A stretch of 64,000 nt of DNA from an uncultured Gammaproteobacteria bacterium (GTDB lineage: Bacteria; Patescibacteriota; Microgenomatia; Levybacterales; UBA12049): positions 124,127 to 188,126 of the forward strand of contig CAYRJZ010000003.1 in assembly GCA_964424775.1 (NCBI GenBank), in the 5' to 3' direction. The notes below the pieces were generated by a model. The model was not told the DNA's origin. It saw only the letters and a list, made by a program, of their open reading frames with translations, and did no database searches. Within the stretch, counting starts at the first letter, position 1. Every line of letters starts with the position of its first letter. This document shows positions 1 through 64,000 of this stretch, in pieces. Both the position numbers and the translations under genes were made by a program.

Positions 1-652
1 CATGACAAATATTATTTTTATGCACAGTCTCAACAGCATCATAGGACGAAATTCTTCCATCTCTATCCCGCACTGTGACAACAGCTAATTCATTTGTAAA
101 CGAGACGAGCTCTTCATAATATACAGGAGTAGTTTCAAAGTCTTCATATGCTTTTTGGATATCACCTTCATCTCGTATAACCCTATTTCCCCTTCCATCG
201 AGTCCACCAAAACGTTGCTTAAGAACTCCCGGTCCTACCTCTTTCCATACATCGTGTATGTATCGCTTTTTATCAACGTCTGGTACAAAAACAAATCGTG
301 GAACAGGAAGACCAACTGATTGAAGTACTAATTTCTGCTTTGCTTTATCATGTATCCAGGAAATATCCTCAGGAAATGGGTGAACTTCCCTTCCACGTTG
401 TTGAAGTAATGCCAGTGCTTCAGTATTCACCCCATCCAACTCAACTGTCACCACATCACTTCGCTCTCCAAGAAGAAGTGTATGATGATAGTCAGTGTAG
501 CCTGCTTTAATATGATCTGCCCCTACCTGAACTGCAGGACCTTCAGGATTTGGTCCCATTGCTGTAAATGACACATTATATGGCTTTGCACCATCAATAA
601 GCATTCGAGCTAACTGTCCATCTCCTACTATGCCAATGCGTCTCTCACTCAT
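1..652 (-). CDS. purK: N5-carboxyaminoimidazole ribonucleotide synthase (PurK-like ATP-grasp), 3' end outside window
   Basis: Minus-strand ATG at 652..650. Translation MSERRIGIVGDGQLARMLIDGAKPYN... aligns with the PurK N-terminus (GxGQLGRML), the KxxxKQ and GGxDGRG motifs. Absent from the ORF track because it runs off the window edge. Confidence 0.6.
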   Translation of the reverse strand, partial: MSERRIGIVGDGQLARMLIDGAKPYNVSFTAMGPNPEGPAVQVGADHIKAGYTDYHHTLLLGERSDVVTVELDGVNTEALALLQQRGREVHPFPEDISWIHDKAKQKLVLQSVGLPVPRFVFVPDVDKKRYIHDVWKEVGPGVLKQRFGGLDGRGNRVIRDEGDIQKAYEDFETTPVYYEELVSFTNELAVVTVRDRDGRISSYDAVETVHKNNICH

Positions 653-691
653 GAGAGTGAAGATAGCTTATTTAGTTTGAATTTGCAATAT

Positions 692-1270
692 TTATTCTTT
701 ATAAACGACCAGTTTTGGCCAGAGTGAAAGCCAGTTTTTCTTCTCAATTCTTCTATAAAATTCATCAAGATTATTTTTAAAATATTCTGTTGGCCGAACT
801 CTTAATGACACTAAATCATCTATTCCATATGGTGCAATGATTTTTAAATTACTTGTTTGGTCTAATTTTATTCCTACACATGTGGCAGTTTCTACCCAGT
901 GAGACAGTGCATCTTCTGAAGACGAATAAGGTTCATCATTATGGAGTAAATGCATTCTCGCTTGATTCTTCACAGACCATTTAACAAGTGGCATAACATC
1001 TCTTAATTGTTTTTCATAGGTATCTTCCGATGATGTTGATTTCACATTCATCTCTCCGTCAGGAATATCATGCGGATCAAAATATATAACATCAACATCA
1101 TTAAGAGGTGTTGAAACATCTTTTGAGAGCAAGTAATCCCAAACAGCATTCCTCACAAATCCAGCACCTATCCACCAATCAGAAAGATGTAACTCCGCAA
1201 CAGTATTTAGTATCTGCATTCTAAAAACATCACGTTGAATTAATTCACAGATCCCTTTCTCATCAAGCAT
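692..1270 (-). CDS. nucleotidyltransferase family protein (NTP_transf_6/DUF925-like)
   Basis: Motif GAGFVRN...DVDVIYFD matches the pol-beta-type NTase signature (G[GA]xxRN ... DxD). Confidence 0.5.
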   Translation of the reverse strand: MLDEKGICELIQRDVFRMQILNTVAELHLSDWWIGAGFVRNAVWDYLLSKDVSTPLNDVDVIYFDPHDIPDGEMNVKSTSSEDTYEKQLRDVMPLVKWSVKNQARMHLLHNDEPYSSSEDALSHWVETATCVGIKLDQTSNLKIIAPYGIDDLVSLRVRPTEYFKNNLDEFYRRIEKKNWLSLWPKLVVYKE

Positions 1271-1328
1271 AAATGAAGTATAACACTTCGTTTACAAACA
1301 TCAGTGCTTCCCCCATAATAAGAGTAAT

Positions 1329-3530
1329 ATGTCCATATCTGCTATACTAACGTACTTTCGATCTCGTTATAAGATTGTGAGTGAAAATCCCCGTATGATA
1401 ACAACTATTATCAAAGAGTTATTTGTAACATTCAAAAAGCCGCTTCTTGTGGCATTCCTGGCAGGGATAGCACTTCTCATTATTATCCCTATACTCACCT
1501 ACCTCTTTTTTATTCGAGATCTTTCAAGCAAGGAAAATATTCTTTCACGTAAAAGTGCAGGAGTAATTCTTACTGATCGTAATGACAAACCTTTCTTTAC
1601 TTTCTATCAGGCCAAACAACAAAATAATGTCCCAATAGCTGAAATACCAGAGGAGATACAACAGGCAGTTGTTGCAGCAGAGGATCGGGATTTTTACAAA
1701 CACCAAGGATTTTCTATTGAAGGATTTGGACGCGCAATTCTCACCAATATTCGTGAAGAAGAATTGTCGCAAGGAGGCTCGACAATAACACAACAACTTG
1801 TTAAAAATACCCTTCTTAGTCAGGAAAAAAGCTTTTTTAGAAAGTATCAGGAACTTTTCTTAGCAATTGAAGTCGACAGACGATTTAGTAAAGAAGATAT
1901 TCTTGAAATGTATCTCAATACATCTTATTTTGGTGAAGGAGCATATGGAGTTCAGGATGCAGCAAAAATCTATTTCAGCAAAGAATCGTCTGAGCTAACT
2001 CTCGCAGAAAGTGCTCTCCTGACAGGTATTCTCCCCGCTCCCTCAGCGCTGTCTCCATTGAGTGGCAATAGAGAAAGAGCATTTGCTCGTCAACAACTCG
2101 TTCTCAAACTCATGAAAGACCAAGGATACATTACTGAAGAAGAACGAATGCAGGCAGAATCAGAAGAAATTGCTTTCAACCCAACAATTGAAGAAAGAAA
2201 TGTGAAGGCGCCTCATTTTGCTCTTATGGTAAAAGACGAACTGATTAAAAAATACGGAGAACAACGAGTCGCGAGATCTGGTTTTACTGTTAAAACAACA
2301 ATTAATCTTGAAGACCAAGAATATGCTGAGACAACTGTGGCCAATCAAGTCACTCGTCTCGCGCGAAATAAAGTAACAAATTCAGCTGCTGTAGCGCTTG
2401 ATCCAAAGACAGGTGAAATTCTGGCACTTGTGGGAAGTCATGACTGGTTTGACGAAGAAAACGGAAAAATAAACATGGCCATAAGGGCAAGACAGCCCGG
2501 TTCTTCATTCAAGCCTCTCGTCTATGCGAAAGCACTTGAGGACCGAATAATTACTCCTGCCACACAGCTAGAGGACAAGCCGGTTACCTATCCGGGTGGA
2601 TATAAACCAAAAAATTATGATGGGAAATTTAGAAATGAAGTACTTGTTCGTTTTGCGCTTGCTAACTCGCTCAACATACCTGTCCTTCACGTTCTTGAAC
2701 AAGTAGGAATACCTGATGTCCTTTCCTTTGCAGAACGTATGGGAATTACAACACTTAAAAGTCCTTCAAGTTATGGTCTTTCACTGGCATTGGGGGCAGC
2801 GGAAGTACCTCTAATTGAGATGACTTCAGCATTTGGGACATTTGCCAATAAGGGCAAACTCGTCAAACCAACATCAATTCTTGAGATCAAAGATAAAAGA
2901 GGGAAAATTATATTTACTCATGTTCCATCGGAACAGAATGCTCTCTCTGAAGAAGTTGCGTTTCAAATATCATCAATTCTTTCTGATAATGCAACAAGAG
3001 CTGAGGTCTTTGGAAATTCTCTCACTCTCTCACGCCCTGCTGCCGTAAAAACAGGTACAACTGAAGATTATCGTGATGCACTCACTATTGGGTACACACC
3101 AAGTCTTGTTGTAGGGGTGTGGGTTGGAAATAATGATAACTCTCCAATGGATAGTATTGCAGGTTCTTCTGGTGCTGCACCAATTTGGAGAAGTATTATG
3201 GAGAGACTGTTTGCAGGAACACCTGTAGAACGATTTAGACAGCCATCAGGTATTCTGACAACTCAAGTATGTCGTGAAAATGGATTACGCTCAGTTACTG
3301 CAACAAGTAGTGCGTATTCAGAATTCTTCCTTCCGGGAACTCTTCCTCGCAAAGCATGTAATGAAGCATCTCCAACCCCTGACATTTCAGAAACACCTAC
3401 CCCTACCGAGTCACCTGATGATACACCTACACCGACTCCAACAGCTCAAGTAGAACAACCAACGCCTACTCCAACGAGTACACCTACGCCAACACCTTCA
3501 TCTCCAATTGTGGTAACAATTGCTCCCTAA
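1329..3530 (+). CDS. class A penicillin-binding protein (bifunctional transglycosylase/transpeptidase, PBP1A) with C-terminal TP-rich tail
   Basis: N-terminal TM helix. GT51 motifs EDRDFYKHQG and GGSTITQQL. Transpeptidase motifs SSFKP (SxxK), SLN (SxN) and KTGT. C-terminal PTPTPT low-complexity linker at about 3360-3510. Confidence 0.9.
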   Translation: MSISAILTYFRSRYKIVSENPRMITTIIKELFVTFKKPLLVAFLAGIALLIIIPILTYLFFIRDLSSKENILSRKSAGVILTDRNDKPFFTFYQAKQQNNVPIAEIPEEIQQAVVAAEDRDFYKHQGFSIEGFGRAILTNIREEELSQGGSTITQQLVKNTLLSQEKSFFRKYQELFLAIEVDRRFSKEDILEMYLNTSYFGEGAYGVQDAAKIYFSKESSELTLAESALLTGILPAPSALSPLSGNRERAFARQQLVLKLMKDQGYITEEERMQAESEEIAFNPTIEERNVKAPHFALMVKDELIKKYGEQRVARSGFTVKTTINLEDQEYAETTVANQVTRLARNKVTNSAAVALDPKTGEILALVGSHDWFDEENGKINMAIRARQPGSSFKPLVYAKALEDRIITPATQLEDKPVTYPGGYKPKNYDGKFRNEVLVRFALANSLNIPVLHVLEQVGIPDVLSFAERMGITTLKSPSSYGLSLALGAAEVPLIEMTSAFGTFANKGKLVKPTSILEIKDKRGKIIFTHVPSEQNALSEEVAFQISSILSDNATRAEVFGNSLTLSRPAAVKTGTTEDYRDALTIGYTPSLVVGVWVGNNDNSPMDSIAGSSGAAPIWRSIMERLFAGTPVERFRQPSGILTTQVCRENGLRSVTATSSAYSEFFLPGTLPRKACNEASPTPDISETPTPTESPDDTPTPTPTAQVEQPTPTPTSTPTPTPSSPIVVTIAP

Positions 3531-4117
3531 TTATCTTCGACATAATATCGGATAGGATCCTTCTCTGGATCAAGGAGTTGATAAAGAAATGTAATCTCTT
3601 CATCTAAATGTCGGATACATCCAGAACTTCCTAAGTTCTCATCAGATAATTTTGATGAATCTCCCCCAGTGCCATGAAGACCAAATGCTCCTGGCAAAAT
3701 CCAGTTACATTGTTCACCGTTACATTCTGTATATGGTGAGGGTCCATATGGCTCCTCACTTGGAGCAGGGACATCAAGTGTTAAAAAATATGGTGAAGTC
3801 TCAGGATTGTCTGGAGAGGGTTCTTTCTTAATAATATTCCAGTACTCTCGACCAACGAGTTGTGGGAGTGGTGTCGGCCTCTCACCAGGGATACCAGTTT
3901 TTACTTTAAACTCACGAACGAGTTGAGATGACTCGCGATTACCAGGAACTCCATAAAGTAATTCTTCTCTATTTGATTTTCTATGGAGTACCATCCAGTA
4001 TTTTTCGCGTGTCGACGTCATTTCTGCCTTTTCGACGTTGTGGGAGCGAAGATAGAGAAATCCTGCAGTACCAACAATGAATAGAATACCTATAAGTAAA
4101 AGCTGTTTCAAAAACAT
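3527..4117 (-). CDS. L,D-transpeptidase (YkuD domain), membrane anchored
   Basis: N-terminal TM helix. Catalytic signature LHGTGG...SSGCIRH (H...S...GC[IV]R). Confidence 0.75.
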   Translation of the reverse strand: MFLKQLLLIGILFIVGTAGFLYLRSHNVEKAEMTSTREKYWMVLHRKSNREELLYGVPGNRESSQLVREFKVKTGIPGERPTPLPQLVGREYWNIIKKEPSPDNPETSPYFLTLDVPAPSEEPYGPSPYTECNGEQCNWILPGAFGLHGTGGDSSKLSDENLGSSGCIRHLDEEITFLYQLLDPEKDPIRYYVEDN

Positions 4118-4139
4118 GGAGCTATTGTATCACGGTACA

Positions 4140-4706
4140 TTATTTGGAGAGGTATGGATTTTTTATGAATGTTAATTCACTGAATGGATATACTCTCACT
4201 ACAGATTTCCCCACAACCTTTTTTTTATCAAGGACTCCCCACTCACGGCTATCAGAACTATGCGGCCTATTATCTCCCATCACAAGAATATATCCTTCTG
4301 GGACAGAAAGCTCTTGGCCTTCAATCATCGCTTGTCCTCCGCTTGTTCTCACTTCAGATCCAAGATATGCACTCTCATCAAGTCTCGTACCATTAAGATA
4401 GACTCCACCATCAAGGACCATGACATTATCTCCTGGAAGACCTATTACTCTCTTGATATATAACTTTTCTGCCTCGACAGGAGAATGAAAAACAACAACA
4501 TCTCCTCTTTTATAATTGTTTCTTTTGACATCAATAAGATAACTCAACAAAAACTCCTTATCTTTAAATGTCGGGAACATTGACTGACCGCTCACTTCAT
4601 GAGGCTGAATAACAAACGCATAAAGAACCATCAAAATAGAAGCTATAATAAGGAGAGTTTGAAACCCATCCAAAAAAAGTGTTCCAATTTTTTTGAGAAA
4701 TTCCAT
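4140..4706 (-). CDS. lepB: signal peptidase I
   Basis: N-terminal TM helix. Box B GQSMFPTF (catalytic Ser), box D KRVIGLPGD (catalytic Lys), box E GDNRPHSSDSREWG. Confidence 0.85.
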   Translation of the reverse strand: MEFLKKIGTLFLDGFQTLLIIASILMVLYAFVIQPHEVSGQSMFPTFKDKEFLLSYLIDVKRNNYKRGDVVVFHSPVEAEKLYIKRVIGLPGDNVMVLDGGVYLNGTRLDESAYLGSEVRTSGGQAMIEGQELSVPEGYILVMGDNRPHSSDSREWGVLDKKKVVGKSVVRVYPFSELTFIKNPYLSK

Positions 4707-4811
4707 ATATCTATTGTCTGAACAACCATCCGTTCTGTCAACTCACGTATTCTTACATGTTACCTACATTTTCCACTAGACGGCGAAATTATTTTCGTAT
4801 ATTATTTTCTA

Positions 4812-5498
4812 ATGTTCAGTTGCCACATCAAAACATATGGCAAACCTTCTGCCAAAAACATCATCATTTTCCCAGGAGTCGCATTTTCACAGAAATATGG
4901 AACATTTTTAGGATATCTCTTTGCCGCTTGTGGGTACCAAGCTCATGTAATTTACTACTCATCAAATATTTTTGGTACTCATCCAAAAGATATTCGTGAG
5001 AATATTATGCACGTTGTGCATAAAGCCGCTGAACATATCAAAAAAAATAAAAAGAAAAAAATGAGTTGGTATGTATTCGGTACTAGCCTCGGATCAGTTA
5101 TGGCTCTTAAGTTATCCAATGATTTGCCGAAAATCGAAAAGGCTATTATCAACCTTTGTCCATTAAGTCTTTCCTCATCAATCCTCAGTTGGAGTAACCC
5201 ATACAAAAAAATAAAAGATGCTTATTTTAAACACAAAGATATGAATAAAAAAATATTTTCTGAAATATCACCCATATCTCCGGACAATAATATTTCGCAT
5301 GTGAGCAAACAAGAGATTTTGTTTTATATGGCAAAAAACGATAAAATCTTCCCATTCGACGAAGCAAATAAACTTCTAAAAAAGATGGAAGAAAAAGGGA
5401 GTAAAGTGACTGCAGTCATCAATGATAGACACAATCATCAGGTAAGTGAAGCAATAAATATATTTAAGACAGAAACCTATCTTAATTTCCTGAAGTAG
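4812..5498 (+). CDS. putative alpha/beta-fold hydrolase
   Basis: Nucleophile elbow FGTSLGS (GxSxG) followed by Asp/His (NDRHNH) in alpha/beta-hydrolase order. No closer family recognised. Confidence 0.4.
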   Translation: MFSCHIKTYGKPSAKNIIIFPGVAFSQKYGTFLGYLFAACGYQAHVIYYSSNIFGTHPKDIRENIMHVVHKAAEHIKKNKKKKMSWYVFGTSLGSVMALKLSNDLPKIEKAIINLCPLSLSSSILSWSNPYKKIKDAYFKHKDMNKKIFSEISPISPDNNISHVSKQEILFYMAKNDKIFPFDEANKLLKKMEEKGSKVTAVINDRHNHQVSEAINIFKTETYLNFLK

Positions 5499-6588
5499 TC
5501 ACACTCATAACAGCCGACTTTGCTTCTTCGCTGTTAACGTTATAATAAAGAGCTTTTTCAAACTCCTCCTGTGCTTTTTGAAAACTCCCCTGTTCCCTAT
5601 AAACATATCCCCTTAACAAATACATCTCAGAATACGCAGTGTTACCTCTATTAAGAATATCTGTTGCAAGTGAGAGTACTTTCTCATACTGTTTTGATTT
5701 GAGATAAGCATCAAGTATTTCATATTGATACCACAACATGCGAGAAGGTAGCGCTGAGGACACTTTCTCATACTCATTTATACTTTTTTCATAATCTTCC
5801 AAGTAGTACAACGCCGTCGCTAAGTTGAAATGAGAGTATGAGTCAGCACTTCCAGTTGCAATTTCTCTTTCTGCATTTTCTTTCGCATTTTTCCATGCTA
5901 TTTTTTCATTAAATTCATCACCTAAAATTGCTTCCACTACGTCACTTTTCTCTTTTGGATAGACCAAGATATAGCCATAATTAAATGGTTTCCACATCTG
6001 ACGAAATGTCTCATATGAATACTCTAAATTTGGTCCCTCATACGAATCATCCTGAATGAAAACACCACGCGTATCATCAAATCCCCTTACGATTCGGAAA
6101 TGCCCAATATCTTCATCTGGATGAAGCCATGTCCTCACAACAACAGGAATATCATTTGCTACCAATTTTTTTAAAATGTCTTCATTTCCATTTGGCCGAC
6201 TGAGACTCTCAAAGCCGTACTTTTTCGCCGTCTCAACGAATTCATGTGCGAAAATAGATTTGTCATCAACTCCTCCAGCTGGATTGTTAAAAGGACGCAT
6301 GATACTTGCTAAGTCTTGTTGACTGACATCTTTACCCATCATGGACATCACCATTGATAAAGATGCTGGGCCACAATTATTAAAGGTTTGAGAGACAAAT
6401 CGAGACGTCCCCAACGTATACTGGGACGGCGGCATCTTATATTTAATTTGTGAAGTAGACGGTGTTACACTCTGTTGAGTTATTTTATTTTTATAAGTGT
6501 CTTCACTTCCACTAGACCGCGTTAAAAAGAATAAACTTCCTGTAACAAATACGACAATGAAACATAAAAGTAATATGAGGCGTTTCAT
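5482..6588 (-). CDS. membrane-anchored peptidase C39-like domain protein with C-terminal TPR-like repeats
   Basis: Start moved to MKRLILLL (ATG at 6588), which precedes a TM helix. CGPASLSMVMSMMGKD resembles the C39-like Cys region. The C-terminus has TPR-like helical repeats (AWKNAKENAE..., YLLRGYVYREQGSFQKAQEEFEKAL). Confidence 0.5.
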   Translation of the reverse strand: MKRLILLLCFIVVFVTGSLFFLTRSSGSEDTYKNKITQQSVTPSTSQIKYKMPPSQYTLGTSRFVSQTFNNCGPASLSMVMSMMGKDVSQQDLASIMRPFNNPAGGVDDKSIFAHEFVETAKKYGFESLSRPNGNEDILKKLVANDIPVVVRTWLHPDEDIGHFRIVRGFDDTRGVFIQDDSYEGPNLEYSYETFRQMWKPFNYGYILVYPKEKSDVVEAILGDEFNEKIAWKNAKENAEREIATGSADSYSHFNLATALYYLEDYEKSINEYEKVSSALPSRMLWYQYEILDAYLKSKQYEKVLSLATDILNRGNTAYSEMYLLRGYVYREQGSFQKAQEEFEKALYYNVNSEEAKSAVMSVTTSGN

Positions 6589-6631
6589 GAGTGCCCATTG
6601 TAGCACGTTGAGGGAAGATGAACAAAAGAGG

Positions 6632-6955
6632 TTATTGCCAGGTACCGTTCCCCATCTCCTCATCAGAGAGATAAGAGTCCACTTGCTGATTGATAATATT
6701 ATCTATTTGAGTCTGAGCATCTTGCCCTGTCTTGAGTTGATACTGTCTTTTTAATTCTTCATGTGCCTCAGTATCAGTTGTCTGGGCTTCAATTGCGGCA
6801 AATCCATCTTCACCAATAATATTTTTTGCACCAGCCATAAATTGTTCGAATGCTGCCTCACCGATATGAGCACACACTTCAGCAACCTGATCTTCTGAAT
6901 ATCCTTTATTCAGTAAATGTGTAATTAATTCTTTAACTTTTTGATTTGTATCCAT
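6632..6955 (-). CDS. hypothetical acidic protein
   Basis: 107-aa ORF in an operon-like position, same strand as neighbours. No recognisable motif. Confidence 0.35.
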   Translation of the reverse strand: MDTNQKVKELITHLLNKGYSEDQVAEVCAHIGEAAFEQFMAGAKNIIGEDGFAAIEAQTTDTEAHEELKRQYQLKTGQDAQTQIDNIINQQVDSYLSDEEMGNGTWQ

Positions 6956-6964
6956 AGTTACTTA

Positions 6965-9145
6965 TTAAAATATACCAAGAAATTTCTTTCTCTGTTGTAC
7001 AGGTGCCTGCACTTGCTGTTCTGCGGGTGGCTGTGTTGGAATACCTGCTGTACTCACATTTGATGCGATAGTATTTGTTGCTATAGGATTAACAGGATTT
7101 TCCTGAACTGAAGTCGCTGCTAATGGAGAAACTGGTTCATGTGATGTATTATCTCCTGCTCCACCTGCTGCAGATGCTAGGGCTCCCAGTGGTGATGAAA
7201 CTGCTGGCGAAGAGAGCGGTGCTGTGTTACTGACCATAGAAACAGGTGTTGATGTAGATTCATTCCTAACATTTTCAGTCGGAGCTGTTGATTCATTATC
7301 ATGTTCTTCCATATCTTTCTTTGTCTCTTCAATTTCATGAAGAAGAGTTGGGAATGATGCTGGATCTTCTTTATAACTATCTACGAGGTCGTGATAAACA
7401 TCTTTTCCATCTTGAGGAGTTGCAGGGACATAATATTCCTGTCCTTGTTCCACCATATCTGCTCCGTGTTGGGTAATTTCAAGGAGTTTGGCCTGAGCTT
7501 CTGCATCGCCACCATCTGCCTTTACGACTAACTGCATGTACTCATCAAGACTCGTTGGAAATCCTTCTTTCCCTTTCCAAGACTCCTGAAATTCTTCCCA
7601 ATTGTAAAGTACTATTCCCGTCATAATCTGAGGATCCTGATAATATTTCTCATTAAATTCTTCTGTTGGCATGTTATGCTCATCACTCATACTTTGACTA
7701 ATAGAGTCACCAGGCTTATCAATATCTACCTCTACCATATTTGCATCGGGAAGTTCAGACTCTTCTTCATTGTTTCCGGGAACTGCCGCATCAGGAATTG
7801 CATCCGTTGTATTTTCTGGCTGTGCTGGTGAGGTCTCTGATTGAGGAAGTCCACCTGGGGTTACTGGTTCAGATGGAGCAACTGGTTGAGATTCAGAAGC
7901 AGCACCCCCAGTAGGACCAGTTGAGACTGGATTGTTCTCAGGCAAATCATAGGGCGTATCTGCATCAGTTGATTGTGATGCAGGTGATTCAATTCCTTGT
8001 GGAGACAATGGTGATGTAGATGCTTCAACTCCGGGAGCCTTCGCACCTTCTTTCAAAAGAAGTGCTCCAAAAATTGCTGCTCCAATTGCCAAACCTACAC
8101 GAGTCTTCATCCCTCCAACTCGTTCTTTCGCTTTCTCACGACTTTTTTCAAGAATTCGCTGTACTTGTTCTTCAGTGACTGCTTTTTCTTGAGTTAAAGA
8201 AGGTACAGTCTCACTTGAAACGGAAGGTGTCTCACTAAGAGCATTGTTTTGCCCTAAACTAGTCCTGAACTGAGATATATCGTTTGCAGCAGCAGTTAAC
8301 TTATCAGTATGTGTTAATTCAGAAGCCTGTGCTGGCTGAGCTAATGCATTATTCTGACCTAGACTTTCTCGAAAAGCGGAAATATCATCGGCTGCAGCAG
8401 CCAATTTATCAGAATGCGTCGGTTCAACCGCATCAGTTGTTGATTGAATTGTTGTAGGCTGTGAGGAAACTGTTTCATTTAAAGCATTATTTTGACCTAG
8501 ACCAGCGCGAAATGCAGTAATATCTTCAGCTGCAGCTGCTAGTTTATCAGCATGAGATTGTTCTTGAGGCTGAGACGATTGATTTAATGCATTATTCTCA
8601 CCAAGTCCTACTCGAAATGCTTGAAGTGAATCTGCTGCATTTGCTAACTTTTGTGTGTACTCATCCTCAGTTGGCTTTGGTGTTTCAGGAGTTGGAGAAG
8701 GAGCAGCCGTCGTCATTGCTTCATTTTGAGTACTATCCTGTGCTGTTTGTTCTGAGAATCCTGATGACACAGGAATAGATGGTGTCATACGATCTAGCTG
8801 AAGAGGTGAAGACAATGTATCACTTATCTCTGTTGCAACTGGAGGGACTGTATTTTCCATCCCCTGCTGCACTTGTCTTTGGAAATTTTCTCTCCCAACA
8901 ATTGTATTAATATTTTCTGTTACGAGCTGGTCTTGTATTTTTTGTGCGCGAACATCATCGAGGTTGATAATATTTGAAGGAACATCAATTGTTGGAGAAG
9001 ACTCTGATGAAGGACCGAGAACTGAAAACCCTCTTTTCACTAACTCTGCCTGCAATTCATCATCTGAGAATTGATCAAGTTGAGATTTTGTCTCTGGTTT
9101 GGGAAATTCTGTAACTTGTGATGAAGGTAGTGCTGGCTCGGACAT
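6965..9145 (-). CDS. hypothetical single-pass membrane protein with four 36-aa tandem repeats and Ser/Thr/Pro-rich low-complexity regions
   Basis: 726 aa. Internal repeats H[AST]DKL[AT]AAAxDI[ST]xFRxxLGQNNAL occur four times. One predicted TM helix (GLAIGAAIFGALLL). Long acidic, S/T/P-rich segments. Confidence 0.6.
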   Translation of the reverse strand: MSEPALPSSQVTEFPKPETKSQLDQFSDDELQAELVKRGFSVLGPSSESSPTIDVPSNIINLDDVRAQKIQDQLVTENINTIVGRENFQRQVQQGMENTVPPVATEISDTLSSPLQLDRMTPSIPVSSGFSEQTAQDSTQNEAMTTAAPSPTPETPKPTEDEYTQKLANAADSLQAFRVGLGENNALNQSSQPQEQSHADKLAAAAEDITAFRAGLGQNNALNETVSSQPTTIQSTTDAVEPTHSDKLAAAADDISAFRESLGQNNALAQPAQASELTHTDKLTAAANDISQFRTSLGQNNALSETPSVSSETVPSLTQEKAVTEEQVQRILEKSREKAKERVGGMKTRVGLAIGAAIFGALLLKEGAKAPGVEASTSPLSPQGIESPASQSTDADTPYDLPENNPVSTGPTGGAASESQPVAPSEPVTPGGLPQSETSPAQPENTTDAIPDAAVPGNNEEESELPDANMVEVDIDKPGDSISQSMSDEHNMPTEEFNEKYYQDPQIMTGIVLYNWEEFQESWKGKEGFPTSLDEYMQLVVKADGGDAEAQAKLLEITQHGADMVEQGQEYYVPATPQDGKDVYHDLVDSYKEDPASFPTLLHEIEETKKDMEEHDNESTAPTENVRNESTSTPVSMVSNTAPLSSPAVSSPLGALASAAGGAGDNTSHEPVSPLAATSVQENPVNPIATNTIASNVSTAGIPTQPPAEQQVQAPVQQRKKFLGIF
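8218..8653 (-). repeat. 4 x ~108-bp tandem coding repeats (36-aa units) inside CDS 6965..9145
   Basis: The DNA shows four units beginning gcattrttytgmcctara...ctgcagc(a/t)gc, matching the repeated peptide units. Confidence 0.7.
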
Positions 9146-9205
9146 AGTTTACCTATCCATCATCATAAATTTCAACAAAAAAGTCAACACCGGATGAGAT
9201 AATTT

Positions 9206-10249
9206 TTACTTACCTTTGACGTACTTATCGAAGAATTCAACAGATCTTTGTGCAGCTATCCCAAAATTACTCGTAATGTCATGATCGTCACCTAGATACT
9301 CATAGTACTCAACAGTCTTTCCTGCATCCTTCATTTGTTTTTCTAATTTTTGCGAGAACTCAACAGGAACTGACTCATCCAGTGTGCCGTGATGCAGTTG
9401 AAGTGGGCCTGAAATATCATCTAAATAGAAATTAGCTGAAATAGATCTCCAGAAAGAAGATGATTCTGAGGGCTGGCCAAATTGTTCAACAAGTGTCTGT
9501 CTCCACCTCCTTGCCCCGCTTGGTAAAGGAGAAGGTGTGACTGTCGAATTTCCTCTCCTCCAGTTATTAACAAGATCTGGATATGATGCTACTACTCCTC
9601 CCCATATGACACCTGCTTTAATATCTTTATTCACGACCATTGAACGAAGTGTTATATATCCTCCCATTGAGTGTCCCCACATCCCTATTCTTTGAGGATC
9701 TGAGTCTTTATATTTTTTCATTGTTGAAAGAGCATTGAGGACATCTATGGTATAGCCATTATTCCCATACCCTCCAGTTGCTTGTCCTTCAGAATTCCCA
9801 TGGCCTCGATAATCAGGTCTGAAAAGAATATATCCATTTCGTGAAAATGCATCTGTATAAGCAATATACCGCTCTGTTGTCACATACTCACGAGGTGGAA
9901 TATATCCATGATTGAAGATTATAACAGGCCAACCTTTTGCTGGCTTTTCTCCCTGAGGAACAGTCAGAAGACCATAAATTTTCAGCCCATCTGACCTGTA
10001 TGAGGCAATATAACGATTGTAATTACTACCAGATGTTAATGTCTCTTCAATTACCAATTCACTTCCTGGTGTTTCTTCCTTTCGAAGACTTTCAATGCTC
10101 AATGGATTAACATTCTCAACAATTTTATCAACAATACTCTCTCCTTCATTCTCATCTGTCGTATTTTGGAGTGAACCATTTGTTCTCTGCCAGAAAAAAA
10201 TAGCAGCGAGTACCAACAGCAGAACAGCTAGCAACCCAATTTTTTTCAT
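9206..10249 (-). CDS. secreted alpha/beta hydrolase (peptidase S9 / dienelactone-hydrolase-like)
   Basis: Signal peptide or TM helix MKKIGLLAVLLLVLAAIFF. Nucleophile elbow WGHSMGG. Downstream Asp/His residues consistent with an S9-type triad. Confidence 0.7.
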   Translation of the reverse strand: MKKIGLLAVLLLVLAAIFFWQRTNGSLQNTTDENEGESIVDKIVENVNPLSIESLRKEETPGSELVIEETLTSGSNYNRYIASYRSDGLKIYGLLTVPQGEKPAKGWPVIIFNHGYIPPREYVTTERYIAYTDAFSRNGYILFRPDYRGHGNSEGQATGGYGNNGYTIDVLNALSTMKKYKDSDPQRIGMWGHSMGGYITLRSMVVNKDIKAGVIWGGVVASYPDLVNNWRRGNSTVTPSPLPSGARRWRQTLVEQFGQPSESSSFWRSISANFYLDDISGPLQLHHGTLDESVPVEFSQKLEKQMKDAGKTVEYYEYLGDDHDITSNFGIAAQRSVEFFDKYVKGK

Positions 10250-10311
10250 GAGGCTATCCTATCAATGGGTATAAAAAATGTAAAGTAGTTACAAAGAAGG
10301 AAGTGGTGAGT

Positions 10312-10341
10312 GGGAGCGCGGACCTCCTAGGCCGCGCTCCC
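10312..10341. terminator. perfect 10-bp GC hairpin GGGAGCGCGG-N10-CCGCGCTCCC (loop contains CCTAGG) immediately 3' of the transporter gene
   Basis: Seen directly in the sequence. Lies 30 bp downstream of the stop of the 10372..11733 minus-strand gene. There is no clean U-run, so a terminator role is uncertain. Confidence 0.4.
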
Positions 10342-10371
10342 ATCACATTACCGCCAACAGCGGTGATCAGA

Positions 10372-11733
10372 CTACAATAGGAAACGAATCATGGACATCC
10401 AGAGAAGGTACACAGCAAAGCCACTTGCGAAGGCCGCAGAGTTGCCTAGCGATGCTTCTCGGATATAACGAAGGTAGGTCATCTTCTCGCCGAGTTTTCC
10501 GAGGATGATAATACCCGGCAGTGAGCCGAGCAACATAATTGGGCCCCCCATCGCCACACTAAAGGCGAGGAGCCCCCACATCCACGGATCACTTGTTGGC
10601 ATGATGATGATCGCAACGGCTGTGAGCGGGACATTGTCAATGAACATGCTCAACAGCCCAAGGATCAGGATCGCGATGATGATTCGTGTCGTGGACGGAT
10701 TATCTCCGAACACGAGACGAGACAGGTCATTGAATGCACCTGTCGTTCTGACCCCCTCAACAATGAGGATGATCGGAACAATGACCAAGAATGTCGCCAG
10801 CTCGACACGCTCGATCGACTTCTCAAGCGTCCGGCTGAGCAACGTCTGTGCTTGCTCCTCAAGCTGTGGGAGCTCAAGGGAATGGACTTGTCCGCTCGTT
10901 CGCAGTTTCTCGATCCTCCTTCTTCTCCCTTCATTGAGGAAGTGATAAAGGCCGGAAGTCACACCGTACGCTCCCATCAATCCCAAGAATGGCGGCATGT
11001 GAGCCGCGTACTTGAAGAGCAAAGGAAGCGTAACAAGAGTGAGAATACCTATGGCCATAACCAGGTAGTCCGTGAAGGTGGGATGGTACGCCTGGGTAGG
11101 ACGGACATGACGTGGGGAGTTACTCAGTTTCCTTGCGAAGAACTTTGACCCCACGTAGGCAGAGGTGATCGCCGATGGGAATGTCATGTAAAACAGTTGG
11201 TCGGGTGCGATCTTGCCGCTCTCGACCACCATTATTGATGTGACATCCCCAAGGAAGCTGAAAACTCCTCCTGCATTTGCATACAGGACAAAGCCCAGGC
11301 AAGCCGTGACGTAGGTAGCAGTGATCTCCTCGGTAACGGTGAGGAATACCACGGTTGAGATTGTAACAAGGACGATGGTGATCGTGACGTTGTCAACGAG
11401 AGCTGAACCGAAAAAGCATACCCAACCCATTCGGTTGAATAGCTTCTGGTCAGTCATGTCTCCTCGGTAGATGACTTGTTGCAGGACGTCGAAGAGCCCA
11501 GCAAAGCCCAGCACAGCAACGAGCGAGAGGGCGTACAAAATGAACATCCCAATCTCGACCGCGTTGAATGTCGCATGCATGATCTCCACTTCGGCTACTT
11601 CGGGGTTATGTCCTCGCCCGAAGAAGAACCAGATAGTAGAGGCGAAGAAGCTCAGGATCGAAATCCTATGGAGCCGTGTTTGAGCCTCAAATGTGAGGAG
11701 CACGTACGCTACAAGCGCTTGTGCAACAATCAT
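10372..11733 (-). CDS. ion-transporter superfamily permease (ArsB/NhaD/CitMHS-like), about 12 TM helices, anomalously high GC
   Basis: 453-aa polytopic membrane protein with the two-half architecture typical of ArsB/NhaD-type permeases. GC is roughly 52-55% by eye against a roughly 38-40% background. Confidence 0.6.
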   Translation of the reverse strand: MIVAQALVAYVLLTFEAQTRLHRISILSFFASTIWFFFGRGHNPEVAEVEIMHATFNAVEIGMFILYALSLVAVLGFAGLFDVLQQVIYRGDMTDQKLFNRMGWVCFFGSALVDNVTITIVLVTISTVVFLTVTEEITATYVTACLGFVLYANAGGVFSFLGDVTSIMVVESGKIAPDQLFYMTFPSAITSAYVGSKFFARKLSNSPRHVRPTQAYHPTFTDYLVMAIGILTLVTLPLLFKYAAHMPPFLGLMGAYGVTSGLYHFLNEGRRRRIEKLRTSGQVHSLELPQLEEQAQTLLSRTLEKSIERVELATFLVIVPIILIVEGVRTTGAFNDLSRLVFGDNPSTTRIIIAILILGLLSMFIDNVPLTAVAIIIMPTSDPWMWGLLAFSVAMGGPIMLLGSLPGIIILGKLGEKMTYLRYIREASLGNSAAFASGFAVYLLWMSMIRFLL

Positions 11734-11812
11734 CCCTGTCCTCCCTGTGTAACTTTCCTGAGTCCGGCACAGTTACCGTGACTCTCCTTTGTTATTCTTT
11801 CCTTTCCTGAAT

Positions 11813-11854
11813 GCTGATACCGGATCAAGGGGCATTGCCTGATCTGGTATCAGC
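11813..11854. other. long imperfect hairpin (about 17-bp stem) in the leader of the transporter gene
   Basis: gctgataccggatcaagg-ggcattg-cctgatctggtatcagc. Located between the antiporter stop (11981) and the transporter start (11733). No U-run on the minus strand. Confidence 0.4.
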
Positions 11855-11980
11855 ATAAATTTCATTTATTCATACATAACGCAATTGTTATGGTGAATGA
11901 AAGGTAGTCTGATTATTAACGTGCAAACCTACAGAAGTAGGGATAGGAATTATAAAGAAAATGAAGAGGAAAAATCAATA

Positions 11981-13933
11981 CTATCGGATGAGAGAGGAGA
12001 TACTTGCCTTTTGATATGTAACAGCAATTTCTGGATACTTCTTTTCAAGACCTTTCACTTCATTTTGATTCTTATCAATAAAGCTTTCCTGAATTTTTCT
12101 TACCTCATCAATTGCTTTCTTCAGATCCTTCTCCGTTATTAATTTATTAACACGATCCAGATATTCAAGAACAGCATAGGACGTAAATAATCGAGCTCTT
12201 AATAGTCCATATCTGTCCCGCACAAGAGAATCCTCAGTCATATCTAACATCTTACTGAGCCATCCAAAAGATGTAGCGAACTTTCGAAGTCTAAATAATC
12301 TCTTTCTAAATGAAGCACCAGTATTTATCATTCCCTCTTTACCAACTGTTCGAATATCCTGAAGATCAGGATACTCCAAAGCATCTTGTTGTATATCTAA
12401 CTCCGATTCAAATTCATGAAAAACAACTTCATTAAATCTTCCCTGTTCATAGAGTTTACGCAGTGTATTTCTTTCAATTGAAAGAGCTTGCAGTTTTAGA
12501 CTTTGTAAAAATTCAGCTGGAGTAGAAATAGTCGTAAGATCTTTCTTAATGCTAAGCTCTTTATTTGCTAATTCTTTATCAATTTCACTGATAATTCCCT
12601 CTTTAAATTGTTGACGAGACAGCTGAGTCAATTTTTGTCTCTTCTCATCAATTTCAAAGAGGGCAAGTTCATCTGCGATGATCTGTTCTTCCTTCTTCGG
12701 TAAATGAAGTTTTAATTTAAGTAAAAGCGATTTTATTGTCAGACCATTAACAAAAAGGGTGAAAAGTAAAGTAGCGAAGGTAAATTGAAGAAAGGTCTCT
12801 TTATATATAAAATCATCAGGAAGAGAATAAACAAGAACGAGCGGAATTACCCCTCTCAATCCTCCCCAGTTCAGAATATGTTGCCAGCTCATTGGAATAT
12901 TGGGCTCGTCATTAAAGAATGGCAATTTGTTACTCAGATAGGCTGTCACATAAACAGACACCGCTCGTGCCACAAGAACCACTGCAATAACAATTGCTAA
13001 TACAGGTAATTGCTCTTGGAATAAAGTAAGGTCGAGCTGATATGCCGCAAAGAAAAAGACGAGTGAAAGTGAAAAAAATCCTGCATACTCCCAAAACTCT
13101 TCAATATAATGCATTACCGTTCCATGTACTTTTCTTCGACCAAAATTACCAACAATGACTCCAGCAATTACGGTCGTAATGACACCTGAAAGATGAAAGA
13201 AATGCTCCGCACCAGTAAAGGAAACGAGCGCTATTCCAGTCGTGACACTTGCAAGAAGTATTCTTTCATGGCGGAGTTTTTCAAAAAGCCATGTAGTAAA
13301 GAATCCAATTACGAATCCCAAAATAATACTTCCAATAAAAACATACAGGAACTGTGCAGTACTCTCAAGAATTGTTAAGGGCTTGAAAGCTGTTTGGGCA
13401 ATTGCAAATGTTGATATAACACGGAATGCAATGACTGCAGTTGCGTCGTTGAACATACTCTCTCCATCTGCAAGAAGAGCAAGTCTTTTAGGTGCTCCTA
13501 ATGACTTAAAAAGAGCAAGGACAGCAATTGGGTCTGTTGCAGATATTAACGCTCCAAAAAGAAGTGCAACAGGTAACGGCATACCAAGCATACTTGCTAA
13601 GGCAAAGCCTACAACAAAGATAGAGACAAGGAGGCCAAATGTGGCAAGAAAAGTAATTGTTTTAAATTGTCTTTTAAATTCATGAATATTGATGTGAAGA
13701 GATGCTTCAAAAAGAAGTATAGGAAGCAATATGAAAAAAATGATATCAGGAGAAAGTGCTAAAGGACCACCTAAATGGACAATATGACCTATAAACTGTG
13801 TAACAAATCCTGCTAGAAGTAATGCAACGGTAAATGGAAATGATACTCTCTTCGTAAGCCATTGAAGTATTCCCATACTTGTTAAAAAAGCTCCGATAAA
13901 TATCACCCCTTCGATAAAAATATGTTTTTCCAT
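11981..13933 (-). CDS. CPA1-family Na+/H+ (cation:proton) antiporter with C-terminal cytoplasmic domain
   Basis: 650 aa, with about 12 TM helices at the N-terminus. Na+/H+ exchanger-family conserved segments (ATDPIAVLALF, FNDATAV). Long hydrophilic C-terminal domain. Confidence 0.8.
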   Translation of the reverse strand: MEKHIFIEGVIFIGAFLTSMGILQWLTKRVSFPFTVALLLAGFVTQFIGHIVHLGGPLALSPDIIFFILLPILLFEASLHINIHEFKRQFKTITFLATFGLLVSIFVVGFALASMLGMPLPVALLFGALISATDPIAVLALFKSLGAPKRLALLADGESMFNDATAVIAFRVISTFAIAQTAFKPLTILESTAQFLYVFIGSIILGFVIGFFTTWLFEKLRHERILLASVTTGIALVSFTGAEHFFHLSGVITTVIAGVIVGNFGRRKVHGTVMHYIEEFWEYAGFFSLSLVFFFAAYQLDLTLFQEQLPVLAIVIAVVLVARAVSVYVTAYLSNKLPFFNDEPNIPMSWQHILNWGGLRGVIPLVLVYSLPDDFIYKETFLQFTFATLLFTLFVNGLTIKSLLLKLKLHLPKKEEQIIADELALFEIDEKRQKLTQLSRQQFKEGIISEIDKELANKELSIKKDLTTISTPAEFLQSLKLQALSIERNTLRKLYEQGRFNEVVFHEFESELDIQQDALEYPDLQDIRTVGKEGMINTGASFRKRLFRLRKFATSFGWLSKMLDMTEDSLVRDRYGLLRARLFTSYAVLEYLDRVNKLITEKDLKKAIDEVRKIQESFIDKNQNEVKGLEKKYPEIAVTYQKASISSLIR

Positions 13934-14084
13934 AAAAATTCCCCGAACGTTGATTATATTTTGTAAGAGCCTCCTTTTTCAAGTACCATTCTTTCTTATT
14001 TCTTACACCACCCATATATCTTTGTAACTCAGCAGTTCTAAAGTAGACCAATAGCTTAAGCGCCTATGCTCAAGCTTCTTTTTT

Positions 14085-14834
14085 ATGTCAATTGCACTTA
14101 CAGGGAAGAAAAAAGAACAGGCTGAAAAGTTCTACAATAAATTACTCACAACTTTAATTCGACGAAAATTACCTTTCATGGTCGGTGGGACATTTGCGTT
14201 CATGGAATATACAGGAATTGAGCGCGATACGGGTGATATTGATATTAAAATTCCTTTTGAGTCATATCCTGATATTCTCAAGTCTCTCAGTGAAGCTGGA
14301 TATAAAACTGAATTAGCGGAAATTGAACTCAACTGGCTCGCAAAGGTCACTGACCCAGAAGGATTTTATACCGACCTTATTTATGCTGAGAGAAATGGGC
14401 TTTATAAAGTTGAGGCTTCATGGCTTGATCGTTCAGGAGAAGGAACAGTTCTTGGACATAAAGTAAAGCTTGAGCCAGTTGACGAAATGATTCGCTCCAA
14501 AGCATACGTTCAAAATCGTCATCGACATGATGGAATTGATGTTATTCACCTCATCTTGAGACAAGGAAAAAATGTTAATTGGGATCTCCTTCTTGAAAAA
14601 ATGGATGAACACTGGGAGCTACTCTTAGGACATATCATCACTTTCCTTTTTGTTTATCCATCTGAAAGACAAGTTATCCCAACCAAAGTAATAAAGAGGC
14701 TTGTTGGCAAATTAGAAGATCGGATTTCACATCCACCTACAAAAGAAAAAATAACTCGTGGACTTCTTCTCTCAAATGACTATCAAGTCGGTCCTGCGCA
14801 ATGGGGATTCACTCCTATTACAGATTTGAAATAA
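14085..14834 (+). CDS. hypothetical protein, possible pol-beta-type nucleotidyltransferase fold
   Basis: GGTFAF...ERDTGDIDIKI fits the hG[GS]-x(9-13)-Dh[DE]h signature. Otherwise unassigned. Confidence 0.45.
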   Translation: MSIALTGKKKEQAEKFYNKLLTTLIRRKLPFMVGGTFAFMEYTGIERDTGDIDIKIPFESYPDILKSLSEAGYKTELAEIELNWLAKVTDPEGFYTDLIYAERNGLYKVEASWLDRSGEGTVLGHKVKLEPVDEMIRSKAYVQNRHRHDGIDVIHLILRQGKNVNWDLLLEKMDEHWELLLGHIITFLFVYPSERQVIPTKVIKRLVGKLEDRISHPPTKEKITRGLLLSNDYQVGPAQWGFTPITDLK

Positions 14835-14836
14835 CT

Positions 14837-15568
14837 ATGACAGAACGGGTAAAAAAAATAAAAGTTGCTGCTGTTGGAGATATACATGTTAAGTCTCACT
14901 TTAGTGGTGAATATAAAGAATTATTTACATCCGTTTCAGATCAGGCGGATGTCCTCGTACTTTGTGGGGATTTGACTGACCTTGGGACACCTCAAGAAGC
15001 AGAACTCCTTGCAGATGATATGCGCTACTGTAAAATTCCTATCGTTGGAGTTCTCGGCAATCACGATTATCAGTCAGATCAATCAACGGAAGTTGCACGA
15101 ATTCTTGAACAGAATTCCAATGTTACTATTCTCAAACAAGAACCAATTATCCATCATGAAATAGGGTTTGCAGGGGTCAAAGGATTTATGGGAGGGTTTG
15201 ATAGTCATGCGTTGGGAGCATTTGGAGAGCCAGAGCTCAAAGGAATTGTAAAAGAACGAGACAATCACGCTTACGCTTTAGAAAATCAGCTCAAACAACT
15301 TCCTATGGAGAGAAAAGTAGTCATTATGCACTACTCACCTATTCGAGCTACTGTTGCTGATGAACCAGCGGATATCATGCCCTTTCTTGGATCAACACGC
15401 TATGAACAGGTCATCGATCAATACGGTGCAACTGTTGTCTTTCATGGACATGCAAATATGGGACCACACGAAGGACGAACAAAAACAGGTATTCCCGTTT
15501 TTAACGTCGCACTTCCCCTTCTTGAAACACTCAAACCAAGAGTTCAATATAAAATTATTGAACTGTAA
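14837..15568 (+). CDS. metallophosphoesterase (calcineurin-like phosphoesterase)
   Basis: Start moved to MTERVKK (ATG at 14837). Motifs GDIHV, CGDLTDLG, GNHDY, GHAN. Confidence 0.75.
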   Translation: MTERVKKIKVAAVGDIHVKSHFSGEYKELFTSVSDQADVLVLCGDLTDLGTPQEAELLADDMRYCKIPIVGVLGNHDYQSDQSTEVARILEQNSNVTILKQEPIIHHEIGFAGVKGFMGGFDSHALGAFGEPELKGIVKERDNHAYALENQLKQLPMERKVVIMHYSPIRATVADEPADIMPFLGSTRYEQVIDQYGATVVFHGHANMGPHEGRTKTGIPVFNVALPLLETLKPRVQYKIIEL

Positions 15569-15573
15569 ATAAA

Positions 15574-16248
15574 CTATTTGCCAAATCGTCTCTCACGATC
15601 AGTATACCAATCAATTGCGACCTGGAGTTCCTCAGGTGTATAGTCAGGCCAAAGAACATCTGTAAAATACAACTCACTATACACAGATTGCCAGGTGAGG
15701 AAATTACTGAGTCTTTGCTCTCCACCTGTTCTGATAATAAGATCTGGATCTGGTTGTCCGGAAGTATCAAGTAATTCAGAAATCCCTTTCTCAGTTACCT
15801 TTTCTCCCTTTTCCATAAGACATGAAACCGCACGAATAATTTCATCGCGTCCACCGTAATTAAGTGCGAAATTTGCAGTAATGGTGGAATTATCTTTACT
15901 CATCTCATGGATTTCCTCAACTCTCTCAACAATATCCTGAGGGAATGCTGTGTAATTTCCAATAATATTCACTCGTACTCCCTTTTCTTGAAGTCGATCA
16001 ACAGCGGGATCGTGTAACATTTTACGGAAAATAGAAATTATTTTTTGAACCTCAAGCGGATTTCTTTTCCAATTTTCTGTAGAAAAAGAATAAAAAGTAA
16101 TGTATTTAACGCCATTTTTTGCAGCAGCTTCTACGAGAGGCTCAATACACTTTGCACCTTGTTCATGTCCTTCAGAGATTTCAAGTCCTTTTGCCTTTGC
16201 CCATCGTCTATTCCCATCCATGATGATGCCGATATGTTGTGGAGTCAT
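15574..16248 (-). CDS. uppS: undecaprenyl diphosphate synthase (cis-prenyltransferase)
   Basis: Start moved to MTPQHIGIIMDGNRRWA (ATG at 16248). The DGNRRWA and C-terminal ERRFGK motifs are typical of UppS. Confidence 0.9.
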   Translation of the reverse strand: MTPQHIGIIMDGNRRWAKAKGLEISEGHEQGAKCIEPLVEAAAKNGVKYITFYSFSTENWKRNPLEVQKIISIFRKMLHDPAVDRLQEKGVRVNIIGNYTAFPQDIVERVEEIHEMSKDNSTITANFALNYGGRDEIIRAVSCLMEKGEKVTEKGISELLDTSGQPDPDLIIRTGGEQRLSNFLTWQSVYSELYFTDVLWPDYTPEELQVAIDWYTDRERRFGK

Positions 16249-16413
16249 TGTTGAATTATACCAAATAAAAAACGCCTCCTTTATTATCTCCTTAGATAAT
16301 GAGGTAGGCGTTTTATTTCTCAAGCAGAAAGCTGTCTGCACTTCTGTCCAAATCCTGTAAAAATGGACGTACAAACAGCTTCCTGCTCATGAATAAAATG
16401 ATCAAGGATGTAG

Positions 16414-16453
16414 GTCGTCCCCCCGGCTTACGCCGGGGGGACTCCCCAAGACA
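16414..16453. repeat. island hairpin repeat, copy 1 (GTCGTCCCCCCGGCTTACGCCGGGGGGACTCCCCAAGACA)
   Basis: 40-bp element with an 11-bp stem (GTCCCCCCGGC/GCCGGGGGGAC) and loop TTAC, followed by TCCCCAAGACA. Lies 5 bp downstream of the stop of ORF 16458..16766. Confidence 0.85.
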
Positions 16454-16457
16454 AAGA

Positions 16458-16766
16458 TTAATGCCGCCTGATAAATTCATCATAGAAATCAAGAAGATAC
16501 CCTGACACAGGCCAATTTGCCCATATCAGAGCATGATACCACTTGACTTTAAACTTATAGATCTTCTCCACTGTTGTTGTGGAGAAGGTTGTGAGATGAA
16601 GTTGGTAATCATTACCACTCACCTCAACCTTAACCTGGACGATGATAGGTACTCCGTTTTTGGAAGCACGGAGATAGTCATTTTCCAGGCGGACGTGGTA
16701 CCCGGCATCCTGCAGGAGTTTGCCGAGAAACCGAAGTGACGCTTTTTTAAGCTTTTCAGTTCTCAT
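16458..16766 (-). CDS. cassette ORF A, hypothetical 102-aa protein
   Basis: SD-like GAAGGAGTGAGGA before the ATG. Flanked 3' by repeat copy 1 and 5' by a type-1 palindromic leader. No recognisable domain. Confidence 0.5.
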   Translation of the reverse strand: MRTEKLKKASLRFLGKLLQDAGYHVRLENDYLRASKNGVPIIVQVKVEVSGNDYQLHLTTFSTTTVEKIYKFKVKWYHALIWANWPVSGYLLDFYDEFIRRH

Positions 16767-16793
16767 TCCTCACTCCTTCTTGTTAACGGCAGT

Positions 16794-16809
16794 GTTCCTT
16801 CTCAGGAAC
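16794..16809. promoter_or_regulatory. type-1 leader palindrome GTTCCT-TCTC-AGGAAC followed by GAAAAA (upstream of ORF A)
   Basis: The same TTCCT-N4-AGGAA[C/G]AAAAA element recurs at 17309..17324 and 19686..19701. Confidence 0.5.
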
Positions 16810-16848
16810 GAAAAAAGACTTTCTCTTTTCACTCATGAGAATAAAAAG

Positions 16849-16888
16849 GTCGTCCCCCCGGCTTACGCCGGGAGGACTCCCCAAGACA
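16849..16888. repeat. island hairpin repeat, copy 2
   Basis: GTCGTCCCCCCGGCTTACGCCGGGAGGACTCCCCAAGACA. Stem carries one C/A mismatch. Ends 7 bp before the stop of ORF B. Confidence 0.85.
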
Positions 16889-16894
16889 TGTGAG

Positions 16895-17251
16895 CTAGAA
16901 CTCGTCGACCTCGAGCTCGTTCCGAAGAACGACGTAGCCTTGGAAGGCTGGCTCGAGCACGTTCGGATCATCCGAACGGTAGTTGGCCATGATGACCCTT
17001 TCGGGCATGGCCTCAGCAAGCGCCGCCTTTGTGAGAAGCGTCGCCTGACAGTCGAGAACGATGAAGTCTGCACGGTGCTCGAAAGCAGCCGCGATGACTT
17101 CTGCCTGCGTCACCCTCTGATCAGAGGGGACATTCGTCTCAATAACGTGGCAGTCGCTCCCGAATTTTTCCGAGAGCAATTCCCATCGATCGCCTGTCAC
17201 TGGACGAGATGCAAATCGAACGATAACAGTTCGAGGTGTATACGGCCGCAT
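16895..17251 (-). CDS. cassette ORF B, hypothetical 118-aa protein (high GC)
   Basis: SD-like GGAGACAGAACC before the ATG. About 55% GC by eye. Flanked by repeat copy 2 (3') and a type-1 leader (5'). Confidence 0.5.
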   Translation of the reverse strand: MRPYTPRTVIVRFASRPVTGDRWELLSEKFGSDCHVIETNVPSDQRVTQAEVIAAAFEHRADFIVLDCQATLLTKAALAEAMPERVIMANYRSDDPNVLEPAFQGYVVLRNELEVDEF

Positions 17252-17308
17252 GGTTCTGTCTCCATCTGTATGATCCCAGCGTAAGCACGCAGGTCGAAAA
17301 TCACACAG

Positions 17309-17324
17309 CTTCCTTGTGAGGAAG
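17309..17324. promoter_or_regulatory. type-1 leader palindrome CTTCCT-TGTG-AGGAAG followed by AAAAAA (upstream of ORF B)
   Basis: Variant of the 16794..16809 element. Confidence 0.45.
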
Positions 17325-17373
17325 AAAAAATTACTTTCTTTATAACTTCTTTCTCATCACAAAAATTTAGTAG

Positions 17374-17413
17374 GTCGTCCCCCCGGCTTACGCCGGGAGG
17401 ACTCCCCAAGACA
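17374..17413. repeat. island hairpin repeat, copy 3
   Basis: Identical to copy 2 over the 37-bp core. Confidence 0.85.
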
Positions 17414-17530
17414 AATGTGCATTCATGATGCCTCTCGATTCCTCACCTCCGTGAGGGATAACGCATCACTAGGTAGCACACCTAGGCAGTTACAGACATG
17501 CCAGTCTTTAAATTGGGTTGTCCCTGGATG

Positions 17531-17776
17531 CTAGATCCAGATTCCGCGATCGCGTTGTCGCTCCTCTTCGGCCTTGTCGGCCTCCTCCTCGCGGAGGTTG
17601 TCCCGACGGACGATCATCGCCGAGAGAACACGACGCACGCGGGGGGTGTCTGGCAACAAGCCTTTCAGCTTCACCAGATCGGGAACGTAGAGCTTGAACT
17701 CCTCAAGGTCTCTGGACCTTTTCATTTCGGACCAGATCCGCTCGAGCTCCTTGAGCGCCTCTTCCGAGGTCGTCAT
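17531..17776 (-). CDS. cassette ORF C1, hypothetical 81-aa highly charged helical protein
   Basis: RBS GGAGGGTGA before the ATG. Preceded by a type-2 leader at 17777..17840. Confidence 0.5.
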   Translation of the reverse strand: MTTSEEALKELERIWSEMKRSRDLEEFKLYVPDLVKLKGLLPDTPRVRRVLSAMIVRRDNLREEEADKAEEERQRDRGIWI

Positions 17777-17840
17777 TTCACCCTCCTATTTTCTTCATCT
17801 GCTTGACAAGCAGACGGGTCTAACAAAGACCGAGAAATGC
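17777..17840. promoter_or_regulatory. type-2 conserved leader (GGTCTTTGTTAGACCC + short hairpin CTGCTTGTCAAGCAG + SD)
   Basis: Aligns with the leaders at 18537..18603, 19219..19285 and 20170..20240. Consensus on the gene strand is GGTCTTyGTCAAAGrCCCATCCG, then a variable 5-7-bp hairpin, then GGAG and the start codon. Confidence 0.55.
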
Positions 17841-17884
17841 CTTAAATGCACTTTTCGCTCTTAGCAAAACTCCTTGTCGGAGCG

Positions 17885-17926
17885 GGATCTCTCCCGCCCC
17901 GACGATAGACCAAGACAAATGAAGCG
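17885..17926. repeat. island hairpin repeat, degenerate copy (GTCGGAGCGGGATCTCTCCCGCCCCGACGATAGACCAAGACA)
   Basis: Keeps the GTCG start, an internal GC hairpin (GCGGGA-TCTC-TCCCGC) and the terminal CCAAGACAAATG. Lies 5 bp downstream of the stop of ORF C2. Confidence 0.6.
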
Positions 17927-17930
17927 AAAA

Positions 17931-18536
17931 TTAGGCCCCGCTTCCGAGCCTGATAGAGTACACATTCCCGAACTCAGGAATTTGGTACGGGAGGAGCTTG
18001 ATACCCCTCCCCTCCAGACTCTGTCGAACGATTTCCGACCGAATATTGTGGTAGTCGCTGTCTGTGACAGCGAACCACTGTGCCAGCGGAGCCACCTCCG
18101 ACGCGAACGCCGTGATGGTGACGATGTCAGGCTCAGCCTGCATCCCCGCATCGACCGCCGACCAATGCTTGGCCGGCATCGTGACGAGCAGCTCCGGAAC
18201 CTCCGGGCTGAACTTGCTAATCGCGAAGTGCGGGATGATCTCCCGCTGCGCGAATTTGGGGACATCGCCCCCGACCAGTTCGGTCGCGAAGGTGATGGTC
18301 TGACCATCCACCTTCCCCGTTGTCCGCAGCAGGACTTTATCATTCCGAGCGGAGGGCATGACACTCCACGCGATGAGACTCTCGTCGCTTCCCCATTTGG
18401 TGACGACGAGTTTGTCCCCCCTCTGCCGTACCTCGTAACCGAGGGCGGTGAGGGTCCCGGCGAACTCCTTCACCGGGACAGGCCACTCGTGAGAGTGGTA
18501 ATTGAGGAACTCTTCGAGACCAGGGCTGCGGTACAT
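17931..18536 (-). CDS. cassette ORF C2, hypothetical 201-aa protein
   Basis: RBS GGAGGG 5 nt before the ATG. Flanked by the degenerate repeat (3') and a type-2 leader (5'). The overlapping plus-strand ORFs are Arg-rich antisense artefacts. Confidence 0.55.
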   Translation of the reverse strand: MYRSPGLEEFLNYHSHEWPVPVKEFAGTLTALGYEVRQRGDKLVVTKWGSDESLIAWSVMPSARNDKVLLRTTGKVDGQTITFATELVGGDVPKFAQREIIPHFAISKFSPEVPELLVTMPAKHWSAVDAGMQAEPDIVTITAFASEVAPLAQWFAVTDSDYHNIRSEIVRQSLEGRGIKLLPYQIPEFGNVYSIRLGSGA

Positions 18537-18603
18537 GATGTACCCTCCATTTTTCTACACCCGCTTGACTGGCGGATGGGTCTTTGACAAAGACCAAATC
18601 AAT
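18537..18603. promoter_or_regulatory. type-2 conserved leader (GGTCTTTGTCAAAGACCCATCCG ...)
   Basis: Near-perfect 17-bp palindrome GGTCTTTG-T-CAAAGACC, followed by a CCGCCAGTCAAGCGGG hairpin and the SD. Confidence 0.55.
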
Positions 18604-18649
18604 AGCAAATATTTTTACTACTGCTTTGCTTCTTATCAAAATTACGTTG

Positions 18650-18689
18650 GACGTCCCCCCGCCTTTCGGCGGGAGGACTCCCCAAGACA
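18650..18689. repeat. island hairpin repeat, copy 4 (variant GACGTCCCCCCGCCTTTCGGCGGGAGGACTCCCCAAGACA)
   Basis: Stem and loop variant (CGCC-TTTC-GGCG) with compensatory base changes that preserve the hairpin. Confidence 0.85.
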
Positions 18690-18696
18690 TGTGATG

Positions 18697-19218
18697 CTAT
18701 TCAAGCACCTTGTAAGAAATTTTTCCGGGAAGGTACACGTGGTTGAAGTTCGGATCGAGCTCAGCTCGGGTCCCGAAGACCTCCACGATCGTTCGATCGT
18801 GGAACGCGATGTACGCTTCATCGTCGCTCTCAAAAGAGTCAACGTGTTCCCCGAGATTTGGGTCCCAGAACGACTTGTCTTTGAGCCCCGATGCCATCGC
18901 GAGCAGGCGCCACGCCTGACGTGTCTGGTAGTTTTCCCGACCGAAGCCGGGATTGTTCAGCTTCTCGATGGCCTTGCGCACTTTCGGAAGCTCCATCTCG
19001 AGAATCGAGATAGTTTCGCGAAAGTACGGCATGATGTTCCGAGAGAAATCCGGCGTGAGCCGGTCAGTGTTCTCCATCAGCCAGCCGAGGATGTCTCCAG
19101 GATCGAACTCGAGCCAGAGGATCAGCTGGACCACGTCCTGCTCGGACGCGAGCTGCGTTGGAGCGGTAAGCTCCACCAACTCGTCTCGCTGACGAGTCGA
19201 ACCAAAGCTGAGTTTCAT
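18697..19218 (-). CDS. cassette ORF D, hypothetical 173-aa protein
   Basis: SD-like GGAGATTTCC before the ATG. Flanked by repeat copy 4 (3') and a type-2 leader (5'). Confidence 0.55.
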   Translation of the reverse strand: MKLSFGSTRQRDELVELTAPTQLASEQDVVQLILWLEFDPGDILGWLMENTDRLTPDFSRNIMPYFRETISILEMELPKVRKAIEKLNNPGFGRENYQTRQAWRLLAMASGLKDKSFWDPNLGEHVDSFESDDEAYIAFHDRTIVEVFGTRAELDPNFNHVYLPGKISYKVLE

Positions 19219-19285
19219 TGGAAATCTCCTCTAATTCTTCATCCGCACTCACGGATGGGCCTTTGACGAAGACCTTTCAAAGAAA
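19219..19285. promoter_or_regulatory. type-2 conserved leader (GGTCTTCGTCAAAGGCCCATCCG + hairpin CATCCGTGAGTGCGGATG)
   Basis: Aligned to the other type-2 leaders. Confidence 0.5.
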
Positions 19286-19317
19286 TTACTCTGAAAGCTT
19301 TTCATCAAATTTAATAG

Positions 19318-19357
19318 GTTGTCCCCCCGCCTTTCGGCGGGAGGACTCCCCAAGACA
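19318..19357. repeat. island hairpin repeat, copy 5 (variant GTTGTCCCCCCGCCTTTCGGCGGGAGGACTCCCCAAGACA)
   Basis: Same variant as copy 4. Confidence 0.85.
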
Positions 19358-19367
19358 AATACAGATC

Positions 19368-19646
19368 CTACAAGAATTCGTGGACCTGCTTCCGGACGCC
19401 ACGTGGCACGGTGTTGAACACCGGCACGAGACGGAACTGCCACTTCTCGGTCTTGCCGTCGTAACGGCGGACCGAGAGCGCGACGAACCGGTCGATCCTG
19501 GTGATGAGCAGCTCGTAGCTGCCCTGAGACGTGGAGATGTAGTCTTTCCCACCGAGATTGCGGTGGTTGGGCCTCATTCCCCACTTTTTCAGCTTCTCGA
19601 GAACGATCTCGAGAACGACCCGATTATTTTTCTCACGCGTTGACAT
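19368..19646 (-). CDS. cassette ORF E, hypothetical 92-aa protein
   Basis: RBS GGAGG before the ATG. Flanked by repeat copy 5 (3'). A type-1 leader palindrome lies upstream at 19686..19701. Confidence 0.5.
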   Translation of the reverse strand: MSTREKNNRVVLEIVLEKLKKWGMRPNHRNLGGKDYISTSQGSYELLITRIDRFVALSVRRYDGKTEKWQFRLVPVFNTVPRGVRKQVHEFL

Positions 19647-19685
19647 GACTGCCTCCGGTAAAGCTACAGCAGGGTCTCCCTGCCA

Positions 19686-19701
19686 GTTCCTGACGAGGAA
19701 C
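19686..19701. promoter_or_regulatory. type-1 leader palindrome GTTCCT-GACG-AGGAAC followed by GAAAAA (upstream of ORF E)
   Basis: Third copy of the TTCCT-N4-AGGAA[C/G]AAAAA element. Confidence 0.45.
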
Positions 19702-19794
19702 GAAAAATATCGATAAATCGAGACTTATCGCTAATCATCAAAAACTCCTGTGCCGGAGCCCAAGAAAGTTCGTGGAATTTGCCGTAGTCGACGG

Positions 19795-20169
19795 CTAGGC
19801 TCCACGAAGAGCCTGTTTGCTGAGACGGTGCGCCCTGCGGACGCGATAGATGACCTGGATTTCTCGAAAAATGCACCAGAAGCCGTAGCCCCAAGTGCAG
19901 AACCAGAAGATCCAAGCCGTATTGCTGCTCACGTTGTATGTGTAAGCAGCTTCCATGGCGATGAGCGCCGTAAACGCCGGGATTCCTGCGCCGACCCCGA
20001 AGAGTCGGGCATAATGCCCTTCTCCAAGGGCGTCGTCGACATCCTGATCGTGATCGCCAACGAACATCATCAGCCCACCCATGAGGCAGGCCAATATTCC
20101 AGCAACGATCGACCAGGCGACTATGATACAACTTGAAATGATAATAATACCCTCGACGATTTCGCCCAC
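19795..20169 (-). CDS. cassette ORF F, hypothetical small membrane protein (about 124 aa, 3-4 TM helices)
   Basis: Start reassigned to the in-frame GTG at 20169, preceded by GGAGAATTACC and the type-2 leader. The longer ORF-track start at 20298 would run through the leader. Hydrophobic segments IIIISSCIIVAWSIVAGILACLMGGLMMFV and AWIFWFCTWGYGFWCIF. Confidence 0.45.
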   Translation of the reverse strand: MGEIVEGIIIISSCIIVAWSIVAGILACLMGGLMMFVGDHDQDVDDALGEGHYARLFGVGAGIPAFTALIAMEAAYTYNVSSNTAWIFWFCTWGYGFWCIFREIQVIYRVRRAHRLSKQALRGA

Positions 20170-20240
20170 GGTAATTCTCCTCAGCAGATACAAACCCACG
20201 ACCTGTGGGTTAGCCTTTGACGAAGACCACGAAAAAAGCC
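20170..20240. promoter_or_regulatory. type-2 conserved leader (GGTCTTCGTCAAAGGC ... CCCACAGGTCGTGGG hairpin)
   Basis: Aligned to the other type-2 leaders. Confidence 0.45.
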
Positions 20241-20866
20241 TAGCCTCAAATGAAGCTAGACTCACCTTCGTGCTCTCCGTCATGAAAGCACACATCATTA
20301 TTCATTCCGTTGCCCCGCGAGGTCGTTAAGAACACTGATATTTGTTAACGTTCCATCTCTCCGTCTGGTAGGAATCTGAAGGCGACGCCTTTCGTCTGAT
20401 AGATCAGGGCAGAAAATCGACCTTCAGGTTCCTACCTGTTTCGTACTTTGCCGAAGCTTTCGCTTCAATTAGCCTCGAAACAATGTAGGCACTTGTCTTG
20501 GGTTCTTGAGCCATCTTCGTCGTCTTTTGGACGCAATGTCCGAAGATAACGTATCAAGCTTTCAGTACGTTGTAGCATTAGCCAACGATAAATTCAGTTC
20601 CGCAATTTGACCTTTGTATGACAGAGGATGCCGAACTGACTTTATCTGTGGCTATGTGAAGAAAATGAGGCTAAAACACAAAAAAACCAGCCCTGATACT
20701 AGATCTGAGGAATATCGGCTTACAGGCTCCGATATACTCGTGGCTGGTGAAGTAACTATTTAATTTGTTAAAGATGCAATCGAACTGACGATTACAACAC
20801 ACATCCTATCATACTATGGGACTTTTGTCAAGGGGGTACATAGCCTTGATCTGAGGCTAAAAATGA

Positions 20867-22267
20867 TCAGTCTGAGGCTAACTTTTTTATCTCCACTCCT
20901 GAGGCTGTATCCTGGATATCAAAACCCAGCTTTTTGATCTTATTTCGAATATGATCAGCCTGGACATATTGCTTATTCTTACGGGCTATTCTTCGCTCTT
21001 CTATAAGAGCCGTTACGTCCTCAGGTACATCCGCTGGCTTCCCAGCTGTAGCCTCATAAAACTCACGAAGCCCAAGTCCCAACACTTCATCCATCTTAAA
21101 GAGCGTGTGGAGCTTCTGTTCCTCAGGTATTTCAGCTTTGATCATCTCCCACATGACAGCAACTGCTTGAGGGGTATTGAGGTCATCATTGAGTGCCTCG
21201 AAAAATTTCTCTTCAAATTCATGAGCCCCTTCCTCCCCTTCTTTCCATTTCACGATAATATTGTGAAGTCGCTCAAGCGCATTTTTGCCAGCCTCAAGAG
21301 CGGCAAAAGTAAAATTCATTTCCTGTCGATAATGTGCGTTGAGATAGAGATATCGAAGATGCTCTGGGCTAAATCCCTCTTTTTCCAGATCATAAAGACG
21401 ATAATTATTCCCCTTACTTTTACTCATTCGCTCACCTGCAACGAGCATAAAAGCAGAATGTACCCAGTACTTAGCGAATTGCTGATGAGTCACTGCCTCA
21501 GATTGTGCAATTTCATTCGGATGATGTGTTTCTTTCAGGTCAATCCCTCCAGCATGAATATCAAAACTCTCACCCAAATACTTCATGCTCATCGCCGAAC
21601 ACTCAATATGCCAGCCGGGAAATCCTTTGCCCCATGGACTTTCCCACTCCATCTGTCTCTTTTCATCCTTTGGTGAGAACTTCCACAGTGCAAAATCACG
21701 AGGATTTCTTTTTTGAGGATTTACTTCGACTCGTGCTCCTTCTTTTATCTCATCAAGAGATGAGAGTTGGCCATATTCTGGAAAGAGTGACGTGTCAAAA
21801 TAAATCCCATCATCAGTTGTGTAAGTATAACCATTGTCCTCAAGTCTTTTTACGAGATCTATCTGCTCCTCGATATGATCCGTTGCTTTGGCAAAAAGCT
21901 CTGGCTGGGTAAGTCCCAATTTTTTGTAATCGTCAAGAAATGCATCGGCATAAAATGCAGCAACTTCCCAGGCTGTTTTTCCTTCTTTCGCTGCAGATTT
22001 TTCCATACGATCCTCGCCCGTATCAGCATCACCCAAATTATCTCCTGTTAAATGCCCAACGTCTGTTAGGTTCATGATGTATTTAACATCATATCCTTGT
22101 GCTTTCAGTGTCCGGATAAGGATATCTGCAGTGGTATACGTTCGGAAATTTCCGATATGTGCAAAACTATACACTGTTGGACCACAGGTATACATTCCCA
22201 CTTTTCCAGGTGTAAGAGACTTAAATTCTTCAACTTCTCGTGACAATGAATTAAAGAGACGTAACAT
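20867..22267 (-). CDS. cysS: cysteinyl-tRNA synthetase
   Basis: Class I motifs HIGN and KMSKS (RMSKSKGN). Length and order match CysS. Confidence 0.92.
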   Translation of the reverse strand: MLRLFNSLSREVEEFKSLTPGKVGMYTCGPTVYSFAHIGNFRTYTTADILIRTLKAQGYDVKYIMNLTDVGHLTGDNLGDADTGEDRMEKSAAKEGKTAWEVAAFYADAFLDDYKKLGLTQPELFAKATDHIEEQIDLVKRLEDNGYTYTTDDGIYFDTSLFPEYGQLSSLDEIKEGARVEVNPQKRNPRDFALWKFSPKDEKRQMEWESPWGKGFPGWHIECSAMSMKYLGESFDIHAGGIDLKETHHPNEIAQSEAVTHQQFAKYWVHSAFMLVAGERMSKSKGNNYRLYDLEKEGFSPEHLRYLYLNAHYRQEMNFTFAALEAGKNALERLHNIIVKWKEGEEGAHEFEEKFFEALNDDLNTPQAVAVMWEMIKAEIPEEQKLHTLFKMDEVLGLGLREFYEATAGKPADVPEDVTALIEERRIARKNKQYVQADHIRNKIKKLGFDIQDTASGVEIKKLASD

Positions 22268-22347
22268 ACTCTGTATTCTACCACACTTGAGGCAAAAATC
22301 GGGCTTGACACTACTCTTTCACATGAGTCTTAATAAAAGTACTGCCC

Positions 22348-23379
22348 ATGAATATTCGAACAGTAACACATGAAGAGTTTACCCTTGTAGACGTTCACAA
22401 TCCTCAAGAATTTGAATTAAAATTCCTGCGACATAATTATGGATTTGATGAAGTACATCTTGAGGATTTTATCAACCGCCAACAGACTCCAAAAGTAGAG
22501 ATAGAAAAAGAATACGCACTTATTGTATTGGACTTTCCTTCAATTGAAGGCCAGAAAGAAGATAAAGAAAAAAAGAATGAAGCATCACACCATGAAAAAA
22601 AGCCAACAGTTCTCCCATCATCTCCAGTGACGCTTCCACATTTTTCTTTTGGAAATTCTAAGAAAAAAAGGATCAGAACAGGGCATATTAGTTTTTTTAT
22701 AAGTGATCGCTTTCTTGTAGTACTTCATGATGACTCACTCACCCCACTCGTTGATGACATATTTACGGAGTGTCAAAAAACACTTAAAAATCGAGAAGAA
22801 TTTATGGGACTTGGAGGAGCGTACCTTTTTTATAGAATTGTTGATGTCCTTGTCGATGCATCAAATGCATTTCTCAACGATATTACAGCAACGATTGATA
22901 AAATCGATCGCCATCTTCTTGATGATAATCCAGCTGAGAAAGTTGTCGAAGATATTTCAGCAACGAGGCGAAACATTGTTGTCTTTCAGACAATGACCAA
23001 GCCAGCACTTCAAATATTCTCAGATCTTGAAAATGGGAAGTATGAAGGACTGAACGGCCCATTAACTTCTTCCTGGAGTAACATTCGTGACCATCTGCAG
23101 CGTATCTGGTATCGCCTCGAAGACAGTCGCGAACTCATTGAAGGAATTGCGATCAGCCATGAATCACTCCTTACAGCCAAAACAAACGAGATAGTGAAAG
23201 TTCTGACAATGTTCACAGCCATATTGCTTCCGCTCACTCTCGTTGCAAGTATTTATGGCATGAATGTCGTTGGTCTTCCGCATGCTGAGGAGCCGCATGT
23301 TCTTACGACAATTACACTCATTATGGTGGCTATGGCTGTTGTCATGGTAGTACTATTCAAACTCAAAAAATGGCTCTAG
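22348..23379 (+). CDS. corA: CorA-family Mg2+/Co2+ transporter
   Basis: C-terminal two TM helices with the YGMNV (GMN) signature. Confidence 0.85.
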   Translation: MNIRTVTHEEFTLVDVHNPQEFELKFLRHNYGFDEVHLEDFINRQQTPKVEIEKEYALIVLDFPSIEGQKEDKEKKNEASHHEKKPTVLPSSPVTLPHFSFGNSKKKRIRTGHISFFISDRFLVVLHDDSLTPLVDDIFTECQKTLKNREEFMGLGGAYLFYRIVDVLVDASNAFLNDITATIDKIDRHLLDDNPAEKVVEDISATRRNIVVFQTMTKPALQIFSDLENGKYEGLNGPLTSSWSNIRDHLQRIWYRLEDSRELIEGIAISHESLLTAKTNEIVKVLTMFTAILLPLTLVASIYGMNVVGLPHAEEPHVLTTITLIMVAMAVVMVVLFKLKKWL

Positions 23380-23909
23380 CCTGAGGCGCCTCTATTCATC
23401 TCTGCAGTTCTCTTTGCACGCGACAGTGCGATTGGCTCATCTTTCTTTTTCTGTTCTTCGAGTTTGATCATCTTTTTCTGTTCTTCTTCTTGCTCTTCTT
23501 TTTCCAACTTTTCCTGTTTGGAAGGTTCTGGCTTCGGAGTAGTTAATTTCTTAAAATACTCTGCGTGAAGTTTTCTTCTTGCAGCCTCTAATTTCTGATC
23601 TGCTTCTGCTTCTTTTTGCTTTTCTAATTGATCAATTTGAAGAGGATTGAGATGTGGATCTTGGCTCGAGTGCTGAGTATGCTGTTGCTGCTGTGTGTTT
23701 GTTTCATTTATTGGATCAGGGGTAACAGACGTATCTGCTTGGGGTGTTCCCGCATCTGTTGGAGCAGATTGTTGTGTCTTCTGGCCAATAATTTGTGAAG
23801 CAACAGCCTGTGCTGTTACTTTCACTTGATTACCAACTGCTTTCTTCGTTGTACTTACTCCTTGCTCAAATGCATCTTCAAATGAATCACCAAAAGGATT
23901 TTGTGGCAT
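23376..23909 (-). CDS. hypothetical low-complexity charged (K/E/Q-rich) protein
   Basis: 177-aa ORF with compositional bias. 4-bp overlap with corA (convergent). Confidence 0.35.
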   Translation of the reverse strand: MPQNPFGDSFEDAFEQGVSTTKKAVGNQVKVTAQAVASQIIGQKTQQSAPTDAGTPQADTSVTPDPINETNTQQQQHTQHSSQDPHLNPLQIDQLEKQKEAEADQKLEAARRKLHAEYFKKLTTPKPEPSKQEKLEKEEQEEEQKKMIKLEEQKKKDEPIALSRAKRTAEMNRGASG

Positions 23910-23918
23910 ATCCCTATA

Positions 23919-24227
23919 CTACCTTATAATTCCTAATTCTTCCAATTGCTCATCAGAAATTTTATCCGGGTCCCAGGGTGGATCCCAAACCAAGTTTATC
24001 TTTACTTCTTTTACCCCATCAACTTTTTTAACAGCCTCTGGTATAACGTCTTGGAAAATATAAGAAAGAGGACACCCAGGAGTCGTGAGTGTCATGGTAA
24101 TTTTTATTTCTCCCGATTCTTGATTTATCTCAATATCATAAATGAGACCGAGATCAACTATATTAATATGTAATTCAGGATCTATTATCGTTTTTAATGC
24201 TTCAGTAATGTGATTTTTATCAATCAT
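23919..24227 (-). CDS. DUF59/MIP18-family Fe-S cluster assembly protein (SufT-like)
   Basis: IIDPELHINIVDLGLIY and the conserved GCP motif typical of DUF59. Confidence 0.7.
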   Translation of the reverse strand: MIDKNHITEALKTIIDPELHINIVDLGLIYDIEINQESGEIKITMTLTTPGCPLSYIFQDVIPEAVKKVDGVKEVKINLVWDPPWDPDKISDEQLEELGIIR

Positions 24228-24260
24228 TTTTAATCAAAATAATTGTATCATTATTAATAG

Positions 24261-25034
24261 ATGAGTTATTCCTCAGAAACACTCAGAATTGCTGGTATTA
24301 GCGACACTCACTTTTCTGCCTCTGATACTCACCCGAGAATTTCAAAAGAAGAATATATTGAACATGTTAAGGACATGTCAAGAAGTGCTGATCTCATTGT
24401 CCATTGTGGTGATTTTACTGACGAAGGAGATACAGAAAGCGCTCTTTTAGTTGCTGACATCTTCAGACACAGCTCAATACCAGTTGTGGGAGTGATGGGA
24501 AATCATGATTATCGAAATGGAAATGGTGAATATGTTAAAAAAACACTCACAGAGGATGGAGGCGTCCTTTTACTTAGTGGAGATCTCTTTACATATAGAA
24601 AAAAAACCACACCTGTTGGAATAATAGGAGCAACAGGATTTACTTCAGCAAGAAAAGCATTACATATGGCATCCATGCAGCTAACTGAGGAAGAATATCA
24701 TGACTTTGCTCAAGGCGAACTTGATGCTTTTAAAAGTAATATCTCTTATTTGCCAAGTGATAGTAATGTGGGAATTTTCCATTTTGAACCGTACCGAAGA
24801 AAAAGAAACAGTCGAGGTGTTGCAAATGGAAAATTACGAAGTTCAAATTATGGAAGTATTATTACCAATTATAAAGATCAATTCAGCATTATTTTTCATG
24901 GACACGACCATCGAGGAGAAAGTGAACCGATAAATACAAAAAATGGATTTGATCAGGTAAATGTGGCTGCACCTGTTACTATTGCGATGACTCGAGGAAT
25001 CCCGTACCGCATTGCTGAAATTCCAATAGTTTAG
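24261..25034 (+). CDS. metallophosphoesterase (calcineurin-like), paralog of 14837..15568
   Basis: Motifs ISDTHF, CGDFTDEGD, GNHDY, GHDH. Confidence 0.7.
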   Translation: MSYSSETLRIAGISDTHFSASDTHPRISKEEYIEHVKDMSRSADLIVHCGDFTDEGDTESALLVADIFRHSSIPVVGVMGNHDYRNGNGEYVKKTLTEDGGVLLLSGDLFTYRKKTTPVGIIGATGFTSARKALHMASMQLTEEEYHDFAQGELDAFKSNISYLPSDSNVGIFHFEPYRRKRNSRGVANGKLRSSNYGSIITNYKDQFSIIFHGHDHRGESEPINTKNGFDQVNVAAPVTIAMTRGIPYRIAEIPIV

Positions 25035-25645
25035 TAGGAACTTCTTCCTTCTAAAGCTCTTTGAAGAGTGACACTATCCGCATATTCAAGATCAGCTCCA
25101 ATTGGAAGCCCTCTTCCAATTCGTGTCACAGTAATTGATGGATGATGAGACTTAAGTTGGCGGGAAATATACATTGCAGTTGCCTCCCCTTCCATTGTAG
25201 GATTGGTCGCTAAAATTACTTCTTTAATACTATGACCATTCTGACTTTCTGCAATTCTTTTAAATAACTGATGCACATAAATTTCATCTGGTCCGATACT
25301 ATTTAATGGATCTATTTTCCCATGAAGTACATGATAAACTCCCATAAATCTGCCACTCTTCTCTAGTGCTAATACATCAAGTGGCTGCTCGACAACACAA
25401 ATAAGTGATTGATCTCGTTGAGAATCACTACAATAAATGCATGGGTCATTCTCAGCGACACTATAACAGACTGAGCAAAGAAGTGTCTTATTCTTCAGAC
25501 TTGAGAGACTTTCTGCAAATCTATCCAGTTCGTGTTGAGGAACATGCAGAAGATAAAAAGTTAAACGCTGAGCAGTCTTTGGGCCAACTCCAGGAAGTTT
25601 TTCAAATGATTCAATAACATTTTGGATAGCTTTTGGAATCTTCAT
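25031..25645 (-). CDS. recR: recombination protein RecR
   Basis: Start moved to MKIPKAIQ. HhH (LPGVGPKTAQR), C4 zinc finger (CSVCYSV...CIYC) and Toprim region. Confidence 0.9.
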   Translation of the reverse strand: MKIPKAIQNVIESFEKLPGVGPKTAQRLTFYLLHVPQHELDRFAESLSSLKNKTLLCSVCYSVAENDPCIYCSDSQRDQSLICVVEQPLDVLALEKSGRFMGVYHVLHGKIDPLNSIGPDEIYVHQLFKRIAESQNGHSIKEVILATNPTMEGEATAMYISRQLKSHHPSITVTRIGRGLPIGADLEYADSVTLQRALEGRSSY

Positions 25646-25694
25646 TGAGGTTACAGCGTAGCACAAATGAGGCTCACTCTCAAGCTAATGGGTA

Positions 25695-26588
25695 CTACAA
25701 TTGTTCAGCAATACTTTTTGAAAAACTTAGAATATGGAGTTTTGAGAATTTCTTTTCTTCTGGCACATCCACACTATCAGTTACATATACTCGATCAACT
25801 GATGAATCTTGAAGTAGTTTTGGAGCATCTTGAGAAAAAACAGGATGTGTCACAAAGACATATACTTCCTCTGCACCTTTTTCTCGAAGCATGTTATTCG
25901 CCTGAACAATTGTCTTTCCACTCGATGCCATATCATCTACGATAAGTGCTCGTCTCATTACTTCTCCTTGAAGTCCACTTGAAGCAATATTTCCTGTAGC
26001 AAGATCACGATCTTTCACAATAGTTACAAAAGGCATATCAGTCAGCATTTCTGACATTAATTTGATTCGTCGTATGCCACCCATATCTGGAGAGACCAGA
26101 ACACTGTCTAATTTATCCCAACCTTGTTTTTTTATCTCTTCTGCAAAAAGCGGAAGTGCTGACAGATGCGTCAATGGAATCTTAAAAAACTCTGGAATCT
26201 TTATTGAATGAAGATCACACGCAATAACTCTCTCTATCCCTAATGATTCAAGCGTTTTGATAACTACCTGAAGTGAGACTGCCTCCCCTGTCCGAAAAAC
26301 ATGATCTTGTCTTTGATATCCCATATAGGGCATAACAACTGTAATTTGCCGAGCTCCATTTCTTTTAAGCGCATCAGCAATAAAGAAAAGCTCCATATAA
26401 TTCTCAGCAGCTGGAGTTGCAGTTGACTGAACGATAACACAATCTTCATCTACAACATCTACTTGGACCTGTACCCTCTTCTCTCCATCAGGGAAAACAA
26501 ATATCTCAAGCGGTGAAAGAGGTATACCTAATTCTGTTGCAATTTTTTCAGCTAAAGAGACATTCGAGGAGCCACTGAAAAGTTTCAT
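25695..26588 (-). CDS. prs: ribose-phosphate pyrophosphokinase (PRPP synthetase)
   Basis: N-terminal MKLFSGSSNVSLAEKIATELG, DLHS motif and PRPP-binding loop DDMASSGKT. Confidence 0.92.
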   Translation of the reverse strand: MKLFSGSSNVSLAEKIATELGIPLSPLEIFVFPDGEKRVQVQVDVVDEDCVIVQSTATPAAENYMELFFIADALKRNGARQITVVMPYMGYQRQDHVFRTGEAVSLQVVIKTLESLGIERVIACDLHSIKIPEFFKIPLTHLSALPLFAEEIKKQGWDKLDSVLVSPDMGGIRRIKLMSEMLTDMPFVTIVKDRDLATGNIASSGLQGEVMRRALIVDDMASSGKTIVQANNMLREKGAEEVYVFVTHPVFSQDAPKLLQDSSVDRVYVTDSVDVPEEKKFSKLHILSFSKSIAEQL

Positions 26589-26626
26589 TATTATTTATTC
26601 TACATACTCAAGGAAAAGGTATCAAC

Positions 26627-26944
26627 TTACTCATTTTCCAAATCATCTATTGGTGGAGGCGTAATCTCGTGCTTGTTTGGAAGTTGAGAAAGAAAACGTC
26701 GTCTTGCTTCAGTACTTTGTGCACTCGTCATCGGAGCAAGACTTAAATGTTTACGAATACTTTTCACTTTTTCCAAACTAATTCCCAGTTGATTGGAAAT
26801 AAGTGCATCAGGAAGACCATTGGTGTGCATATCAGTTACTCTCTGATAATATTTTTCATCAGACTGAACACCCCAATACTTTTGCTGTCTGTGTTTCTTG
26901 GAACTCAACTGATCTATTGGATTTCCTTCACCTGTCTCACACAT
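26627..26944 (-). CDS. hypothetical small protein with possible HTH
   Basis: LPDALISNQLGISLEKVKSIRK resembles a sigma-70 region-4-type HTH. Weak. Confidence 0.35.
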   Translation of the reverse strand: MCETGEGNPIDQLSSKKHRQQKYWGVQSDEKYYQRVTDMHTNGLPDALISNQLGISLEKVKSIRKHLSLAPMTSAQSTEARRRFLSQLPNKHEITPPPIDDLENE

Positions 26945-27034
26945 AAAGATTCAAACTAAATTTAGTCTACAACAAAAAGAACGCTTTTCTCGTTCATTTA
27001 TAAATAGTCTTTTTTATCATAACAGTAACCAAAA

Positions 27035-27316
27035 TTACTTCATTCCTCCTAAAAGACCGCCAAGGCCTCCTGACATTTGTTGTAATTTTTTAGCTGCAAC
27101 TTCTTGAGATTTTTTAATAGCTTCATTCACTGCTTCGACAATATCCTTATCTGATTTGCCATTTGTTTTGATCTCTTTTATTTTTTGATCCCCACTGATA
27201 ACAACAAGCACACCCTTTTTCTCAATAGTTACTTCTTCTGCTTGAAGCTGACGCTGGATTTGCATCGCCTGATCTCGCATTTTCTTTAATTCTCCTAATT
27301 GTCCAAATGGATTCAT
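27035..27316 (-). CDS. ybaB: nucleoid-associated protein YbaB/EbfC
   Basis: 93 aa, QMQ...GGLGGLLGGM C-terminal signature. Sits in the canonical dnaX-ybaB-recR neighbourhood. Confidence 0.85.
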   Translation of the reverse strand: MNPFGQLGELKKMRDQAMQIQRQLQAEEVTIEKKGVLVVISGDQKIKEIKTNGKSDKDIVEAVNEAIKKSQEVAAKKLQQMSGGLGGLLGGMK

Positions 27317-27337
27317 AATCTTTCACCTCCTTCAATA

Positions 27338-28864
27338 TTATTTTAATTGTATGGTAATACTCACTGGATTGCCAATCAATTCTGCACAAACATCACCTAA
27401 TATCTTAAATGTTTTTGCTTCTTCAAGTCTTTCTTTATGAAAAGTTGACGCAGCAAGAATTGTGAGAGCTTTTCGATCATATCCAATGATTCGACATGAT
27501 CGAAGAACACCTGCAATCATGTGGTTGTGACTTTTCATCTCAGCAATAATATTTTTCCATAACGTCTCGACCCACTCCTCACTCACATCACCTGTTGCAG
27601 AAAATTTCAGAATACTTACATCTGCTGGATCCCGCCTTACTGTCTCTTCTTTTGTCTCTTTTACTTCCCCAGCAACTGCTCGTTCTTTTGCCATGTTCCC
27701 GAGTTGTTTTCGAAGTGTATTCACTGAAACTTCTTCATTGGTCTGCGTGGCAAATCTTACAACTTCTTTTTGAAGAGATGCATCCTGAGTCGGGGCACCT
27801 CCTTCACACCACGTAATTACAGCAAGTTCAAGTGGAAGAGATGGAACAACAGCTGACTTTGAGTCACTCATCGCTTCGGTCATGAGGGAGAGAAGAGTTC
27901 GTAAATCAGACAAACTCAACGAAGTCGTCGCATTTGACCCTTCAACTCCAACTTTAACGAGCAGTAATTCATGCAGAAATTCAATAAAACTACTTAAAAA
28001 GAACTTACTGTCTATTCCTTGAGACGTTGTCTCTGCTATGACAGATAAAGCTGATTTAACATTCTTCTCTTCAAGTGTTGCTAACAATTTCTTTTTACTT
28101 TGATCGATACTCTCTACATGAAATTTCCCCTCAAGAAATGCCTCATCTATTGTATTTCCTCCGGAGAGAGCAACTAGCTCTTCAAGAATTTTTGTCCCAT
28201 CCCGAAATCCTCCGTCAGCAAGTCTAGCAATTTTTTTCAATATTTTCTCTTCTACCTCTATTCCTTCCCCTTTCATCACTCGTTGAAATGCCCGTACTAG
28301 TTCATCCTCCGTTGCAAGTGTAAAACCGATATGAAAACACCTCGATAGAATAGTGGGAGGAATTTTATGAACCTCAGTTGTACATAACATAAAAACAGCA
28401 TGTTCTGGAGGTTCTTCTAACGTTTTGAGGAGAGCGTTAAATGCTTCAGTTGTGAGCATATGAACTTCATCAATAATGTAAATTTTCTTTTTCGCTTTGA
28501 GTGGAGCAAGACGAATTTTTTCTTTCAGATCACGCATTTCATCAATACCACGATTCGATGCAGCGTCAATCTCAAGAATATCCATATTTGTTCCATTTGT
28601 AATACTCGTGCATTGTTCACAAGAGTTACATGGTTCAATATCTTTCCCTGAGGTATCTTTTCGCCCGGTACAGTTAATAACTTTCGCAACGATTCTGGCT
28701 GTTGATGTTTTACCAAGTCCTTTTGGTCCTGTAAAAAGAAAGGCATGTGGTACGGTAATAAAAGTAGGAGCACTTTTTGAGAGAACAGATGTTAATTTTG
28801 TTCGTATCTCATTGCTATCAAGCTCTCCAATTTTCTGTGGGCGGTACTTTCGATAATAAACCAT
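27338..28864 (-). CDS. dnaX: DNA polymerase III subunit gamma/tau
   Basis: Walker A GPKGLGKTS, zinc module CNSCEQC, and the DEVHML sensor region. Confidence 0.9.
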   Translation of the reverse strand: MVYYRKYRPQKIGELDSNEIRTKLTSVLSKSAPTFITVPHAFLFTGPKGLGKTSTARIVAKVINCTGRKDTSGKDIEPCNSCEQCTSITNGTNMDILEIDAASNRGIDEMRDLKEKIRLAPLKAKKKIYIIDEVHMLTTEAFNALLKTLEEPPEHAVFMLCTTEVHKIPPTILSRCFHIGFTLATEDELVRAFQRVMKGEGIEVEEKILKKIARLADGGFRDGTKILEELVALSGGNTIDEAFLEGKFHVESIDQSKKKLLATLEEKNVKSALSVIAETTSQGIDSKFFLSSFIEFLHELLLVKVGVEGSNATTSLSLSDLRTLLSLMTEAMSDSKSAVVPSLPLELAVITWCEGGAPTQDASLQKEVVRFATQTNEEVSVNTLRKQLGNMAKERAVAGEVKETKEETVRRDPADVSILKFSATGDVSEEWVETLWKNIIAEMKSHNHMIAGVLRSCRIIGYDRKALTILAASTFHKERLEEAKTFKILGDVCAELIGNPVSITIQLK

Positions 28865-28870
28865 GTTAAT

Positions 28871-29257
28871 TTACTGATGATGAATACCTAATAAGTGAGT
28901 GAGTCCATGACGAACGAGCATATCTACTCTATCATCCACCATTTCCTCCTCAAGCGCTGCTTCCCGGATAAGTTCAGGATAGGAAATAACAATATCTCCA
29001 AGTCGTAAGACACTTCCAGGCAAAACTGTCTGCTCTCCTTCCGATAGAGGAAAAGATAAAATATTTGACGTTTTATCTAAGTTTCTAAATTTCTGATTGA
29101 GTGATCTCATTTTCCGATCTCCAACAAAAGCGAGAGACACTTCACACGGACTTGAGATACCATGTTCATCAAGCACAGCGTGAACTGTCTCTTTTATTCG
29201 CTTTCTGTTGACTTTATATCTGCTTTCAACAAAGGTAAGAATTTTGACGGTAGCCAT
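28871..29257 (-). CDS. ybeY: rRNA maturation endoribonuclease YbeY
   Basis: NILSFPL and the H-x3-H-x5-H zinc motif (VRHGLTHLLGIHH). Confidence 0.8.
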   Translation of the reverse strand: MATVKILTFVESRYKVNRKRIKETVHAVLDEHGISSPCEVSLAFVGDRKMRSLNQKFRNLDKTSNILSFPLSEGEQTVLPGSVLRLGDIVISYPELIREAALEEEMVDDRVDMLVRHGLTHLLGIHHQ

Positions 29258-29260
29258 TTA

Positions 29261-29443
29261 TTACACGACCTTTCGTCGATTGCGGCGGCTTTCCTCCTGC
29301 TTCAACTTTTTAGCAAGAGATGGTTTGAGATAAAATTGTCGCCTTTTCGCCTCATTCACAATTCCCGCGTCAATTACTTTACGAGAGAACTTTCGAATGA
29401 TTACGTCATCACTATCACCTGGTTGTTTTTTAACATATACCAT
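29261..29443 (-). CDS. rpsU: 30S ribosomal protein S21
   Basis: 60-aa basic protein. VIIRKFSRKV...EAKRRQFYLKPS matches the S21 pattern. Confidence 0.75.
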   Translation of the reverse strand: MVYVKKQPGDSDDVIIRKFSRKVIDAGIVNEAKRRQFYLKPSLAKKLKQEESRRNRRKVV

Positions 29444-29559
29444 AAAAAAACACCTCCTTCACAATAAATTCCAAAAGAATTTATCTGGTCCACGCAATTT
29501 TCAACGTGGTAGTCTCCTATTTTACCGCAAATAATATGAGATGTAAACGTGAAGAGTAC

Positions 29560-29883
29560 TTATTCAGTACTAGTTATTGGACCCATGATGTGAATGTGAA
29601 GATGGTTAACTTCTTGTGCTCCACCACCATTCATGACAATTTTATACCCTTTATCCTGAAGTTCTTTCTCCCCTATAATTTTTTTAACAACTGAAAAAAG
29701 GTGTTTATATACATCAGGATCTTCAACCGCGATAAATTCCTGAATGTGATCTCTTGGAATGACCAAGACATGAACTGGTTTCATGGGATGAATATCATGA
29801 AATGCAACTACCTTATCATCCTCATAGATAAAGTTGGTCGGTATTTCTTTTTTAACTAATTTGCAAAATAAACAATTTTCCAT
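29560..29883 (-). CDS. HIT-family (HINT) nucleotide hydrolase
   Basis: Histidine triad HLHIHIM near the C-terminus. Confidence 0.85.
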   Translation of the reverse strand: MENCLFCKLVKKEIPTNFIYEDDKVVAFHDIHPMKPVHVLVIPRDHIQEFIAVEDPDVYKHLFSVVKKIIGEKELQDKGYKIVMNGGGAQEVNHLHIHIMGPITSTE

Positions 29884-29884
29884 A

Positions 29885-30796
29885 TCAGTAAATACTTTTT
29901 ATAACATCAATGAGCTGTTCAAGACTTAATTTTGATGGGATCATTTTAGGATTTTTTGGTGTACCATTCAATAACATTTTTTTAGAAACATGTAAGAACC
30001 ATGTTGCATCAGGATCAATCTTCTTCAATTTTTCCGATGCCAATGTTAAGTCAATATCATCTTTTTCACTAGACGCAGGTCTTACCTTTATGCGAACATA
30101 ACCCTTTCGTGGATCTTTACGAATCACCAATGTATAACCCATCTTTTGAGATAATTTAATAACAGTATCATTCACCGTCTCAAATCCAATTGCTTTCAGT
30201 CCCGATTTGAGCGCGAACTCAATTCCTTTCTCATTAATTTCTTTTTCTGCCCAAATTCGATTTTCAAATTCGTGTGTAAGACTATCAAGAGCCTGAATCC
30301 CAAAATCAACATATAACTGATCCTGATCTGGACTGGCAAACTTTAATCCATCGAGTACACCAAGAAGTGAGAATTCATGATAATCAGCTGTTGGATTCTC
30401 CCAAAAAACCTCACGGAAGTGATCAATTTGTACGATTATTTTAACAATTCGATCAACAGCCTCCTCATGCTCTGGAGTTAATTTATCACCTGCATCACTC
30501 AGTATCTTTTTAACATAATCCCACACGAGAGACGTTCCGCATACAGATTTATCAGACGTCTGATGATGATCAAGTGGCAGAAGTCCAGTATCAACATGAA
30601 TTATTTCTTCCTCACCCACCTTTACTATTGGATCAGTATCGGAAATTTCTTTGACATTTTTTACAAGTGGACTTCTCTGTCCTGCTGGAACAAACTGAAC
30701 AAGTGCCTCCTGCCACCCAGGAAGAAACTTCTTCAGTAGCCACGTCCCACCAATTGCATCCCAGTCGGGTGAAGTATGTGTAACAATAATTTTCAT
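29885..30796 (-). CDS. DHH-family phosphoesterase (NrnA-like nanoRNase/pAp phosphatase)
   Basis: N-terminal HTSPDWDAIGG motif and DHH motif (LPLDHHQ). Confidence 0.7.
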   Translation of the reverse strand: MKIIVTHTSPDWDAIGGTWLLKKFLPGWQEALVQFVPAGQRSPLVKNVKEISDTDPIVKVGEEEIIHVDTGLLPLDHHQTSDKSVCGTSLVWDYVKKILSDAGDKLTPEHEEAVDRIVKIIVQIDHFREVFWENPTADYHEFSLLGVLDGLKFASPDQDQLYVDFGIQALDSLTHEFENRIWAEKEINEKGIEFALKSGLKAIGFETVNDTVIKLSQKMGYTLVIRKDPRKGYVRIKVRPASSEKDDIDLTLASEKLKKIDPDATWFLHVSKKMLLNGTPKNPKMIPSKLSLEQLIDVIKSIY

Positions 30797-30835
30797 TGGT
30801 GAAAGTATAGCTAAGTATTGTGCTGAAGGAAAGTA

Positions 30836-32092
30836 TTAACTTTTGGAACTAAGAATATATGGCCGAGCTTTACCATCCTTTGGACGTCCCCCACCATTTA
30901 TTTCCAGTCCAAACTTACTTAATTTAACTTTTTGCTGTGAAACTGCGACTGAAACTAAGATTCTATCACCTGGTGTGTCCTCTTTACCAACAACTCTTAA
31001 TAATTCATCAAGTGTAAGACCTTCTGAGCTATCTATTAATGCTTCAACAATTTTTTTTGCTATACTTTCTCCTCGATACGTTTTTAATACTTCATCTTTA
31101 TTTATGACTGGTTGTATTTTTTTTGGTTTTTCTTTCACAATTTTCTTCTCTACTGTAATAGGACGATGTCTAAGCTCACGAGGCACTTCTCCACCTGTTA
31201 TTATACTTCTCTGAATTACTTGTCTGTCAGAAGCAGTAATAGACCTTACTCCAACAACGATATTTCTTTTTTCTGGATTTAGAAATTGCCCTTCTAGCTG
31301 AGTAGCAACAGGAGTTGAGATAGCTAACATATCCTTTTGAGACATATCTTCATTCATTGGTTGAAGCGAGAACGACTGTTCTCCACATTCATTGCTGACA
31401 ACGAGCTGCCATCCCATCTCACGCGCTAATACTCCCATATTTATCCGGAATTGAAGAACATCGCGTGAAGTCTCGATATCAGGACAATATGATTGAAGGT
31501 GTGTTAAGGAAAGGCTTTGCTCTACCATTGCCTCTGCAAGACTTTTATAATTCGCTGAAAAACGCCCGTAATTTCCTACAGTGTTGAATTTCGCTCGAAA
31601 ATCTTCACTAAATCTTTTCCTTAATGCAGAATCTTGTTGCACTTGAACTGGAGCTTGTCTATCATGAACATTGTTAATTTTATACCCTTGTTTTATTCTT
31701 GCCAGTACATCAGGATCTTCTATTTCCTCATCGTCACTTCCATAGACTGCGAGCCAATATGAAGGACCTTGTCCATAATTTTCAGTATTTGGGGTTTTAC
31801 GGATATTAAAAACTGAAGGATTGAGCAGGCTTCTCAACTGTTCATTTCTTTGACGAAGAACTGTTAATCCCTGTATATTGTCTCTCAAACTTAATTCTGC
31901 AAGCAATTCAATTTGCCGTAATGGTTCATCACAAAGGTTATCAACAAAAATATCAAGAAGTGCAGCAATTTTCGTGTCCAATTCTTCTCTTTGAGGAAAG
32001 GCAGCAATAATTTCACTAATAATCTGTTCCTCAACTTCACCAGAGTGATGGAAGTCGACACCAGTTGAACTTCTTTCAATAGATATTGCCAT
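30836..32092 (-). CDS. hypothetical protein (418 aa)
   Basis: Long ORF with no recognisable motif. Same strand as neighbours. Confidence 0.45.
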   Translation of the reverse strand: MAISIERSSTGVDFHHSGEVEEQIISEIIAAFPQREELDTKIAALLDIFVDNLCDEPLRQIELLAELSLRDNIQGLTVLRQRNEQLRSLLNPSVFNIRKTPNTENYGQGPSYWLAVYGSDDEEIEDPDVLARIKQGYKINNVHDRQAPVQVQQDSALRKRFSEDFRAKFNTVGNYGRFSANYKSLAEAMVEQSLSLTHLQSYCPDIETSRDVLQFRINMGVLAREMGWQLVVSNECGEQSFSLQPMNEDMSQKDMLAISTPVATQLEGQFLNPEKRNIVVGVRSITASDRQVIQRSIITGGEVPRELRHRPITVEKKIVKEKPKKIQPVINKDEVLKTYRGESIAKKIVEALIDSSEGLTLDELLRVVGKEDTPGDRILVSVAVSQQKVKLSKFGLEINGGGRPKDGKARPYILSSKS

Positions 32093-32168
32093 ATAAGAGT
32101 GAGATTATAGCGAATATAAACTCATCAGTAAAGCTATAGGATGATTGACAAAATAAGAGAGATGCAAG

Positions 32169-32681
32169 ATGATTAATGTAAGTATTCATATGGATCCTAA
32201 GACTGCCCAGAATTTAGACCCAAAACTCCGAGAGGTTTATGAACGTGTGATGGGAACATCTGCTTCACCAAAACCAGCTCCCGCTTCTCCTATGCCCTCA
32301 CAATCCCTCACCCCACCTCAGGATACAATGGCAAAATTAAGTTCATCTCCATTACCTTCGTCACTTAACTCTCAAGTGCCTAAATCTGCAGTAGACTATA
32401 CAGCGCTTAGTACCAAACCACTCGCCTCTACACCTGTCTCACCAACTGTTGCTGCTCCAACAACTGGGTATGTTGCACCTCAAACAAAAACTCCTCCACC
32501 TACTGTAGGTGTCGTAAATAACTCAACTGATATCTCGAAAAAATCTGAAAATACTGAAAAAAAAGGGTCTTTAGGAAAAAAGCTTCTCCTTTTCATCGGA
32601 ATTCCTCTATTTATTCTTATCTATACTGCAATCTGGATAGTGGTCTTTGGAGTTGAGTTGCCTTTCGCTCTTCCTCTTTAA
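32169..32681 (+). CDS. hypothetical Pro/Ser-rich protein with C-terminal TM helix
   Basis: Low-complexity P/S/T region and the hydrophobic tail LLLFIGIPLFILIYTAIWIVVFGV. Confidence 0.35.
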   Translation: MINVSIHMDPKTAQNLDPKLREVYERVMGTSASPKPAPASPMPSQSLTPPQDTMAKLSSSPLPSSLNSQVPKSAVDYTALSTKPLASTPVSPTVAAPTTGYVAPQTKTPPPTVGVVNNSTDISKKSENTEKKGSLGKKLLLFIGIPLFILIYTAIWIVVFGVELPFALPL

Positions 32682-33883
32682 CTATTTAATTTCTGGAGAA
32701 CTTCATCAATTGTTAATATTTCAACTGTATCACTCTTTCGCTCTTTCCACTCAATTTTTTCTTCTGTTTTGTTACTAACGACTAGTCGGACCGGAATACC
32801 AAGAAGATCTGCATCGGCAAATTTTGCTCCTGCACCAACGTCTTTTCTCTCATCAAAAAGTACTTCGATATTATTTTCAATTAACTTCTTATAGACTTCA
32901 TCAGCTTTATCATTGAGTCCAATCAAATGGACCTGGAAAGGTGCAACACTCTGAGGCCAGACTATCCCTTTGTCGTCATGGAAAATTTCAACAATTGTTC
33001 CCATGACTCGGGTTGGACCAATGCCATAACTTGCAAACCACACTGGTTTACGTGTTCCATCCTGATCGGTAAAAAGTGCCTGCATTTTTTCAGCATACAT
33101 TGTCCCAAGTGGAAAGATGTTTCCCACCTCAATTGAAGTTGCACTTTGTACGTCAGGATCATTCAGCTCTTCATCGTTCATCACTTCTTTATTCTTCCAG
33201 TACTTCCAGCCTTCTTTGAAATAAATAGTATCCTCACCAACTTCTGAAAGAGCCTGAAATTCATGCGTATGAGATTTGGTAAAAACACCTCCACTTGCCT
33301 CTGTGATTTTGACATTGAGTCCAATTCTTTCAAATACTCTCATATATGCATCTGCTACCTCCCAGTAATACTTCATCAAATCTTCCTCAGATGTGTGAGC
33401 ACTATAGAGATCCTTCATCATAAACTCACGACCCCTCAAAATTCCTGATTTTGCACGTAGTTCATTTCTGAATTTTGTTGAAAAATGATAAACCTTAACA
33501 GGGAGATCTTTATATGAGTTAATATGTTTTCGAATAAGATCCATAACTATTTCTTCATGTGTAAAAGAGAGTGCATACTCTTTGTCATTTTTCTCAAATT
33601 GATACATTACTTCTTTTGCACTATCCCAACGACCTGTTTCATTCCATATCTCTTTTGGATGAAGAAGAGGCATAAGGAGTTCTTGTGCCCCCGTTTTGTT
33701 CATTTCCTCACGAATAATTCCGTTAATTTTTTGCACAACACGCATACCTAAAGGAAGGAGTGTGTATGAGCCAGCCATTAGCTTGTCTATAAAACCACCA
33801 CGAATAAGATACTGTGCATTCACTGCAACTTCATCTTTTGGAGCTTCTTTCAGAGTTGATGGAAAGAATTGAGAATATAGCAT
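32678..33883 (-). CDS. proS: prolyl-tRNA synthetase (bacterial-type lacking editing insertion)
   Basis: Start moved to MLYSQFFPSTLKEAP, which aligns to E. coli ProS MRTSQYLLSTLKETP. Class II motifs (LPLGMRV, FRNELRAKSGILRGREFMMKD) and a C-terminal anticodon-binding domain. Confidence 0.88.
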   Translation of the reverse strand: MLYSQFFPSTLKEAPKDEVAVNAQYLIRGGFIDKLMAGSYTLLPLGMRVVQKINGIIREEMNKTGAQELLMPLLHPKEIWNETGRWDSAKEVMYQFEKNDKEYALSFTHEEIVMDLIRKHINSYKDLPVKVYHFSTKFRNELRAKSGILRGREFMMKDLYSAHTSEEDLMKYYWEVADAYMRVFERIGLNVKITEASGGVFTKSHTHEFQALSEVGEDTIYFKEGWKYWKNKEVMNDEELNDPDVQSATSIEVGNIFPLGTMYAEKMQALFTDQDGTRKPVWFASYGIGPTRVMGTIVEIFHDDKGIVWPQSVAPFQVHLIGLNDKADEVYKKLIENNIEVLFDERKDVGAGAKFADADLLGIPVRLVVSNKTEEKIEWKERKSDTVEILTIDEVLQKLNS

Positions 33884-33918
33884 AACTTGCAGTAGTATAT
33901 CATGATTTTCAGGCTCTT

Positions 33919-34239
33919 GTGTATAATATGCAAATGTCTGAGAGAACGAGGCCACCATTAAAATTTGAATTTGGAAGTGATAATAAAGTGAGACGACTGC
34001 TCATTCATCCAACGTGTCATCCTGATCAAGCAAGAGAAATTCTCGAATACCAACTTCCTCGAGATACACAGCCGCAAAAAGCAAACAGACGAATTAGCAT
34101 TGTCGGCAGATACTCATCTGAACATTACCAGCCATATAGGATAAAAGAAATTATTAAAACTCCTGATGATAAGAAGAAGCTTTTGCGAAGTTGGGAGAGA
34201 AAAAGAAAGAGGAATGTGATTGTAATCGAAGAAGAATAA
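33919..34239 (+). CDS. hypothetical basic protein
   Basis: 106-aa ORF on the opposite strand from its neighbours. No motif recognised. Confidence 0.3.
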   Translation: MYNMQMSERTRPPLKFEFGSDNKVRRLLIHPTCHPDQAREILEYQLPRDTQPQKANRRISIVGRYSSEHYQPYRIKEIIKTPDDKKKLLRSWERKRKRNVIVIEEE

Positions 34240-34242
34240 ACA

Positions 34243-35178
34243 TTATTTCTTCTCCACTTTATGACCGCCAAATTCATGCCGAAGTGCCGCCACCATCCGA
34301 GCTGCAAAGGATTCACGAACTTTACTATCTGTTTTTGAACGGTGTCTAAAGTCTAGTGATTGATCAATGTTTTCAGCAAATACACCTTCTTCTTTCGCTT
34401 GATTAACAGTCCACTCAGCTTCTCCTGTTGCATCAATGACACCATCCAATTCAGATAAAGTTGGATCTTTTTCTAAGGCATTTTTCGCACACTCCATAAG
34501 AAAACTTGTCACAATTGTTCCTCTCTGCCATAACTTCGCTGTTTGCAAAAGATCTAAATCATAAGGAGATTTTTCTAAAACGCCAAACCCTTCCCCGATC
34601 GCCTGCATCATTCCATACTCAATACCGTTATGTACCATTTTCACAAAATGACCTGCACCACCTTCTCCAAAATACTCATATCCACCGTTTGGTAGTATTA
34701 ATGTCTCAAGAAGTGGCTTAATTTCATCAAATGCAGACTTTTCTCCTCCAATCATGAGTGGATACCCATTTTCTGCTGCTATTACCCCCCCACTCACACC
34801 TATTCCCAAGAATCTTATGCCTTTTTCCCTCAGCTCTTCAAAACGTCTCTGTGTATCTTTATAAAAAGCATTTCCTCCATCAATAACAATGTCACCTTTC
34901 TCAACATAAGAGACAACTTCATCAAGTACACCTTGCGTTGCTTCACCTGCAGGAAGCATGAGCCAAATTATTCGTGGTGACGTAAGTCCTTTTACAATAC
35001 TTTGAATATCATTTGCTGAAATAAATGAGTCCTGAAGATTTTGATCTGCTAAATGTAATTTAAACTGTTCTAATACATCAGCTGATCGATTCCATCCAAC
35101 AACTGTATGGCCTCCTGAAAGAAGTTTTTCTACCATGCGGGTACCCATCTTCCCAAGTCCGATAAATCCTATTTGCAT
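34243..35178 (-). CDS. gnd: 6-phosphogluconate dehydrogenase (decarboxylating), short Gnd/YqeC-like form
   Basis: Start moved to MQIGFIGLGKMG (Rossmann GxGxxG). C-terminal domain of 6PGDH type. Confidence 0.8.
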   Translation of the reverse strand: MQIGFIGLGKMGTRMVEKLLSGGHTVVGWNRSADVLEQFKLHLADQNLQDSFISANDIQSIVKGLTSPRIIWLMLPAGEATQGVLDEVVSYVEKGDIVIDGGNAFYKDTQRRFEELREKGIRFLGIGVSGGVIAAENGYPLMIGGEKSAFDEIKPLLETLILPNGGYEYFGEGGAGHFVKMVHNGIEYGMMQAIGEGFGVLEKSPYDLDLLQTAKLWQRGTIVTSFLMECAKNALEKDPTLSELDGVIDATGEAEWTVNQAKEEGVFAENIDQSLDFRHRSKTDSKVRESFAARMVAALRHEFGGHKVEKK

Positions 35179-35182
35179 ATAT

Positions 35183-36607
35183 TTAAAGCCACTTCCTCCC
35201 ATCTCGCTCTATGAGTTCGTTTGCGCCGTCTGGCCCCATACTTCCATCCTCATATACATATAATTCAGGCTGGAATTTCTCCCACCCTTCCAAAATATCA
35301 GTCATAAACTCCCATGAACTAGATAACTCGTCTGATCTGTTAAAAAGTGTCTGGTCAGATGCAAAAATATCTAACAATAATTTTTGATACGCATCTGTCC
35401 CTTTTACTCCAAAATCAGAGTCATAGGAAAATTTCATATTGACCTCACCTAGTGCCACTCTCGTTCCCGGTTTTTTTGCAATTACTCTCATACTAATTCC
35501 CTCATCAGGTTGAATTCTAATAGTCAGGACATTTCCAATTTCTGGACATCCATACTCCTTAAAGAGGATATGACATGTTTGTCGAAAAACAAGTGATATT
35601 TCTACCACATCCTTTTTCATTTTTTTCCCTGCCCGGGCATAAATTGGAACACCCTTAAAACGTGGAGTATTCAGGAAAAATTTCATAGCAACATATGTCT
35701 CAGTCTGTGAATCTGGTGCAATGTCTTCTTCATTTTTATATGAAGCATACTGCCCACGTACCACATTTTTTTCAACTTCAGAAGGTGTAATTTTCTGCAA
35801 TGATTTTATTGCGTTTGCACGCGCATCACGAACATCTTCCTTCATAAAAGATTTTGGCTGCTCCATTGTCACTGCTGCTATGAGTTGTAATAAATGATTT
35901 TGCGCAACATCTCGAAGATTGCCAACACCATCAAAAAATTTTCCTCTTTTTGTGATGCCGTTTTTTTCACTCACCGTTACTTGAATATGATCAACGTACT
36001 CTTTATTCCAAACAGGCTCAAAAATTGAATTTGCGAAACGAAACGCAATCATATTCTGAACAGTATCTTTTCCTAAATAATGATCAACTCTAAATATCTG
36101 TTTTTCATCAAAAATTGTATCGAGTTTAGCATCTAGCTGTCGTGCTGTTTCAAGATCTCTTCCAAATGGTTTTTCAATAATAATTTTTGTCCACTTATTG
36201 CTTCCTTGGCCACATCCCTCGGAAAGCTTTGTCGTGTGGAGATGTTCCAAAATTGGTTCATAATTACTAGGAGGTGTAGCCAAGTAAAAAAGTCTTGTAA
36301 CACACGCTCCCATTTGTTCATCAATTTTTTCAAGTCTTTTTATCAGGGACAAATATCCTTCTTGATTTTGAAAATCACCCTGTTGATAATAAAGATGCCG
36401 ACTAAATTCCTCCCATTTCGCATCCTGAACTAAGTTATCAAAATGAACTCGTAAGTTTTCATCACGTAGTTTTCTTCGTGCAAAACCGAAAACAAAAAAA
36501 TCACTAGGAAGTAATCCTTCTTTAAAAAGTGAAAAAAGAGCAGGAATTAATTTATAGTGTGCGAGATCACCTGTTACCCCAAAGATGACCATGACAAATG
36601 GAGACAT
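35183..36607 (-). CDS. zwf: glucose-6-phosphate 1-dehydrogenase
   Basis: GVTGDLA NADP-binding motif and the signature RVDHYLGK. Confidence 0.9.
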   Translation of the reverse strand: MSPFVMVIFGVTGDLAHYKLIPALFSLFKEGLLPSDFFVFGFARRKLRDENLRVHFDNLVQDAKWEEFSRHLYYQQGDFQNQEGYLSLIKRLEKIDEQMGACVTRLFYLATPPSNYEPILEHLHTTKLSEGCGQGSNKWTKIIIEKPFGRDLETARQLDAKLDTIFDEKQIFRVDHYLGKDTVQNMIAFRFANSIFEPVWNKEYVDHIQVTVSEKNGITKRGKFFDGVGNLRDVAQNHLLQLIAAVTMEQPKSFMKEDVRDARANAIKSLQKITPSEVEKNVVRGQYASYKNEEDIAPDSQTETYVAMKFFLNTPRFKGVPIYARAGKKMKKDVVEISLVFRQTCHILFKEYGCPEIGNVLTIRIQPDEGISMRVIAKKPGTRVALGEVNMKFSYDSDFGVKGTDAYQKLLLDIFASDQTLFNRSDELSSSWEFMTDILEGWEKFQPELYVYEDGSMGPDGANELIERDGRKWL

Positions 36608-36773
36608 AAAACACATTATACAAACTCAGGTTTGAATAACAAGAGGTTACTTCGTCGTAAGTAGCAAATAGAAATACGATAAAACAATCAGAACTATAAT
36701 TATGAGAAGAATTATTGCTAATTTACCTTTTGAGTATCCCAACAGTTGCAGTAATGCTTCAACAGGATGCATA

Positions 36774-37565
36774 TCAAATCTTTTGATCTGTAATAATAAT
36801 TGTTCGTCTTGCAATTTCGGGTCTTTTGAAAAATCTGCCTGGCACTTCTTCTTCAGGACCATCTTGAAAAACCTGTTCGAGTGCAAATTTCTTATCTTCA
36901 CCAAAAACGAGGACAACAAAAAGATCTAACATTGAAAGCCCCATGAATGTCATCGTTATCCGTTCTTTAAATGGACCTTTCAAGTCACTAAAAGCTCCAA
37001 CGAGTGCACCTGGATCATTTGACGTAAAGAGTGGATTTTGGAATGCTTCAATTGTACTTGCCTGTGATTCTTTTCTATTCCCTGCAATACCTGCTGTGTG
37101 TCCATCAAGTCCAATTCCAAGTATCCCAATACTCTTTGGAAATCCCGCAAAAAGATATCTTAATGTCATATCATAATTCTTTGCTGTTCCAGCCAAGTCT
37201 TGTTGTTCTTCAAGAAGGATTGGATAGAAAGGAACACCTTTCTCAGTTAACATAGGGAGAAGCCCTGTGTCACGAATCATTTTTTCATTGCTTGTATTAT
37301 GAAATTTACTTCCGTATCTTTCATCAATTAATGCCAACGCACCAGGAAAAAGTTTTTTATCTATTGCGAGGTTTTCATAGAGATCCTTAGGAGTTCTTCC
37401 ACCGGAAAGATAGAGAACACTCTTTCGATCTGCCAATGGAATGAGTATTTCTTTTGCAATTTTAAATCCTTCATACATGAGTGGGACACGACATACAGTA
37501 ATTCCTTCTCTATCAACTGTCTGAATATTATGTGTTAAAAGGATATTTTTAACTTCACTAACCAT
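36774..37565 (-). CDS. pgl: 6-phosphogluconolactonase (NagB/Pgl family)
   Basis: LSGGRTP motif. Positioned with zwf and gnd. Confidence 0.78.
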   Translation of the reverse strand: MVSEVKNILLTHNIQTVDREGITVCRVPLMYEGFKIAKEILIPLADRKSVLYLSGGRTPKDLYENLAIDKKLFPGALALIDERYGSKFHNTSNEKMIRDTGLLPMLTEKGVPFYPILLEEQQDLAGTAKNYDMTLRYLFAGFPKSIGILGIGLDGHTAGIAGNRKESQASTIEAFQNPLFTSNDPGALVGAFSDLKGPFKERITMTFMGLSMLDLFVVLVFGEDKKFALEQVFQDGPEEEVPGRFFKRPEIARRTIIITDQKI

Positions 37566-37612
37566 ACGCTTTCCTGTATATCATATTTTGATGGGTTTAA
37601 CTAGCGAGAAAA

Positions 37613-38758
37613 TTAAATGGGAGCTTGAGTAACTTGTGGGTATTTCGCACACGATTCGCTTCCGTTTACGGTTACCATGCATAATGAAAATCCTTGATTA
37701 TTATCGGTAGGTGTATAAACATATTCATACTCACTCTCTTCAAAAGTAGGCAGATTTTCAACATACCCATTGTCAACTAACTCAATTAATTCAGTTGGAA
37801 ATTCTCCCTGGTCTGTGTAAAATTGTAAAACTCCTGAGTAAACGTCTGTTTGGATTGCTTCTGGATTGCCAATTCGCTGTTCTTGTCTCTCTTGCATCTG
37901 TTGATTAAATAGATCTTGAACTCCAGATATAATTCTTGGGACAGCATAAAAGCTGAGAAGAATAAGGAGTAACAAACCTATCACCGGTATACCAATATAG
38001 ACTTTCTTATTTCCAGATGGTACTTCTTTCGGAACTTCCACCCCTTTTTTCAGATGCGTATATAAAACATAACCATAGGCTATATAAAATGGACCTGTGA
38101 AAAGTGAGATGAGTTCAAAAATTCCGCTACTTGCAGCAGATTGCTCCTCTGAGATCATTCCACTAATAAACCCTATGAGAATAAAAGGAAGATACGCAAC
38201 TATCCAACGTCCAATATATTGCCAAAATCTTCCACGGATATATTCCCTACTTGTATGAAGAGCCAGTAAATTCTTTTTTTTCTCAAAAATGACAATGAAC
38301 TGCCCGAGGGAGAACCAAATCGCAAAAAGAAATGCTGGAATAATGAAAAATAATGACGCACCAAAGGTAATGAGTCCTGAAATCGATCCAGTAATGAGAA
38401 TTGGAAGAATAAATCCCCTTGCCTTTTGGAATGTTTCTTTCAGCCCAATCTTATCTTTTCCACCAGATGCAAGTACCCATGCTCCCTGAAGGAGTGTTGA
38501 CAGATAAATCATGGCTATTACAAAGAGAATAAAGAGTACTCCGGCAGTCAAAATAAATGGGACTGAATCAAATCTTCCCCCTAAGGCAAAAAATGTAATA
38601 ACACCAAGTATTCCAACAACAGCAAAAAGTCCAATATAAAGAAGAATTGTGAAAAAGAAAATTCCAGCAAATATCCAGAAGCGCGCTTTATAAATTTCCC
38701 AAGCTTCCTTTGCTAACTCTAAAGGACCAGGGAGCTGATGATGTGCCTTGGTAGTCAT
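37613..38758 (-). CDS. hypothetical polytopic membrane protein with C-terminal extracytoplasmic domain
   Basis: About 8 predicted TM helices followed by a hydrophilic ~100-aa tail. Confidence 0.5.
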   Translation of the reverse strand: MTTKAHHQLPGPLELAKEAWEIYKARFWIFAGIFFFTILLYIGLFAVVGILGVITFFALGGRFDSVPFILTAGVLFILFVIAMIYLSTLLQGAWVLASGGKDKIGLKETFQKARGFILPILITGSISGLITFGASLFFIIPAFLFAIWFSLGQFIVIFEKKKNLLALHTSREYIRGRFWQYIGRWIVAYLPFILIGFISGMISEEQSAASSGIFELISLFTGPFYIAYGYVLYTHLKKGVEVPKEVPSGNKKVYIGIPVIGLLLLILLSFYAVPRIISGVQDLFNQQMQERQEQRIGNPEAIQTDVYSGVLQFYTDQGEFPTELIELVDNGYVENLPTFEESEYEYVYTPTDNNQGFSLCMVTVNGSESCAKYPQVTQAPI

Positions 38759-38804
38759 TTCTCTAAGTCAAGCAGAACAGTAAGGAGTATGTCAATGATA
38801 GATA

Positions 38805-39983
38805 TCACAGGAGGAACTGAAATACATCCTTAAAGGTAACGAGAACAATGAGCGATAAGAGAACTGCCATTCCGATAGTGTGTGCCAAAGTCTCAAATTT
38901 TGGATTGACTTTTTTCCTCGTAACTCCTTCTATAAGAATAAAGAAAAGTCTTCCTCCATCAAGAGCAGGTATAGGAAGAATATTAAAGACAGCAAGTGAA
39001 ATAGATAAAATTCCAGCTAAGTTAAGAACTTGTAATACTCTTTCTTTTAGATCTGGTATCTGAACAATAGTTCCAACGAGAGAATAAATACCAACTGGGC
39101 CAGCAACTCCTTCACCAATAGGAGCAGCATTTCTTTCCTGAATCGATACTTTGACAAGTTGAGCCATTAAATTAAAGTTATAACTCATGAGGTTATATGG
39201 ATGGATAAATCCTGAGAAAACTTTCTGAATTGGAGAATCATATGAAAGAACTGCTGTGCGAGACTCAAAAAGTCCGACACCAAGCGCACCTTGATTTTTC
39301 CCTGGATTGACCCGAGGTGTAACTTTTTTCGTCACAACTTTTTGTGTTTCAGGACTTCTCATGACAAGAGTCACTTCTTTTCCCTGCTGTTTTTTAACGA
39401 TATCTGAGAATTCACTTGTACTTTCAATAGGCTCATTATTTAGCTTCAGAACTTGAACAAATTCAGGAACTCCCGCTTTTTCGGCTGGGGATCCTTTCTC
39501 AATACTGGAAATATACACATCACTTCTGATCGTATCATTTACTCCTTTAAAATCATGTTCTCCGAGAAGCGGTAATTCCGTCTTAAAATTTGAAAGACCG
39601 AGGAATGCATAATAAATCACAACAGCAAGGAGGGTATTCATGACGACACCTGCAGTTACGACTGCTGCTCTCTGATGAACTGGACGTGCAAAAAATGCCC
39701 GCTTTTTATCTTTTCCTTTTATCTTTTCACTTGGGTCTGAAAGATCAACTCTTCCCCCACCTGCTTCATCTTCACCAAATAATTTAACAAATCCTCCAAT
39801 TGGTAAAAGATTTATTGAGTAAAGCGTCTCGCCAATTTTCTTTCCCCAGACACGCGGAGGAAATCCATAACCAAATTCTTCAACTTTAATTCCTAATTTT
39901 TTTGCAACGATATAATGCCCAAATTCATGTATGAGAACTAATACTGAAAGAATAAGGAGAAATACAAGAAGTGTAACGATCAT
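38805..39983 (-). CDS. rseP: RIP zinc metalloprotease RseP (site-2 protease, M50)
   Basis: HEFGHY (HExxH) at the N-terminal TM, a PDZ region and the C-terminal LDGG motif. Confidence 0.85.
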   Translation of the reverse strand: MIVTLLVFLLILSVLVLIHEFGHYIVAKKLGIKVEEFGYGFPPRVWGKKIGETLYSINLLPIGGFVKLFGEDEAGGGRVDLSDPSEKIKGKDKKRAFFARPVHQRAAVVTAGVVMNTLLAVVIYYAFLGLSNFKTELPLLGEHDFKGVNDTIRSDVYISSIEKGSPAEKAGVPEFVQVLKLNNEPIESTSEFSDIVKKQQGKEVTLVMRSPETQKVVTKKVTPRVNPGKNQGALGVGLFESRTAVLSYDSPIQKVFSGFIHPYNLMSYNFNLMAQLVKVSIQERNAAPIGEGVAGPVGIYSLVGTIVQIPDLKERVLQVLNLAGILSISLAVFNILPIPALDGGRLFFILIEGVTRKKVNPKFETLAHTIGMAVLLSLIVLVTFKDVFQFLL

Positions 39984-40028
39984 AGAGGTTTGATTATAAC
40001 ATGGAAAAAAGAAGTAGCAATCCTCCTA

Positions 40029-40586
40029 CTAAATCTGGAGAAGTTCTTCTTCTTTTTGTTTGCCGATTGAGTCAATTGTTGTCATTGTATCATCTATAAT
40101 TTTTTGGATATCTTTCTCAAAACGTGTTGCATCATCATCTGAGATACTCTTGTCATTATGTTGTTTCTTCACATCATTCATTGCTTCTTGCCGTGCTTGA
40201 CGCACCATTATACGACCATTTTCTAATTTTTGTTTCATCATCTTGATGAGTTCTTCGCGTCTCTCTTGTGACAATGGAGGAATATTAATTCTAAGCACCT
40301 GTCCATCATCGACTGGGTTAAGTCCAGTTCCTGCCTCCATTATTCCTTTTCGAATATCATCGCGTGTTGAAGGATCAAAAGGTGAGATAACAAGTGTCTG
40401 AGGATCACTAGCTGAGATAGTCGCTAATTCTAAAACACGAAGCTTCGTAGTTCCTCCATATGTGACGATGGAGATATTTTCAACAAGACCTGAATTCGCC
40501 CGTCCTGTACGAATAGTACTGACATCACTCTTAATTAGATCTAATACTTTTTGAATTTGACTTCTTAGGCCGTTAATTGCTTCCAT
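40029..40586 (-). CDS. frr: ribosome recycling factor
   Basis: 185 aa with the RRF signature. Confidence 0.92.
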   Translation of the reverse strand: MEAINGLRSQIQKVLDLIKSDVSTIRTGRANSGLVENISIVTYGGTTKLRVLELATISASDPQTLVISPFDPSTRDDIRKGIMEAGTGLNPVDDGQVLRINIPPLSQERREELIKMMKQKLENGRIMVRQARQEAMNDVKKQHNDKSISDDDATRFEKDIQKIIDDTMTTIDSIGKQKEEELLQI

Positions 40587-40627
40587 ACGGTTATTATAAA
40601 GATGAGGGTTAAAAAAGCAACAGGCGA

Positions 40628-41083
40628 TTAGATCGCAAGCCGCTTGAATTCACGAACTGTAATGTTTTCTCCAATTTTACCAATGACACTCTTAATTACT
40701 TGCTCAATTGTCTGGCCAGCATCCCGAATATATTCCTGCTTGAGGAGCTCATCAACTGACTCTGGATTCATCGCTGCGATGTGAAGAGCTAATTCTTTAG
40801 CAAGTGCTTTAAATTCATCTGTTTTTGCTACAAAATCTGTTTCACACTGAAGAACAACAAGAACTCCTACCTTTGCACCATTATGAATGTATGCCTCAAC
40901 AATTCCCTGTGATGTTTCACGATCTGATTTCTTTTCAGCTTTTTCCAATCCACGCTTCTTGAGCCAATCTTTTGCCTGATCATAATTGTTATCAGTTTCC
41001 TCAAGTGCCATTCGGCAATCAGCGATAGATGCTGATGTTTCAGCTCGGAGTTTTTTCAGTAGATCAATATTTGCTTGTGCCAT
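40628..41083 (-). CDS. tsf: elongation factor Ts (short form)
   Basis: N-terminal LLKKLRAETSASIADCRMALEE UBA-like motif. 151 aa. Confidence 0.85.
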   Translation of the reverse strand: MAQANIDLLKKLRAETSASIADCRMALEETDNNYDQAKDWLKKRGLEKAEKKSDRETSQGIVEAYIHNGAKVGVLVVLQCETDFVAKTDEFKALAKELALHIAAMNPESVDELLKQEYIRDAGQTIEQVIKSVIGKIGENITVREFKRLAI

Positions 41084-41098
41084 AAAAGTATTATATCG

Positions 41099-42007
41099 CT
41101 ATTTTGAAGTTTTTTTTGTAGTCTTCTTCACTTTTTTCTCAGTTGCAACTTCTGCTGATTTGACATCTTTTTCCATTTCCTTCTCTTTTTCCATCTTTTC
41201 ATCAATCTCAACAGATGCTTCTGCTACTTCTTTTGAGACTTCTGCTTTTTTTGCTTTTGGAGCTGCCTTTTTCTGATCTTTCTCAGACTCTTCTGGCTGT
41301 CCAGCTGACTTTCTACCTTCAATCCATGCATCAACAATGTGATCAACAATGAGTTTGACAGATCCAGCCGCATCATCATTTGCAGGAATTGGGTAATCAA
41401 TTATTGTTGGGTCTGCATTGGTATCTGTAATTCCAATTGTTGTAACATTAGTTGCAATTGCTTCACGAACTGCTAAATTCTCTTTATGAGTATCGATAAT
41501 AAATACTGCCTGTGGAGTTGAAGGCATATCCAAAACTCCCCAGTAAAATGACTCAAGTTTTACTCTCTCTCGTTCCATAAGTGCAATTTCTTTCTTTTTG
41601 AATCGAGCTTTTTCACTTGGAGTATTCATGAATTTATTAAGATCATTGAGTCTTTTAAAATTCTTTGAAACTTCTTGAAAATTTGTGAGGATTCCACCGA
41701 TCCATCTATTAGTGACAAAATAAAGTCCGTCTACGCCAGCTTCTTTTACTCGTGCTGCATTTTCTTTGACAACTGGCTCAGCTTGACGTTTTGCACCAAG
41801 AATGATCATTGATCCACCTTTTTTAGCTAGATTACGAACAAAAAGTGCTGCTTCATCAAGACCTTCTTTTGTTTTACCAAGGTCGATAATGTGAATATTG
41901 TCACGAGACTCAAATACGTACTCGCGCGCTTTGGGGTTTTGTCTTGTTACCTGGTGTCCAAAATGACATCCAGCTTCCAATAATTCTTCTAGAGATACTT
42001 CTCGCAT
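41099..42007 (-). CDS. rpsB: 30S ribosomal protein S2 with Lys/Glu-rich C-terminal extension
   Basis: Start moved to MREVSLEELLEAGCHFGHQ (canonical S2 N-terminus). C-terminal KKAAPKAKKAE tail. Confidence 0.92.
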   Translation of the reverse strand: MREVSLEELLEAGCHFGHQVTRQNPKAREYVFESRDNIHIIDLGKTKEGLDEAALFVRNLAKKGGSMIILGAKRQAEPVVKENAARVKEAGVDGLYFVTNRWIGGILTNFQEVSKNFKRLNDLNKFMNTPSEKARFKKKEIALMERERVKLESFYWGVLDMPSTPQAVFIIDTHKENLAVREAIATNVTTIGITDTNADPTIIDYPIPANDDAAGSVKLIVDHIVDAWIEGRKSAGQPEESEKDQKKAAPKAKKAEVSKEVAEASVEIDEKMEKEKEMEKDVKSAEVATEKKVKKTTKKTSK

Positions 42008-42146
42008 AATGTGTCCTTTATTCCTCCATCCGATCATGTAGTTGGCAAGGACATCTATCGGATGTGTGTGATGAATGTATTATACAAAATGTGCTCTCTT
42101 TACGCAACAGCCACAATAATTCATAAATTTCATGTAATATGGAATT

Positions 42147-42668
42147 ATGAAAAAAATAATTACTTCTTTTAAAAAAGCTAATATTACTCTCACAATTTTT
42201 ATTCTGCTCAGTTTGGGGACTCTCGTTGTCGGGACAAAAGTTGTACTAGCGTACCTACCAACTATTCAATATTTTTTGAATATTAATTCGAAGCCTTCAT
42301 CACAAGAAGCGAGAATTTTAGAAAAAATGGGGAAAAAGCTCTCCGAAACTGAAAATAAAAATCTTTTTAATGATGTAAAAAACTCAAGTAGAAATTATCC
42401 CTACCTAGAAATTGCTAAATGTATACCTCGTCCTCGCATTATGCACATTGAAGCTAATACTTACCTTTTGGTTCACAATGCTGATAATCAAATCAGACAT
42501 ATATCTTTTGGCCCTGATAAAAAGTATGCTATTTACCCCGGTGAAACAAAAGGAATTCTTTTGAACTTTTTCCCACATATCCCAGCATATATTGCTTATG
42601 GCTGCGACTCTCATCCAAACGCAGTCGGAATTATTTACGCAACATCTCCCATTTCAATATTACAGTAG
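42147..42668 (+). CDS. membrane-anchored/secreted cupredoxin-like small protein (copy A)
   Basis: N-terminal TM or signal. ANTYLLVHNADNQIRH and YGCDSHPNAVGII align to amicyanin/plastocyanin TVxWxNxDxxxHN and YxCTPHPFMRG. The Cys and both His are retained; the axial Met is replaced. Confidence 0.5.
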   Translation: MKKIITSFKKANITLTIFILLSLGTLVVGTKVVLAYLPTIQYFLNINSKPSSQEARILEKMGKKLSETENKNLFNDVKNSSRNYPYLEIAKCIPRPRIMHIEANTYLLVHNADNQIRHISFGPDKKYAIYPGETKGILLNFFPHIPAYIAYGCDSHPNAVGIIYATSPISILQ

Positions 42669-43835
42669 AGAGCTGCATGAACTATTGAGATAATCTTTAG
42701 GTACTTTTGAACAAAGTTGAGTTAGCTCAGATAGATTTAATACGTAAGCTTTGAACTGGCGTTGAAGCATATCATAACATGCTGCAGGAGCGTCTTCTGG
42801 CAATGAATCACATAACTTAAATGGCAAAACCCTATCCCCCATGGAAAAGAATGAATTTGCAATACTTATGACACACTGACTCTTCCATCCAACTGGCATT
42901 CTGTCACATGAGATATACACCTTCTCCAAATTTCCATTCACCATAGGAACAATTTGACGAGCGACAGAATCAAAACATGTCTCTCTATACTCAATATTCT
43001 TTACCTCTGAGCACATTTTACCGATACCTACCAAATCACCTGGCCTTATATCTTTAAACACCATTTGTGGTTGATTGGACCAGCATGCTTTTCGATATTT
43101 TTCATCAATACGTGAGTCATAACATGGATAGGTAGGATCGTCCATTTTTATCCACTTATCAGGAGATGGCTGACCATTATTGTGAACCGCCCAATTGTTC
43201 TCCATAAATGCGCCGTCATAACAATTATAAGCAGTGAAATCTTTTGATAATGTTGCAACTGTATCGCAGTCTTTCAATGCTTGAGGTAAATTCGCATAGT
43301 CTCGCCACGCCAAAAGACCATGACCAATTGCATGTGAGCATTGAGTGGCTGTTGCCTCACTAATATTTTGACACTCTTTCATTATTGAGTCGAGCTGGTC
43401 CATGCCATGTTCTCCAATGGAACGAATGAGAAACCCATGATAACAAGAAGAAAGGAAATAATCTTTACAATAGATCATCCCTTTTTCTTTAAACTTTTCG
43501 TACAGCCAGTCACCGGCAGTATGATTGAGAAGATGTGCTGTCCCATCAAAAGGAATTCCTGAATGCTGTAACTCCTCTTGTGCCTGGACTGGTCCTACCC
43601 GCTCCATAAGCTGACGATACAGTGTCTCTTTAACCTTCATCACCTGGGTTTCTTTTATGCCTTGAATTTCTTTTGCATATGCAGAACTTACTGGAGTTGA
43701 CTGAGGCTTACTGGATGGGAAAAAAGACTTAACTATAAAACCGATAAGGACAATATTAATGACAATAAGAAGACTTACAGCTGCGAGTCTTTTCCCTCTC
43801 TTTTTTTTTAAAATTGCTGCAAGTGATTTATACAT
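42660..43835 (-). CDS. membrane-anchored Cys-pair repeat protein (8 x C-x7-14-C)
   Basis: N-terminal TM. Eight units, each C-x(7-14)-C followed by an aromatic-Gly/Ala-hydrophobic stretch. Paralogous to the C-terminal domain of 43863..45227. Confidence 0.55.
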   Translation of the reverse strand: MYKSLAAILKKKRGKRLAAVSLLIVINIVLIGFIVKSFFPSSKPQSTPVSSAYAKEIQGIKETQVMKVKETLYRQLMERVGPVQAQEELQHSGIPFDGTAHLLNHTAGDWLYEKFKEKGMIYCKDYFLSSCYHGFLIRSIGEHGMDQLDSIMKECQNISEATATQCSHAIGHGLLAWRDYANLPQALKDCDTVATLSKDFTAYNCYDGAFMENNWAVHNNGQPSPDKWIKMDDPTYPCYDSRIDEKYRKACWSNQPQMVFKDIRPGDLVGIGKMCSEVKNIEYRETCFDSVARQIVPMVNGNLEKVYISCDRMPVGWKSQCVISIANSFFSMGDRVLPFKLCDSLPEDAPAACYDMLQRQFKAYVLNLSELTQLCSKVPKDYLNSSCSSLL

Positions 43836-43862
43836 GTCCTATCCCATGTTATTATAACTCTA

Positions 43863-45227
43863 ATGCGGATTAAAATAAAAAAGCATCTTCTACTCCAAGC
43901 ACTCATCGCTATTACTTTTATAAATGTTCTTGTCATTTCTTTTCTGCTCATTAATCCACTAAAAGAACAAGTTATTGTCATGAATAAGGATGGATTTTCG
44001 CCTGATACACTTCGGGTAGCTCAAAATACCAAAGTCGTTTTTGTCAATAAAGACTCAACAGACAGATGGCCGGCAAGTAATATTCATCCAACACACGATG
44101 AGTACCCTGAATTTGATCCTCAACGACCTTTAAGACCATATGAGGAGTGGGAATTTTATCCTGAAAAAATTGGTACCTGGCAATTTCATGATCATCTCCT
44201 TCCTCATAAAAAAGGAACAATTATCGTTACTTCACCCTCCTTTATTCAGCAATTTTTTCAAAGATTTCAGAACAAACCTGCAAAAAAAAGTCTCGCTAAT
44301 CGTAAAAATGATCTCAATATAAAAAATAATGAACAAAATACACAAACATATAATCAAATGAGAGAAATTGCAAAAAATGAAGGGACTCAAGCTGTCTGGC
44401 AATTCGTCCTCACGACATATGGAGACCAAGATGGTACTCAAGGATCTATTCATGACATTGCTCACTTTGCGGGCAAACTCATTTATGAGAAAGATGGACT
44501 CTCAGGCATTTCTATCTGTACTCCTGTCTTTGCATTTGGCTGTTACCATGGACTCCTTGATACTGCATTTTCCAAAAATCTCGACCAGCTAGATGAAGCT
44601 GAAAAAGCATGCGCTACACTTGGGGGGAATAAATCGGGTCCATACAATGCCTGTGTTCACGGTATAGGTCATGGAGTTGCTAGTTATCATAAATCTAAAG
44701 ACCTTAAGGCTGCTCTGTCTTCCTGTGAAAAAATGGTAAAAGAGGCACAGTACTCGTGTTTCGACGGTGTCTTCATGGAATTTGACCGTGAAGCTCCAAG
44801 TTCATACTATAAAAAAGATGATCCCCTCTCTCCTTGCAACACTCTTGACGTTAAATACCAATATCCGTGTGGTCGCAATCAAGTAAGTGTCATGACCAAC
44901 CGTCACAAATTATCTTTTAACGAAATTGTAAAAGTATGTGCAGCATCTTCACAAAGAGACCTGAAAAATGCATGTTTTGTCGCACTGGGATTTCAAACTG
45001 TCTATCAGTCCGTCGGTGATACAGAAAAAATAAAAAGTATGTGTCTATCACCCAAAAATAATGACTTTGCTAGCCAATGTCTTTCAGCCGCAGCGGGCGA
45101 ACTCATGTTTCAAAATATGGATAACTGGCAAAATAAATATCTTGAGCTTTGTAACGCATTGTCCGGAGAAAACAATCAAAAATGTCTCGATTATACGAAT
45201 ATGATAAGAAAAGAATATAATCTGTAA
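43863..45227 (+). CDS. membrane-anchored fusion protein: N-terminal cupredoxin-like domain + C-terminal Cys-pair repeat domain
   Basis: N-terminal TM. KVVFVNKDSTDRWPASNIH and WQFHDHLLPHKKGTIIV align to the cupredoxin strands, with Asp in place of the ligand Cys. C-terminal 7 x C-x(8-14)-C units homologous to 42660..43835. Confidence 0.6.
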   Translation: MRIKIKKHLLLQALIAITFINVLVISFLLINPLKEQVIVMNKDGFSPDTLRVAQNTKVVFVNKDSTDRWPASNIHPTHDEYPEFDPQRPLRPYEEWEFYPEKIGTWQFHDHLLPHKKGTIIVTSPSFIQQFFQRFQNKPAKKSLANRKNDLNIKNNEQNTQTYNQMREIAKNEGTQAVWQFVLTTYGDQDGTQGSIHDIAHFAGKLIYEKDGLSGISICTPVFAFGCYHGLLDTAFSKNLDQLDEAEKACATLGGNKSGPYNACVHGIGHGVASYHKSKDLKAALSSCEKMVKEAQYSCFDGVFMEFDREAPSSYYKKDDPLSPCNTLDVKYQYPCGRNQVSVMTNRHKLSFNEIVKVCAASSQRDLKNACFVALGFQTVYQSVGDTEKIKSMCLSPKNNDFASQCLSAAAGELMFQNMDNWQNKYLELCNALSGENNQKCLDYTNMIRKEYNL

Positions 45228-45462
45228 TACTACTTGATATATTTTTCTCTTAACTTTACGATTAAGTTATGTCTTCTTCATTTTCTAACCTGATTCATAC
45301 AGAAGTAAAATCACATTTTCTTTTTGAAAGCTTAATTTATACTCAAATAATACTTTAATCCTACAAAATTATTTAACTCTAGGATAACTACGAGTTAGGT
45401 TTTTGCCCAAAATTTTTGATACTTTTGAACTTAATTGTCATTTTTTCTTACATATTTTTACC

Positions 45463-45491
45463 TTGACATTAAAAAACAGCTCTGATATTAT
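45463..45491 (+). promoter_or_regulatory. sigma-70-like promoter TTGACA-N17-TATTAT upstream of the secreted-protein module
   Basis: Perfect -35 (45463..45468), 17-nt spacer, near-consensus -10 (45486..45491), in an AT-rich 300-bp intergenic region. The downstream gene ATG is at 45534. Confidence 0.45.
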
Positions 45492-45533
45492 AAGATGCAA
45501 GGATATTGATATAGTATATCTTTATCATTGTAT

Positions 45534-46631
45534 ATGTCAGAAAGAGACAGTTCATATAATTCTCCTCTTCAGGAAGCTTTTTCCCAACGTCTTTCCCGAC
45601 GAAAATTTATCCGTCAAAGTGCACTCGCCTTAGGTTCTCTAGCTGCGGGAACACTTCTTAGAACACATGAATCATCTGCAGCAAATGCATTTGATGGAGG
45701 TGTAGAAGATGCAGTGCCAATCTACAATCTTGATAGACTTTTTAATGGAGAAATAAAAAGACCTGAAGATTTGAAGCATTTCTTGCAAACTAGGTTAATC
45801 CCACCTGATGCTAGGCTAGCGGAGAGAGCTCACACACCAATTAATGATTTCACCTTAAATCCTGATAAAGAACTTTTTGCAAATCTTGAAGGATATAAAA
45901 GTCCTAAAAATAGACTCGATAAAGCTGTTCTTAAATTTTTTGCATTAGCAGAAGGAGTACGTAGTGATACTGAAACAATGGCTGAAATGGAAATAGAAAC
46001 AGTTGAGGATAGACTTGCTACTCCTGTAGGTGAAAGAGAACCCTATGCAGGTCTTCCAGAAGCAGTGCCAGAGGAAAGAATTCTTGAATTACTTGCAGAT
46101 CCTGATTATCGTATTCCACTCTTTGCATATAAAGAAGGAGAGATTGATCCAAAAAAGTATGAAAAGTTCGATATTGATCCACATGTTGGAATTGAAATTG
46201 AATTGCTTGATGATAGACCAGAGAGAAAACCTATGATTGGATTATACGCTAACTATGGATTTACCCCCACTGTCATTGAACATCAGGTAATTCAGGACGG
46301 GGAACAAGATACAAGATATGGTTTACGCATTGGGTTATTTTCAAATGACTATAAATTTCCAGGTAGTCCAGCTCAATCTCCTCAAGAAGAAGCAGATGGT
46401 TTATATTCAATTTTACTTTACCAATACATGGAATCATCCATATATGTAACCCCTCCACTTATGCAATTTTATAATAGTACAAACGGAGAAAATACATATT
46501 GGGCTAAAAGACAAGAATCTCAGGGTTACGTTTTCTATCCAGATATTATAGAGCAAATTGGTGGTCCTTTAAATGAAAATGGAAGTTTCAATTCAGCTCC
46601 TGTACTTCATATTGATTCACCAAACCTCTAA
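45534..46631 (+). CDS. Tat-signal exported protein of unknown function (module copy 1)
   Basis: Start placed at the ATG (MSERD...). The ORF track uses an upstream TTG. Twin-arginine motif SRRKFIRQSALALGSLAAG. Paralog of 50627..51706. Confidence 0.6.
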   Translation: MSERDSSYNSPLQEAFSQRLSRRKFIRQSALALGSLAAGTLLRTHESSAANAFDGGVEDAVPIYNLDRLFNGEIKRPEDLKHFLQTRLIPPDARLAERAHTPINDFTLNPDKELFANLEGYKSPKNRLDKAVLKFFALAEGVRSDTETMAEMEIETVEDRLATPVGEREPYAGLPEAVPEERILELLADPDYRIPLFAYKEGEIDPKKYEKFDIDPHVGIEIELLDDRPERKPMIGLYANYGFTPTVIEHQVIQDGEQDTRYGLRIGLFSNDYKFPGSPAQSPQEEADGLYSILLYQYMESSIYVTPPLMQFYNSTNGENTYWAKRQESQGYVFYPDIIEQIGGPLNENGSFNSAPVLHIDSPNL

Positions 46632-46676
46632 TTAGCTTCTTGCATACAACTAAAAAAAATATAGAATAGAATAGGT

Positions 46677-47219
46677 ATGCAATTAAAGAGAAAATACCTA
46701 TATTTATTAATTTTTATTCTATTTCTAATTTCAATAATTTTAATTGGATTAGTTTATCTCAAGAACAATACGTTGATACATATTAAAAACTCTGATCAAA
46801 ATATCACTGTATTTTATAAAAAAACAGAATATCTTAATAAATTATTAACTTCTTGGGGGATAGTAACTAATAATAAAAACTCAATTCAAAAAATAAACAT
46901 TACTTTCACTTCCCAACCTCAAGCAGAGTATGTTGTCAAAGATATTGTTACAAAAGAGACATATCAGAGTTTAAGTTGGAATGAAACAGACAATGAATAT
47001 AATATTATAATTAACTTAGAAAGTTCTTATCATAATAAACTATCAGAAAGAGATCTATCATTAAATGCAAATGGATCTGTAGTTAAGGCTTTGTACTATT
47101 TATCACATTCTGAAAATGCAAAATCTCAAAAAATACCCACAGAACTTTTAAAGGTTTATAGTGACTTTACAAAAATCAAAGAACTTCCTTTTACTGCAAT
47201 TTTCAATAAGAGTAAATGA
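46677..47219 (+). CDS. N-terminally membrane-anchored hypothetical protein (module copy 1)
   Basis: TM helix YLYLLIFILFLISIILIGLVYL. Paralog of 51762..52298. Stop overlaps the start of the next gene (ATGA). Confidence 0.55.
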   Translation: MQLKRKYLYLLIFILFLISIILIGLVYLKNNTLIHIKNSDQNITVFYKKTEYLNKLLTSWGIVTNNKNSIQKINITFTSQPQAEYVVKDIVTKETYQSLSWNETDNEYNIIINLESSYHNKLSERDLSLNANGSVVKALYYLSHSENAKSQKIPTELLKVYSDFTKIKELPFTAIFNKSK

Positions 47220-50071
47220 AATTAAATTCACTAATATATAAACTTTCTTTAGTAATATTATTTCTACTATTTTCTTTTGTTTTAAATTCTAAATCAACAT
47301 ATGCTCAGTCCTGTAGTGGTTGGGTTGTATGTTGTTTGGCTTGGCAAGAAGGGGGATGCTTCGTAAATGGGACTGGAACTGACATAGCTAATCCTCCTGT
47401 CCCATGTAATCCTCTTCAAAATCCTGGAAATTGTACGTGCAATGAGGGATCATGTTACTCTGCAACGAGTACCTATTGCGATGCCTCCTGCGGAGCTGGG
47501 GCATGTGATGCCAGTATTCCAGGGCATGTAAGTAATTGTTCCTGGTCTGGAGGATATGGCTCAAATCCTGGATACGGTTCAAATCCATCATATTCTTATC
47601 CATACCCATATCCTTACCCCTATCCATATCCTTATCCCTATCCCTATCCTGCGCCTGCTGATTTTCATGTTCAGTCTTTCTATACTGCAGATGTAGATGG
47701 CAATAGGAGTTATAACTTCGCTGAAGGGGAAAATATTTACTGGTATGCTCGAATTCGCAATGATGGCGAACTTTATCCAGAATCATCTAATGATCGAATT
47801 TATACTAACTTCTATCAAAACCAACCAAATCCAATGGGCATCACTTCCAATCACACCTCTATTTATATCGACACGAACGACAACTGGGCTCCTGAAACAA
47901 ATAGAACATTTGCTTCCTATCCTGACGGAGAAAATAGAGGTTCATATGAAGGAGCATTTAGCTTTGAGCGAATTGGCGGCCAAACGAATAATGGACTTCC
48001 CCTCTATGCGAGAATCTTTGTAGATCACGACAATAGAGTTGATGAGCCATCAGGACATAATACCGATGAAAATCAAGCTACTTTCCGCTATACCGTTGGA
48101 GATACACCCGATCTCCAAATAACAGATTTCCATCTTCGAGATAGTAATGGTGAAGAGACAAATCGCTTTGCCCCAGGGCAAAGAATATACACCAAGCTCA
48201 CCTACTACAATTATGGTGGAACAACTGCTTTTAACAGAGACCCAGATGATCCATATATTTATACAGCTTTTTATAGAAGTCGGGAAAACCCTGTTGCAGA
48301 AGACACTGCTTCTAGTGCCAACATGTATATTCGTGGAAATGAACTTGATCCAAATGACGGTGACACCTTTTATTGCAAACCTGATCCAGGAAATAAATGT
48401 AGTCGGTTTACTGCTGATGATTACTGGACAGTAGATGAGGCAGGAAGATATACTGCTCGCGCATATGTTAACTACAATGATGATGTTGTTGAAGGGCCGA
48501 AAAGTAACAATCAAGCAACGTATGAATATTCCGTAGGCCGAGTAATATCAGGTTACGTATACAGTGATACAAACGAGAGTGGAACGAAAGCAACAAGTGA
48601 ACCAGGACTAGCCAACATTCGAGTAACTCTCTACAGGAAAGCTGCAAATGGACAATACACAACTCGTATAGGGTCTACACGAACTGATAATGATGGATTT
48701 TATGACTTTGATGCGCTTGAGGATAATGATTATCGTGTATTTATAGACACTCCAGACCAACCAGCAAATTATGCATTTACTACACCAACAGAGTATGAAG
48801 TAACGTTACCTCCAAATACCAGACGTGATTTTGGACTTCTCGAAAATACCTTTACGATTTCAGGGAATATATTCTTAGATCAAAATACCAATCGTGTCAA
48901 AGATGGAGAAGAAGCAAATGCGACAAATATAAGTAGCACGAGCATCACGATTGATGGTTCAAATACCGGTGTTACTCTTAATAGTGACGGAAGTTATATT
49001 ATCCAAAATGTAAGTTATGGTACACACACTATTCGATTTAGCCCACTTCCATCTGGTTATTTTATTACCCATCCTCGCTCAACTACTCCTCCCTCATATA
49101 CGGTAACAGTTGGTAATTCTTGTGCACCCTCCCCACTCAATCCAGGTGGAACATGTAGCGATAGAAATATCATCAATCTTAATTTTGGAATAAAAGAAGG
49201 AGAGCCATGGATCCAGGCATATGGACTTGATATCCGATTTGATGGAGGAATAAATAATCCTCTTCCTGCTTCACCTAATGCAGCTTGTGGAGGTGCGTAT
49301 ACCATTATTGCCGGAAGTGGTAGCACACCTGGGGTTGGATATACGGGTAGTGTTAGTCCAGACTTTGGACTTGGTGCAATTTCAGCATTAAATAGAATTG
49401 TTGGAGGAACAACATACCCCGAAGTATTTACCCCTCTCTCAACAAATGTAATTCGAACATCATATGGGTATTTAAAGAGTACAATGAGGCAGTCTAATAT
49501 TTCATCCTCTCCTCTTCCAAATGTCTGTTCTGGTGGGATATCAGACTGTAGCCTGACCGGCAGTCTTCCAAGTGGTATTTATGAAGCATCAACGAGCGCA
49601 ACACTTAATGGATTTACCGTTGGAGCTGACCGGGATATAATTCTTATCATCAATGGCGACATTCTTATAAGAGGTGCTATTGATGTTCCAACAACTTCCA
49701 CACTTACCGTTATATCTTCTGGAAGTATTCGTGTTGCAAGCACTGTGGGAACAACAGCCTCTTGCCCTGCTCCCAGCAATGGAACGACAGCAAATGGAAC
49801 ACTTGAAGGATTTTATAGCGCAGATCTCAACTTCACACTTGATACCGGTGCTGACTGTTCAGCTAGTACATCAGATCTCCAGCTCAATATGCAAGGGAGT
49901 GTTGTAGTGAATGCGGCAAAAAGAGGTGGAGACTTTATTAACAATCGCACACTTTGTACCGACAATACTCAATATCCATCCTTTACCATTCGAGAAAGAC
50001 CTGACTTTATCTTGAATGCACCAGATATTATCAAAACTCAAAGCTTTATTTGGCAGGAGGTCGCACCATAA
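47216..50071 (+). CDS. large secreted surface protein: N-terminal Cys-rich domain, YP-repeat linker, CnaB/SdrD-B-like (carboxypeptidase-regulatory-like) domains (module copy 1)
   Basis: Signal peptide. Cys-rich QSCSGWVVCCLAWQEGGCFVNGTG...CTCNEGSCY...CDASCGAGAC. 9 x YP repeats. Segments SGYVYSDTNESG...IRVTLYRK...NDGFYDFDALEDNDYRVFID typical of the Cna-B/SdrD-B fold. Conserved C-terminus IIKTQSFIWQEVAP. Confidence 0.7.
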   Translation: MKLNSLIYKLSLVILFLLFSFVLNSKSTYAQSCSGWVVCCLAWQEGGCFVNGTGTDIANPPVPCNPLQNPGNCTCNEGSCYSATSTYCDASCGAGACDASIPGHVSNCSWSGGYGSNPGYGSNPSYSYPYPYPYPYPYPYPYPYPAPADFHVQSFYTADVDGNRSYNFAEGENIYWYARIRNDGELYPESSNDRIYTNFYQNQPNPMGITSNHTSIYIDTNDNWAPETNRTFASYPDGENRGSYEGAFSFERIGGQTNNGLPLYARIFVDHDNRVDEPSGHNTDENQATFRYTVGDTPDLQITDFHLRDSNGEETNRFAPGQRIYTKLTYYNYGGTTAFNRDPDDPYIYTAFYRSRENPVAEDTASSANMYIRGNELDPNDGDTFYCKPDPGNKCSRFTADDYWTVDEAGRYTARAYVNYNDDVVEGPKSNNQATYEYSVGRVISGYVYSDTNESGTKATSEPGLANIRVTLYRKAANGQYTTRIGSTRTDNDGFYDFDALEDNDYRVFIDTPDQPANYAFTTPTEYEVTLPPNTRRDFGLLENTFTISGNIFLDQNTNRVKDGEEANATNISSTSITIDGSNTGVTLNSDGSYIIQNVSYGTHTIRFSPLPSGYFITHPRSTTPPSYTVTVGNSCAPSPLNPGGTCSDRNIINLNFGIKEGEPWIQAYGLDIRFDGGINNPLPASPNAACGGAYTIIAGSGSTPGVGYTGSVSPDFGLGAISALNRIVGGTTYPEVFTPLSTNVIRTSYGYLKSTMRQSNISSSPLPNVCSGGISDCSLTGSLPSGIYEASTSATLNGFTVGADRDIILIINGDILIRGAIDVPTTSTLTVISSGSIRVASTVGTTASCPAPSNGTTANGTLEGFYSADLNFTLDTGADCSASTSDLQLNMQGSVVVNAAKRGGDFINNRTLCTDNTQYPSFTIRERPDFILNAPDIIKTQSFIWQEVAP
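47597..47650 (+). repeat. 9 x (TAT CCN) Tyr-Pro dipeptide repeat linker
   Basis: tat cca tac cca tat cct tac ccc ... seen directly. The paralog carries a poly-Pro linker at the equivalent place. Confidence 0.7.
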
Positions 50072-50077
50072 AGATGT

Positions 50078-50578
50078 ATGAAGACAGTAACTCCACTTTT
50101 AACTGCTACTCGCTCTCACTTGTTATTAAGTAGTTTTTTTCTCCTCCTAATTGCTTTATTCATTGCCACTTTTTTTTCTTATCGTAGTTTTAGTCCAACT
50201 ATAAATAAATTTCTGGGACTCCATAAAGATCAACAAATCGTAGAACATATTAATAAATTCACATCACTCAAAACACCCGAACAATACCAAGAATATAATA
50301 AGCAAACAGAAAAAATTGCTGTTTCAGCGCCTTATCTGGATATTACATCCTGCTCACCTTCACCTCAAATTCTCAAAGTTAAGGCAAATACTCTACTTGT
50401 TGTTAAAAATAGTTCAACAAAAGAACATCTGATTACATTAAATGAAAAGAGTGCATATTCTATTGGACCACATAAAAACACCTCAATTCTTCTTAATACA
50501 TACCCTGTTGTTCCAGGATCGTATTTGTATCATTGTGACCAAAATTTAAATGTTGGAATGATATTTGTGCAACTGTAA
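50078..50578 (+). CDS. membrane-anchored/secreted cupredoxin-like small protein (copy B)
   Basis: Homologous to 42147..42668. YLYHCDQNLNVGMIFV keeps the Cys and the axial Met, but the second His is Asn. Confidence 0.5.
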   Translation: MKTVTPLLTATRSHLLLSSFFLLLIALFIATFFSYRSFSPTINKFLGLHKDQQIVEHINKFTSLKTPEQYQEYNKQTEKIAVSAPYLDITSCSPSPQILKVKANTLLVVKNSSTKEHLITLNEKSAYSIGPHKNTSILLNTYPVVPGSYLYHCDQNLNVGMIFVQL

Positions 50579-50626
50579 CAGATATCATTGACAGAGAAAA
50601 ACCACAGCAGTATAGTGCAAACAAGT

Positions 50627-51706
50627 ATGTCAGAAAGAGAAACACCGAGGAGAATTTCATCAGCAATTAGCGAAGGGAAAATGACGAGACGTCGATTTCT
50701 CCAAGGTGCACTTGTAGGCGCTTCCATGCTTCTGCCTGATACAATGCTACCCCACACTACCACTGCTGAAGACACACCCACTGATGAACAAGTTCTCAAT
50801 CTGGATCTGTTATTTAAAGGCGAAATCAATCGACCTGAAGATATGAAATATTTTCTGCAGACTCGACTCCTTCCTCCGGATGAAAGACTTGCAAAAAGAA
50901 GTCAAACTCCCATAACAGGATTGACATTAAATCCAGATAAAGAGATTTTTGAGAATTTGGAAGGATATAAAAGTCCTAAAAATAGACTCGATAAAGCAGT
51001 CTTAAAAGCTATTGCTCTTCTTGAAAGTGTGCGAGGTGACACAGAGGCAATGACAGATATGAAAATTGAGACTGTTAATGATAGGCTTGCCAGTCCAGTT
51101 GGTCAACGTGAAACAACGGGTGCTTATCTACCCGAACCAGTACCAGAAGAAAGAATTCTTGAACTGATGAGTGATCCGGAGTATCGTCTTCCCATCATGG
51201 GATATCCTGAGGGAGAATTTGATCCTGATAAATACAAACGATTTGATATTGATCCTCATCTTGGAATTGAAATTGAAATCCTAGATGATAGACCAGAACA
51301 CAAACCGAAAGTTGGCATTTTTGGTTCGTATGGCTTTACCCCAACTGTTGTAGAACATGCTGTCAGACATCAGAACAAAACAGAACAAAGATATGGACTA
51401 AGAATAGGTCTTTTCGCCAATGACACCAGATTTATTGGAAGTGATTTTTTTGACCCCCAGGGAGAAGCTGATGCACTCTACTCAATGCTATTAAATCAAT
51501 ATATTGAAAGAATATCATTCATTACTCCTCCTCTCATGACATATTACAGTAGTGTTAACGAGCAAAATCCTTACTGGACAAAATTAATGCAGTCTCCAGG
51601 ATTTGTCTATTATCCTGAGATTGCTACACTAACAAATGGCCCACACAGTGCAGACAATAGACATACAACAGCTCCTGTACTCCATATTGTCTCTCCTACC
51701 TTATAA
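50627..51706 (+). CDS. Tat-signal exported protein of unknown function (module copy 2)
   Basis: Start at the ATG (MSERETPRR...), with the same tatgtcagaaagaga context as copy 1. Twin-arginine motif TRRRFLQGALVGASM. About 55-60% identity to copy 1 by eye. Confidence 0.6.
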   Translation: MSERETPRRISSAISEGKMTRRRFLQGALVGASMLLPDTMLPHTTTAEDTPTDEQVLNLDLLFKGEINRPEDMKYFLQTRLLPPDERLAKRSQTPITGLTLNPDKEIFENLEGYKSPKNRLDKAVLKAIALLESVRGDTEAMTDMKIETVNDRLASPVGQRETTGAYLPEPVPEERILELMSDPEYRLPIMGYPEGEFDPDKYKRFDIDPHLGIEIEILDDRPEHKPKVGIFGSYGFTPTVVEHAVRHQNKTEQRYGLRIGLFANDTRFIGSDFFDPQGEADALYSMLLNQYIERISFITPPLMTYYSSVNEQNPYWTKLMQSPGFVYYPEIATLTNGPHSADNRHTTAPVLHIVSPTL

Positions 51707-51761
51707 ATAGTGTCGCTCATCATTGACACCTGCGAAAAGAAAAAAATAGAATGAATAAGAT

Positions 51762-52298
51762 ATGCTTATTAAGAAAAAATATATTTATCTTCTTCTTTCC
51801 TTTTTCTTATTAAGTATTTCTTTGATCTTAGGAATATTCATTTCAAGAAAAAATACATTTATTCAACTTCATGATAAAGATGTTAACTTCTCTTTTTCGT
51901 ATACTGAAACTGATCTTTTTAAAAGTTATCTTCAGCAATGGAAGATAAGAGAAAATGGAAAGAGTTCTCCTACACGAGTAAGTATTACATTTACGACTTC
52001 GCCACAAGCCAGTTATGTTATGCGTGATTATGTCACAAAAGAAATGATTCAAAGTTATTCATGGAAAAAAAATAAGAATTCTATCATCATTGTTATTCAT
52101 CTTGATCCCAAATATCACACAAAACTAAATGAACGTGATCTTTCATTAAGTGCAAACGCAGCAGTACTCAAAGCTCTCTATTTTCTCTCTCACCCAGAAC
52201 AAACAAAAGTGGATGTCATTCCCAAAGAACTTATGGATGTCTATTCAAAATTTCAAAAAGAAAAAATAATCCCAATACAAGTTGGAAAAAATAATTAA
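51762..52298 (+). CDS. N-terminally membrane-anchored hypothetical protein (module copy 2)
   Basis: Paralog of 46677..47219. Confidence 0.55.
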   Translation: MLIKKKYIYLLLSFFLLSISLILGIFISRKNTFIQLHDKDVNFSFSYTETDLFKSYLQQWKIRENGKSSPTRVSITFTTSPQASYVMRDYVTKEMIQSYSWKKNKNSIIIVIHLDPKYHTKLNERDLSLSANAAVLKALYFLSHPEQTKVDVIPKELMDVYSKFQKEKIIPIQVGKNN

Positions 52299-52299
52299 T

Positions 52300-55110
52300 A
52301 TGAAGAGATACCTATCATTTATTTCTCTTTTTTCTATTATCATTTTTATTCCTCTAATCCTTTCCCCTTCTCGCATTTCTGCACAAACATGCAATGGATA
52401 TGTCGTCTGTTGTCTCGCTTGGATGGAGGGGGGCTGTTTTGTCAATGGAACGGGAACTTCAATTTCCAATCCACCTATATCATGCAATCCAGCTATTCGT
52501 TCTGACTGTACCTGCAATTCGGGATCTTGTTATTCAGCAACGACGACTTATTGTGATGCAGCTTGTGGTGTTGGAAATTGTGATGGAAATATTCCAGGCC
52601 ATATTAGTGCATGTTACTGGTCGGGTGGTGGTGATACGGGAGGTGGAGATCCACCTCCACCTCCACCTCCACCTCCACCACCACCTCCGCCACCACCTCC
52701 ACCTTCTGATTTGGTGGTAAATGATTTTTATGTCACAGATGCAAACGGCGGAAAAAGCTACAACTTTGCTGAAGGTGAAAGAATTTACTGGTATACGAGA
52801 GTAACGAATGATGGAACTTATTACTACCAGACAGAACCAGGACGTGTTGAGATGAATCTTTATCAAAATCAGCAAAGTATTCCGGGTGTTACTCCGGATA
52901 ACACGTCTATATACATTTCTACTGACGGAACGACCTGGGAGCCTGGGTTGACTCGAGCATTTGGCTCGTATGCAGATGGTACCAATAGACAAGATTTTGA
53001 AAATGCATATAGTTTTACAAGGACTGGTGGCCAAACAAATGAAGGCAAACCTCTCTTCGCAAGACTCGTTGTTGATCCGGCTGACGAGATCCCATCATAT
53101 AGAGATGAAACAAGAAATAACAATCATGCTGTCTTCAGATACACAGTTGGAGATACTCCAGATTTAACTATCACTGACTTTGAACTGAGAGATAGTGATG
53201 GAAATCCCAAAACAAAATTTAATCCAGGACAACGAATTTATCCCAAATTTACCTATTACAACTATGGAGGAACTACAGCCTTCTCTCGCGATATAAATGA
53301 TCCACACATTTATTCTGTAATTTATAGTGACAAAGAAAATTCAGTTGCTATTGGCACACAAAGTGATGTCGATATATCAATTCAAGCACCAGAACTTGAT
53401 AAAGATGACGGAGATGCATTCTGGTGTGTCCCCTCCCCTTCCAATAAATGTGAGATGTTTCGTGATAAAACATATTGGCAAATGAATACACCTGGACGAT
53501 ATGTTGCTCGTGTTTTTGTTAACTATGATAACAATGTCGTTGAAGGAGGTAATCGCACCAACAACCAAATGACTATTGAGTATTCTGTAGGAAGAATTAT
53601 ATCTGGATATGTTTATCTTGATGCAAATGAAAGTGGTGGGAATAAAGGATCAACTGAGGATGGAATTTCTGGAGTTCGGGTAACACTCTATCGAAAAGCT
53701 AGTGATGGAACATACAGCCGACGAATTGGATCAACTCGTACTAATAATGAAGGTTTTTATGAATTTGATGCACTTGAAGATAATGATTATAGAGTATTTA
53801 TTGACGACCCCGACCGCCCTGAAAATTATACGTTCACTACAGCAACAGAATACCGTGTTACCGTTCCACCAAATATAAGGCGCGACTTTGGACTTCTGGA
53901 AGATAATTACACAATCTCTGGGAATACTTTTATTGACGCGAATGGAAATAAAATTAAAGAGACAGAAGAAGAACTTTTCACTGATGCTCCATCCGGAAGT
54001 ATTCAAGTTGATGGATCCACTTCAAATGTCTTGCTACAAAATGGGGTTTATACAATCTCCAAACTTTCTCGTGGACAACATATTGTCCGCTTCACGGGAC
54101 TTCCTCAAGGATATTCTATGACACATCCGCTCGTTACTATTCCACCATCATTTACCGTCACAGTTGGAAGCAGTTGTACCCCATCATCCTCAACGCCTGG
54201 TGGTACATGCACTGATGCTGGTAATATCGACAATCTCAATTTCGGATTTAAACAAGGAGAGCCCTGGATTCAAATCTATGGCCTTGATATTCGATTTGAT
54301 AACGCAATTTCAAATCCAGTTCCTTCATCACCTAATGCAACTTGTGGTGGCGCATATACTCTTGCAGTTGGTAATACAGGAACTCATGGTGTACTGTATA
54401 CAGGAAATGCTCCTTCTTCTAGTGGACTTGGAAATATATCAGAAAATAATTGGGTAGTTGGCGGAACACAATTTCCTGAACTTTTCTCTCCTCTTTCAAA
54501 TAACATTATCAAGACGTCTTATGGATATGTTCAATCAGTTCTTAAACAATCTAATATTACTCCAACAGATCTCACATCAATATGCGAAAATCTCGCTGAC
54601 TGTTCACTCCCCACAACATTAGAAAATGGAGTTTATCATGCAGAAAAAGATCTTCTGCTTCGCGCTTTTACTGCATCACCAAATAGAGATTTAGTGCTTC
54701 TCATCAAGGGTGATCTCCTTATAACAGGACCAATTAATATTCCTACTTCATCAACTTTCACTGTTATTACATCAGGAAGTATCAGAGTTGATAGTACAGT
54801 TGGAAGTACAGCTTCTTGTCCGGCTCCTGAGGCAGGAAGAGTTGAAGGATTTTACAGTGCAGACTCCAACTTTACTCTCGAGTCAGCGTCAGATTGTACC
54901 CTCAACTCCCCTGATCTTCAATTGAATATGGAAGGAAGTATTGTTGTAAATGCAGGTAAAAAAGGTGGCAATTTTATTAACAAAAGAGATTTATGCACGA
55001 GTAATTCAAGCTATCCTGTATTCACTATAAAAGGAAGACCAGATTTCGTCCTGAACGCTCCGGATATTATCAAAACTCAAAGTTTTATTTGGCAAGAAGT
55101 CGCTCCATAG
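52300..55110 (+). CDS. large secreted surface protein, paralog of 47216..50071 with poly-Pro linker (module copy 2)
   Basis: Start moved to MKRYLSF (ATG at 52300, directly after the upstream stop), giving a signal peptide parallel to copy 1. Same Cys-rich N-domain, CnaB-like domains and C-terminal IIKTQSFIWQEVAP. Confidence 0.7.
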   Translation: MKRYLSFISLFSIIIFIPLILSPSRISAQTCNGYVVCCLAWMEGGCFVNGTGTSISNPPISCNPAIRSDCTCNSGSCYSATTTYCDAACGVGNCDGNIPGHISACYWSGGGDTGGGDPPPPPPPPPPPPPPPPPPSDLVVNDFYVTDANGGKSYNFAEGERIYWYTRVTNDGTYYYQTEPGRVEMNLYQNQQSIPGVTPDNTSIYISTDGTTWEPGLTRAFGSYADGTNRQDFENAYSFTRTGGQTNEGKPLFARLVVDPADEIPSYRDETRNNNHAVFRYTVGDTPDLTITDFELRDSDGNPKTKFNPGQRIYPKFTYYNYGGTTAFSRDINDPHIYSVIYSDKENSVAIGTQSDVDISIQAPELDKDDGDAFWCVPSPSNKCEMFRDKTYWQMNTPGRYVARVFVNYDNNVVEGGNRTNNQMTIEYSVGRIISGYVYLDANESGGNKGSTEDGISGVRVTLYRKASDGTYSRRIGSTRTNNEGFYEFDALEDNDYRVFIDDPDRPENYTFTTATEYRVTVPPNIRRDFGLLEDNYTISGNTFIDANGNKIKETEEELFTDAPSGSIQVDGSTSNVLLQNGVYTISKLSRGQHIVRFTGLPQGYSMTHPLVTIPPSFTVTVGSSCTPSSSTPGGTCTDAGNIDNLNFGFKQGEPWIQIYGLDIRFDNAISNPVPSSPNATCGGAYTLAVGNTGTHGVLYTGNAPSSSGLGNISENNWVVGGTQFPELFSPLSNNIIKTSYGYVQSVLKQSNITPTDLTSICENLADCSLPTTLENGVYHAEKDLLLRAFTASPNRDLVLLIKGDLLITGPINIPTSSTFTVITSGSIRVDSTVGSTASCPAPEAGRVEGFYSADSNFTLESASDCTLNSPDLQLNMEGSIVVNAGKKGGNFINKRDLCTSNSSYPVFTIKGRPDFVLNAPDIIKTQSFIWQEVAP
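52651..52704 (+). repeat. poly-proline tract (18 consecutive Pro codons)
   Basis: cca cct cca cct ... seen directly. Occupies the position of the YP repeat in the paralog. Confidence 0.7.
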
Positions 55111-55423
55111 CAACATTCTGAACCAAATTTAAGTTATCGAGATTTGATGAAACATAAATTGCTTCCTCTGGTGTAGCTTCACCTTTTCGAGCATTTTCAA
55201 CACTTGCATCAAAAAGAACTTGACTAAAAGGTAATTTTTTTATTTCCTGAAGGACTTCCTTTCTTCTTTTCTTCCTCTCTCTTCTCCATATCTTCTGTGG
55301 CACTTCTAATCTTCTCTCTCCATTGAGAGCCCAACCTGTTTTTTCCTGATTCATTGAGTGGTGTGCAAGGGGGCTCTGTGAACGCATCACTATTCTTCTC
55401 TCATGATCTATTCTGCTGCTCAT
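55085..55423 (-). CDS. hypothetical basic protein downstream of glyA
   Basis: ORF begins 28 bp after the glyA stop on the same strand. Its 3' end overlaps the convergent giant gene by 26 bp. No motif recognised. Confidence 0.3.
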   Translation of the reverse strand: MSSRIDHERRIVMRSQSPLAHHSMNQEKTGWALNGERRLEVPQKIWRRERKKRRKEVLQEIKKLPFSQVLFDASVENARKGEATPEEAIYVSSNLDNLNLVQNVAMERLLAK

Positions 55424-55451
55424 TCGAAGTATTCTAACAAAAAAACATAAA

Positions 55452-56771
55452 TTATGGTAAGGGGTATTTTGAAGTAAGTGCTTTTACTTCTTTTGCAATT
55501 GCAAGAAGCTTTTTATTCTTCCAGATATCTTTTTTGTATTGTTTCCAGAAAGCAGATCTTGCTTCTTTTTCTACTGGGAATTGATGTACCTTTACCTCTT
55601 CGACAACTTCATTTATCCAGTTGGCAATCTTGACCATTTCTCGCTCCTTCATTCCTCGAGTTGTAATCGCAGGTGTACCAAGTCGAATACCTGATGGATA
55701 AAAAGGAGGCATCGTATCACGAGGTACAGAATTTTTGTTAACAACAATATTCGCAACTTCAAGGGCAAGAGCAACAACAGCACCATTAGTATTTTTATTT
55801 CGGAGATCAAGAAGAAGAAGATGGTTGTCTGTTCCTCCACTTATTATTTCAAATCCATGCGCCTGTAACTTTTCAGCTAATTTTTTCGCATTCTTGACGA
55901 CCTGTTCCCCATATTTTTTAAACTTTGCAGTAGATGCTTCTTTGAGGGCAACAGCAATAGCTGCTGTTTGATTATCATGTGGACCACCTTGGAGTCCAGG
56001 AAATACTGCTTTATCAATTTTATCTGCAAGATCAGGATCTTTTTTAAGTCCTTTTTCAGTAACGAAGAGTATTGCGCCTCTTGGACCACGAAGTGTTTTG
56101 TGAGTTGTTGTCATAAAGGTGTGAGCGTAAGGAGCAGGACTTGGATGGACACCCGCTGCAACAAGTCCTGAAATATGACTAATATCCGCGTGAAGATATG
56201 CACCAACTTTATCCGCAATTTTTGCAAACTTTTTAAAATCAATGACTCGAGAGTATGCAGTTGTTCCACAAATAATGAGCTTTGGCTTTTCTTTTTCTGC
56301 CAACTTCTCAATTGCATCATAATCTAATAACCCGTCGTCCCCTAATTCATACTGAACAGATTTAAAATATTTTCCGGTAATGGAGACTTCAGCTCCATGT
56401 GTAAGATGTCCTCCGAAAGCAAGAGAAAATCCCATAACTTTATCACCAGGATTCATAAGCGCTAAATAAACAGCTAAATTTGCAGGACTCCCAGAATATG
56501 GTTGAACATTCACATGAGGTACGTGGAATAATTCTTTTGCGCGTTCTTCAGCTAAAAGTTCGACACTATCAATATATGCATTGCCTTGATAGTATCTTTT
56601 CTTTGCATATCCTTCAGAATATTTATTATTGAGGACATTTCCTAATGCTTCAAGAACTGCTTGTGATGTGTAATTTTCAGAGGGAATCATTTCGAGGACT
56701 TCTTTTTGACGTTTTTCCTCGCTCTTAATAAGTTCATGAATTTGGGGATCAGTAATTTTGAGATGTTTCAT
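55452..56771 (-). CDS. glyA: serine hydroxymethyltransferase
   Basis: PLP-lysine region TTTHKTLRGPRGA and the SHMT N-terminus. Confidence 0.93.
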   Translation of the reverse strand: MKHLKITDPQIHELIKSEEKRQKEVLEMIPSENYTSQAVLEALGNVLNNKYSEGYAKKRYYQGNAYIDSVELLAEERAKELFHVPHVNVQPYSGSPANLAVYLALMNPGDKVMGFSLAFGGHLTHGAEVSITGKYFKSVQYELGDDGLLDYDAIEKLAEKEKPKLIICGTTAYSRVIDFKKFAKIADKVGAYLHADISHISGLVAAGVHPSPAPYAHTFMTTTHKTLRGPRGAILFVTEKGLKKDPDLADKIDKAVFPGLQGGPHDNQTAAIAVALKEASTAKFKKYGEQVVKNAKKLAEKLQAHGFEIISGGTDNHLLLLDLRNKNTNGAVVALALEVANIVVNKNSVPRDTMPPFYPSGIRLGTPAITTRGMKEREMVKIANWINEVVEEVKVHQFPVEKEARSAFWKQYKKDIWKNKKLLAIAKEVKALTSKYPLP

Positions 56772-56832
56772 CGAACATTATCAGTATACAACTCGTCGAT
56801 TAGATCGACAAGATAACAAAATACATCAATTC

Positions 56833-57912
56833 TTACGTTCTATCAAAGACAATATGTGGAAGATTTTCCTTCTGTGTTGCTGCTGATACAAGACCAAACC
56901 TAGTCTTTTCATAATATTCTTCAAGTGTATGTGCCCCAACATATGACATAGAGCTTCGAAGCCCACCACTTATATCACGGACGACATGTTCTACAGGTCC
57001 AATAGCATCAACAAGTGTTTTAATTCCTTCAGCAGTTCTATGATCTGTAAGTGGAATATCATAGGTATTCATATAATCTGATGACGCCTGTCCCCTCACA
57101 ACTTTTTTCCTTTTACCTTTATCCTCAACTATCTCACCAGGTGTCTCATCAGTTCCTCCGAACATAGATCCGATCATTACCATTTCTGCTCCTGCAGCTA
57201 AAGCTTTCCCTACATCTCCTGGAGATTTTATTCCACCATCAGCAATAACATAAATACCTGTCTCCGTTGTTTCAAAAACAGCTGAAAGTTGTGGTACTCC
57301 AATTCCTGTTTTTACTCGGGTTGTACAAAGTCCACCACCACCAATACCCACTCTAGCTATATCAATTCCATACCTTTGATAATCTTCAGCTTGTTCAAAG
57401 GTGGCAATATTCCCAGCAACTATTGTTAAGTCCAATTTATCTTTTATTTCATGAGCTAAATTCTTAACAGCGGTAGTTCCTCCATTCGCGACATCAAGAA
57501 GCACCATCTGCGCTCCTCTTTCTTTAAGCATTTTTGCATGTTCAAATCCCCCAATCCCTTCCCGCCCAGGCTTGAGACCAACTGAATAGAGACATGGGAT
57601 ATTATTCTCTGAATATTGCTCGCACAAGTCCAAACTATCTTGAACATGACCTCGAGGAAGCGCCCCTATTCCACCGAGCTCGGCCATTTTCCTGACCATT
57701 TCATCACCAGTTATTGTGTCCATTGGTGCAGTTACTATTGGAAGAGATAAGCTATACGGTCCGAAACATACACTGGTGTCAACATTTTTTCTTGACTCAA
57801 CTTCTGAATTTCGAGGCATGATGAGAACATCATCATATGTAAGACTCATTGCTTGAGGAACATCTGGCCAAGTAGCAGTTTTTCCCAGTCCCTGATAAAA
57901 CTCTTTCGACAT
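56833..57912 (-). CDS. IMP dehydrogenase/GMP reductase family protein lacking CBS domains
   Basis: TIM-barrel active-site loop [11 protein letters not shown] (catalytic Cys) and GGIGAL. At 359 aa it has no room for a CBS pair. Confidence 0.72.
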
Positions 57913-57951
57913 AAGAAAAGTAGTATACTATTCTTTGTCGGAAATGCAAGA

Positions 57952-58455
57952 TTAGCGCTCTAATGTAAGAAAAGTAAATGTTCTCCCGTTTTCTTCCCCT
58001 GATTCTTCCTCAAGTATCTTCTTAAAATCTGAATAGTCTGGAAAATAGACATCACCTTGCACCTGTTCATGAACAATAGTCAGATAAAGTCTATTTACTT
58101 TTTTTATAGCCTCTGCAAACACTTGTCCTCCACCAAAAATAAATATTTCTGAGTCACCACCAGGACATTTTTTAGCAATTTCAATTGCATCTTCAAGAGA
58201 TGACGCCTTCCTGACACTTGCGGGTACATTTAATTTTTCTGGCTCACGAGATATGATAATTGATGTTCTCCCAGGCAATGGCATCCCAATTGATTCATAG
58301 GTTTTTCTTCCCATAATAAGCGGATGTCCCATGGTGATAGTCTTGAGTCTTTTCATATCAGATCGAAGATGCCAAGGTAAATTATTATCACGGCCGATGA
58401 CTAGATTTTCAGAAAGTGCAGCAATGATGGAAAGTCTGGGAGATGAAGTTGACAT
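57952..58455 (-). CDS. folA: dihydrofolate reductase
   Basis: IIAALSENLVIGRDNNLPW...IMGRKTYESIG, the DHFR signature. Confidence 0.88.
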   Translation of the reverse strand: MSTSSPRLSIIAALSENLVIGRDNNLPWHLRSDMKRLKTITMGHPLIMGRKTYESIGMPLPGRTSIIISREPEKLNVPASVRKASSLEDAIEIAKKCPGGDSEIFIFGGGQVFAEAIKKVNRLYLTIVHEQVQGDVYFPDYSDFKKILEEESGEENGRTFTFLTLER

Positions 58456-59417
58456 TATTTCTTTTTGCCCTCAAAAAGGCCGCCTGCAACAGTAAGTTCA
58501 CCTTTGAGTACTGGATGAGGATCATAATTTTCAAGAGTAACATGCGAAGGAAGGAAATCATCAATATCCTTTACGCTATCATCAATTTTTATAGTTGGAA
58601 AAGGACGAGGATCACGAGAGAGCTGTTCTTTAACCTGTTCAATATGGTTTTCATAAATGTGTGCATCACCAAATGTATGAATGAATTCCCCTGGCTGAAG
58701 CTTAAGAACTTTTGCCAAAATAATTGTTAAGAGTGAATAACTCGCAATATTAAATGGAACTCCGAGAAAAAGATCCGCACTTCTCTGATAAAGTTGGAGG
58801 TAGAGTTTTCCATCCTTTTGACTCACTTGATACATATTGTGGCAAATTGGAAATCTATTCGCATCTTCTGGAAGTGCCATTGTATAAAGATATTTAGGAT
58901 CCCAAGAAGTAACAATTGCATTTCGAGCGTCCGGATCTTCAGTTAGTTCATTAATTACCCAACGAAGTTGATCAATTGTTCGCTCAGTTCCAGTTGGCCA
59001 TCGTCTCCAACTTTCTCCATATATATGTCGCAATTCACCATGAATTTTTGCAAATTCTGTGTCATCTTTAATTTTTTGTACAAATTCCTCTTTACTTATT
59101 TCTGGGGACTCACCTTTCTTGACTTTACTCATATATAATTTATATGGATAGTCATCCCAAATATGGACATTGTTATCGACGAGGTATTTGATATTCGACT
59201 GCCCAGACATGAACCAGTACAACTCATGAAGAACACCTTTCCAGTAAACTTTTTTCGTTGTTAAAAGAGGAAATCCTTCAGATAAATCATAACGTGTTTG
59301 TCGACCAAAAAGACTATATGAAACAGCTCCCGTTCCACGATCGACATTTTTAATTCCCGTATCAAGAACTTCTTGAAGTAAATTTAGATATTGATATTCA
59401 GGATGTTGTTTGGTCAT
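58455..59417 (-). CDS. thyA: thymidylate synthase
   Basis: Conserved FPLLTTKKV, LPPCH-region (FPICHNMYQ) and the C-terminal motifs. 1-bp overlap with folA. Confidence 0.92.
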   Translation of the reverse strand: MTKQHPEYQYLNLLQEVLDTGIKNVDRGTGAVSYSLFGRQTRYDLSEGFPLLTTKKVYWKGVLHELYWFMSGQSNIKYLVDNNVHIWDDYPYKLYMSKVKKGESPEISKEEFVQKIKDDTEFAKIHGELRHIYGESWRRWPTGTERTIDQLRWVINELTEDPDARNAIVTSWDPKYLYTMALPEDANRFPICHNMYQVSQKDGKLYLQLYQRSADLFLGVPFNIASYSLLTIILAKVLKLQPGEFIHTFGDAHIYENHIEQVKEQLSRDPRPFPTIKIDDSVKDIDDFLPSHVTLENYDPHPVLKGELTVAGGLFEGKKK

Positions 59418-59418
59418 A

Positions 59419-59958
59419 TTACACTTGAACTTCTCTTTTTGTTGCGGCTACACGCCCACCTTGCCACTGACCCCGATATTGACTGCCTTCACCTAATACT
59501 TCTTCAAATTGAGCATGGACAAACCGTGCTCCCATCTCGATTGTCACTTCAATAGGTCCTTCATTTTTCAATCCAAATGTTAATTTCCCAGAATACCCTG
59601 GCGCGCCATTCCCAGTTCGTAAAAAGAGTCCACTTCTAAAGGTTGTTGTTCGAGGTTTGAAATTAACGGTAAGCCAGAGAGGAATATTTACTTTCTCAAT
59701 TGTAGATACTAAAAAGTAATCACCTGGCTTGATTGTAATTGTTCTTTTTTCACCTGCTTTGTACTCCTCTATAAGTTCAATATCAGCAGTTTTTCGTTCT
59801 GTTTCTCCCAAGAAAGCGTCACCAGAGATTTTATACACTTCACCAAGTCTCAGGTCAAACCCGGCACCTTCCGGATTGGTAAGTTCACGTTCTGACAATC
59901 CTTCTACTAATTTCTCTTTTTCTACTAATTCGAGTAATGCTTTTGGTCCGAGTATCAT
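59419..59958 (-). CDS. dCTP deaminase/dUTPase-superfamily protein (second paralog)
   Basis: dUTPase-like beta-barrel motifs (GAGFDLRLG, PGDYFLVSTIE). Distinct from the canonical Dcd at 61772..62344. Confidence 0.65.
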   Translation of the reverse strand: MILGPKALLELVEKEKLVEGLSERELTNPEGAGFDLRLGEVYKISGDAFLGETERKTADIELIEEYKAGEKRTITIKPGDYFLVSTIEKVNIPLWLTVNFKPRTTTFRSGLFLRTGNGAPGYSGKLTFGLKNEGPIEVTIEMGARFVHAQFEEVLGEGSQYRGQWQGGRVAATKREVQV

Positions 59959-60704
59959 AATTTTTTTGGAGATTTCTTGAGTATTTGTATCATATTTTCT
60001 GTAACGTCATCAATAGAACACTCTGCATCAATTACGTGAAATTCTTCTGGGAATTCTTGGAGAAGAAGGTCATACCCTCTTTTCACTGATTCCATAACAT
60101 CCTTCTTTTCATAAATATCATGATCGTCTCGTCGCTTCATTCTTTTCAATGCTGTGCCTGGTGAAACAGATAAGTAGATAGTCAAATCGGGAACGTAAAA
60201 TTGATTGTGCTTTGATAAAAGTCCATTTGCAATCATAAGACTTTGTGCATAGGAAATATCTGAGCCTTTGTTATTATCCCAAAGACCATAAGCAACAGAG
60301 GAATAACAGTGAAATCTATCAGTTATCACAATTTCTCCTTTTTGGAGTCGAGGAGCGATTTCTTCCTTTTCGAGCATACTATAGTCTGCTGAAAATAAGT
60401 ACTGGATAGCTGACTTGGGGATAACGGTATTTCCGCTCAGAACATTCTTATTGATCTCTGCCAAAACTCCTGCATCTCGCCTAGGGAACTGCATAATAGA
60501 TGCCTTTTCCCCTTCTTTTTCCAGGTACTTCTTCAATACTTCTGACTGTGTCGTTTTACCAGATCCATCAATGCCTTCCAGTGCTATATAAAAACCCGGA
60601 AAGGGATTTCTTTTTAGATCTGATGAAAACTCAAATGAATAAGACACATGAATTATAGTATCACTATTTTTCCAAAAAATCCCGTGTTTATAAGCAAAAT
60701 CCAT
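59955..60704 (-). CDS. tmk: thymidylate kinase
   Basis: P-loop LEGIDGSGKTTQ, DRF motif (ITDRFHCYS), lid region. About 35-aa N-terminal extension if the ORF-track start is used. Confidence 0.8.
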   Translation of the reverse strand: MDFAYKHGIFWKNSDTIIHVSYSFEFSSDLKRNPFPGFYIALEGIDGSGKTTQSEVLKKYLEKEGEKASIMQFPRRDAGVLAEINKNVLSGNTVIPKSAIQYLFSADYSMLEKEEIAPRLQKGEIVITDRFHCYSSVAYGLWDNNKGSDISYAQSLMIANGLLSKHNQFYVPDLTIYLSVSPGTALKRMKRRDDHDIYEKKDVMESVKRGYDLLLQEFPEEFHVIDAECSIDDVTENMIQILKKSPKKL

Positions 60705-60729
60705 GTAAATCTGCTAGAATACGCTCCCT

Positions 60730-61770
60730 ATGGAGAAAGCTAATAAAATAGGTCTTGAAGCTCAGGCTTTTACTGCTCCCAGAACGCGATTTGATATTCA
60801 AACCAAAACACAAGAGACGGTACTCATGGGTACACCTATTGATAGACCCAATGGATATGAGCCACTCATTCAAACATTTATGAGCCAACGAAATGAAGAT
60901 GGCACAAGTCGCTTCTGGCCAATTTTTATTGGATCTCATAAAGCCCATCCAGCAGGATTTCCTCTGATGGAAGAAGCAGCGTATGTACGTGATACTGCTA
61001 ATGAAGTTCTCCCTGAAGATGAGCAGCTTCGTCGCTCGCTCATAATACTTGCAGCTACCATGAAAAAAGGTCAAAGCAAAGACATCGCGACTGGATTGGA
61101 AAAGGCACAACCTGTTATTGATAAATTGCAAACAGACACACTTGGTGTTCTCAGACCAAAAGATGTTAAAGATTTTCCCGAAGAAAAAAGAAAATCTCTA
61201 CTGGAAGAAAACAGACGTTTGCAGTTAGCTACCCTTGGTAAGGTAGTTGAAAATGGGCAATCAATAATTGTCCTTCCTGAAGGAACAGTACAAAGTGGAA
61301 GATATAAAGAAGGAGGAAGGCCAGGAGAAATAAATGGATTGGTTGCTCTTCAACCCGACTCTCTTACCTACCTCGCACAAATATTGAGAAGACAAGGAAA
61401 AGAACCACTTTTGTTCTTTCTAGGAATTAGTGGGGAGAATAGAATTTATGACCCAAATCGAGGAGAAAATGGTAAAATCGTATTTAGTGCACGAGTACGT
61501 GCTGGAGCACGTGCAATACCACCTTTTGGAAGAATCGTTCCTCCCATCATGAGCGCAGTTGTTGATTTCCCTACACCTTACTCTGATATTGTGAACGCTT
61601 TTGGAACAAATGGCAGACTTGAAAGAGGAATACTGGAACAATACTGTGGAGAAAGACTTGCGCAACTCCTTCCTCTGGATGAACGAGGCAGCGTCTATAA
61701 TGATCCAGCACTTTTGCCTGAATCACCACAAATTCTTCGAAGAAATACTGATTATATTTTCAGAAGATAG
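60730..61770 (+). CDS. hypothetical protein (weak PEGT acyltransferase-like motif)
   Basis: IIVLPEGTVQSG resembles block III of PlsC-type acyltransferases, but no clear HxxxxD block. Only plus-strand gene in this stretch. Confidence 0.35.
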   Translation: MEKANKIGLEAQAFTAPRTRFDIQTKTQETVLMGTPIDRPNGYEPLIQTFMSQRNEDGTSRFWPIFIGSHKAHPAGFPLMEEAAYVRDTANEVLPEDEQLRRSLIILAATMKKGQSKDIATGLEKAQPVIDKLQTDTLGVLRPKDVKDFPEEKRKSLLEENRRLQLATLGKVVENGQSIIVLPEGTVQSGRYKEGGRPGEINGLVALQPDSLTYLAQILRRQGKEPLLFFLGISGENRIYDPNRGENGKIVFSARVRAGARAIPPFGRIVPPIMSAVVDFPTPYSDIVNAFGTNGRLERGILEQYCGERLAQLLPLDERGSVYNDPALLPESPQILRRNTDYIFRR

Positions 61771-61771
61771 A

Positions 61772-62344
61772 TTACTTTTTATCGAGATGAAGCCTGCTTT
61801 CTTCAGGACCTGCTTGAACTGCATATTTTGCTTTTTTCTTTTTGGTATAGGGAGTTTCGGCAGGACTCGATAATTCTTCAAAGGTCATTGCACAAATTCT
61901 CATCCCGGGATAGAGGGCAACAGCAATATTACTTAAATTACCAAGTTCAAGAACTGGATTTCCGTCCCATCCAGGATCAAATACTGATGCAGTTGAATGA
62001 ACAACAATTCCCAATCTTCCAAGACTAGACCTTCCTTCAAGTCGCCCAAGGAGATCCGGACTTATTGTTACTTTCTCAAGAGTAACAGCGAGAACAAAAT
62101 CCCCTGGCTGCATAATAAACCGCTCCCCTTTCCTCACTTTTATCTCACGGGTTATATCATGGGAATAATCTTTATTATTAGGATCAATAAATGGATGTTT
62201 ACTATGTTCAAAAACACGAAATGCATTTCCAAGTCTTAAATCAATAGAGCACGATCCTAACTGTTCATTAACATCTAATTTTGGGGAAACTTTAATTCTT
62301 CCTGTCTTCAAAGCCTTTTTTATATCTCTATCTGATAAAACCAT
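61772..62344 (-). CDS. dcd: dCTP deaminase
   Basis: Aligns along its length with E. coli Dcd (SDRDIKKAL, IDLRLGN, PGDFVLAVTLE, GRLEGRSSLGRLGI, DPGW). 2-bp overlap with the gene at 60730..61770. Confidence 0.88.
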   Translation of the reverse strand: MVLSDRDIKKALKTGRIKVSPKLDVNEQLGSCSIDLRLGNAFRVFEHSKHPFIDPNNKDYSHDITREIKVRKGERFIMQPGDFVLAVTLEKVTISPDLLGRLEGRSSLGRLGIVVHSTASVFDPGWDGNPVLELGNLSNIAVALYPGMRICAMTFEELSSPAETPYTKKKKAKYAVQAGPEESRLHLDKK

Positions 62345-62447
62345 ACAGGTAGTCTACAAAACTTTCTTTTTAATTACAACACGGCACAGTTATTGACAAT
62401 GTATCTCTTTCTCCTCTACGCTGTATAGTAAGGGAAAATCCCAAAAT

Positions 62448-64000
62448 ATGTGGCAACGTGTTCAGAATATTAAACCAAAACACCTCTTTTCTTTACTCGG
62501 ATTTCTATTAATTGCCGCTGTTGTTCCTCTAACATTAAGCCTTAATCAGGAGCAACAAGACGTAAGACAACGAGCAGCCGAACCAACCCCAGTTGTATGT
62601 ACAGCAGACCAACCAACAGATACTATGCTTATTTTTGATGCTTCGGGGAGTATGAAAGAAGAAACGAGTGCAACTGACCCGACTCCCAGAATAGATCGAG
62701 CTCGAGCTGCAGCAACAGCATTTGTAGATAAGATGGCTCAAAGGACTGCTTCTCCACGACATCTCATCGGGTTTTCCAAATTTAACGCTATGACTGAAGT
62801 AACACTTGAACAGGAAATGACAATTGACTATGCAAAAGTGAAGACAGCAATTGCAAATACAAATTTTGCTAGCGATACCTGTACCGAGTGTGGCATTAAG
62901 GATGCTCACGAAGCTTACCGACGTGATGATAGATCAAATGTAAAAAACGTCGCAATTCTCCTTTCAGATGGAGGTGCTACCAGATACATTGGTGCACAGC
63001 CTCCTTTCACAACAGATACTCACAGAGAAGCTGAGAAGCGTTCTGTTGATGCTGCAGTTGCCATGTACAATCAGTACAAAACAACAATATATACTATTGG
63101 ATTTGGCTCTGACGTGCGTGACGGATTTCTCAAAGAAATCGCACAAAAAACAGGTGGTAAATACTATTTTGCACCTGATGGAGCGACACTTAACCAGATC
63201 TATCAGGATATCCTGGTCATTATAGGAAAAGGAGAAGTTTCTGGAAAAGTTTATAATGATCTAAACAAGAACAATACATTTGATGGAGCTGATCAACTCC
63301 TCGCAGACCAAACAGTTGAACTAGTTAATCCAAATAATGATACACGCGTTAAAACAACGGTCACCGATGATGCAGGTGTGTATCGTTTCTCAAGCATCTG
63401 TGATGCATCATATGAAGTTCATGTCAAACCTGTTGGACAATGGACGCAGACTTATCCAAATAATCCTGATTTTTATCCAATTACCATAAGCGGCGGAACA
63501 GTTGAGGCAAATAAAGACTTTGCACTTCAAATTGTTCCAACACCTACTCCAACGAGTACACCAACACCTACCCCAACTCCCGTGCCAAATGTTACAACGT
63601 TACAATTGACGCTCTTTCTTCATGGACTTGGAAATGCTGGGGATAATGCCAATCCAAATAGTTCAAGTCTGAGTAATAAAAATCCACTTCGAACTGAAAG
63701 AGATGTAACTGTTCAAGTCTTTAATCAAGATAATCAACTTGTACGAGAAAAGACAGGAAAAGTTATCTATAGTAGTGGTACAGGCAACTTTACAGGAACA
63801 GTCAATCTTGGGGAAAATTTCCAAACTGGTTATTACACAGTAAAAATTAAATCAAAACAATACCTTACACGTCGCGTCTCACTCACACTCAATCTACGAG
63901 CTGATCAGAAAAATACTATCCCAACTGTCAGTCTAGTCACGGGTGATGTGGTCACAGATAATGCGCTCAATATTCTTGACTATAACGTCATCGTTGGCTG
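62448..64000 (+). CDS. secreted von Willebrand factor A (VWA) domain protein with CnaB/SdrD-B-like domains and TP linker, 3' end outside window
   Basis: Signal/TM LFSLLGFLLIAAVVPLTL. MIDAS motif LIFDASGSM. SGKVYNDLNKNNTFDGAD...VTDDAGVYRFS CnaB-like unit. PTPTPTSTPTPTPTP linker. Open to the window end, so absent from the ORF track. Confidence 0.7.
   Translation, partial: MWQRVQNIKPKHLFSLLGFLLIAAVVPLTLSLNQEQQDVRQRAAEPTPVVCTADQPTDTMLIFDASGSMKEETSATDPTPRIDRARAAATAFVDKMAQRTASPRHLIGFSKFNAMTEVTLEQEMTIDYAKVKTAIANTNFASDTCTECGIKDAHEAYRRDDRSNVKNVAILLSDGGATRYIGAQPPFTTDTHREAEKRSVDAAVAMYNQYKTTIYTIGFGSDVRDGFLKEIAQKTGGKYYFAPDGATLNQIYQDILVIIGKGEVSGKVYNDLNKNNTFDGADQLLADQTVELVNPNNDTRVKTTVTDDAGVYRFSSICDASYEVHVKPVGQWTQTYPNNPDFYPITISGGTVEANKDFALQIVPTPTPTSTPTPTPTPVPNVTTLQLTLFLHGLGNAGDNANPNSSSLSNKNPLRTERDVTVQVFNQDNQLVREKTGKVIYSSGTGNFTGTVNLGENFQTGYYTVKIKSKQYLTRRVSLTLNLRADQKNTIPTVSLVTGDVVTDNALNILDYNVIVG

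What the first reader, a model, noticed from the sequence alone, without database searches (positions are those of the whole stretch)
16414..20240. High-GC island of seven small-gene cassettes, each followed by a 40-bp hairpin repeat: integron-like (integrase-less) array or novel modular system
A roughly 3.9-kb segment of about 55-58% GC (by eye) sits between uppS and cysS in a roughly 38-40% GC genome. It carries seven same-strand ORFs of 81-201 aa with no recognisable domains; at least four have a strong SD-like RBS (GGAGG) and the rest weaker purine-rich matches. Five copies of GTCGTCCCCCCGGCTTACGCCGGGAGGACTCCCCAAGACA (16414, 16849, 17374, 18650, 19318) and one degenerate copy (17885) each lie 5-115 bp 3' of an ORF stop. 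The element is an 11-bp stem with a 4-nt loop. Copies 2-5 carry a C/A mismatch; copies 4 and 5 show compensatory stem changes (CGGC/GCCG to CGCC/GGCG), which argues for selection on structure. Spacing is 435-1270 bp and the intervals are coding, so it is not CRISPR. One repeat after each gene, uniform gene orientation, small unknown cargo and foreign composition are the hallmarks of integron cassettes with attC sites. No integrase is present in the window. An alternative reading is a family of mobile or phase-variable small-protein modules with a shared 3' RNA-stability or terminator hairpin.
Basis: partly seen in the sequence, partly recalled or inferred. Interest (0 to 1): 0.88.

Follow-up and report, generated by a model that had tools for sequence, protein, structure and literature searches.

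The report
Swappable gene-cassette array in a Patescibacterium
A tiny symbiotic-type bacterium (Patescibacteria) carries, between two housekeeping genes, a 4.6-kb insert made of a conserved structured non-coding RNA followed by a row of small foreign-looking genes; each gene is separated from the next by the same set of RNA hairpins, and close relatives carry different genes in the row, so it behaves like an integron without being one.

Summary
There are five near-identical 40-nt hairpin repeats, one variant copy and one vestige, all confined to a 53-57% GC island in a ~38% GC Patescibacteria window. The seven minus-strand ORFs are genuine genes (GC3 0.48-0.80 against 0.23-0.36 in host genes; dN/dS 0.05-0.28 for cassette gene pairs in relatives).

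Three relatives have cysS and uppS adjacent. Five arrays in the closest clade share a conserved promoter plus a ~570-nt structured non-coding "platform" that ends at ...GGTCTTCGTCA. Four different first cassettes follow that point, and one cassette family sits at different array positions. Cassette turnover is therefore supported.

It is not an integron. No recombinase lies in the 64 kb, and there are no RYYYAAC/GTTRRRY boxes. The hairpins have mostly GNRA loops, and their mismatches are G·U on the coding strand.

Each junction also holds a previously unnoticed 19-29-bp long hairpin that is 6-18 kcal/mol more stable on the sense strand. These are RNA elements.

Best reading: a hypervariable, promoter-driven cassette operon whose standard junction modules act in the mRNA (3' stabiliser, terminator or processing site, 5' leader) and also serve as recombination joints. 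How cassettes are captured is unknown. No homologues or literature were found.

The parts
16249..20878 (-). Whole inserted island (platform + 7 cassettes + distal terminator/uppS promoter) between cysS and uppS
   Evidence: Relatives L010, L014 and L015 have cysS and uppS 28-39 nt apart. cysS here gains 3 codons (ASD) at the left edge.
20803..20831 (-). Platform promoter TTGACA-17-TAGGAT with TG extension
   Evidence: Best sigma-70 match in the 5.5 kb scanned (10/12). Conserved in L005 as TTGACA-17-TATATT.
20229..20796 (-). Conserved structured non-coding platform RNA (~570 nt)
   Evidence: High conservation with indels that are not multiples of 3. 164 predicted pairs, 15 of them compensatory, against 0-1 in the slid controls. 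No Rfam family matches.
20680..20747 (-). Internal terminator-like hairpin CCAGCC...GGCTGG + U7, about 125 nt after the promoter
   Evidence: Helix 3 (7 invariant pairs) followed by the T-run.
20490..20503 (+). Inverted copy of the junction core TTGTCTTGG; it reads CCCAAGACAAG in the platform RNA ('anti-repeat')
   Evidence: This is the only copy of the exact 9-mer outside the junctions. 0.81 copies are expected in the whole window. Conserved in L004, L005 and L008.
20217..20286 (-). Terminal long hairpin of the platform (29 bp; the inner part is a terminator-like stem + U6)
   Evidence: MFE -43.2 kcal/mol, z = -8.9. Sense -43.2 against antisense -25.0.
20212..20228 (-). Platform/array junction: palindrome GGTCTT-CGTCA-AAGGCT. 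Homology among arrays stops after ...GGTCTTCGTCA
   Evidence: Four unrelated first cassettes follow the same point in the window, L004, L005/L008 and L011.
19795..20172 (-). Cassette 1 gene ORF7 (125 aa, hydrophobic, probable membrane protein by inspection; GTG start after GAGGAG)
   Evidence: GC3 0.63.
19745..19768 (-). Vestigial junction core: TTTCTTGGG joined to the 3' arm of a type C hairpin
   Evidence: Intact type C hairpin at the same place in L004 and after the homologous cassette in L008.
19690..19741 (-). Long hairpin (LH) of junction ORF7/ORF6
   Evidence: (z = -5.4).
19368..19646 (-). Cassette 2 gene ORF6 (92 aa), family F1, present in 4 of the 5 arrays (L011's visible cassette is different)
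   Evidence: dN/dS 0.05 against L004. AF2 model alpha-beta5-alpha, pLDDT 72.
19318..19358 (-). H1 repeat copy 5 (TTGTCTTGGGGAG + 11-bp stem, GAAA loop)
19263..19308 (-). LH of junction ORF6/ORF5
   Evidence: (z = -6.0).
18697..19218 (-). Cassette 3 gene ORF5 (173 aa)
   Evidence: GC3 0.72. No family hit.
18650..18690 (-). H1 repeat copy 4
18584..18639 (-). LH of junction ORF5/ORF4
   Evidence: (z = -5.2).
17931..18536 (-). Cassette 4 gene ORF4 (201 aa)
   Evidence: No homologue found in the word-limited search of 5.8e9 proteins. GC3 0.77.
17878..17918 (-).
   Evidence: Counterpart in L005 at 12880-12930.
17818..17870 (-). LH of junction ORF4/ORF3
   Evidence: (z = -3.7).
17531..17776 (-). Cassette 5 gene ORF3 (81 aa)
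   Evidence: GC3 0.77.
17374..17414 (-). H1 repeat copy 3
17308..17368 (-). LH of junction ORF3/ORF2
   Evidence: (z = -3.7).
16895..17251 (-). Cassette 6 gene ORF2 (118 aa)
   Evidence: GC3 0.62.
16849..16889 (-). H1 repeat copy 2
   Evidence: It is the only H1 copy followed closely enough by a T-run to be flagged terminator-like.
16794..16844 (-). LH of junction ORF2/ORF1 (GTTCCT-GAGA-AGGAAC type)
   Evidence: D4; z = -3.65.
16458..16766 (-). Cassette 7 gene ORF1 (102 aa, GC3 0.48), family F2
16414..16454 (-). H1 repeat copy 1 (perfect stem), last of the array
16249..16400 (-). Conserved distal end: long hairpin AAGCTGTTTGTACGTCC...CAGACAGCTTT, intrinsic terminator (16269-16314 + T6), and TGGTATAAT promoter for uppS
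   Evidence: (I8, D6). The counterpart lies in L005 at about 16345-16460.

Best explanation
The locus is a lineage-specific, hypervariable array of single-gene cassettes inserted between cysS and uppS of a Patescibacteria (CPR) bacterium.

It appears to be one transcription unit. A conserved promoter is followed by a ~570-nt structured non-coding 'platform' RNA, then seven small foreign-composition genes, then a terminator.

Every gene is followed by the same composite junction module, which acts in the mRNA:
1. The core UUGUCUUGG plus a very stable 11-12-bp GC hairpin, usually with a GNRA loop. Inferred role: a barrier to 3' exonucleases, stabilising the mRNA.
2. A 19-29-bp imperfect AU-rich long hairpin whose inner part plus U-run looks like an intrinsic terminator. 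Inferred role: attenuator and/or an RNase III-type processing site.
3. A short palindrome and a further hairpin just before a strong Shine-Dalgarno site. Inferred role: 5' leader of the next cistron.

Because the modules are shared by unrelated genes, they also serve as joints at which cassettes are replaced, moved and duplicated. The platform/array joint is fixed at ...GGTCTTCGTCA.

Shown here: the anatomy, the strand-specific structure, the empty sites, cassette turnover, and purifying selection on the genes.

Inferred only: the RNA roles of the hairpins, polycistronic transcription, and the recombination mechanism (homologous exchange at the modules, or an unlinked site-specific enzyme).
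For: Host and insertion:
- The best cysS matches that carry an organism name are Patescibacteria.
- cysS and uppS are adjacent in L010, L014 and L015.
- The same platform plus array is present in L004, L005/6/7, L008 and L011.

Turnover:
- L011 is 98.3% identical to L005 up to GGTCTTCGTCA, then unrelated.
- The window and L004 differ in cassette 1 but share cassette 2 at 93% nt identity.
- L004 cassette 1 equals L008 cassette 2, at 79% nt and 73% aa identity, and carries its own type C hairpin.
- The window and L005 share no detectable cassette DNA (only junction pieces align); two gene families, F1 and F2, recur only as diverged proteins (28-36% aa).

Real genes:
- GC3 > GC1 > GC2 in five of the seven window ORFs, with GC2 lowest in all seven. 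Cassette GC3 is 0.43-0.80 across all arrays (0.48-0.80 in the window) against 0.23-0.36 in host genes.
- dN/dS is 0.05-0.28.

RNA-level structure:
- The GC hairpin is more stable on the sense strand in 14 of 16 copies, because its mismatches are G·U. 14 of 17 loops are GNRA.
- The long hairpin is present in 13 of 13 junctions, with z = -3.6 to -8.9.
- Its sense strand is 6-18 kcal/mol more stable than the antisense in 13 of 13, and 51 of 286 pairs are G·U.
- Its sequence is highly variable while the fold is kept.
- 67 of the 79 most stable sense-strand 60-nt windows in the 64 kb fall in the island.

Transcription unit:
- The strongest promoter match lies at the platform start; within the array the only sense-strand matches are weaker (9/12; one junction, one inside ORF1).
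- A terminator and a new uppS promoter lie at the distal end.

Platform structure: 15 compensatory pairs, against 0-1 in the slid controls.
Against: - There are no expression data. RNA ends, processing and read-through are all inferred.
- Only five arrays from two sub-clades are available, so covariation in the platform rests on essentially one phylogenetic contrast. The structure was also predicted from the same sequences (caveat).
- The G·U argument does not strictly exclude folding of the sense DNA strand.
- Homologous recombination alone does not explain how foreign-composition ORFs became joined, within 1-15 nt of their stop codons in most junctions, to host-like modules.
- It also does not explain why four different cassettes abut exactly the same platform base.
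- One hairpin loop is flipped (UUUC, L005 14462) and one is not GNRA (L008 type C). This is unexpected if the loop identity matters in RNA.
Confidence: 0.55

Rival explanations
1. A true site-specific cassette-capture system that works like an integron. An unlinked recombinase (tyrosine/Xer-like, HUH or other) recognises folded or palindromic sites. Candidates are the long hairpin with bases TTTGATGA/TCGTCAAA, or the palindrome GGTCTT-CGTCA-AAGACC. The recombinase would insert circular cassettes at the platform end and excise them at junctions. Under this reading the RNA properties of the sites are secondary.
For: - There is a fixed platform/array joint in the centre of a 17-bp palindrome. The left half-site is invariant and the right half-sites vary with the incoming cassette (AAGGCT, ATGACC, AAGACC, GAGGAC).
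- Wherever closely related arrays can be compared, differences are seen at the platform-proximal positions.
- The same cassette, with its own hairpin, occurs at different positions.
- Orientation is uniform and the cassettes look mostly promoterless.
- Like attC sites, the long hairpins are conserved in fold and at their bases but variable in sequence and length.
- Hairpin variants are array-specific, as in chromosomal integrons.
Against: - No recombinase, transposase, reverse transcriptase or Cas domain is found in about 50 ORFs of the 64 kb or in the called genes flanking the five arrays.
- No GTTRRRY/RYYYAAC boxes are present.
- 18% of the pairs in the long hairpins are G·U, and the sense strand is favoured in 13 of 13. 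This is what RNA selection predicts, not DNA selection.
- Internal homology breakpoints are mosaic rather than at one fixed base. They fall at the hairpin 3' arm, at TTTGATG, and at GGTCTTCGTCA.
Confidence: 0.22
2. A remnant or domesticated early-operon-like module of a phage, plasmid or satellite. It would resemble the T7 early region, where small accessory genes are separated by RNase III hairpins, fixed in the chromosome. Variation would arise by ordinary recombination with related mobile elements.
For: - The genes are small ORFans with strong Shine-Dalgarno sites, separated by ~20-bp RNA hairpins.
- The composition is foreign.
- The unit is self-contained, with its own promoter and terminator.
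- The one modelled protein has a generic alpha+beta saddle fold. That fold is also seen in immunity proteins, chaperones and phage regulators.
Against: - There is no similarity to any phage or plasmid record.
- No PHROG or PADLOC family is matched.
- No IMG/VR contig holds the repeat or platform sequence; the leader motif gave one chance match inside a coding region.
- No structural, replication or integration genes lie nearby.
- The platform and modules have host-like AT-rich composition, while the genes do not.
Confidence: 0.1
3. A guide-RNA-type system. The platform RNA would use its anti-repeat (CCCAAGACAAG) to pair with the UUGUCUUGG core at every junction, in RNA (tracrRNA-like processing) or in DNA (bridge-RNA-like recombination).
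For: - An inverted copy of the 9-nt core lies in the most conserved part of the platform, and it is the only copy outside the junctions. 0.81 copies are expected in 128 kb of sequence, so about 0.007 in the platform.
- It is conserved in all arrays.
- By inspection of the junction sequences and the platform alignment, complementarity extends to 11-14 nt in several junctions.
Against: - No Cas9, IS110 or other effector is found.
- 9-14 bp is short for RNase III.
- RNAalifold pairs the anti-repeat internally within the platform (helix 13).
- No covariation test is possible, because the core is invariant.
Confidence: 0.06
4. A generic REP or terminator repeat of the genome, or an assembly chimera.
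For: The hairpin sits at gene ends, as REP elements and terminators do.
Against: - There are zero copies outside the island in the 64 kb window and in the flanks of the five arrays.
- Only one of the six copies is followed closely by a U-run.
- The same platform sits next to cysS in independent assemblies from JGI, ENA and Logan. Two contigs span the whole way from cysS to uppS.
Confidence: 0.03

Closest known systems
Integrons and CALINs (clusters of attC sites lacking an integrase)
   Same: - A fixed platform with a promoter, followed by an array of same-orientation, mostly promoterless single-gene cassettes.
- Each cassette ends in a structured repeat.
- Cassette content differs between close relatives, and the same cassette occurs at different positions.
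- Repeat variants are array-specific.
- The cargo is small and of unknown function.
   Different: - No IntI is present in 64 kb.
- There is no 7-bp GTTRRRY core or RYYYAAC inverse core. Those are the sites where integrase recombines (PMC8876359).
- Here the structure is favoured on the coding (RNA) strand and is rich in G·U pairs. In integrons it is the folded bottom DNA strand that matters.
- The platform is a ~570-nt structured non-coding RNA rather than intI/attI.
- The host is a Patescibacterium.
REP/BIME elements acting as intercistronic mRNA stabilisers (from general knowledge, e.g. the malE-malF REP)
   Same: A ~40-nt GC-rich palindrome just 3' of stop codons inside an operon. The plausible role is as a barrier to 3' exonucleases.
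   Different: REP elements are dispersed genome-wide in many copies and are linked to RAYT transposases. Here all copies lie in one island, and each is tied to a cassette and to two further hairpins.
Phage T7 early region with intercistronic RNase III sites (general knowledge)
   Same: Small accessory genes are transcribed from one upstream promoter and separated by ~20-bp imperfect RNA hairpins. Processing there would leave a stable 3' stem-loop.
   Different: The location is chromosomal, with no phage genes nearby. Gene content is cassette-wise hypervariable. There is an extra GC hairpin and a conserved long leader RNA. Cleavage has not been shown.
CRISPR arrays with tracrRNA
   Same: A leader, regularly spaced hairpin repeats, and an upstream RNA that carries an anti-repeat.
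   Different: The 'spacers' are 0.4-1.3-kb protein-coding genes under purifying selection. There are no cas genes. The anti-repeat is only 9-14 nt long.

Membership tests
Integron | intI tyrosine recombinase next to the array | tested here: not met
   Pfam, PADLOC and PHROGs on the 7 cassette ORFs, and Pfam on about 40 other ORFs of the 64 kb, gave no recombinase domain. None appears in the called genes flanking the related arrays. The rest of the genome could not be examined.
Integron | attC sites with RYYYAAC ... GTTRRRY core pairs, 57-141 nt | tested here: not met
   A regex scan on both strands found 0 pairs in the island and no box within 20 nt of five of the six repeats (a single RYYYAAC/GTTRRRY match lies beside copy 18650). 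The repeat is 40 nt long.
Integron | Recombinogenic fold on the bottom DNA strand, with extrahelical bases | tested here: not met
   Stems are perfect or carry G·U pairs on the coding strand. Sense is more stable than antisense in 14 of 16 GC hairpins and 13 of 13 long hairpins.
Integron | Platform with a promoter and a single insertion point (Pc + attI) | tested here: inconclusive
   An analogous arrangement exists. A conserved promoter and a fixed joint ...GGTCTTCGTCA are followed by four different first cassettes. There is no sequence relation to attI, and no integration has been demonstrated.
Integron | Cassette gain, loss and shuffling between related genomes | tested here: met
   Empty sites.
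CALIN | At least two bona fide attC sites without an integrase | tested here: not met
   The repeats fail the attC core-box criterion. No attC covariance model was available to run.
REP/BIME | Many copies dispersed through the genome; associated RAYT transposase | tested here: not met
   No copy lies outside the island in the 64 kb window or in more than 100 kb of relatives' flanks. No Y1 transposase domain was found.
CRISPR | Non-coding spacers of 25-50 bp, and cas genes | tested here: not met
   The intervals are 0.4-1.3 kb and coding, with dN/dS 0.05-0.28. No Cas domains were found.
Intrinsic terminator | GC-rich stem followed immediately by a U-tract | tested here: inconclusive
   Among the GC hairpins, only copy 2 passes the scan. 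By inspection, the inner part of each long hairpin is a stem followed by U5-U7. The stems are AU-rich and the U-run is itself paired in the long hairpin.
RNase III-processed polycistronic operon | ~20-bp imperfect dsRNA hairpins between cistrons, cleaved by RNase III | not testable with these tools
   The structural part is met: 19-29 bp, sense-strand specific, z = -3.6 to -8.9. Cleavage, and the presence of the rnc gene in this genome, could not be tested.
Known structured RNA families (Rfam 15) | Match to a curated covariance model | tested here: not met
   There were 0 matches at gathering score in the window. In E-value mode only sub-threshold noise appeared.

The most novel reading that the evidence does not exclude
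This is a previously undescribed kind of gene-cassette platform, found so far in one Patescibacteria lineage.

A promoter and a ~570-nt structured RNA carry an anti-repeat to the junction core. Behind them, single foreign genes are captured one by one at a fixed base (...GGTCTTCGTCA) and packaged between standard RNA-structured modules.

The capture mechanism would not use an integron integrase. It could be RNA-guided, or could run through an RNA intermediate, because the cassette limits coincide with RNA structural elements.
Probability: 0.22. Interest if true: 0.9.

Novelty: new variant of a known kind. Interest (0 to 1): 0.72.

Why it matters
Integrons are the only well-understood machines that stockpile and shuffle single-gene cassettes. 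They are defined by IntI and by attC sites that fold in DNA.

This locus shows the same outward behaviour in a Patescibacteria genome; the one near-complete relative held here is only 1.08 Mb. There is a fixed platform, same-orientation cassettes, and turnover between strains whose flanks are 96-98% identical. Yet it has none of the defining integron parts, and its repeats carry the signature of RNA structure.

If a dedicated capture mechanism exists, it would be a second, independent solution to modular gene acquisition. It might be RNA-linked, and it would sit in the least understood large bacterial radiation.

Even under the conservative reading, the locus offers three things:
- a new ~570-nt structured RNA;
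- a compact natural set of standard expression parts;
- a pool of lineage-restricted proteins under purifying selection whose foreign composition (GC3 up to 0.80 in a host with GC3 near 0.3) needs explaining.

Tried and rejected
- Collection scans. Exact scans of the 19-nt repeat core in genome contigs, metagenome contigs and viral contigs returned only chance hits: mreB in L001, and unrelated sequence in L002 and L003. Those scans found nothing real; L013 is a coding-region chance match.
- Exact-protein look-ups of window ORF4 and cysS: not on record.
- Homologue searches. ORF4 gave no hit. The family F1 profile hit only one protein from the same lineage. An exhaustive profile search of 1.84e9 representative proteins added only T/V-rich Ig-repeat adhesins, which I judged compositional.
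- Pfam, PADLOC and PHROGs on the seven ORFs: nothing significant.
- Rfam in gathering and E-value modes: nothing. No tRNA or tmRNA integration site was found.
- blastn of the island against phages and plasmids: no match.
- AF2 of ORF4 without an alignment: pLDDT 39, unusable. The afdb50 fold library was unavailable.
- MAFFT could not align the three hairpin types, so pair statistics were computed by script instead.
- Ideas considered and dropped:
  - Hammerhead ribozyme at UUGAUGAG: the core does not fit and there is no Rfam hit.
  - Group II intron for the platform: no domain V and no Rfam hit.
  - Diversity-generating retroelement (DGR): no template/variable repeat pair, no reverse transcriptase, and no adenine depletion.
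  - A 10-nt TGATCATTTT 'target duplication' flanking the island: absent in L005.
  - Junction promoters at TTGATG: the spacing to -10-like hexamers is inconsistent.
- Literature searches found no description of such arrays.

Full report
**1.

The 40-nt element occurs at 16414, 16849 and 17374 with 0-1 mismatch, and at 18650 and 19318 with the compensatory CGGC/GCCG to CGCC/GGCG change. Its 15-nt tail occurs exactly five times and nowhere else in the 64 kb; 7 matches at up to 3 mismatches against 1.07 expected. GC is 0.53-0.57 per kb between 17 and 20 kb, against about 0.35-0.40 over most of the window.

All genes of the block are on the minus strand. In order they are cysS (20867-22267), a ~640-nt non-coding stretch, ORF7, ORF6, ORF5, ORF4, ORF3, ORF2, ORF1 and uppS. 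Read on the coding strand, each gene is followed by TGTCTTGGGGAG-GTCCTCCCGGC-GTAA-GCCGGGGGGAC-GACC.

The window holds no tRNA gene and no Rfam family at gathering score.

**2. The ORFs are real genes of foreign composition**

- GC3 > GC1 > GC2 holds in five of the seven window ORFs, with GC2 lowest in all seven. GC3 is 0.62-0.80 for six ORFs and 0.48 for ORF1. Flanking host genes have GC3 of 0.23-0.36.
- Cassette gene pairs found in relatives give dN/dS of 0.05, 0.12 and 0.28.
- None of the seven hits Pfam, PADLOC or PHROGs significantly.
- ORF4 has no homologue in the word-limited search of 5.8e9 proteins.
- The one family present in four of the five arrays (F1, which includes ORF6) has a single hit from the same lineage. 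An exhaustive profile search of 1.84e9 representatives added only compositional matches to Ig-repeat adhesins.

**3. Host and comparative anatomy**

The cysS gene places the window in Patescibacteria. Three relatives with 72-73% cysS identity have cysS and uppS 28-39 nt apart (L010, L014, L015). L014 also shares the window's downstream synteny. The whole block is therefore an insertion.

The island runs from window 20878, where cysS gains three codons, to about 16249. At that end it supplies a terminator (16269-16314) and a TGGTATAAT promoter for uppS.

All contigs from the closest clade (cysS 82-95% identical) carry the same arrangement: L004, L005 (= L006, and L007 over its shorter overlap), L008 and L011.

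L005 spans the locus. It has eight small ORFs by my reading (seven in the contig's own gene calls), seven copies of TTGTCTTGGGAGTTCCCCCGGCGAAAGCCGGGGGAACAACC, and GC of 0.45-0.58 against 0.32-0.41 in the flanking sequence.

**4. A conserved structured platform precedes the array**

The ~640 nt after cysS are strongly conserved, with indels that are not multiples of three.

- They start with the best sigma-70 match of the region: TTGACA-17-TAGGAT with a TG extension, which is TATATT in L005.
- RNAalifold predicts 164 pairs. Fifteen of them have changes on both sides between the two sub-clades, against 0-1 in the slid controls. The caveats are that there are only four sequences, essentially one phylogenetic contrast, and that the structure was derived from the same data.
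- The platform contains a terminator-like hairpin plus U7 about 125 nt in.
- It contains an inverted copy of the junction core (CCCAAGACAAG; 20490-20503). This is the only copy of the exact 9-mer outside the junctions, and 0.81 copies are expected in the whole window.
- It ends in a 29-bp hairpin (MFE -43.2 kcal/mol, z = -8.9).
- No Rfam family matches.

**5. Cassette turnover**

- L011 is 98.3% identical to L005 through cysS and the platform up to ...TTTTTTCGTGGTCTTCGTCA, then carries an unrelated first cassette.
- The window and L004 (89% nt identity over cysS plus platform) diverge at the same base. They have different first cassettes and share the second one, ORF6, at 93%.
- L004's first cassette is L008's second, at 79% nt and 73% aa identity. 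It travels with its own type C hairpin, which shows a G-C to A-U compensatory change.
- L005 and L008 are 96% identical through cassette 1 and unrelated after it.
- The window and L005 share no detectable cassette DNA; the F1 and F2 gene families recur only as diverged proteins.

So four unrelated cassettes abut the same platform base. That base is the centre of a 17-bp palindrome, GGTCTT-CGTCA-AAGACC. The right half-site varies with the cassette (AAGGCT, ATGACC, AAGACC, GAGGAC).

Internal breakpoints are mosaic. They fall at the hairpin 3' arm, at TTTGATG and at the palindrome.

**6. The junctions are composite, and their structure is selected on the coding strand**

The GC hairpin comes in three types:
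- type A, the common form;
- type C in L004 and L008, with a deleted vestige at window 19745-19768.

The three types share only the 5' core TTGTCTTGG, an 11-12-bp stem and, in 14 of 17 cases, a GNRA loop. Sense-strand folding is more stable than antisense in 14 of 16 copies.

It is a 19-29-bp imperfect hairpin with conserved bases (UUUGAUGA... ...UCGUCAAA, or a GTTCCT-type variant). Its interior varies completely in sequence, and its inner stem is followed by U5-U7.

- All 13 tested copies fold as one hairpin, with z = -3.6 to -8.9.
- All 13 are 6-18 kcal/mol more stable on the sense strand.
- 51 of 286 pairs are G·U.

A third short hairpin of variable sequence precedes a strong Shine-Dalgarno site.

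Of the 79 most stable sense-strand 60-nt windows in the 64 kb, 67 lie in the island.

G·U-rich stems that are variable in sequence but constant in fold, together with GNRA loops, are the signature of RNA structure. They are not the signature of a DNA recombination site.

**7. What it is not**

- Not an integron or a CALIN. No recombinase domain is found in about 50 ORFs. No RYYYAAC...GTTRRRY pair is found in the island on either strand; these are the sites where IntI recombines (PMC8876359). The fold is also on the wrong strand.
- Not a generic REP element or terminator. There are no copies outside the island in the window or in relatives' flanks, and only one GC hairpin is followed closely by a U-run.
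- Not CRISPR. The intervals are protein-coding genes and there are no cas genes.
- Not a phage or plasmid fragment detectable by similarity.
- Not an assembly artefact. Independent assemblies agree.

**8. Most likely working**

This part is inferred. One promoter drives the platform RNA and the array. In the transcript:
- the GC hairpin protects each cistron's 3' end;
- the long hairpin attenuates transcription and/or is cut by a double-strand-specific RNase;
- the leader hairpins set up translation of the next gene.

Because unrelated genes share these modules, recombination at the modules replaces, moves and duplicates cassettes.

Three things are unexplained, and they keep a dedicated capture mechanism alive as a rival (about 0.2-0.25):
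- how ORFs with GC3 up to 0.80 became joined to AT-rich host-like modules within 1-15 nt of their stop codons in most junctions;
- why the platform joint is so sharply defined;
- what the platform RNA and its anti-repeat do.

No paper describing such arrays was found.

**9. Verdict**

The integron label fails on membership but holds as a behavioural analogy.

The locus is an unusual, apparently undescribed cassette array with a new structured RNA. It is known so far from five arrays in one narrow lineage.

Noticed in passing
window 10240-11880: The CitMHS-family transporter gene (10372-11733, minus strand) lies in a 48% GC patch. It is bracketed by two very stable hairpins: GGGAGCGCGG...CCGCGCTCCC at about 10318-10350, and ATGCTGATACC...GGTATCAGCAT at about 11810-11860. 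A CitMHS gene is also present at the same place in relative L014, so it is not specific to this strain.
   Followed up: partly
window 20857-20905: cysS is extended by three codons (ASD) compared with relatives that have the empty site. The motif TTAGCCTCAGA occurs twice in tandem at the cysS/island boundary. TAGCCTCA or its complement recurs three more times in the platform, so it may be a structural or boundary motif.
   Followed up: partly
window 17414-17530: An extra 115 nt lies between the ORF3 stop and the next repeat. It has two hairpins and a GGAGGTGAGG Shine-Dalgarno-like site plus an ATG mini-ORF that runs into the repeat. It may be a decayed or ORF-less cassette.
   Followed up: no
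window 47216-55110: Two paralogous ~950-aa proteins with SdrD_B domains (47216-50071 and 52282-55110), each preceded by small ORFs with no Pfam match. The second contains a CCACCTCCA... poly-proline coding repeat at 52611-52700.
   Followed up: no
L005/L008/L011 3439-6218: The clade with 82% cysS identity carries two extra genes between ybaB and prs that the window lineage lacks: a 467-aa gene with a faint ParB_N hit, and a 450-459-aa gene with GerE HTH domains.
   Followed up: no
L005 14462-14504: One hairpin copy has its loop flipped (TTTC instead of GAAA) on an otherwise identical palindromic stem. Such an inversion is typical of DNA-level events at palindromes. It sits inside a 118-nt junction duplication (L005 12397-12514 and 14456-14573).
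   Followed up: partly
L005 12930-13553 and 15380-15928: There are paralogous cassettes within one array: c3 and c7 share 28% aa identity, and their leaders are 96% identical over 102 nt. Unrelated cassettes also share an identical GGGGGAAAAAATG translation start context.
   Followed up: partly

What the first reader, a model, noticed from the sequence alone, without database searches (positions are those of the whole stretch)
16767..20240. Two classes of conserved palindromic 5' leaders inside the island suggest shared regulators
Four cassette genes (C1, C2, D, F) share a leader on the gene strand: GGTCTTyGTCAAAGrCCCATCCG, then a variable short hairpin, then GGAG and the start codon. The GGTCTTTG-T-CAAAGACC part is a near-perfect 17-bp palindrome, a classic dimeric-repressor operator shape, and contains a TTGTCA -35-like hexamer. 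The other three genes (A, B, E) instead share TTCCT-N4-AGGAA[C/G]AAAAA. The array is therefore built from at least two module types with different control elements, each carrying its own promoter and operator. That is unusual for promoterless integron cassettes. It is more like mobile promoter-containing modules or a paralogous regulon, for example toxin/antitoxin-like or stress-induced small proteins.
Basis: seen in the sequence. Interest (0 to 1): 0.6.

Follow-up and report, generated by a model that had tools for sequence, protein, structure and literature searches.

The report
Structured RNA spacers in cassette array
The "palindromic leaders" are real, but they are the ends of long RNA-type hairpins that separate every gene in an integron-like gene-cassette array, with no integrase found in the window, of an uncultured CPR bacterium; they are not repressor operators with their own promoters.

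Summary
The class-1 palindromes (GGTCTTyGTCAAAGrCC at 18579, 19258, 20212; variant at 17817) and class-2 palindromes (TTCCT-N4-AGGAA at 16794, 17309, 19686) occur only in the island. Each is just the 3' end of a 54-84-nt imperfect hairpin (LH). LH follows a GC-rich, GNRA-capped hairpin (H) after every ORF. A covariance model built from class-1, E-type and c4 copies also finds the class-2 B copy and, marginally, the copy ending a conserved ~630-nt structured non-coding "platform". The two classes are therefore one family.

All 21 LHs from six contigs fold much better on the sense strand: 91 versus 9 G.U pairs, one invariant U.G, and compensatory changes. Selection therefore acts on a single strand, most likely RNA, not on duplex operators. 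Only the platform has a good sigma-70 promoter. No regulator or recombinase was found in the window.

The element (platform plus 7 cassettes with foreign codon usage and no detectable homologues) lies between cysS and uppS of a Levyibacteria-like CPR bacterium. Relatives have empty sites, or arrays with other cassettes joined inside the class-1 hairpin.

Best reading: intercistronic RNA processing and stability modules of an integron-like, non-attC cassette array. They may also serve as recombination points.

The parts
20212..20866 (-). Conserved non-coding 'platform' between the cysS stop codon and the first cassette. A candidate structured RNA.
   Evidence: No ORF is conserved in frame. It aligns with L081, L082, L085, L086 and L025. 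RNAalifold gives 158 pairs, 24 with compensatory change. The single-sequence fold has z = -5.65. No Rfam match.
20803..20831 (-). Platform promoter TTGACA-17-TAGGAT, with TG upstream of the -10. The only strong sigma-70-like site in the island.
   Evidence: 10 of 12 matches. Conserved in L081, L082 and L025 (TTGACA-N17-TAnnnT).
20491..20505 (-). 'Anti-H' box GAACCCAAGACAAGT, the reverse complement of the (C)TTGTCTTGGG box that begins every H element.
   Evidence: Conserved in L081, L025 and L082. In L082 the box is one C shorter, and H there is one G shorter. It lies largely in unpaired segments of the platform MFE fold.
20212..20287 (-). Long hairpin (LH) at the end of the platform. Its inner part is a terminator-like hairpin plus U6. 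Its 3' end is the class-1 palindrome of gene F (20212-20228).
   Evidence: RNA fold -43.2 kcal/mol on the sense strand versus -25.0 on the antisense strand, z = -8.7. Terminator-like site at 20263-20236. CM R1 hit at 20207-20292, E = 0.028, not in the training set. Invariant up to ...GGTCTTCGTCA in five arrays whose first cassettes differ.
19795..20169 (-). Cassette ORF F (GTG start, 124 aa; looks like a membrane protein by eye).
   Evidence: No Pfam, NCBIfam, PHROG or PADLOC match. GC3 is 0.64 versus 0.28-0.36 in host genes.
19686..19767 (-). Intercassette unit F to E. It consists of a deleted H2-type hairpin (19745-19767) and an E-type LH (19686-19748). The LH ends in the class-2 palindrome TTCCT-CGTCA-GGAAC (19686-19707).
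   Evidence: -22.2 sense versus -12.1 antisense. CM R1 scores 60.9 bits. The same unit precedes E in L081.
19368..19646 (-). Cassette ORF E (92 aa).
   Evidence: Homologues head the L082, L086 and L091 arrays at 36-40% identity. No real homologue among 1.84 billion cluster representatives.
19258..19358 (-). Intercassette unit E to C2. It consists of H (19317-19358, GAAA loop) and LH (19258-19316), which ends in the class-1 palindrome (19258-19274).
   Evidence: -20.8 versus -13.7; 66 bits.
18697..19218 (-). Cassette ORF C2 (173 aa).
   Evidence: Marginal similarity to L082 c3.
18579..18690 (-). Intercassette unit C2 to C1. It consists of H (18649-18690) and LH (18579-18648), which ends in the perfect 17-nt class-1 palindrome (18579-18595).
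   Evidence: -20.4 versus -10.4. The T in GGTCTTTG covaries with A in the upstream GATAAG: G-C becomes A-U.
17931..18536 (-). Cassette ORF C1 (201 aa).
   Evidence: No homologue among 5.8 billion proteins. No family match.
17817..17918 (-). Intercassette unit C1 to D. It consists of a variant H' (17870-17918) and LH (17817-17873), which ends in the variant palindrome GGTCTTTGTTAGACC (17817-17831).
   Evidence: 50.7 bits. The same H' type is seen in L082 at about 12878.
17531..17776 (-). Cassette ORF D (81 aa).
17309..17414 (-). Intercassette unit D to B. It consists of H (17373-17414, GTAA loop) and LH (17309-17372), which ends in the class-2 palindrome CTTCCT-CACA-AGGAAG (17309-17330).
   Evidence: -16.1 versus -10.4. 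CM R1 hit at 17303-17370, E = 0.0013, although B was not in the model.
16895..17251 (-). Cassette ORF B (118 aa).
16794..16889 (-). Intercassette unit B to A. It consists of H (16848-16889) and an A-type LH (16794-16847), which ends in the class-2 palindrome GTTCCT-GAGA-AGGAAC (16794-16815).
   Evidence: -17.9 versus -11.0. A closely similar LH (by eye) precedes L082 c2 and c5. CM R1 gives only a noise-level hit, E = 1.2.
16458..16766 (-). Cassette ORF A (102 aa).
   Evidence: Marginal similarity to L082 c2.
16315..16454 (-). Array terminus: the last H (16413-16454) and a terminal long hairpin (16315-16398) with no ORF after it. A canonical terminator and the uppS promoter TGGTATAAT follow.
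   Evidence: -40.7 versus -23.9, z = -8.2. Homologous terminus in L082.

Best explanation
The two 'leader palindromes' are variants of one cis-acting RNA element. Every ORF of the island is followed by a ~110-130-nt unit made of two parts. The first is H, an 11-13-bp GC-rich hairpin capped by a GNRA loop, a few nucleotides after the stop codon. The second is LH, a 54-84-nt A/U- and G.U-rich imperfect hairpin. Its 5' arm is typically TTTGATGAG(A/G)AG and its 3' arm is typically TTTTTCG-GTCTTCGTCAAA. It is therefore an alternative small hairpin that can form only when LH is open or cut. The array appears to be transcribed as one message from the promoter of a conserved structured platform next to cysS (inferred). 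The H and LH units then act on that RNA. The most likely mechanism, also inferred, has three steps. LH is a double-strand-specific (RNase III-type) processing or insulating site between cistrons. H protects the 3' end of the upstream mRNA. The small palindrome refolds as a protective 5'-terminal hairpin of the downstream mRNA. Each foreign cassette would thus be expressed as an insulated unit. What is shown: the anatomy, its conservation, the sense-strand-specific pairing and covariation, and the lack of cassette promoters. What is inferred: transcription from the platform, cleavage, and the stabilising roles. The same conserved sequences are also where cassette junctions fall, so they probably also serve as crossover points when cassettes are exchanged, whether by site-specific or homology-driven recombination.
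For: (1) Every intercassette region of the window, L081, L082 and L086, and the platform ends of all six arrays, is predicted to form the long hairpin, with the palindrome as its 3' end. (2) All 21 LHs fold better as sense-strand RNA than as antisense: -16 to -45 versus -8 to -27 kcal/mol, z = -2.6 to -8.7. The MFE folds contain 91 G.U pairs on the sense strand and 9 on the antisense strand. (3) In the alignment of 9 LHs the outer stem has an invariant U.G (9 of 9), G-C to A-U changes in 3 of 9 sequences, 7 pairs with two-sided changes, and 97.2% of cells paired against 85.7% in shuffles (0 of 500). Slid controls give 36-56%. (4) H has 13 pairs, 3 of them compensatory, and every non-Watson-Crick pair is U.G on the sense strand. 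GNRA loops are on the sense strand in all but one of 15 copies (11 of the 12 aligned). (5) CM R1, built from class-1, E-type and c4 copies, recovers the class-2 B copy (E = 1e-3) and, marginally, the platform copy (E = 0.03). Nothing else in the 64 kb scores below E = 0.3, and antisense hits are weak. (6) With DNA parameters the hairpins are only -5 to -10 kcal/mol. (7) No promoter is shared by the leaders; the one strong promoter is in the platform. (8) All ORFs have the same orientation as cysS and uppS, and uppS has its own terminator and promoter after the array. (9) LH stems are roughly 20-30 bp with small internal loops and lie between cistrons. That is the known anatomy of RNase III sites, which is established knowledge and was not tested here.
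Against: There are no transcript data. The platform LH contains a good intrinsic-terminator-like hairpin with U6, and an earlier terminator-like structure lies at 20680-20748, so read-through into the array is assumed, not shown. An RNA role does not explain how ORFs with foreign codon usage (GC3 0.48-0.81 versus 0.28-0.36) all acquired the same flanks. The first-cassette junction falls exactly inside the class-1 hairpin in five arrays. One H has a flipped loop (TTTC), and one H is a hybrid of two variants. These last three points indicate DNA-level events at the same sites. G.T pairs are also tolerated in single-stranded DNA, so top-strand DNA folding is not excluded. Only three independent lineages are available (window/L081, the L082 group, L025), all from metagenome assemblies.
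Confidence: 0.55

Rival explanations
1. Recombination sites. The H+LH unit, or the class-1 hairpin core GGTCTTCGTCA|A, is the attC/attI-like site of a new cassette-exchange system. It would be recognised as folded or duplex DNA by an unidentified recombinase encoded elsewhere. Any RNA structure would be a by-product or a second function.
For: The platform end is invariant up to ...GGTCTTCGTCA in the window, L081, L082, L084, L085 and L086, while what follows differs with the first cassette (F, X, E homologue, y1). Cassette X carries its own right arm (ATGACC) both at position 1 (L081) and at position 2 (L086). L082 and L085 are 97.5% identical in backbone and 99.7% identical in platform, yet have different first cassettes. 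The H after the E homologue in L086 is a hybrid of two H variants, and one H loop is inverted. The cassettes have foreign codon usage, no detectable homologues, and uniform lineage-specific repeats, as in sedentary chromosomal integrons. The anatomy (conserved outer arms, variable centre, 54-84 nt) resembles attC. Relatives have empty sites.
Against: No integrase or transposase was found among about 49 ORFs of the window or next to any array. The core is GTCAAAG/ATTTGAT, not GTTRRRY/RYYYAAC. The strand that folds well is the sense strand, whereas integrons use the bottom strand. As DNA the hairpins are weak, and 18% G.T pairs is unusual for a DNA site. The LH type follows the downstream gene, not the upstream one as attC would. 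Junctions at the ends of conserved sequence are also what homologous recombination between conserved functional elements would give.
Confidence: 0.22
2. The palindromes are duplex operators for dimeric repressors, overlapping cassette-borne promoters, and define two regulons.
For: C1 has a perfect 8-1-8 palindrome containing TTGTCA. The motifs are strongly over-represented and lie 40-60 nt upstream of the start codons. One leader (C1) has a weak TTGATA-17-AAAAAT site.
Against: The arms are imperfect in a strand-asymmetric way: G.T on the sense strand and never A.C. The left arm and loop pair better with a conserved upstream segment, with covariation. There is no -10 at the right distance from TTGTCA, and no promoter-like site in 6 of 7 leaders. 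The two classes belong to one structural family. No regulator gene is nearby, and the 105-aa candidate is absent from the L082-group loci fetched. There are no copies outside the array in 64 kb, or in 1.47 Mb of related DNA.
Confidence: 0.06
3. Transcription punctuation. H and/or LH are intrinsic terminators or attenuators, so each cassette is expressed only by regulated read-through or from weak AT-rich promoters in the LH apex.
For: The scan flags the H after B (16877-16852, followed by CTTTTTA) and the inner hairpin of the platform LH (20263-20236, followed by TTTTTT) as terminator-like. LH 3' arms contain U-runs, and LH apices are AT-rich. uppS has its own promoter after the array.
Against: In 4 of 5 H copies the U-run is 8-11 nt from the stem. 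In LH the U-run is inside the stem, paired to a purine tract, not after it. Cassette LH inner stems are AU-rich, which is poor for termination. No -10 is conserved in the apices, and A-type LHs have none.
Confidence: 0.12

Closest known systems
Integron cassette arrays, in particular sedentary chromosomal integrons and CALINs (clusters of attC sites lacking an integrase)
   Same: A one-directional array of small, apparently promoterless ORFs with foreign codon usage and no detectable homologues. The ORFs are separated by lineage-homogeneous imperfect-palindrome repeats of about 60-130 nt with conserved ends and variable centres. A fixed platform with a promoter lies upstream. Cassette content differs between near-identical strains, and the first cassette is joined at a fixed point of the platform site. 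attC hairpins are also known to affect the expression of downstream cassettes at the RNA level (review PMC8876359).
   Different: No IntI in the window or next to any array fetched. The core is GTCAAAG/ATTTGAT, not GTTRRRY/RYYYAAC. The well-folding strand is the sense strand, whereas IntI uses the bottom strand (PMC6393395). Imperfections are G.U wobbles and 1x1 internal loops rather than extrahelical bases. There is an extra GC-rich hairpin H. The LH type follows the downstream gene. The platform is a ~630-nt structured non-coding region rather than intI plus attI.
REP/BIME elements (repetitive extragenic palindromes; mobilised by RAYT/TnpA-REP; stabilise upstream mRNA)
   Same: H is a 36-45-nt GC-rich imperfect palindrome just after stop codons. 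On the antisense strand most copies start with (G/A)TAG, the REP hallmark tetranucleotide. REPs act as 3' mRNA stabilisers. These REP properties are from my own knowledge.
   Different: H is seen only inside the array and always in one orientation, not dispersed (within the 64 kb and the related loci available). No RAYT gene was seen. H is coupled to LH and to a platform box.
Intercistronic RNase III processing hairpins of phage T7 mRNAs, and segmental-stability hairpins of polycistronic operons (for example puf, malEFG-REP)
   Same: Imperfect dsRNA hairpins of roughly 20-30 bp with small internal loops lie between cistrons of a long transcript. A stable hairpin is left at the 3' end of the upstream message. 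The function would be to give each cistron its own stability and translation. These properties are from my own knowledge.
   Different: Cleavage was not tested. Here the hairpins have conserved arm sequences and an invariant U.G, they sit in a variable cassette array, and they coincide with cassette junctions.
Palindromic operators of dimeric repressors
   Same: A short inverted repeat upstream of genes; perfect in one copy (C1).
   Different: Strand-asymmetric imperfections, covariation with a distant upstream arm, no promoter overlap, no cognate regulator found, and no sites outside the array.
tracrRNA anti-repeat : CRISPR repeat pairing
   Same: A conserved non-coding unit upstream of a repeat array carries a box (CCCAAGACAAG) complementary to a box in every repeat (UUGUCUUGGG). 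The lengths of the two boxes change together in L082.
   Different: Only 9-13 nt of complementarity. The repeats flank protein genes. No cas genes. Pairing was not tested. The relation could equally be a DNA inverted repeat.

Membership tests
Integron (attC cassette array) | An integron integrase gene (intI) adjacent to the array, or elsewhere in the genome for a CALIN | tested here: not met
   The array is flanked by cysS and uppS. About 49 ORFs of the 64-kb window were screened with Pfam and none has a Phage_integrase or transposase domain. None lies next to the arrays in L081-L086. The rest of the genome was not available.
Integron (attC cassette array) | attC ends R'' = RYYYAAC and R' = GTTRRRY, with the conserved AAC/GTT triplet | tested here: not met
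   The LH arms are ATTTGAT... and ...GTCAAAG, matching 5 of 7 positions each, and the GTT/AAC triplet is replaced by GTC/GAT. No GTTRRRY lies at either end of H or LH.
Integron (attC cassette array) | The recombinogenic fold is on the bottom strand, with extrahelical bases | tested here: not met
   The sense (top) strand folds better in 21 of 21 LHs. Imperfections are G.U wobbles and symmetric 1x1 loops.
Integron (attC cassette array) | Each repeat belongs to the cassette upstream of it (ORF, then its own attC) | tested here: inconclusive
   The H type follows the upstream gene (H2 after F and X). The LH type follows the downstream gene: a C-type LH precedes paralogues c3 and c7, and an A-type LH precedes A, c2 and c5, though those protein similarities are marginal.
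Integron (attC cassette array) | Promoterless cassettes expressed from a platform promoter, with cassette content varying between strains | tested here: met
   Only the platform has a strong promoter-like site. First or second cassettes differ between L082, L085 and L086 (95-97.5% backbone identity) and between the window and L081. Expression itself was not tested.
Dimeric-repressor operator with promoter | A duplex inverted repeat whose two half-sites are conserved symmetrically | tested here: not met
   Nearly all arm mismatches are G.T on the sense strand (C2, F, y1, L025), with a single T.T in cassette X. The right arm varies with the cassette while the left arm is constant.
Dimeric-repressor operator with promoter | Overlap with, or adjacency to, a -35/-10 promoter | tested here: not met
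   No -10 lies 16-18 nt after TTGTCA. One of 7 leaders has any promoter-like site.
Dimeric-repressor operator with promoter | A cognate regulator gene that co-occurs with the sites | tested here: not met
   No HTH protein was found in the window ORFs screened. The 105-aa candidate is present only in L081.
REP/BIME | GTAG or GTGG tetranucleotide 5' of an imperfect GC-rich palindrome | tested here: met
   On the antisense strand H reads (G/A)TAG-GTCGTCCCCCCGGC-TTAC-GCCGGGAGGAC in 3 of 5 window copies and 6 of 7 L082 copies.
REP/BIME | Many copies dispersed in intergenic regions genome-wide, in both orientations, with a RAYT gene | tested here: not met
   Copies occur only inside the array, all in one orientation, in the 64 kb and in the 10-kb flanks of related arrays. 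No RAYT was seen. The whole genome was not available.
RNase III-type intercistronic processing site | About 20 bp or more of imperfect dsRNA between cistrons on the transcribed strand | tested here: met
   LH stems are roughly 20-30 bp with small internal loops, are sense-strand specific, and show covariation.
RNase III-type intercistronic processing site | Cleavage by RNase III, giving processed 5'-P and 3'-OH ends in the stem | not testable with these tools
   This needs RNA-end mapping or an in-vitro assay.
Intrinsic terminator | A GC-rich hairpin immediately followed by a U-tract | tested here: inconclusive
   Met by the platform LH inner hairpin and by the H after B. Not met by the other four H copies or by the cassette LHs.

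The most novel reading that the evidence does not exclude
The island is a self-contained gene-cassette system of CPR bacteria that works without an integron integrase and is organised around RNA. A conserved ~450-630-nt platform RNA carries an anti-repeat box (CCCAAGACAAG). That box base-pairs with the UUGUCUUGGG box next to the H hairpin after every cassette. The pairing would guide processing of the polycistronic transcript, in the manner of tracrRNA, or would even template or guide cassette capture and exchange at the H and LH sites, in the manner of a bridge RNA or a retro-cassette.
Probability: 0.1. Interest if true: 0.9.

Novelty: new variant of a known kind. Interest (0 to 1): 0.62.

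Why it matters
If this reading is right, some CPR (Patescibacteria) bacteria keep a hot spot between two housekeeping genes. Small foreign genes with no detectable homologues are stockpiled and swapped there, as in an integron, but with none of the integron's defining parts: no IntI was seen, there is no GTTRRRY core, and the other strand folds. Each gene is wrapped in conserved RNA structure that would insulate its expression.

This would give a concrete, testable example of how reduced-genome symbionts acquire and express accessory genes. It would provide a new family of modular intercistronic RNA elements. It would also bear on the long-standing question of how cassettes acquire uniform flanking repeats.

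For annotation, it shows that palindromes upstream of cassette genes should not be read as operators without checking strand asymmetry and longer-range pairing.

Tried and rejected
1. Rfam found nothing for H, LH or the platform, either at gathering thresholds on the whole window or at E up to 5 on 16200-20900. There are no tRNA or tmRNA genes.
2. Exact-pattern scans for H in genome contigs and metagenome contigs, and for two platform blocks in viral and metagenome collections, gave 0 hits. An H variant in viral contigs gave 0 hits. The degenerate class-1 pattern gave 74 single, unrelated hits in viral contigs, which I estimate to be about chance level, with no array context.
3. Protein routes gave nothing useful. 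C1 has no record and no homologue. The E-family profile finds only the L082-type copy (P0121 = L091) and spurious repeat-protein hits. The seven cassette proteins have no Pfam, NCBIfam, PHROG or PADLOC match. The weak AcrIIA4 and HARP hits are below threshold and were ignored.
4. An ORF runs through the platform end in the window (MMCAFMTESTK...) and in L082. I rejected it as coding: the frame is not kept in L025, and it differs from the cassette frame in L082.
5. I rejected reading H+LH as one canonical attC. There is no R''/R' pairing beyond GTCTT/AAGAC, and the strand is wrong.
6. I looked for per-cassette promoters in LH apices. There is no conserved -10 and the spacing is inconsistent.
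7. The cysS-uppS intervals of more distant relatives (L001, L002, L005) contain ordinary genes with no repeats. Relatives with 72-74% CysS identity (L087-L089) have no element.
8. I first took the 105-aa ORF to be YbaB by position. That was wrong: YbaB is the 93-aa ORF at 27035-27316, identified by position against the PF02575-annotated 93-aa gene in L081. The 105-aa ORF has no Pfam match and occurs only in L081.

Full report
WHAT IS THERE. The finding lies in a 4.6-kb island (about 16250-20866) of 49-61% G+C in a 38% G+C chromosome. The island carries seven small ORFs, all on the minus strand: F 20169-19795, E 19646-19368, C2 19218-18697, C1 18536-17931, D 17776-17531, B 17251-16895 and A 16766-16458. 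It lies between cysS (20867-22267) and uppS (15574-16248), both also on the minus strand. The wider neighbourhood is housekeeping: corA, recR, prs, dnaX and others. The closest CysS relatives are Patescibacteria/Levyibacteriota MAGs, so the host is a CPR bacterium.

GGTCTTYGTCAAAGRCC is exact upstream of C1 and C2 and has one mismatch upstream of F. There were 6 hits at up to 3 mismatches against 0.42 expected. D has a variant, GGTCTTTGTTAGACC. There are no further copies in the window. None occur in 1.47 Mb of other CPR loci except in homologous arrays.

THE PALINDROMES ARE PARTS OF A LARGER REPEAT UNIT. Every ORF is followed, 5-10 nt after its stop codon, by element H: TTGTCTTGGGGAGTCCTCCCGSCGWAAGSCGGGGGGACGACCTA. 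It has an 11-13-bp stem and a GAAA or GTAA loop. There are five near-identical copies against 0 expected, plus two degenerate ones. Folding each complete intercassette region shows what lies between H and the SD. It is dominated by one long imperfect hairpin, LH, of 54-84 nt. Its 5' arm starts right after H, typically as TTTGATGAG(A/G)AG. The small palindrome is therefore an alternative to LH. Its right arm (AAAGACC and variants) lies outside LH.

ONE FAMILY, NOT TWO. The E leader reads TTCCT-CGTCA-GGAAC, with the same loop as class 1, GTCTT-CGTCA-AAGAC. I built a covariance model from nine class-1, E-type and c4 LHs. In the window it finds the class-2 LH of B (E = 1e-3) and, marginally, the LH at the end of the platform (E = 0.03), neither of which was in the model. 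It finds the A copy only at noise level (E = 1.2). Nothing else in the 64 kb scores below E = 0.3, and antisense scores are low.

SELECTION IS ON ONE STRAND. For 21 LHs from six contigs, the sense strand folds as RNA at -16 to -45 kcal/mol and the antisense strand at -8 to -27. The sense strand is better in 21 of 21 cases, with z = -2.6 to -8.7. The MFE structures contain 91 G.U pairs on the sense strand and 9 on the antisense strand. If the pairing were only a relic of a duplex palindrome, transitions would give G.T and A.C mismatches equally often. In an alignment of nine LHs the 8-bp outer stem has an invariant U.G, a G-C to A-U exchange in three sequences, and further two-sided changes. 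Of all cells, 97.2% are paired against 85.7% in shuffles (0 of 500), and slid controls give 36-56%. H behaves the same way: 3 of 13 pairs are compensatory, and all non-Watson-Crick pairs are U.G on the sense strand. With DNA energy parameters the cassette LHs are only -5 to -10 kcal/mol. These results argue for RNA, against duplex operators, and against integron-type bottom-strand folding.

NO CASSETTE PROMOTERS AND NO REGULATOR. The consensus scan finds one strong promoter in the island: TTGACA-17-TAGGAT with an upstream TG, at 20831-20803, in the non-coding stretch next to cysS. Among the seven leaders it finds only one weak site, TTGATA-17-AAAAAT, before C1. TTGTCA inside the palindrome has no -10 partner. 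The 105-aa ORF proposed as regulator has no Pfam match. It is present only in the nearest relative, L081, and not in the L082-group loci fetched (10 kb upstream of cysS), although those arrays have the same leaders. No recombinase, transposase or HTH regulator was found among about 49 ORFs screened.

COMPARATIVE CONTEXT. CysS relatives retrieved from the protein collection led to contigs with the same locus. L081 has 95% CysS identity to the window, and L082/L083/L084, L085 and L086 have 82%. All have the non-coding 'platform' after cysS, followed by arrays of unannotated small ORFs. In L082, eight cassettes run up to uppS. They are separated by H copies (TTGTCTTGGGAGTTCCCCCGGCGAAAGCCGGGGGAACAACCTA, with compensated stem changes relative to the window) and by LHs. 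These end in class-1 hairpins (12042, 12967, 15417), class-2 hairpins (12475, 14534) or other hairpins. Relatives with 72-74% CysS identity (L087-L089) and L003 have cysS directly followed by uppS or another core gene; these are empty sites. A distant Levyibacteriota MAG, L025 (53% CysS identity), nevertheless has the platform. It ends in a class-1 hairpin with an extra compensated base pair (GGTCGTT-CGTC-AACGATC), followed by AGGAGG and an ORF. The element begins inside the last codons of cysS: the AGCCTCAGA motif gives CysS a C-terminal ASD, ASE or ASK extension that empty-site relatives lack.

THE PLATFORM. Its ~630 nt align across the three lineages. RNAalifold predicts 158 pairs, 24 of them with compensatory changes. 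The window copy folds with z = -5.65. The platform contains the promoter, a terminator-like structure (20680-20748) and two long covarying stems. It also contains a box GAACCCAAGACAAGT (20491-20505) that is the reverse complement of the box starting every H. It ends with its own LH. It has no Rfam match.

CASSETTE JUNCTIONS. The platform end is invariant up to ...TTTTTTCGTGGTCTTCGTCA in the window, L081, L082, L084, L085 and L086. The next bases differ with the first cassette: F has AAGGCT, X has ATGACC, the E homologue has AAGACC, and y1 has GAGGAC. Cassette X keeps ATGACC whether it is first (L081) or second (L086). L082 and L085 are 97.5% identical over 10 kb and 99.7% identical in the platform, yet have different first cassettes. 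L082 and L086 share the first cassette but not the second. The H after the E homologue is a hybrid of two H variants in L086, and one L082 H has an inverted loop. Exchange therefore happens at or in the conserved elements. On the other hand, homology between the paralogous modules c3 and c7 (27.6% protein identity over the aligned stretch) is 96% over 102 nt, from the first base of LH to the start codon. The H+LH blocks before c2 and c5 are 91% identical. The leaders thus evolve in concert, or are exchanged, independently of the coding sequences. The LH type tends to go with the downstream gene family. This is firm for c3/c7 and marginal for the A family (A, c2 and c5; BLASTP E = 0.004-0.3 in a small database).

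THE CASSETTES. GC3 is 0.48-0.81, against 0.28-0.36 in cysS and uppS, with normal coding periodicity. There are no family matches. C1 has no homologue among 5.8 billion proteins. The E family has no true homologue among 1.84 billion cluster representatives. The cassettes are therefore real genes with foreign codon usage and no detectable homologues, as is typical of integron cassettes.

INTERPRETATION. What is shown is a modular repeat (H + LH + small hairpin) with sense-strand-specific, covarying structure between all cistrons of a one-directional array that is headed by a promoter-bearing structured platform. I infer that the units act on a polycistronic RNA. The most likely mechanism has three parts. 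LH is an RNase III-type processing or insulating hairpin. H is a 3' stabiliser. The small palindrome refolds as a 5'-terminal protective hairpin after cleavage. This accounts for the mutually exclusive LH and small-hairpin pairings both being conserved. My confidence that these are RNA elements rather than operators is about 0.7. My confidence in the specific processing mechanism is about 0.3. The explanation as stated gets 0.55.

The main rival, at 0.22, is that the same sites are the recombination sites of a new cassette system. The two readings are not exclusive. RNA function does not explain how the cassettes were captured, and the junction data show that DNA events occur exactly there. 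The operator/promoter model is disfavoured (0.06). Terminator or attenuator roles remain possible for part of the structure (0.12).

COMPARISON WITH KNOWN SYSTEMS. The array works like an integron in its layout and variability. It fails each defining test that I could run: no intI in the window or next to any array fetched, no GTTRRRY/RYYYAAC core, the wrong folding strand, and LH linked to the downstream gene. The attC features are taken from PMC8876359 and PMC6393395. H resembles REP elements (GTAG plus a GC-rich palindrome) but is not dispersed. LH resembles phage T7 intercistronic RNase III sites in anatomy only. Literature searches for integrons or cassette arrays in Patescibacteria found nothing comparable.

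LIMITS. Only three independent lineages are available, all from metagenome assemblies, and contigs tend to break inside H. There are no transcript data. Only 64 kb of the host genome was available. The strand-asymmetry argument cannot fully exclude top-strand single-stranded DNA.

Noticed in passing
window 20212-20866 (minus strand); L081/L082/L085/L086 about 11400-12060; L025 3585-4260: A ~630-nt non-coding 'platform' between cysS and the array is conserved across three lineages. It has 24 compensatory base pairs, its own promoter, and an internal terminator-like structure (20680-20748), and it has no Rfam match. It is a candidate new structured RNA.
   Followed up: partly
window 20491-20505 versus 16446-16454, 17406-17414, 17910-17918, 19350-19358 (and ATGTCTTGG at 16881-16889 and 18682-18690): The platform box GAACCCAAGACAAGT is the reverse complement of the TTGTCTTGGG box at the 5' edge of every H, giving 9-13 nt of complementarity. 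In L082 the platform box has one C fewer and H has one G fewer. This could be RNA-RNA pairing or a DNA inverted repeat.
   Followed up: partly
window 20852-20880, 20666-20673, 20241-20248; cysS stop at 20867-20869: The 8-mer TAGCCTCA occurs 6 times in the window against 1.35 expected. Four copies are in the platform, and one of them overlaps the cysS stop codon. Array-bearing genomes have a CysS C-terminal ASD, ASE or ASK extension encoded by this motif, which empty-site relatives lack. The element therefore seems to begin inside the end of cysS.
   Followed up: partly
L082 14462-14519 (also L083): One H copy has its tetraloop inverted (GGCTTTCGCC instead of GGCGAAAGCC) while the stem is unchanged. 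This is a flip typical of DNA-level hairpin events.
   Followed up: no
L086 12403-12450: The H after the E-homologue cassette is a hybrid. Its left arm is of the L082 type (GTTCCCCCGGC) and its right arm and flank are of the window type (GCCGGGGGGACGACCTAC). This suggests a crossover inside H.
   Followed up: partly
window 16413-16454 and other H copies, read on the plus strand: On the antisense strand H reads (G/A)TAG followed by a GC-rich imperfect palindrome. That is the signature of REP elements, which are recognised by RAYT transposases. No RAYT was seen.
   Followed up: no
window 17415-17530: An extra ~115 nt of non-coding sequence lies between the stop codon of D and its H. It contains two hairpins (CCTAGGTGTGCTACCTAGG and CCCTCACGGAGGTGAGGAA). 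It may be a decayed cassette or another RNA element.
   Followed up: no
L082 12930-13031 versus 15380-15481; 12397-12514 versus 14456-14573: Leader modules are 96% and 91% identical in front of ORFs whose proteins are only about 21-28% identical. The non-coding leaders evolve in concert, or are swapped, while the coding parts diverge very fast.
   Followed up: partly
window 16255-16314: After the array, uppS has its own canonical terminator (AAAACGCC...GGCGTTTTTT) followed by TGGTATAAT, only about 7 nt before the ATG, so its mRNA is near-leaderless. In empty-site relatives uppS follows cysS within 30-70 nt.
   Followed up: no
window 10500-11500: A second G+C-rich patch (52-54%) lies within a CitMHS-family transporter gene (10372-11733, minus strand), unlike the 38% surroundings.
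   Followed up: no
L082/L085/L086 3439-7621: Relative to the window, the 82% lineage has extra genes inserted around prs, between ybaB and recR: a 467-aa protein (faint ParB_N), a 459-aa protein with two GerE HTH domains, and a 115-aa GerE protein.
   Followed up: no
window 31840-31954 (minus strand): This is the best LH-model hit outside the island (13.4 bits, E = 0.3). It overlaps the 3-mismatch class-1 hit at 31845-31861 and lies inside a 418-aa ORF with no Pfam match. It is probably chance.
   Followed up: no

What the first reader, a model, noticed from the sequence alone, without database searches (positions are those of the whole stretch)
42147..50578. Three cupredoxin-like domains with progressively degenerate type-1 copper ligands
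Copy A (42147) retains the ligand pattern H...C-x2-H, with the axial Met replaced (YGCDSHPNAVGII). Copy B (50078) retains Cys and Met but has Asn for the second His (YHCDQNLNVGM). The N-terminal domain of 43863..45227 has Asp in place of Cys but is His-rich (FHDHLLPH). All three align to the amicyanin/plastocyanin strand pattern TVxWxNxDxxxHN ... YxYxCxPHxxM. Either these are copper sites with non-canonical ligation, or the fold has been recruited for a non-redox binding role next to the surface giants.
Basis: inference. Interest (0 to 1): 0.55.

Follow-up and report, generated by a model that had tools for sequence, protein, structure and literature searches.

The report
Three remodelled cupredoxin domains, two families
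The three domains are real cupredoxin folds, but they belong to two separately conserved families of non-blue cupredoxins that are encoded with, or fused to, an undescribed histidine- and cysteine-rich helical domain next to giant surface proteins of a CPR-type bacterium.

Summary
All three proteins are real cupredoxin-fold domains. The evidence is Pfam, profile hits to solved structures, and AlphaFold2 models (pLDDT 91-94) matched by Foldseek. They are not a series of decaying type-1 sites; they fall into two distinct, conserved families.

**Family 1 (protein C, 43863-45227).** Relatives occur in at least 220 species-level genomes (CPR, DPANN, some Actinobacteria and Chloroflexi). Asp sits at the type-1 Cys position in 103 of 103 close homologs and 87 of 88 genome-scan homologs. 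It lies inside an invariant H-D-H whose best solved-structure matches are multicopper-oxidase copper motifs. A unique invariant loop, WPAS[ND]xHPTH, accompanies it. The domain is fused to a Cys-rich helical domain ("CHR") with five invariant His.

**Family 2 (A at 42147, B at 50078; 394 cluster representatives).** The type-1 Cys is invariant, as is a second Cys at the position of plastocyanin Leu12 / amicyanin Met28. The second His (present in about 3 of 147) and the axial Met are not conserved. A-type genes sit next to CHR-only genes in every informative locus.

**Best reading.** C carries a His/Asp non-blue metal site. A and B carry a remodelled two-Cys site, either a disulfide or a thiolate site. 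Both serve as partners of CHR metalloproteins in a cell-surface gene cluster. Ligand geometry could not be measured.

The parts
42147..42668 (+). Protein A, 173 aa. It has an N-terminal membrane anchor (residues ~10-38), a helical stalk, and a cupredoxin-like domain (residues ~82-166, nt 42390-42644). Key residues: C92 (nt 42420-42422), R117/H118 (nt 42495-42500), C153 (nt 42603-42605), D154 and H156 (nt 42612-42614).
   Evidence: ORF. Hydrophobic segment. AF2 model pLDDT 94.1 with 7 strands. Foldseek best matches are 4hcf (TMt 0.67-0.70), FtrB 8vuk (0.71), the EfeO Cup domain and 5fc9. Family profile and column counts.
42660..43835 (-). R391, 391 aa. It has a membrane anchor plus a stand-alone Cys-rich helical (CHR) domain. 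It is convergent with A and overlaps it by 9 nt. It is a paralog of the C-terminal domain of C.
   Evidence: BLASTP against C: 28% identity over 276 aa, E 2e-26. Alignment A7 shows shared invariant residues H-x3-H, C-x-H-G, C-x-H-x2-G-H, G-x2-M-E and the Cys pairs. No Pfam, NCBIfam or PDB hit.
43863..45227 (+). Protein C, 454 aa. It has a membrane anchor (~7-34), a cupredoxin domain (residues 34-123, nt 43962-44231), a low-confidence linker (~124-155), and a CHR domain (~190-454, nt 44430-45224). Key residues: H75 (nt 44085), H78 (44094), D85, H109-D110-H111 (nt 44187-44195), H115 (44205). CHR residues: H197, H201, H229, H266, H270, E306 and 14 Cys.
   Evidence: Pfam PF13473 above threshold. 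619 homologs. Invariant columns. AF2 pLDDT 91.4, pTM 0.85. Foldseek: 5fc9 TMt 0.80, plastocyanin 0.82. D110 aligns on amicyanin Cys92.
45528..46631 (+). T367, a 367-aa protein with a twin-arginine export signal. First gene of cassette 1.
   Evidence: TIGR01409 at 18.1 bits against a cut-off of 16.7. 56% identical to T372.
46677..47219 (+). S180, a 180-aa membrane-anchored protein of cassette 1.
   Evidence: 47% identical to S178.
47216..50071 (+). G951, a 951-aa secreted 'surface giant'. It has a Cys-rich N-terminus, a (YP)n linker, and SdrD_B, CARDB and prealbumin-like domains.
   Evidence: Pfam SdrD_B E 1.6e-16. Sequence.
50078..50578 (+). Protein B, 166 aa. It is a membrane-anchored cupredoxin-like paralog of A (domain residues ~80-166, nt 50315-50575). 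It lies 7 nt after G951 and 10 nt before T372. Key residues: C92 (nt 50351), H117 (50426), C153 (50534), N156 (50543), M161 (50558).
   Evidence: BLASTP against A, E 2e-19. Pfam PF13473 at 19.5 bits, below threshold. A-family HMM E 2e-38. Alignment columns.
50588..55110 (+). Cassette 2: T372 (50588-51706), S178 (51762-52298) and G942 (52282-55110). It is a duplicate of cassette 1.
   Evidence: 56%, 47% and 57% identity to T367, S180 and G951. The close relatives L001 and L003 carry only one cassette and no B copy.

Best explanation
**Overall.** The window encodes two different kinds of remodelled, non-blue cupredoxin. Both are exported and membrane-anchored. Both work with a histidine- and cysteine-rich helical (CHR) domain within a cell-surface gene cluster.

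**(1) The N-terminal domain of protein C.**
- It belongs to a widespread family in which the type-1 Cys is always Asp.
- That Asp sits inside an invariant H-D-H(-x3-H). This matches the copper-binding HxH/HCH strand motif of multicopper oxidases.
- The family also carries a unique invariant loop, WPAS[ND]xHPTH, inserted just after the canonical first-His position.
- Inferred: these His/Asp residues bind copper, or another divalent metal, as a type-2-like non-blue site. That site sits beside, and possibly shares metal with, the five-His/Glu cluster of the fused CHR domain. Together they would form an extracytoplasmic redox or metal-handling protein acting at the cell surface.

**(2) Proteins A and B.**
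- They belong to a smaller family of single-domain cupredoxin-like proteins.
- The family keeps the type-1 Cys and usually the first His. It has lost the second His and the Met.
- It has gained an invariant second Cys at the residue that in plastocyanin and amicyanin (Leu12/Met28) packs on the second His.
- Inferred: the two Cys form a disulfide that locks the former ligand loop. Less likely, they form a Cys2(His) thiolate metal site.
- Inferred: A is the separately encoded cupredoxin-like partner of the CHR-only protein R391, as the N-domain of C is for its own CHR domain.

**Shown versus inferred.** Shown here: fold, family membership, residue conservation, domain fusions and gene linkage. 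Inferred: metal binding, the disulfide and the function.
For: **Fold.**
- Pfam and profile hits to solved structures.
- AF2 models with Foldseek matches.

**Two families.**
- The HMMs do not cross-hit.
- hhalign gives E 7.9e-4 and 25% probability. It aligns C153 of A with D110 of C and shows WPASNxHPTH as an insertion.

**C family.**
- H75, P76, H78, D85, H109, D110 and H111 are present in 103 of 103 homologs, and H115 in 102 of 103.
- In the 88 N-domains from the GTDB species genomes whose motif could be parsed, the residue between the two His is Asp in 87, Asn in 1 and never Cys.
- The 32-residue profile GxWxYHDHLxPHxxG finds mainly multicopper oxidases in the PDB, at E 0.004-0.05. Examples: two-domain laccase 'GYWHYHDHV' and 'GAWMYHCHVQSH', and ascorbate oxidase 'GVWAFHCHIEPH'.
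- FtrB is a natural cupredoxin with Asp in place of Cys, and it needs that Asp to bind Cu2+ (PMC11966278).
- Canonical type-1 cupredoxin genes lie beside C-family genes in 3 of 79 loci, for example L062 7464-7919.

**CHR link.**
- Fused as Cup-CHR in protein C.
- Fused as Cup-CHR-CHR in ~790-aa homologs in the protein search (P0007, P0010) and in ORFs of ~800-880 aa at many genome loci.
- Split in L012, which has a 138-aa stand-alone C-type cupredoxin 50% identical to C residues 31-122.
- 47 of 79 loci carry additional CHR-only genes.
- H197, H201, H229, H266 and H270 are invariant across CHR paralogs, and E306 is present in at least 90%.

**A/B family.**
- 394 cluster representatives.
- C92, C153, N111 and G161 are present in 147 of 147.
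- The first-His column holds His in 120 of 147 and Arg in 16.
- The C+3 column holds Ser in 65 and His in about 3.
- Only 1 of 147 members has the H..C..H set.
- C92 aligns with amicyanin Met28 and plastocyanin Leu12.
- A-type genes abut a CHR gene in the window, L001-L003, L004-L006, L011, L012, L043 and L048.

**Disulfide-friendly context.** The CHR domain itself has seven invariant Cys pairs.
Against: - No coordinates of the models were available. The Cys92-Cys153 distance, the clustering of the His/Asp residues and their orientation toward the CHR domain are all untested.
- The multicopper-oxidase similarity rests on a short motif with marginal E-values. The other invariant motif, WPASNxHPTH, has no counterpart in the PDB.
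- H115 is conserved only in the Microgenomates subfamily.
- In both families the canonical first-His column alternates with Arg: 64 Arg to 38 His in the C family, and 16 Arg to 120 His in the A family. This argues that the position is not an obligatory ligand.
- B is not adjacent to a CHR gene.
- A-type genes accompany C-family genes in only 2-3 of 79 genome loci.
- No copper-handling genes were seen nearby.
- No experimental data exist for either family.
Confidence: 0.5

Rival explanations
1. One reading: three stages of decay of one type-1 copper site. A would still bind copper through His-Cys-His without Met. B would bind through His-Cys-Met. C would have lost the site.
For: - A's ligand loop C-D-S-H-P-N-A-V-G-I has the same length and pattern as C-S-F-H-P-W-R-V-G-L of the N. 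maritimus cupredoxin 5fc9.
- 5fc9 binds copper with two His and one Cys and has no Met (recalled from memory, not checked).
- P0140, a family member, has His at all three trigonal positions.
Against: - A has Arg, not His, in the canonical first-His column.
- B's Met is not in the axial column, and B lacks the second His.
- C-x2-H occurs in about 3 of 147 family members, so it is a twig-level novelty and not a remnant.
- C's Asp and flanking His are invariant across phyla, which is the opposite of decay.
- A/B and C are different families.
Confidence: 0.12
2. The two invariant Cys of the A/B family, with the frequent His and Asp, form a thiolate metal site. This could be a Cu(I) site of the Sco/CopZ type. 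A and B would then be membrane-anchored metallochaperones that load the His-rich centre of the neighbouring CHR proteins.
For: - C92 sits where the second His ligand would pack.
- His is kept in 82% of members and Asp at C+1 in 86%. That is more than a purely structural disulfide would require.
- The family is tightly linked to genes for His-rich CHR proteins.
- The membrane-anchor architecture is typical of chaperones such as Sco (established knowledge).
Against: - 27 of 147 members lack the His with no compensating change, often carrying Arg instead.
- Two invariant, spatially close Cys in an exported protein are most simply a disulfide. The partner domain carries seven Cys pairs, which implies an oxidising compartment.
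- No CxxC or MxCxxC motif is present.
Confidence: 0.22
3. None of the three domains binds metal. The cupredoxin fold serves only as a beta-sandwich spacer or adhesion module on the cell surface. The conserved His, Asp and Cys residues would be structural or would contact partners. Ligand-less phytocyanin-like domains are a precedent.
For: - The first-His column alternates with Arg in both families.
- The genes lie among surface and adhesin-like proteins carrying SdrD_B, CARDB and FG-GAP domains.
- No copper-homeostasis genes were seen nearby.
Against: - Five His plus Asp are invariant over CPR, DPANN, Actinobacteria and Chloroflexi homologs at 25-30% overall identity. That is hard to explain structurally.
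- The motif matches copper-ligating strands of multicopper oxidases.
- The fusion partner has its own invariant five-His cluster on helices, with i/i+4 spacing.
Confidence: 0.15

Closest known systems
Amicyanin / plastocyanin (classical type-1 cupredoxins)
   Same: - Same fold: TMt 0.70-0.82 for C and 0.60-0.62 for A.
- Same strand pattern, including the V-x-N-x-D strand and the Y-x-[CD] strand.
- The ligand loop has the same length as in amicyanin.
   Different: - No member of the trio has the full His-Cys-His-Met set.
- C has an invariant Asp for Cys.
- A/B lack the second His and the Met as a family, and add a second Cys.
- All three are membrane-anchored rather than soluble carriers.
Multicopper oxidases, especially two-domain laccases (HxH / HCH motifs)
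   Same: C's G-x-W-x-Y-H-D-H-L-x-P-H aligns with 'GYWHYHDHV' and 'GAWMYHCHVQSH' of two-domain laccases and with 'GVWAFHCHIEPH' of ascorbate oxidase. In those enzymes the His residues flanking the central residue bind the trinuclear copper cluster (established knowledge).
   Different: - C has a single cupredoxin domain.
- Only one of the four MCO motifs is recognisable. WPASNxHPTH has no MCO or PDB counterpart.
- There is no type-1 Cys.
- The partner domain is helical, not a second cupredoxin.
EfeO (Cup-I domain + M75 helical metal-binding domain) and FtrB (Cup-II)
   Same: - They are among the best structural matches for A (7wgu, and 8vuk at TMt 0.71). EfeO is also a match for C.
- FtrB has Asp where classical cupredoxins have Cys, and it needs that Asp for Cu2+ binding (PMC11966278).
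- EfeO shows the same logic of a cupredoxin fused to a helical metal-binding domain, with split forms such as EfeM (PMC9174327).
   Different: - No M75/HxxE domain was detected (Pfam).
- No EfeU/FtrC permease or EfeB gene is nearby.
- The motifs differ: D-x2-H in FtrB against H-D-H-x3-H here.
- The CHR domain is unrelated to M75 by sequence.
Nmar1307 purple cupredoxin (PDB 5fc9) and B. anthracis Cupredoxin_1 (4hcf)
   Same: - They are the top Foldseek and profile hits for both families.
- 5fc9 shares A's Met-less loop pattern C-x2-H-P-x2-V-G.
   Different: - 5fc9 has the canonical first His. A has Arg there.
- Neither is shown by the data here to have the extra Cys of the A/B family or the H-D-H of C. 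Only residues 20-94 of 5fc9 and 22-85 of 4hcf were seen in alignments.

Membership tests
Cupredoxin fold (superfamily) | Greek-key beta-sandwich of 7-8 strands that superposes on known cupredoxins. | tested here: met
   - C: Foldseek probability 1.00; 5fc9 TMt 0.80, 1bxu 0.82.
- A: 4hcf TMt 0.67-0.70, 8vuk 0.71.
- B: inferred from 32% identity to A and a Pfam hit at E 1e-3. B was not modelled.
Pfam PF13473 Cupredoxin_1 | Score at or above the gathering threshold of 27 bits. | tested here: inconclusive
   C scores 30.4 bits (met). B scores 19.5 bits (not met). A has no hit.
Type-1 (blue) copper protein | Cys thiolate ligand at the end of strand 7. | tested here: not met
   - Met in A and B: C153 is present in 147 of 147 family members.
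- Not met in C: D110 is present in 103 of 103 homologs and in 87 of 88 parsed genome-scan N-domains, never Cys.
- So the trio as a whole fails.
Type-1 (blue) copper protein | Two His ligands: one after strand 4 and one at C+2 to C+5 in the loop. | tested here: not met
   - A: R117 sits in the first-His column, and H156 is at C+3.
- B: H117 is present but N156 is at C+3.
- A/B family: His at C+3 in about 3 of 147, and any His in the loop in 13 of 147.
- C: Arg/His alternate in the first column (64 to 38), and Leu is at C+3.
Type-1 (blue) copper protein | Axial Met (or Gln/Leu) two residues before the conserved Gly of strand 8. | tested here: not met
   - A has Ala159 in that column.
- B has a one-residue deletion there, and its Met161 lies after the Gly.
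- C has a variable residue at position 116 (Met 21, Lys 18, Gln 14, Phe 13).
Multicopper oxidase | At least two cupredoxin domains carrying four HxH-type motifs (eight His) plus a type-1 site. | tested here: not met
   C has one cupredoxin domain. Only the H-D-H-x3-H motif resembles the MCO L2/L4 motifs. The other motif has no MCO match.
EfeO | Cup domain followed by an imelysin/M75 domain with HxxE, in an efeUOB operon. | tested here: not met
   No M75 Pfam hit on C or R391. The CHR profile finds nothing in the PDB. No permease or DyP genes are in the window ORF list.
FtrB / Cup-II | D-x2-H at the C-terminal loop plus an E-x-E acidic iron site, in an ftrABCD operon. | tested here: not met
   Structural similarity only (8vuk). 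A has C-D-S-H and C has H-D-H-x3-H. No ftrA/C/D-like genes were seen.

The most novel reading that the evidence does not exclude
The Cup(H-D-H)-CHR proteins could be a previously unrecognised class of extracytoplasmic copper oxidase found in CPR bacteria, DPANN archaea and a few other phyla.

- **Proposed metal centre.** The His pairs of a single multicopper-oxidase-like cupredoxin domain (H75/H78 and H109/H111) and the helical His pairs of the disulfide-stapled CHR domain (H197/H201 and H266/H270, plus H229) would together line a multinuclear copper centre. H-x3-H on helices would play the role that H-x-H plays on strands in laccases.
- **Proposed substrate.** The enzyme would oxidatively cross-link or mature the giant, often 13-14% tyrosine, surface proteins encoded next to it. 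These proteins may be used for envelope building or host attachment.
- **Role of A/B.** The two-Cys A/B proteins would be dedicated accessory or chaperone subunits.
Probability: 0.12. Interest if true: 0.85.

Novelty: new variant of a known kind. Interest (0 to 1): 0.58.

Why it matters
- **A gap in CPR and DPANN biology.** These organisms have almost no recognised redox or metal biochemistry at their surface. Yet at least 220 species-level genomes carry a strictly conserved His/Asp-substituted cupredoxin fused to an undescribed His/Cys-rich helical domain. These genes are embedded in clusters for giant surface proteins and envelope enzymes.
- **If the metal sites are real.** They would be natural examples of the Cys-to-Asp cupredoxin chemistry known mainly from engineered azurins and from FtrB. 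They might also be a new way of building a copper centre.
- **Annotation.** The result corrects a tempting misreading. 'Degenerate ligands' in a single genome can in fact be family-wide, selected patterns.
- **The A/B family.** It has 394 clusters, no Pfam model above threshold, and an invariant Cys pair at the former copper site. No description of it was found in Pfam, NCBIfam or the searchable literature.

Tried and rejected
- **Word-indexed homolog search for A and B.** It found only self plus one relative. The exhaustive profile search was needed.
- **The search for related loci with A-family alignments.** It failed because no stretch was conserved enough. The genome survey was therefore done with the C family only.
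- **Model coordinates.** They are not exposed. Cys-Cys and His-cluster geometry could not be measured.
- **MCO L1/L3 resemblance of H75-P-T-H78.** This was my own recollection. A fragment profile of that motif finds no oxidase in the PDB, so I dropped it as evidence.
- **CHR domain.** No Pfam or NCBIfam hit and no PDB sequence hit. All top 50 Foldseek hits of the full C model fall on the cupredoxin part. It stays unclassified. Resemblances to hemerythrin or type-3 copper His patterns are only recollections and were not tested.
- **Same 'giant' next to the genes everywhere?** Rejected. The Tyr/Pro/Thr-rich ~900-aa proteins of other Microgenomates are not homologous to G951/G942 by tblastn. The window's giants are only 5-7% Tyr.
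- **B as a co-duplicated copy of A.** Rejected. The cassette paralogs are 47-57% identical while A and B are 32% identical. B is closer to distant family members, at 41% to P0137.
- **Literature.** No paper in the searchable library links cupredoxins to Microgenomates beyond NirK partners in Parcubacteria.
- **GC-rich stretch at 16.8-20.3 kb as rRNA.** Rejected. There are no Rfam hits.
Full report
**What is in the window.**

The region lies downstream of rpsB, tsf, frr and an RseP-type protease gene. The genome is AT-rich (~37% GC). Its closest protein relatives come from Microgenomates-group CPR bacteria.

Gene order:
- A (42147-42668, +, 173 aa).
- R391 (42660-43835, -, 391 aa), convergent with A and overlapping it by 9 nt.
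- C (43863-45227, +, 454 aa).
- Cassette 1: T367, with a twin-arginine signal; S180; and the 951-aa G951, which has SdrD_B, CARDB and prealbumin-like domains.
- B (50078-50578, +, 166 aa).
- Cassette 2, a duplicate of cassette 1: T372, S178 and G942, at 56%, 47% and 57% identity.

A, B, C and R391 each begin with one hydrophobic anchor segment.

**Checking the observation.**

The quoted peptides are present. Evidence that the domains are cupredoxins:
- C residues 34-122 pass the Pfam gathering score for PF13473 Cupredoxin_1 (30.4 vs 27 bits). B scores 19.5 bits (E 1e-3). A scores nothing.
- A and B are paralogs (32% identity, E 2e-19).
- A 103-sequence profile of the C family hits a cupredoxin-bearing copper enzyme of N. 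maritimus (9cck, E 7e-5) and amicyanins (E 3e-4 to 4e-3). D110 aligns on amicyanin Cys92.
- A 147-sequence profile of the A/B family hits the N. maritimus cupredoxin 5fc9 (E 1.4e-3), 9cck, NirK, B. anthracis Cupredoxin_1 (4hcf) and plastocyanins. The family's His and Cys fall on the type-1 His and Cys.
- AlphaFold2 gives confident models: C at pLDDT 91.4 and pTM 0.85, and A at pLDDT 94.1.
- Foldseek matches the C N-domain to 5fc9 (TMt 0.80), plastocyanin 1bxu (0.82), amicyanin (0.70), 4hcf and the EfeO Cup domain.
- Foldseek matches A to 4hcf (0.67-0.70), 9cck, EfeO, FtrB 8vuk (0.71) and nitrosocyanin.

The fold claim is therefore confirmed for A and C, and by homology for B.

A joint MAFFT alignment with amicyanin, plastocyanin and 5fc9 and hhalign fix the equivalences.

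| Column | A | B | C |
|---|---|---|---|
| Type-1 Cys | C153 | C153 | D110 |
| C+3 His | H156 | N156 | L113 |
| Axial Met | A159 | one-residue gap | K116 |
| First His | R117 (H118 is one off) | H117 | R68 |

B's M161 lies after the conserved Gly, not in the axial-Met column.

**The homolog survey: two families, not a series.**

HMMs of the A/B family and of the C N-domain do not hit each other's proteins in the window, even at E<=10. Profile-profile comparison shows only remote relatedness (E 7.9e-4, probability 25%).

*C family.*
- 619 homologs were found at E<=1e-3.
- In 103 aligned members, F60, N62, P70, A71, H75, P76, H78, D85, G104, H109, D110, H111 and V122 are invariant. H115 is present in 102 of 103. 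Position 116 varies (Met/Lys/Gln/Phe/Arg). Position 68 is Arg in 64 and His in 38.
- A scan of one genome per GTDB species found relatives in 220 genomes. They include many Microgenomates lineages, Saccharibacteria, Peribacteria, several Parcubacteria lineages, an Aenigmatarchaeota chromosome and other archaeal MAGs. They also include Rubrobacteraceae, Limnocylindrales and Rokubacteria.
- In the 88 N-domains from those loci whose motif could be parsed, WPAS[ND]xHP[T]H and H-D-H persist (Asp 87, Asn 1, Cys 0). H115 is confined to the Microgenomates-type subfamily. A DPANN/Parcubacteria subfamily has H-D-H-L-x-P-G-x-x-M instead.
- A 32-residue profile of the strand carrying H-D-H finds, in the whole PDB, chiefly multicopper oxidases (E 0.004-0.05). 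It aligns with 'GYWHYHDHV' and 'GAWMYHCHVQSH' of two-domain laccases and with 'GVWAFHCHIEPH' of ascorbate oxidase.
- By established knowledge, the His residues of these HxH/HCH motifs ligate the trinuclear copper cluster.
- The other invariant motif, WPASNxHPTH, is an insertion relative to classical cupredoxins. It has no counterpart in the PDB.

*A/B family.*
- Word-based searches found almost nothing. An exhaustive profile search found 394 cluster representatives, 50 of them at E<=1e-10.
- In 147 aligned members, C92, N111, C153 and G161 are invariant, and P96 is present in 143.
- The first-His column holds His in 120 and Arg in 16. C+1 is Asp in 127. C+3 is Ser in 65 and His in about 3 (A, its 77% relative P0002, and P0140).
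- The position of B's Met holds Ile 37, Met 31, Leu 29 and Phe 18.
- Only P0140 has His-Cys-His.
- The 27 members without the first His show no compensating change.
- C92 aligns with amicyanin Met28 and plastocyanin Leu12. By established knowledge these residues pack on the solvent-exposed second His ligand. The new Cys therefore sits at the former copper site.

**Link to a second, undescribed domain.**

The C-terminal ~265 residues of C and most of R391 are paralogous (28% identity, E 2e-26). Across C-type, R391-type and distant members the invariant residues are as follows (C numbering):
- H197 and H201.
- H229 and G230.
- C264, H266, G269 and H270.
- C288 and C299.
- G302 and M305, with E306 in at least 90%.
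- C325, C336, C359 and C371.

C-type members have 14 invariant Cys in seven closely spaced pairs. In the model these His residues lie on helices with i/i+4 spacing. This domain, called CHR here, has no Pfam hit, no NCBIfam hit and no PDB-sequence hit.

Evidence that cupredoxin and CHR belong together:
- They are fused in C.
- They are fused as Cup-CHR-CHR in ~790-aa homologs in the protein search (P0007, P0010) and in ORFs of ~800-880 aa at many genome loci.
- They are split in L012. There a 138-aa stand-alone C-type cupredoxin (50% identical to C residues 31-122, with WPASDIHPTH and FHDH kept) lies beside A-type and CHR genes.
- 47 of 79 genome loci have extra CHR-only genes near the C-type gene, with up to 11 tandem paralogs.

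A-type genes abut a CHR gene wherever enough flank exists. This holds in the window, L001-L003, L004-L006, L011, L012, L043 and L048. B is the exception. It sits inside the duplicated cassette. The close relatives L001 and L003 have one cassette and no B.

**Surroundings.**
- In relatives with the window's synteny, the order A, R391, C, Tat-signal protein (a weak TAT_signal match in L003 only), small anchor protein and ~910-950-aa giant is kept.
- In 15 of 18 other Microgenomates loci examined, the gene just upstream of the Cup-CHR gene encodes a protein of 810-990 aa. Composition was computed for all of them: 13-14% Tyr, 14-17% Pro, 13-15% Thr and ~3.5% Cys. The one read in full (L009) also has an N-terminal hydrophobic segment and Cys-rich N-terminal repeats.
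- In the two Daviesbacteria loci whose gene tables were read, an R391-type gene and a 77-aa anchor protein lie further upstream, next to glycosyltransferase, PMT_2, PBP1 and VanW genes.
- These giants are not homologous to G951/G942. G951 and G942 are only 5-7% Tyr and have a short (YP)n or poly-Pro linker.
- The association is therefore with 'a giant surface protein', not with one family.
- Three of 79 loci have a canonical type-1 cupredoxin gene beside the C-type gene.

**Interpretation.**

Shown here: the folds, the two families, the conservation patterns, the fusions and the gene linkage.

Inferred for C:
- The invariant His/Asp set at the 'northern' end of the C cupredoxin is a non-blue (type-2-like) metal site, most likely copper.
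- Three things support this. One is the resemblance to copper-ligating MCO strands. Another is the precedent of FtrB, a natural Asp-for-Cys cupredoxin whose D118A mutant loses Cu2+ binding (PMC11966278). The third is the engineered azurin Cys112Asp proteins (my recollection).
- This site would work together with the five-His/Glu centre of the CHR domain.

Inferred for A/B:
- The invariant Cys pair at the old copper site is most simply a disulfide. The proteins are exported and the partner has seven Cys pairs.
- The 82% His and 86% Asp leave room for a Cys2(His) thiolate site.

The architecture parallels EfeO (Cup + helical M75 metal domain, with split EfeM forms; PMC9174327) without being homologous in the helical part.

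Function at the level of substrate is unknown. Oxidative maturation of neighbouring surface proteins is the most interesting possibility. It rests only on gene neighbourhood.

**What could not be done.**

B was not modelled. The library searches found no publication on these families. NCBI names two C-family members 'cupredoxin domain-containing protein'. The domain call on C is therefore not new, but the conserved substitutions, the CHR domain and the A/B family appear undescribed.

**Verdict.**

The 'progressive degeneracy' reading is not. These are new variants of a known kind (non-canonical cupredoxins of the Cup-I/Cup-II sort). They have a moderately high chance of hiding new metallobiochemistry.

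Noticed in passing
window 16800-20300: This stretch is GC-rich (48-55% against ~37% elsewhere). It has no long clean ORF and no Rfam match at gathering score or at E<=0.01. The whole window has no tRNA. The protein-like short ORFs lie on the minus strand (16895-17251, 17931-18536, 18697-19218). It is probably a foreign insert.
   Followed up: partly
window 42660-43835 (-) and 44430-45224 (+): An undescribed Cys-rich helical domain ('CHR') has invariant H-x3-H, C-x-H-G, C-x-H-x2-G-H and G-x2-M-E motifs plus seven Cys pairs. It has no Pfam, NCBIfam or PDB-sequence match. It occurs as tandem arrays of up to 11 paralogs in other genomes, for example L087.
   Followed up: partly
window 45528-50071 and 50588-55110: A three-gene cassette is duplicated in the window at 56%, 47% and 57% identity. 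It consists of a Tat-signal protein, a small anchored protein and a ~950-aa surface protein. The close relatives L001 and L003 have a single copy. Their Tat-protein homologs match T367 only over the first ~40-50 residues, so the mature part appears to have been replaced.
   Followed up: partly
L007 3620-6562, L009 5219-7975, and 13 further loci (L016-L055): In other Microgenomates the gene immediately upstream of the Cup-CHR gene encodes a protein of 810-990 aa. Composition, computed for all 15 loci, is 13-14% Tyr, 14-17% Pro and 13-15% Thr. L009, the one read in full, has an N-terminal hydrophobic segment, Cys-rich N-terminal repeats and long YYTPP-like repeats. In L007 and L009 the neighbouring genes include GT2, PMT_2, PBP1 and VanW.
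   Followed up: partly
window 47216-50071 and 52282-55110: G951 and G942 share a Cys-rich N-terminal module. It is followed by a (YP)10-like run in G951 and a ~20-residue poly-Pro run in G942. SdrD_B, CARDB and prealbumin-like domains come after that.
   Followed up: no
window 42660-42668: The 3' ends of the convergent genes A and R391 overlap by 9 nt. The same tail-to-tail arrangement recurs in L001, L002, L003, L043 and L048.
   Followed up: partly
L015-L054 record titles: Many contigs whose genes are clearly of the Microgenomates/CPR type carry the record title 'uncultured Gammaproteobacteria bacterium' (TPA_asm MAGs). The taxonomic labels look unreliable.
   Followed up: no
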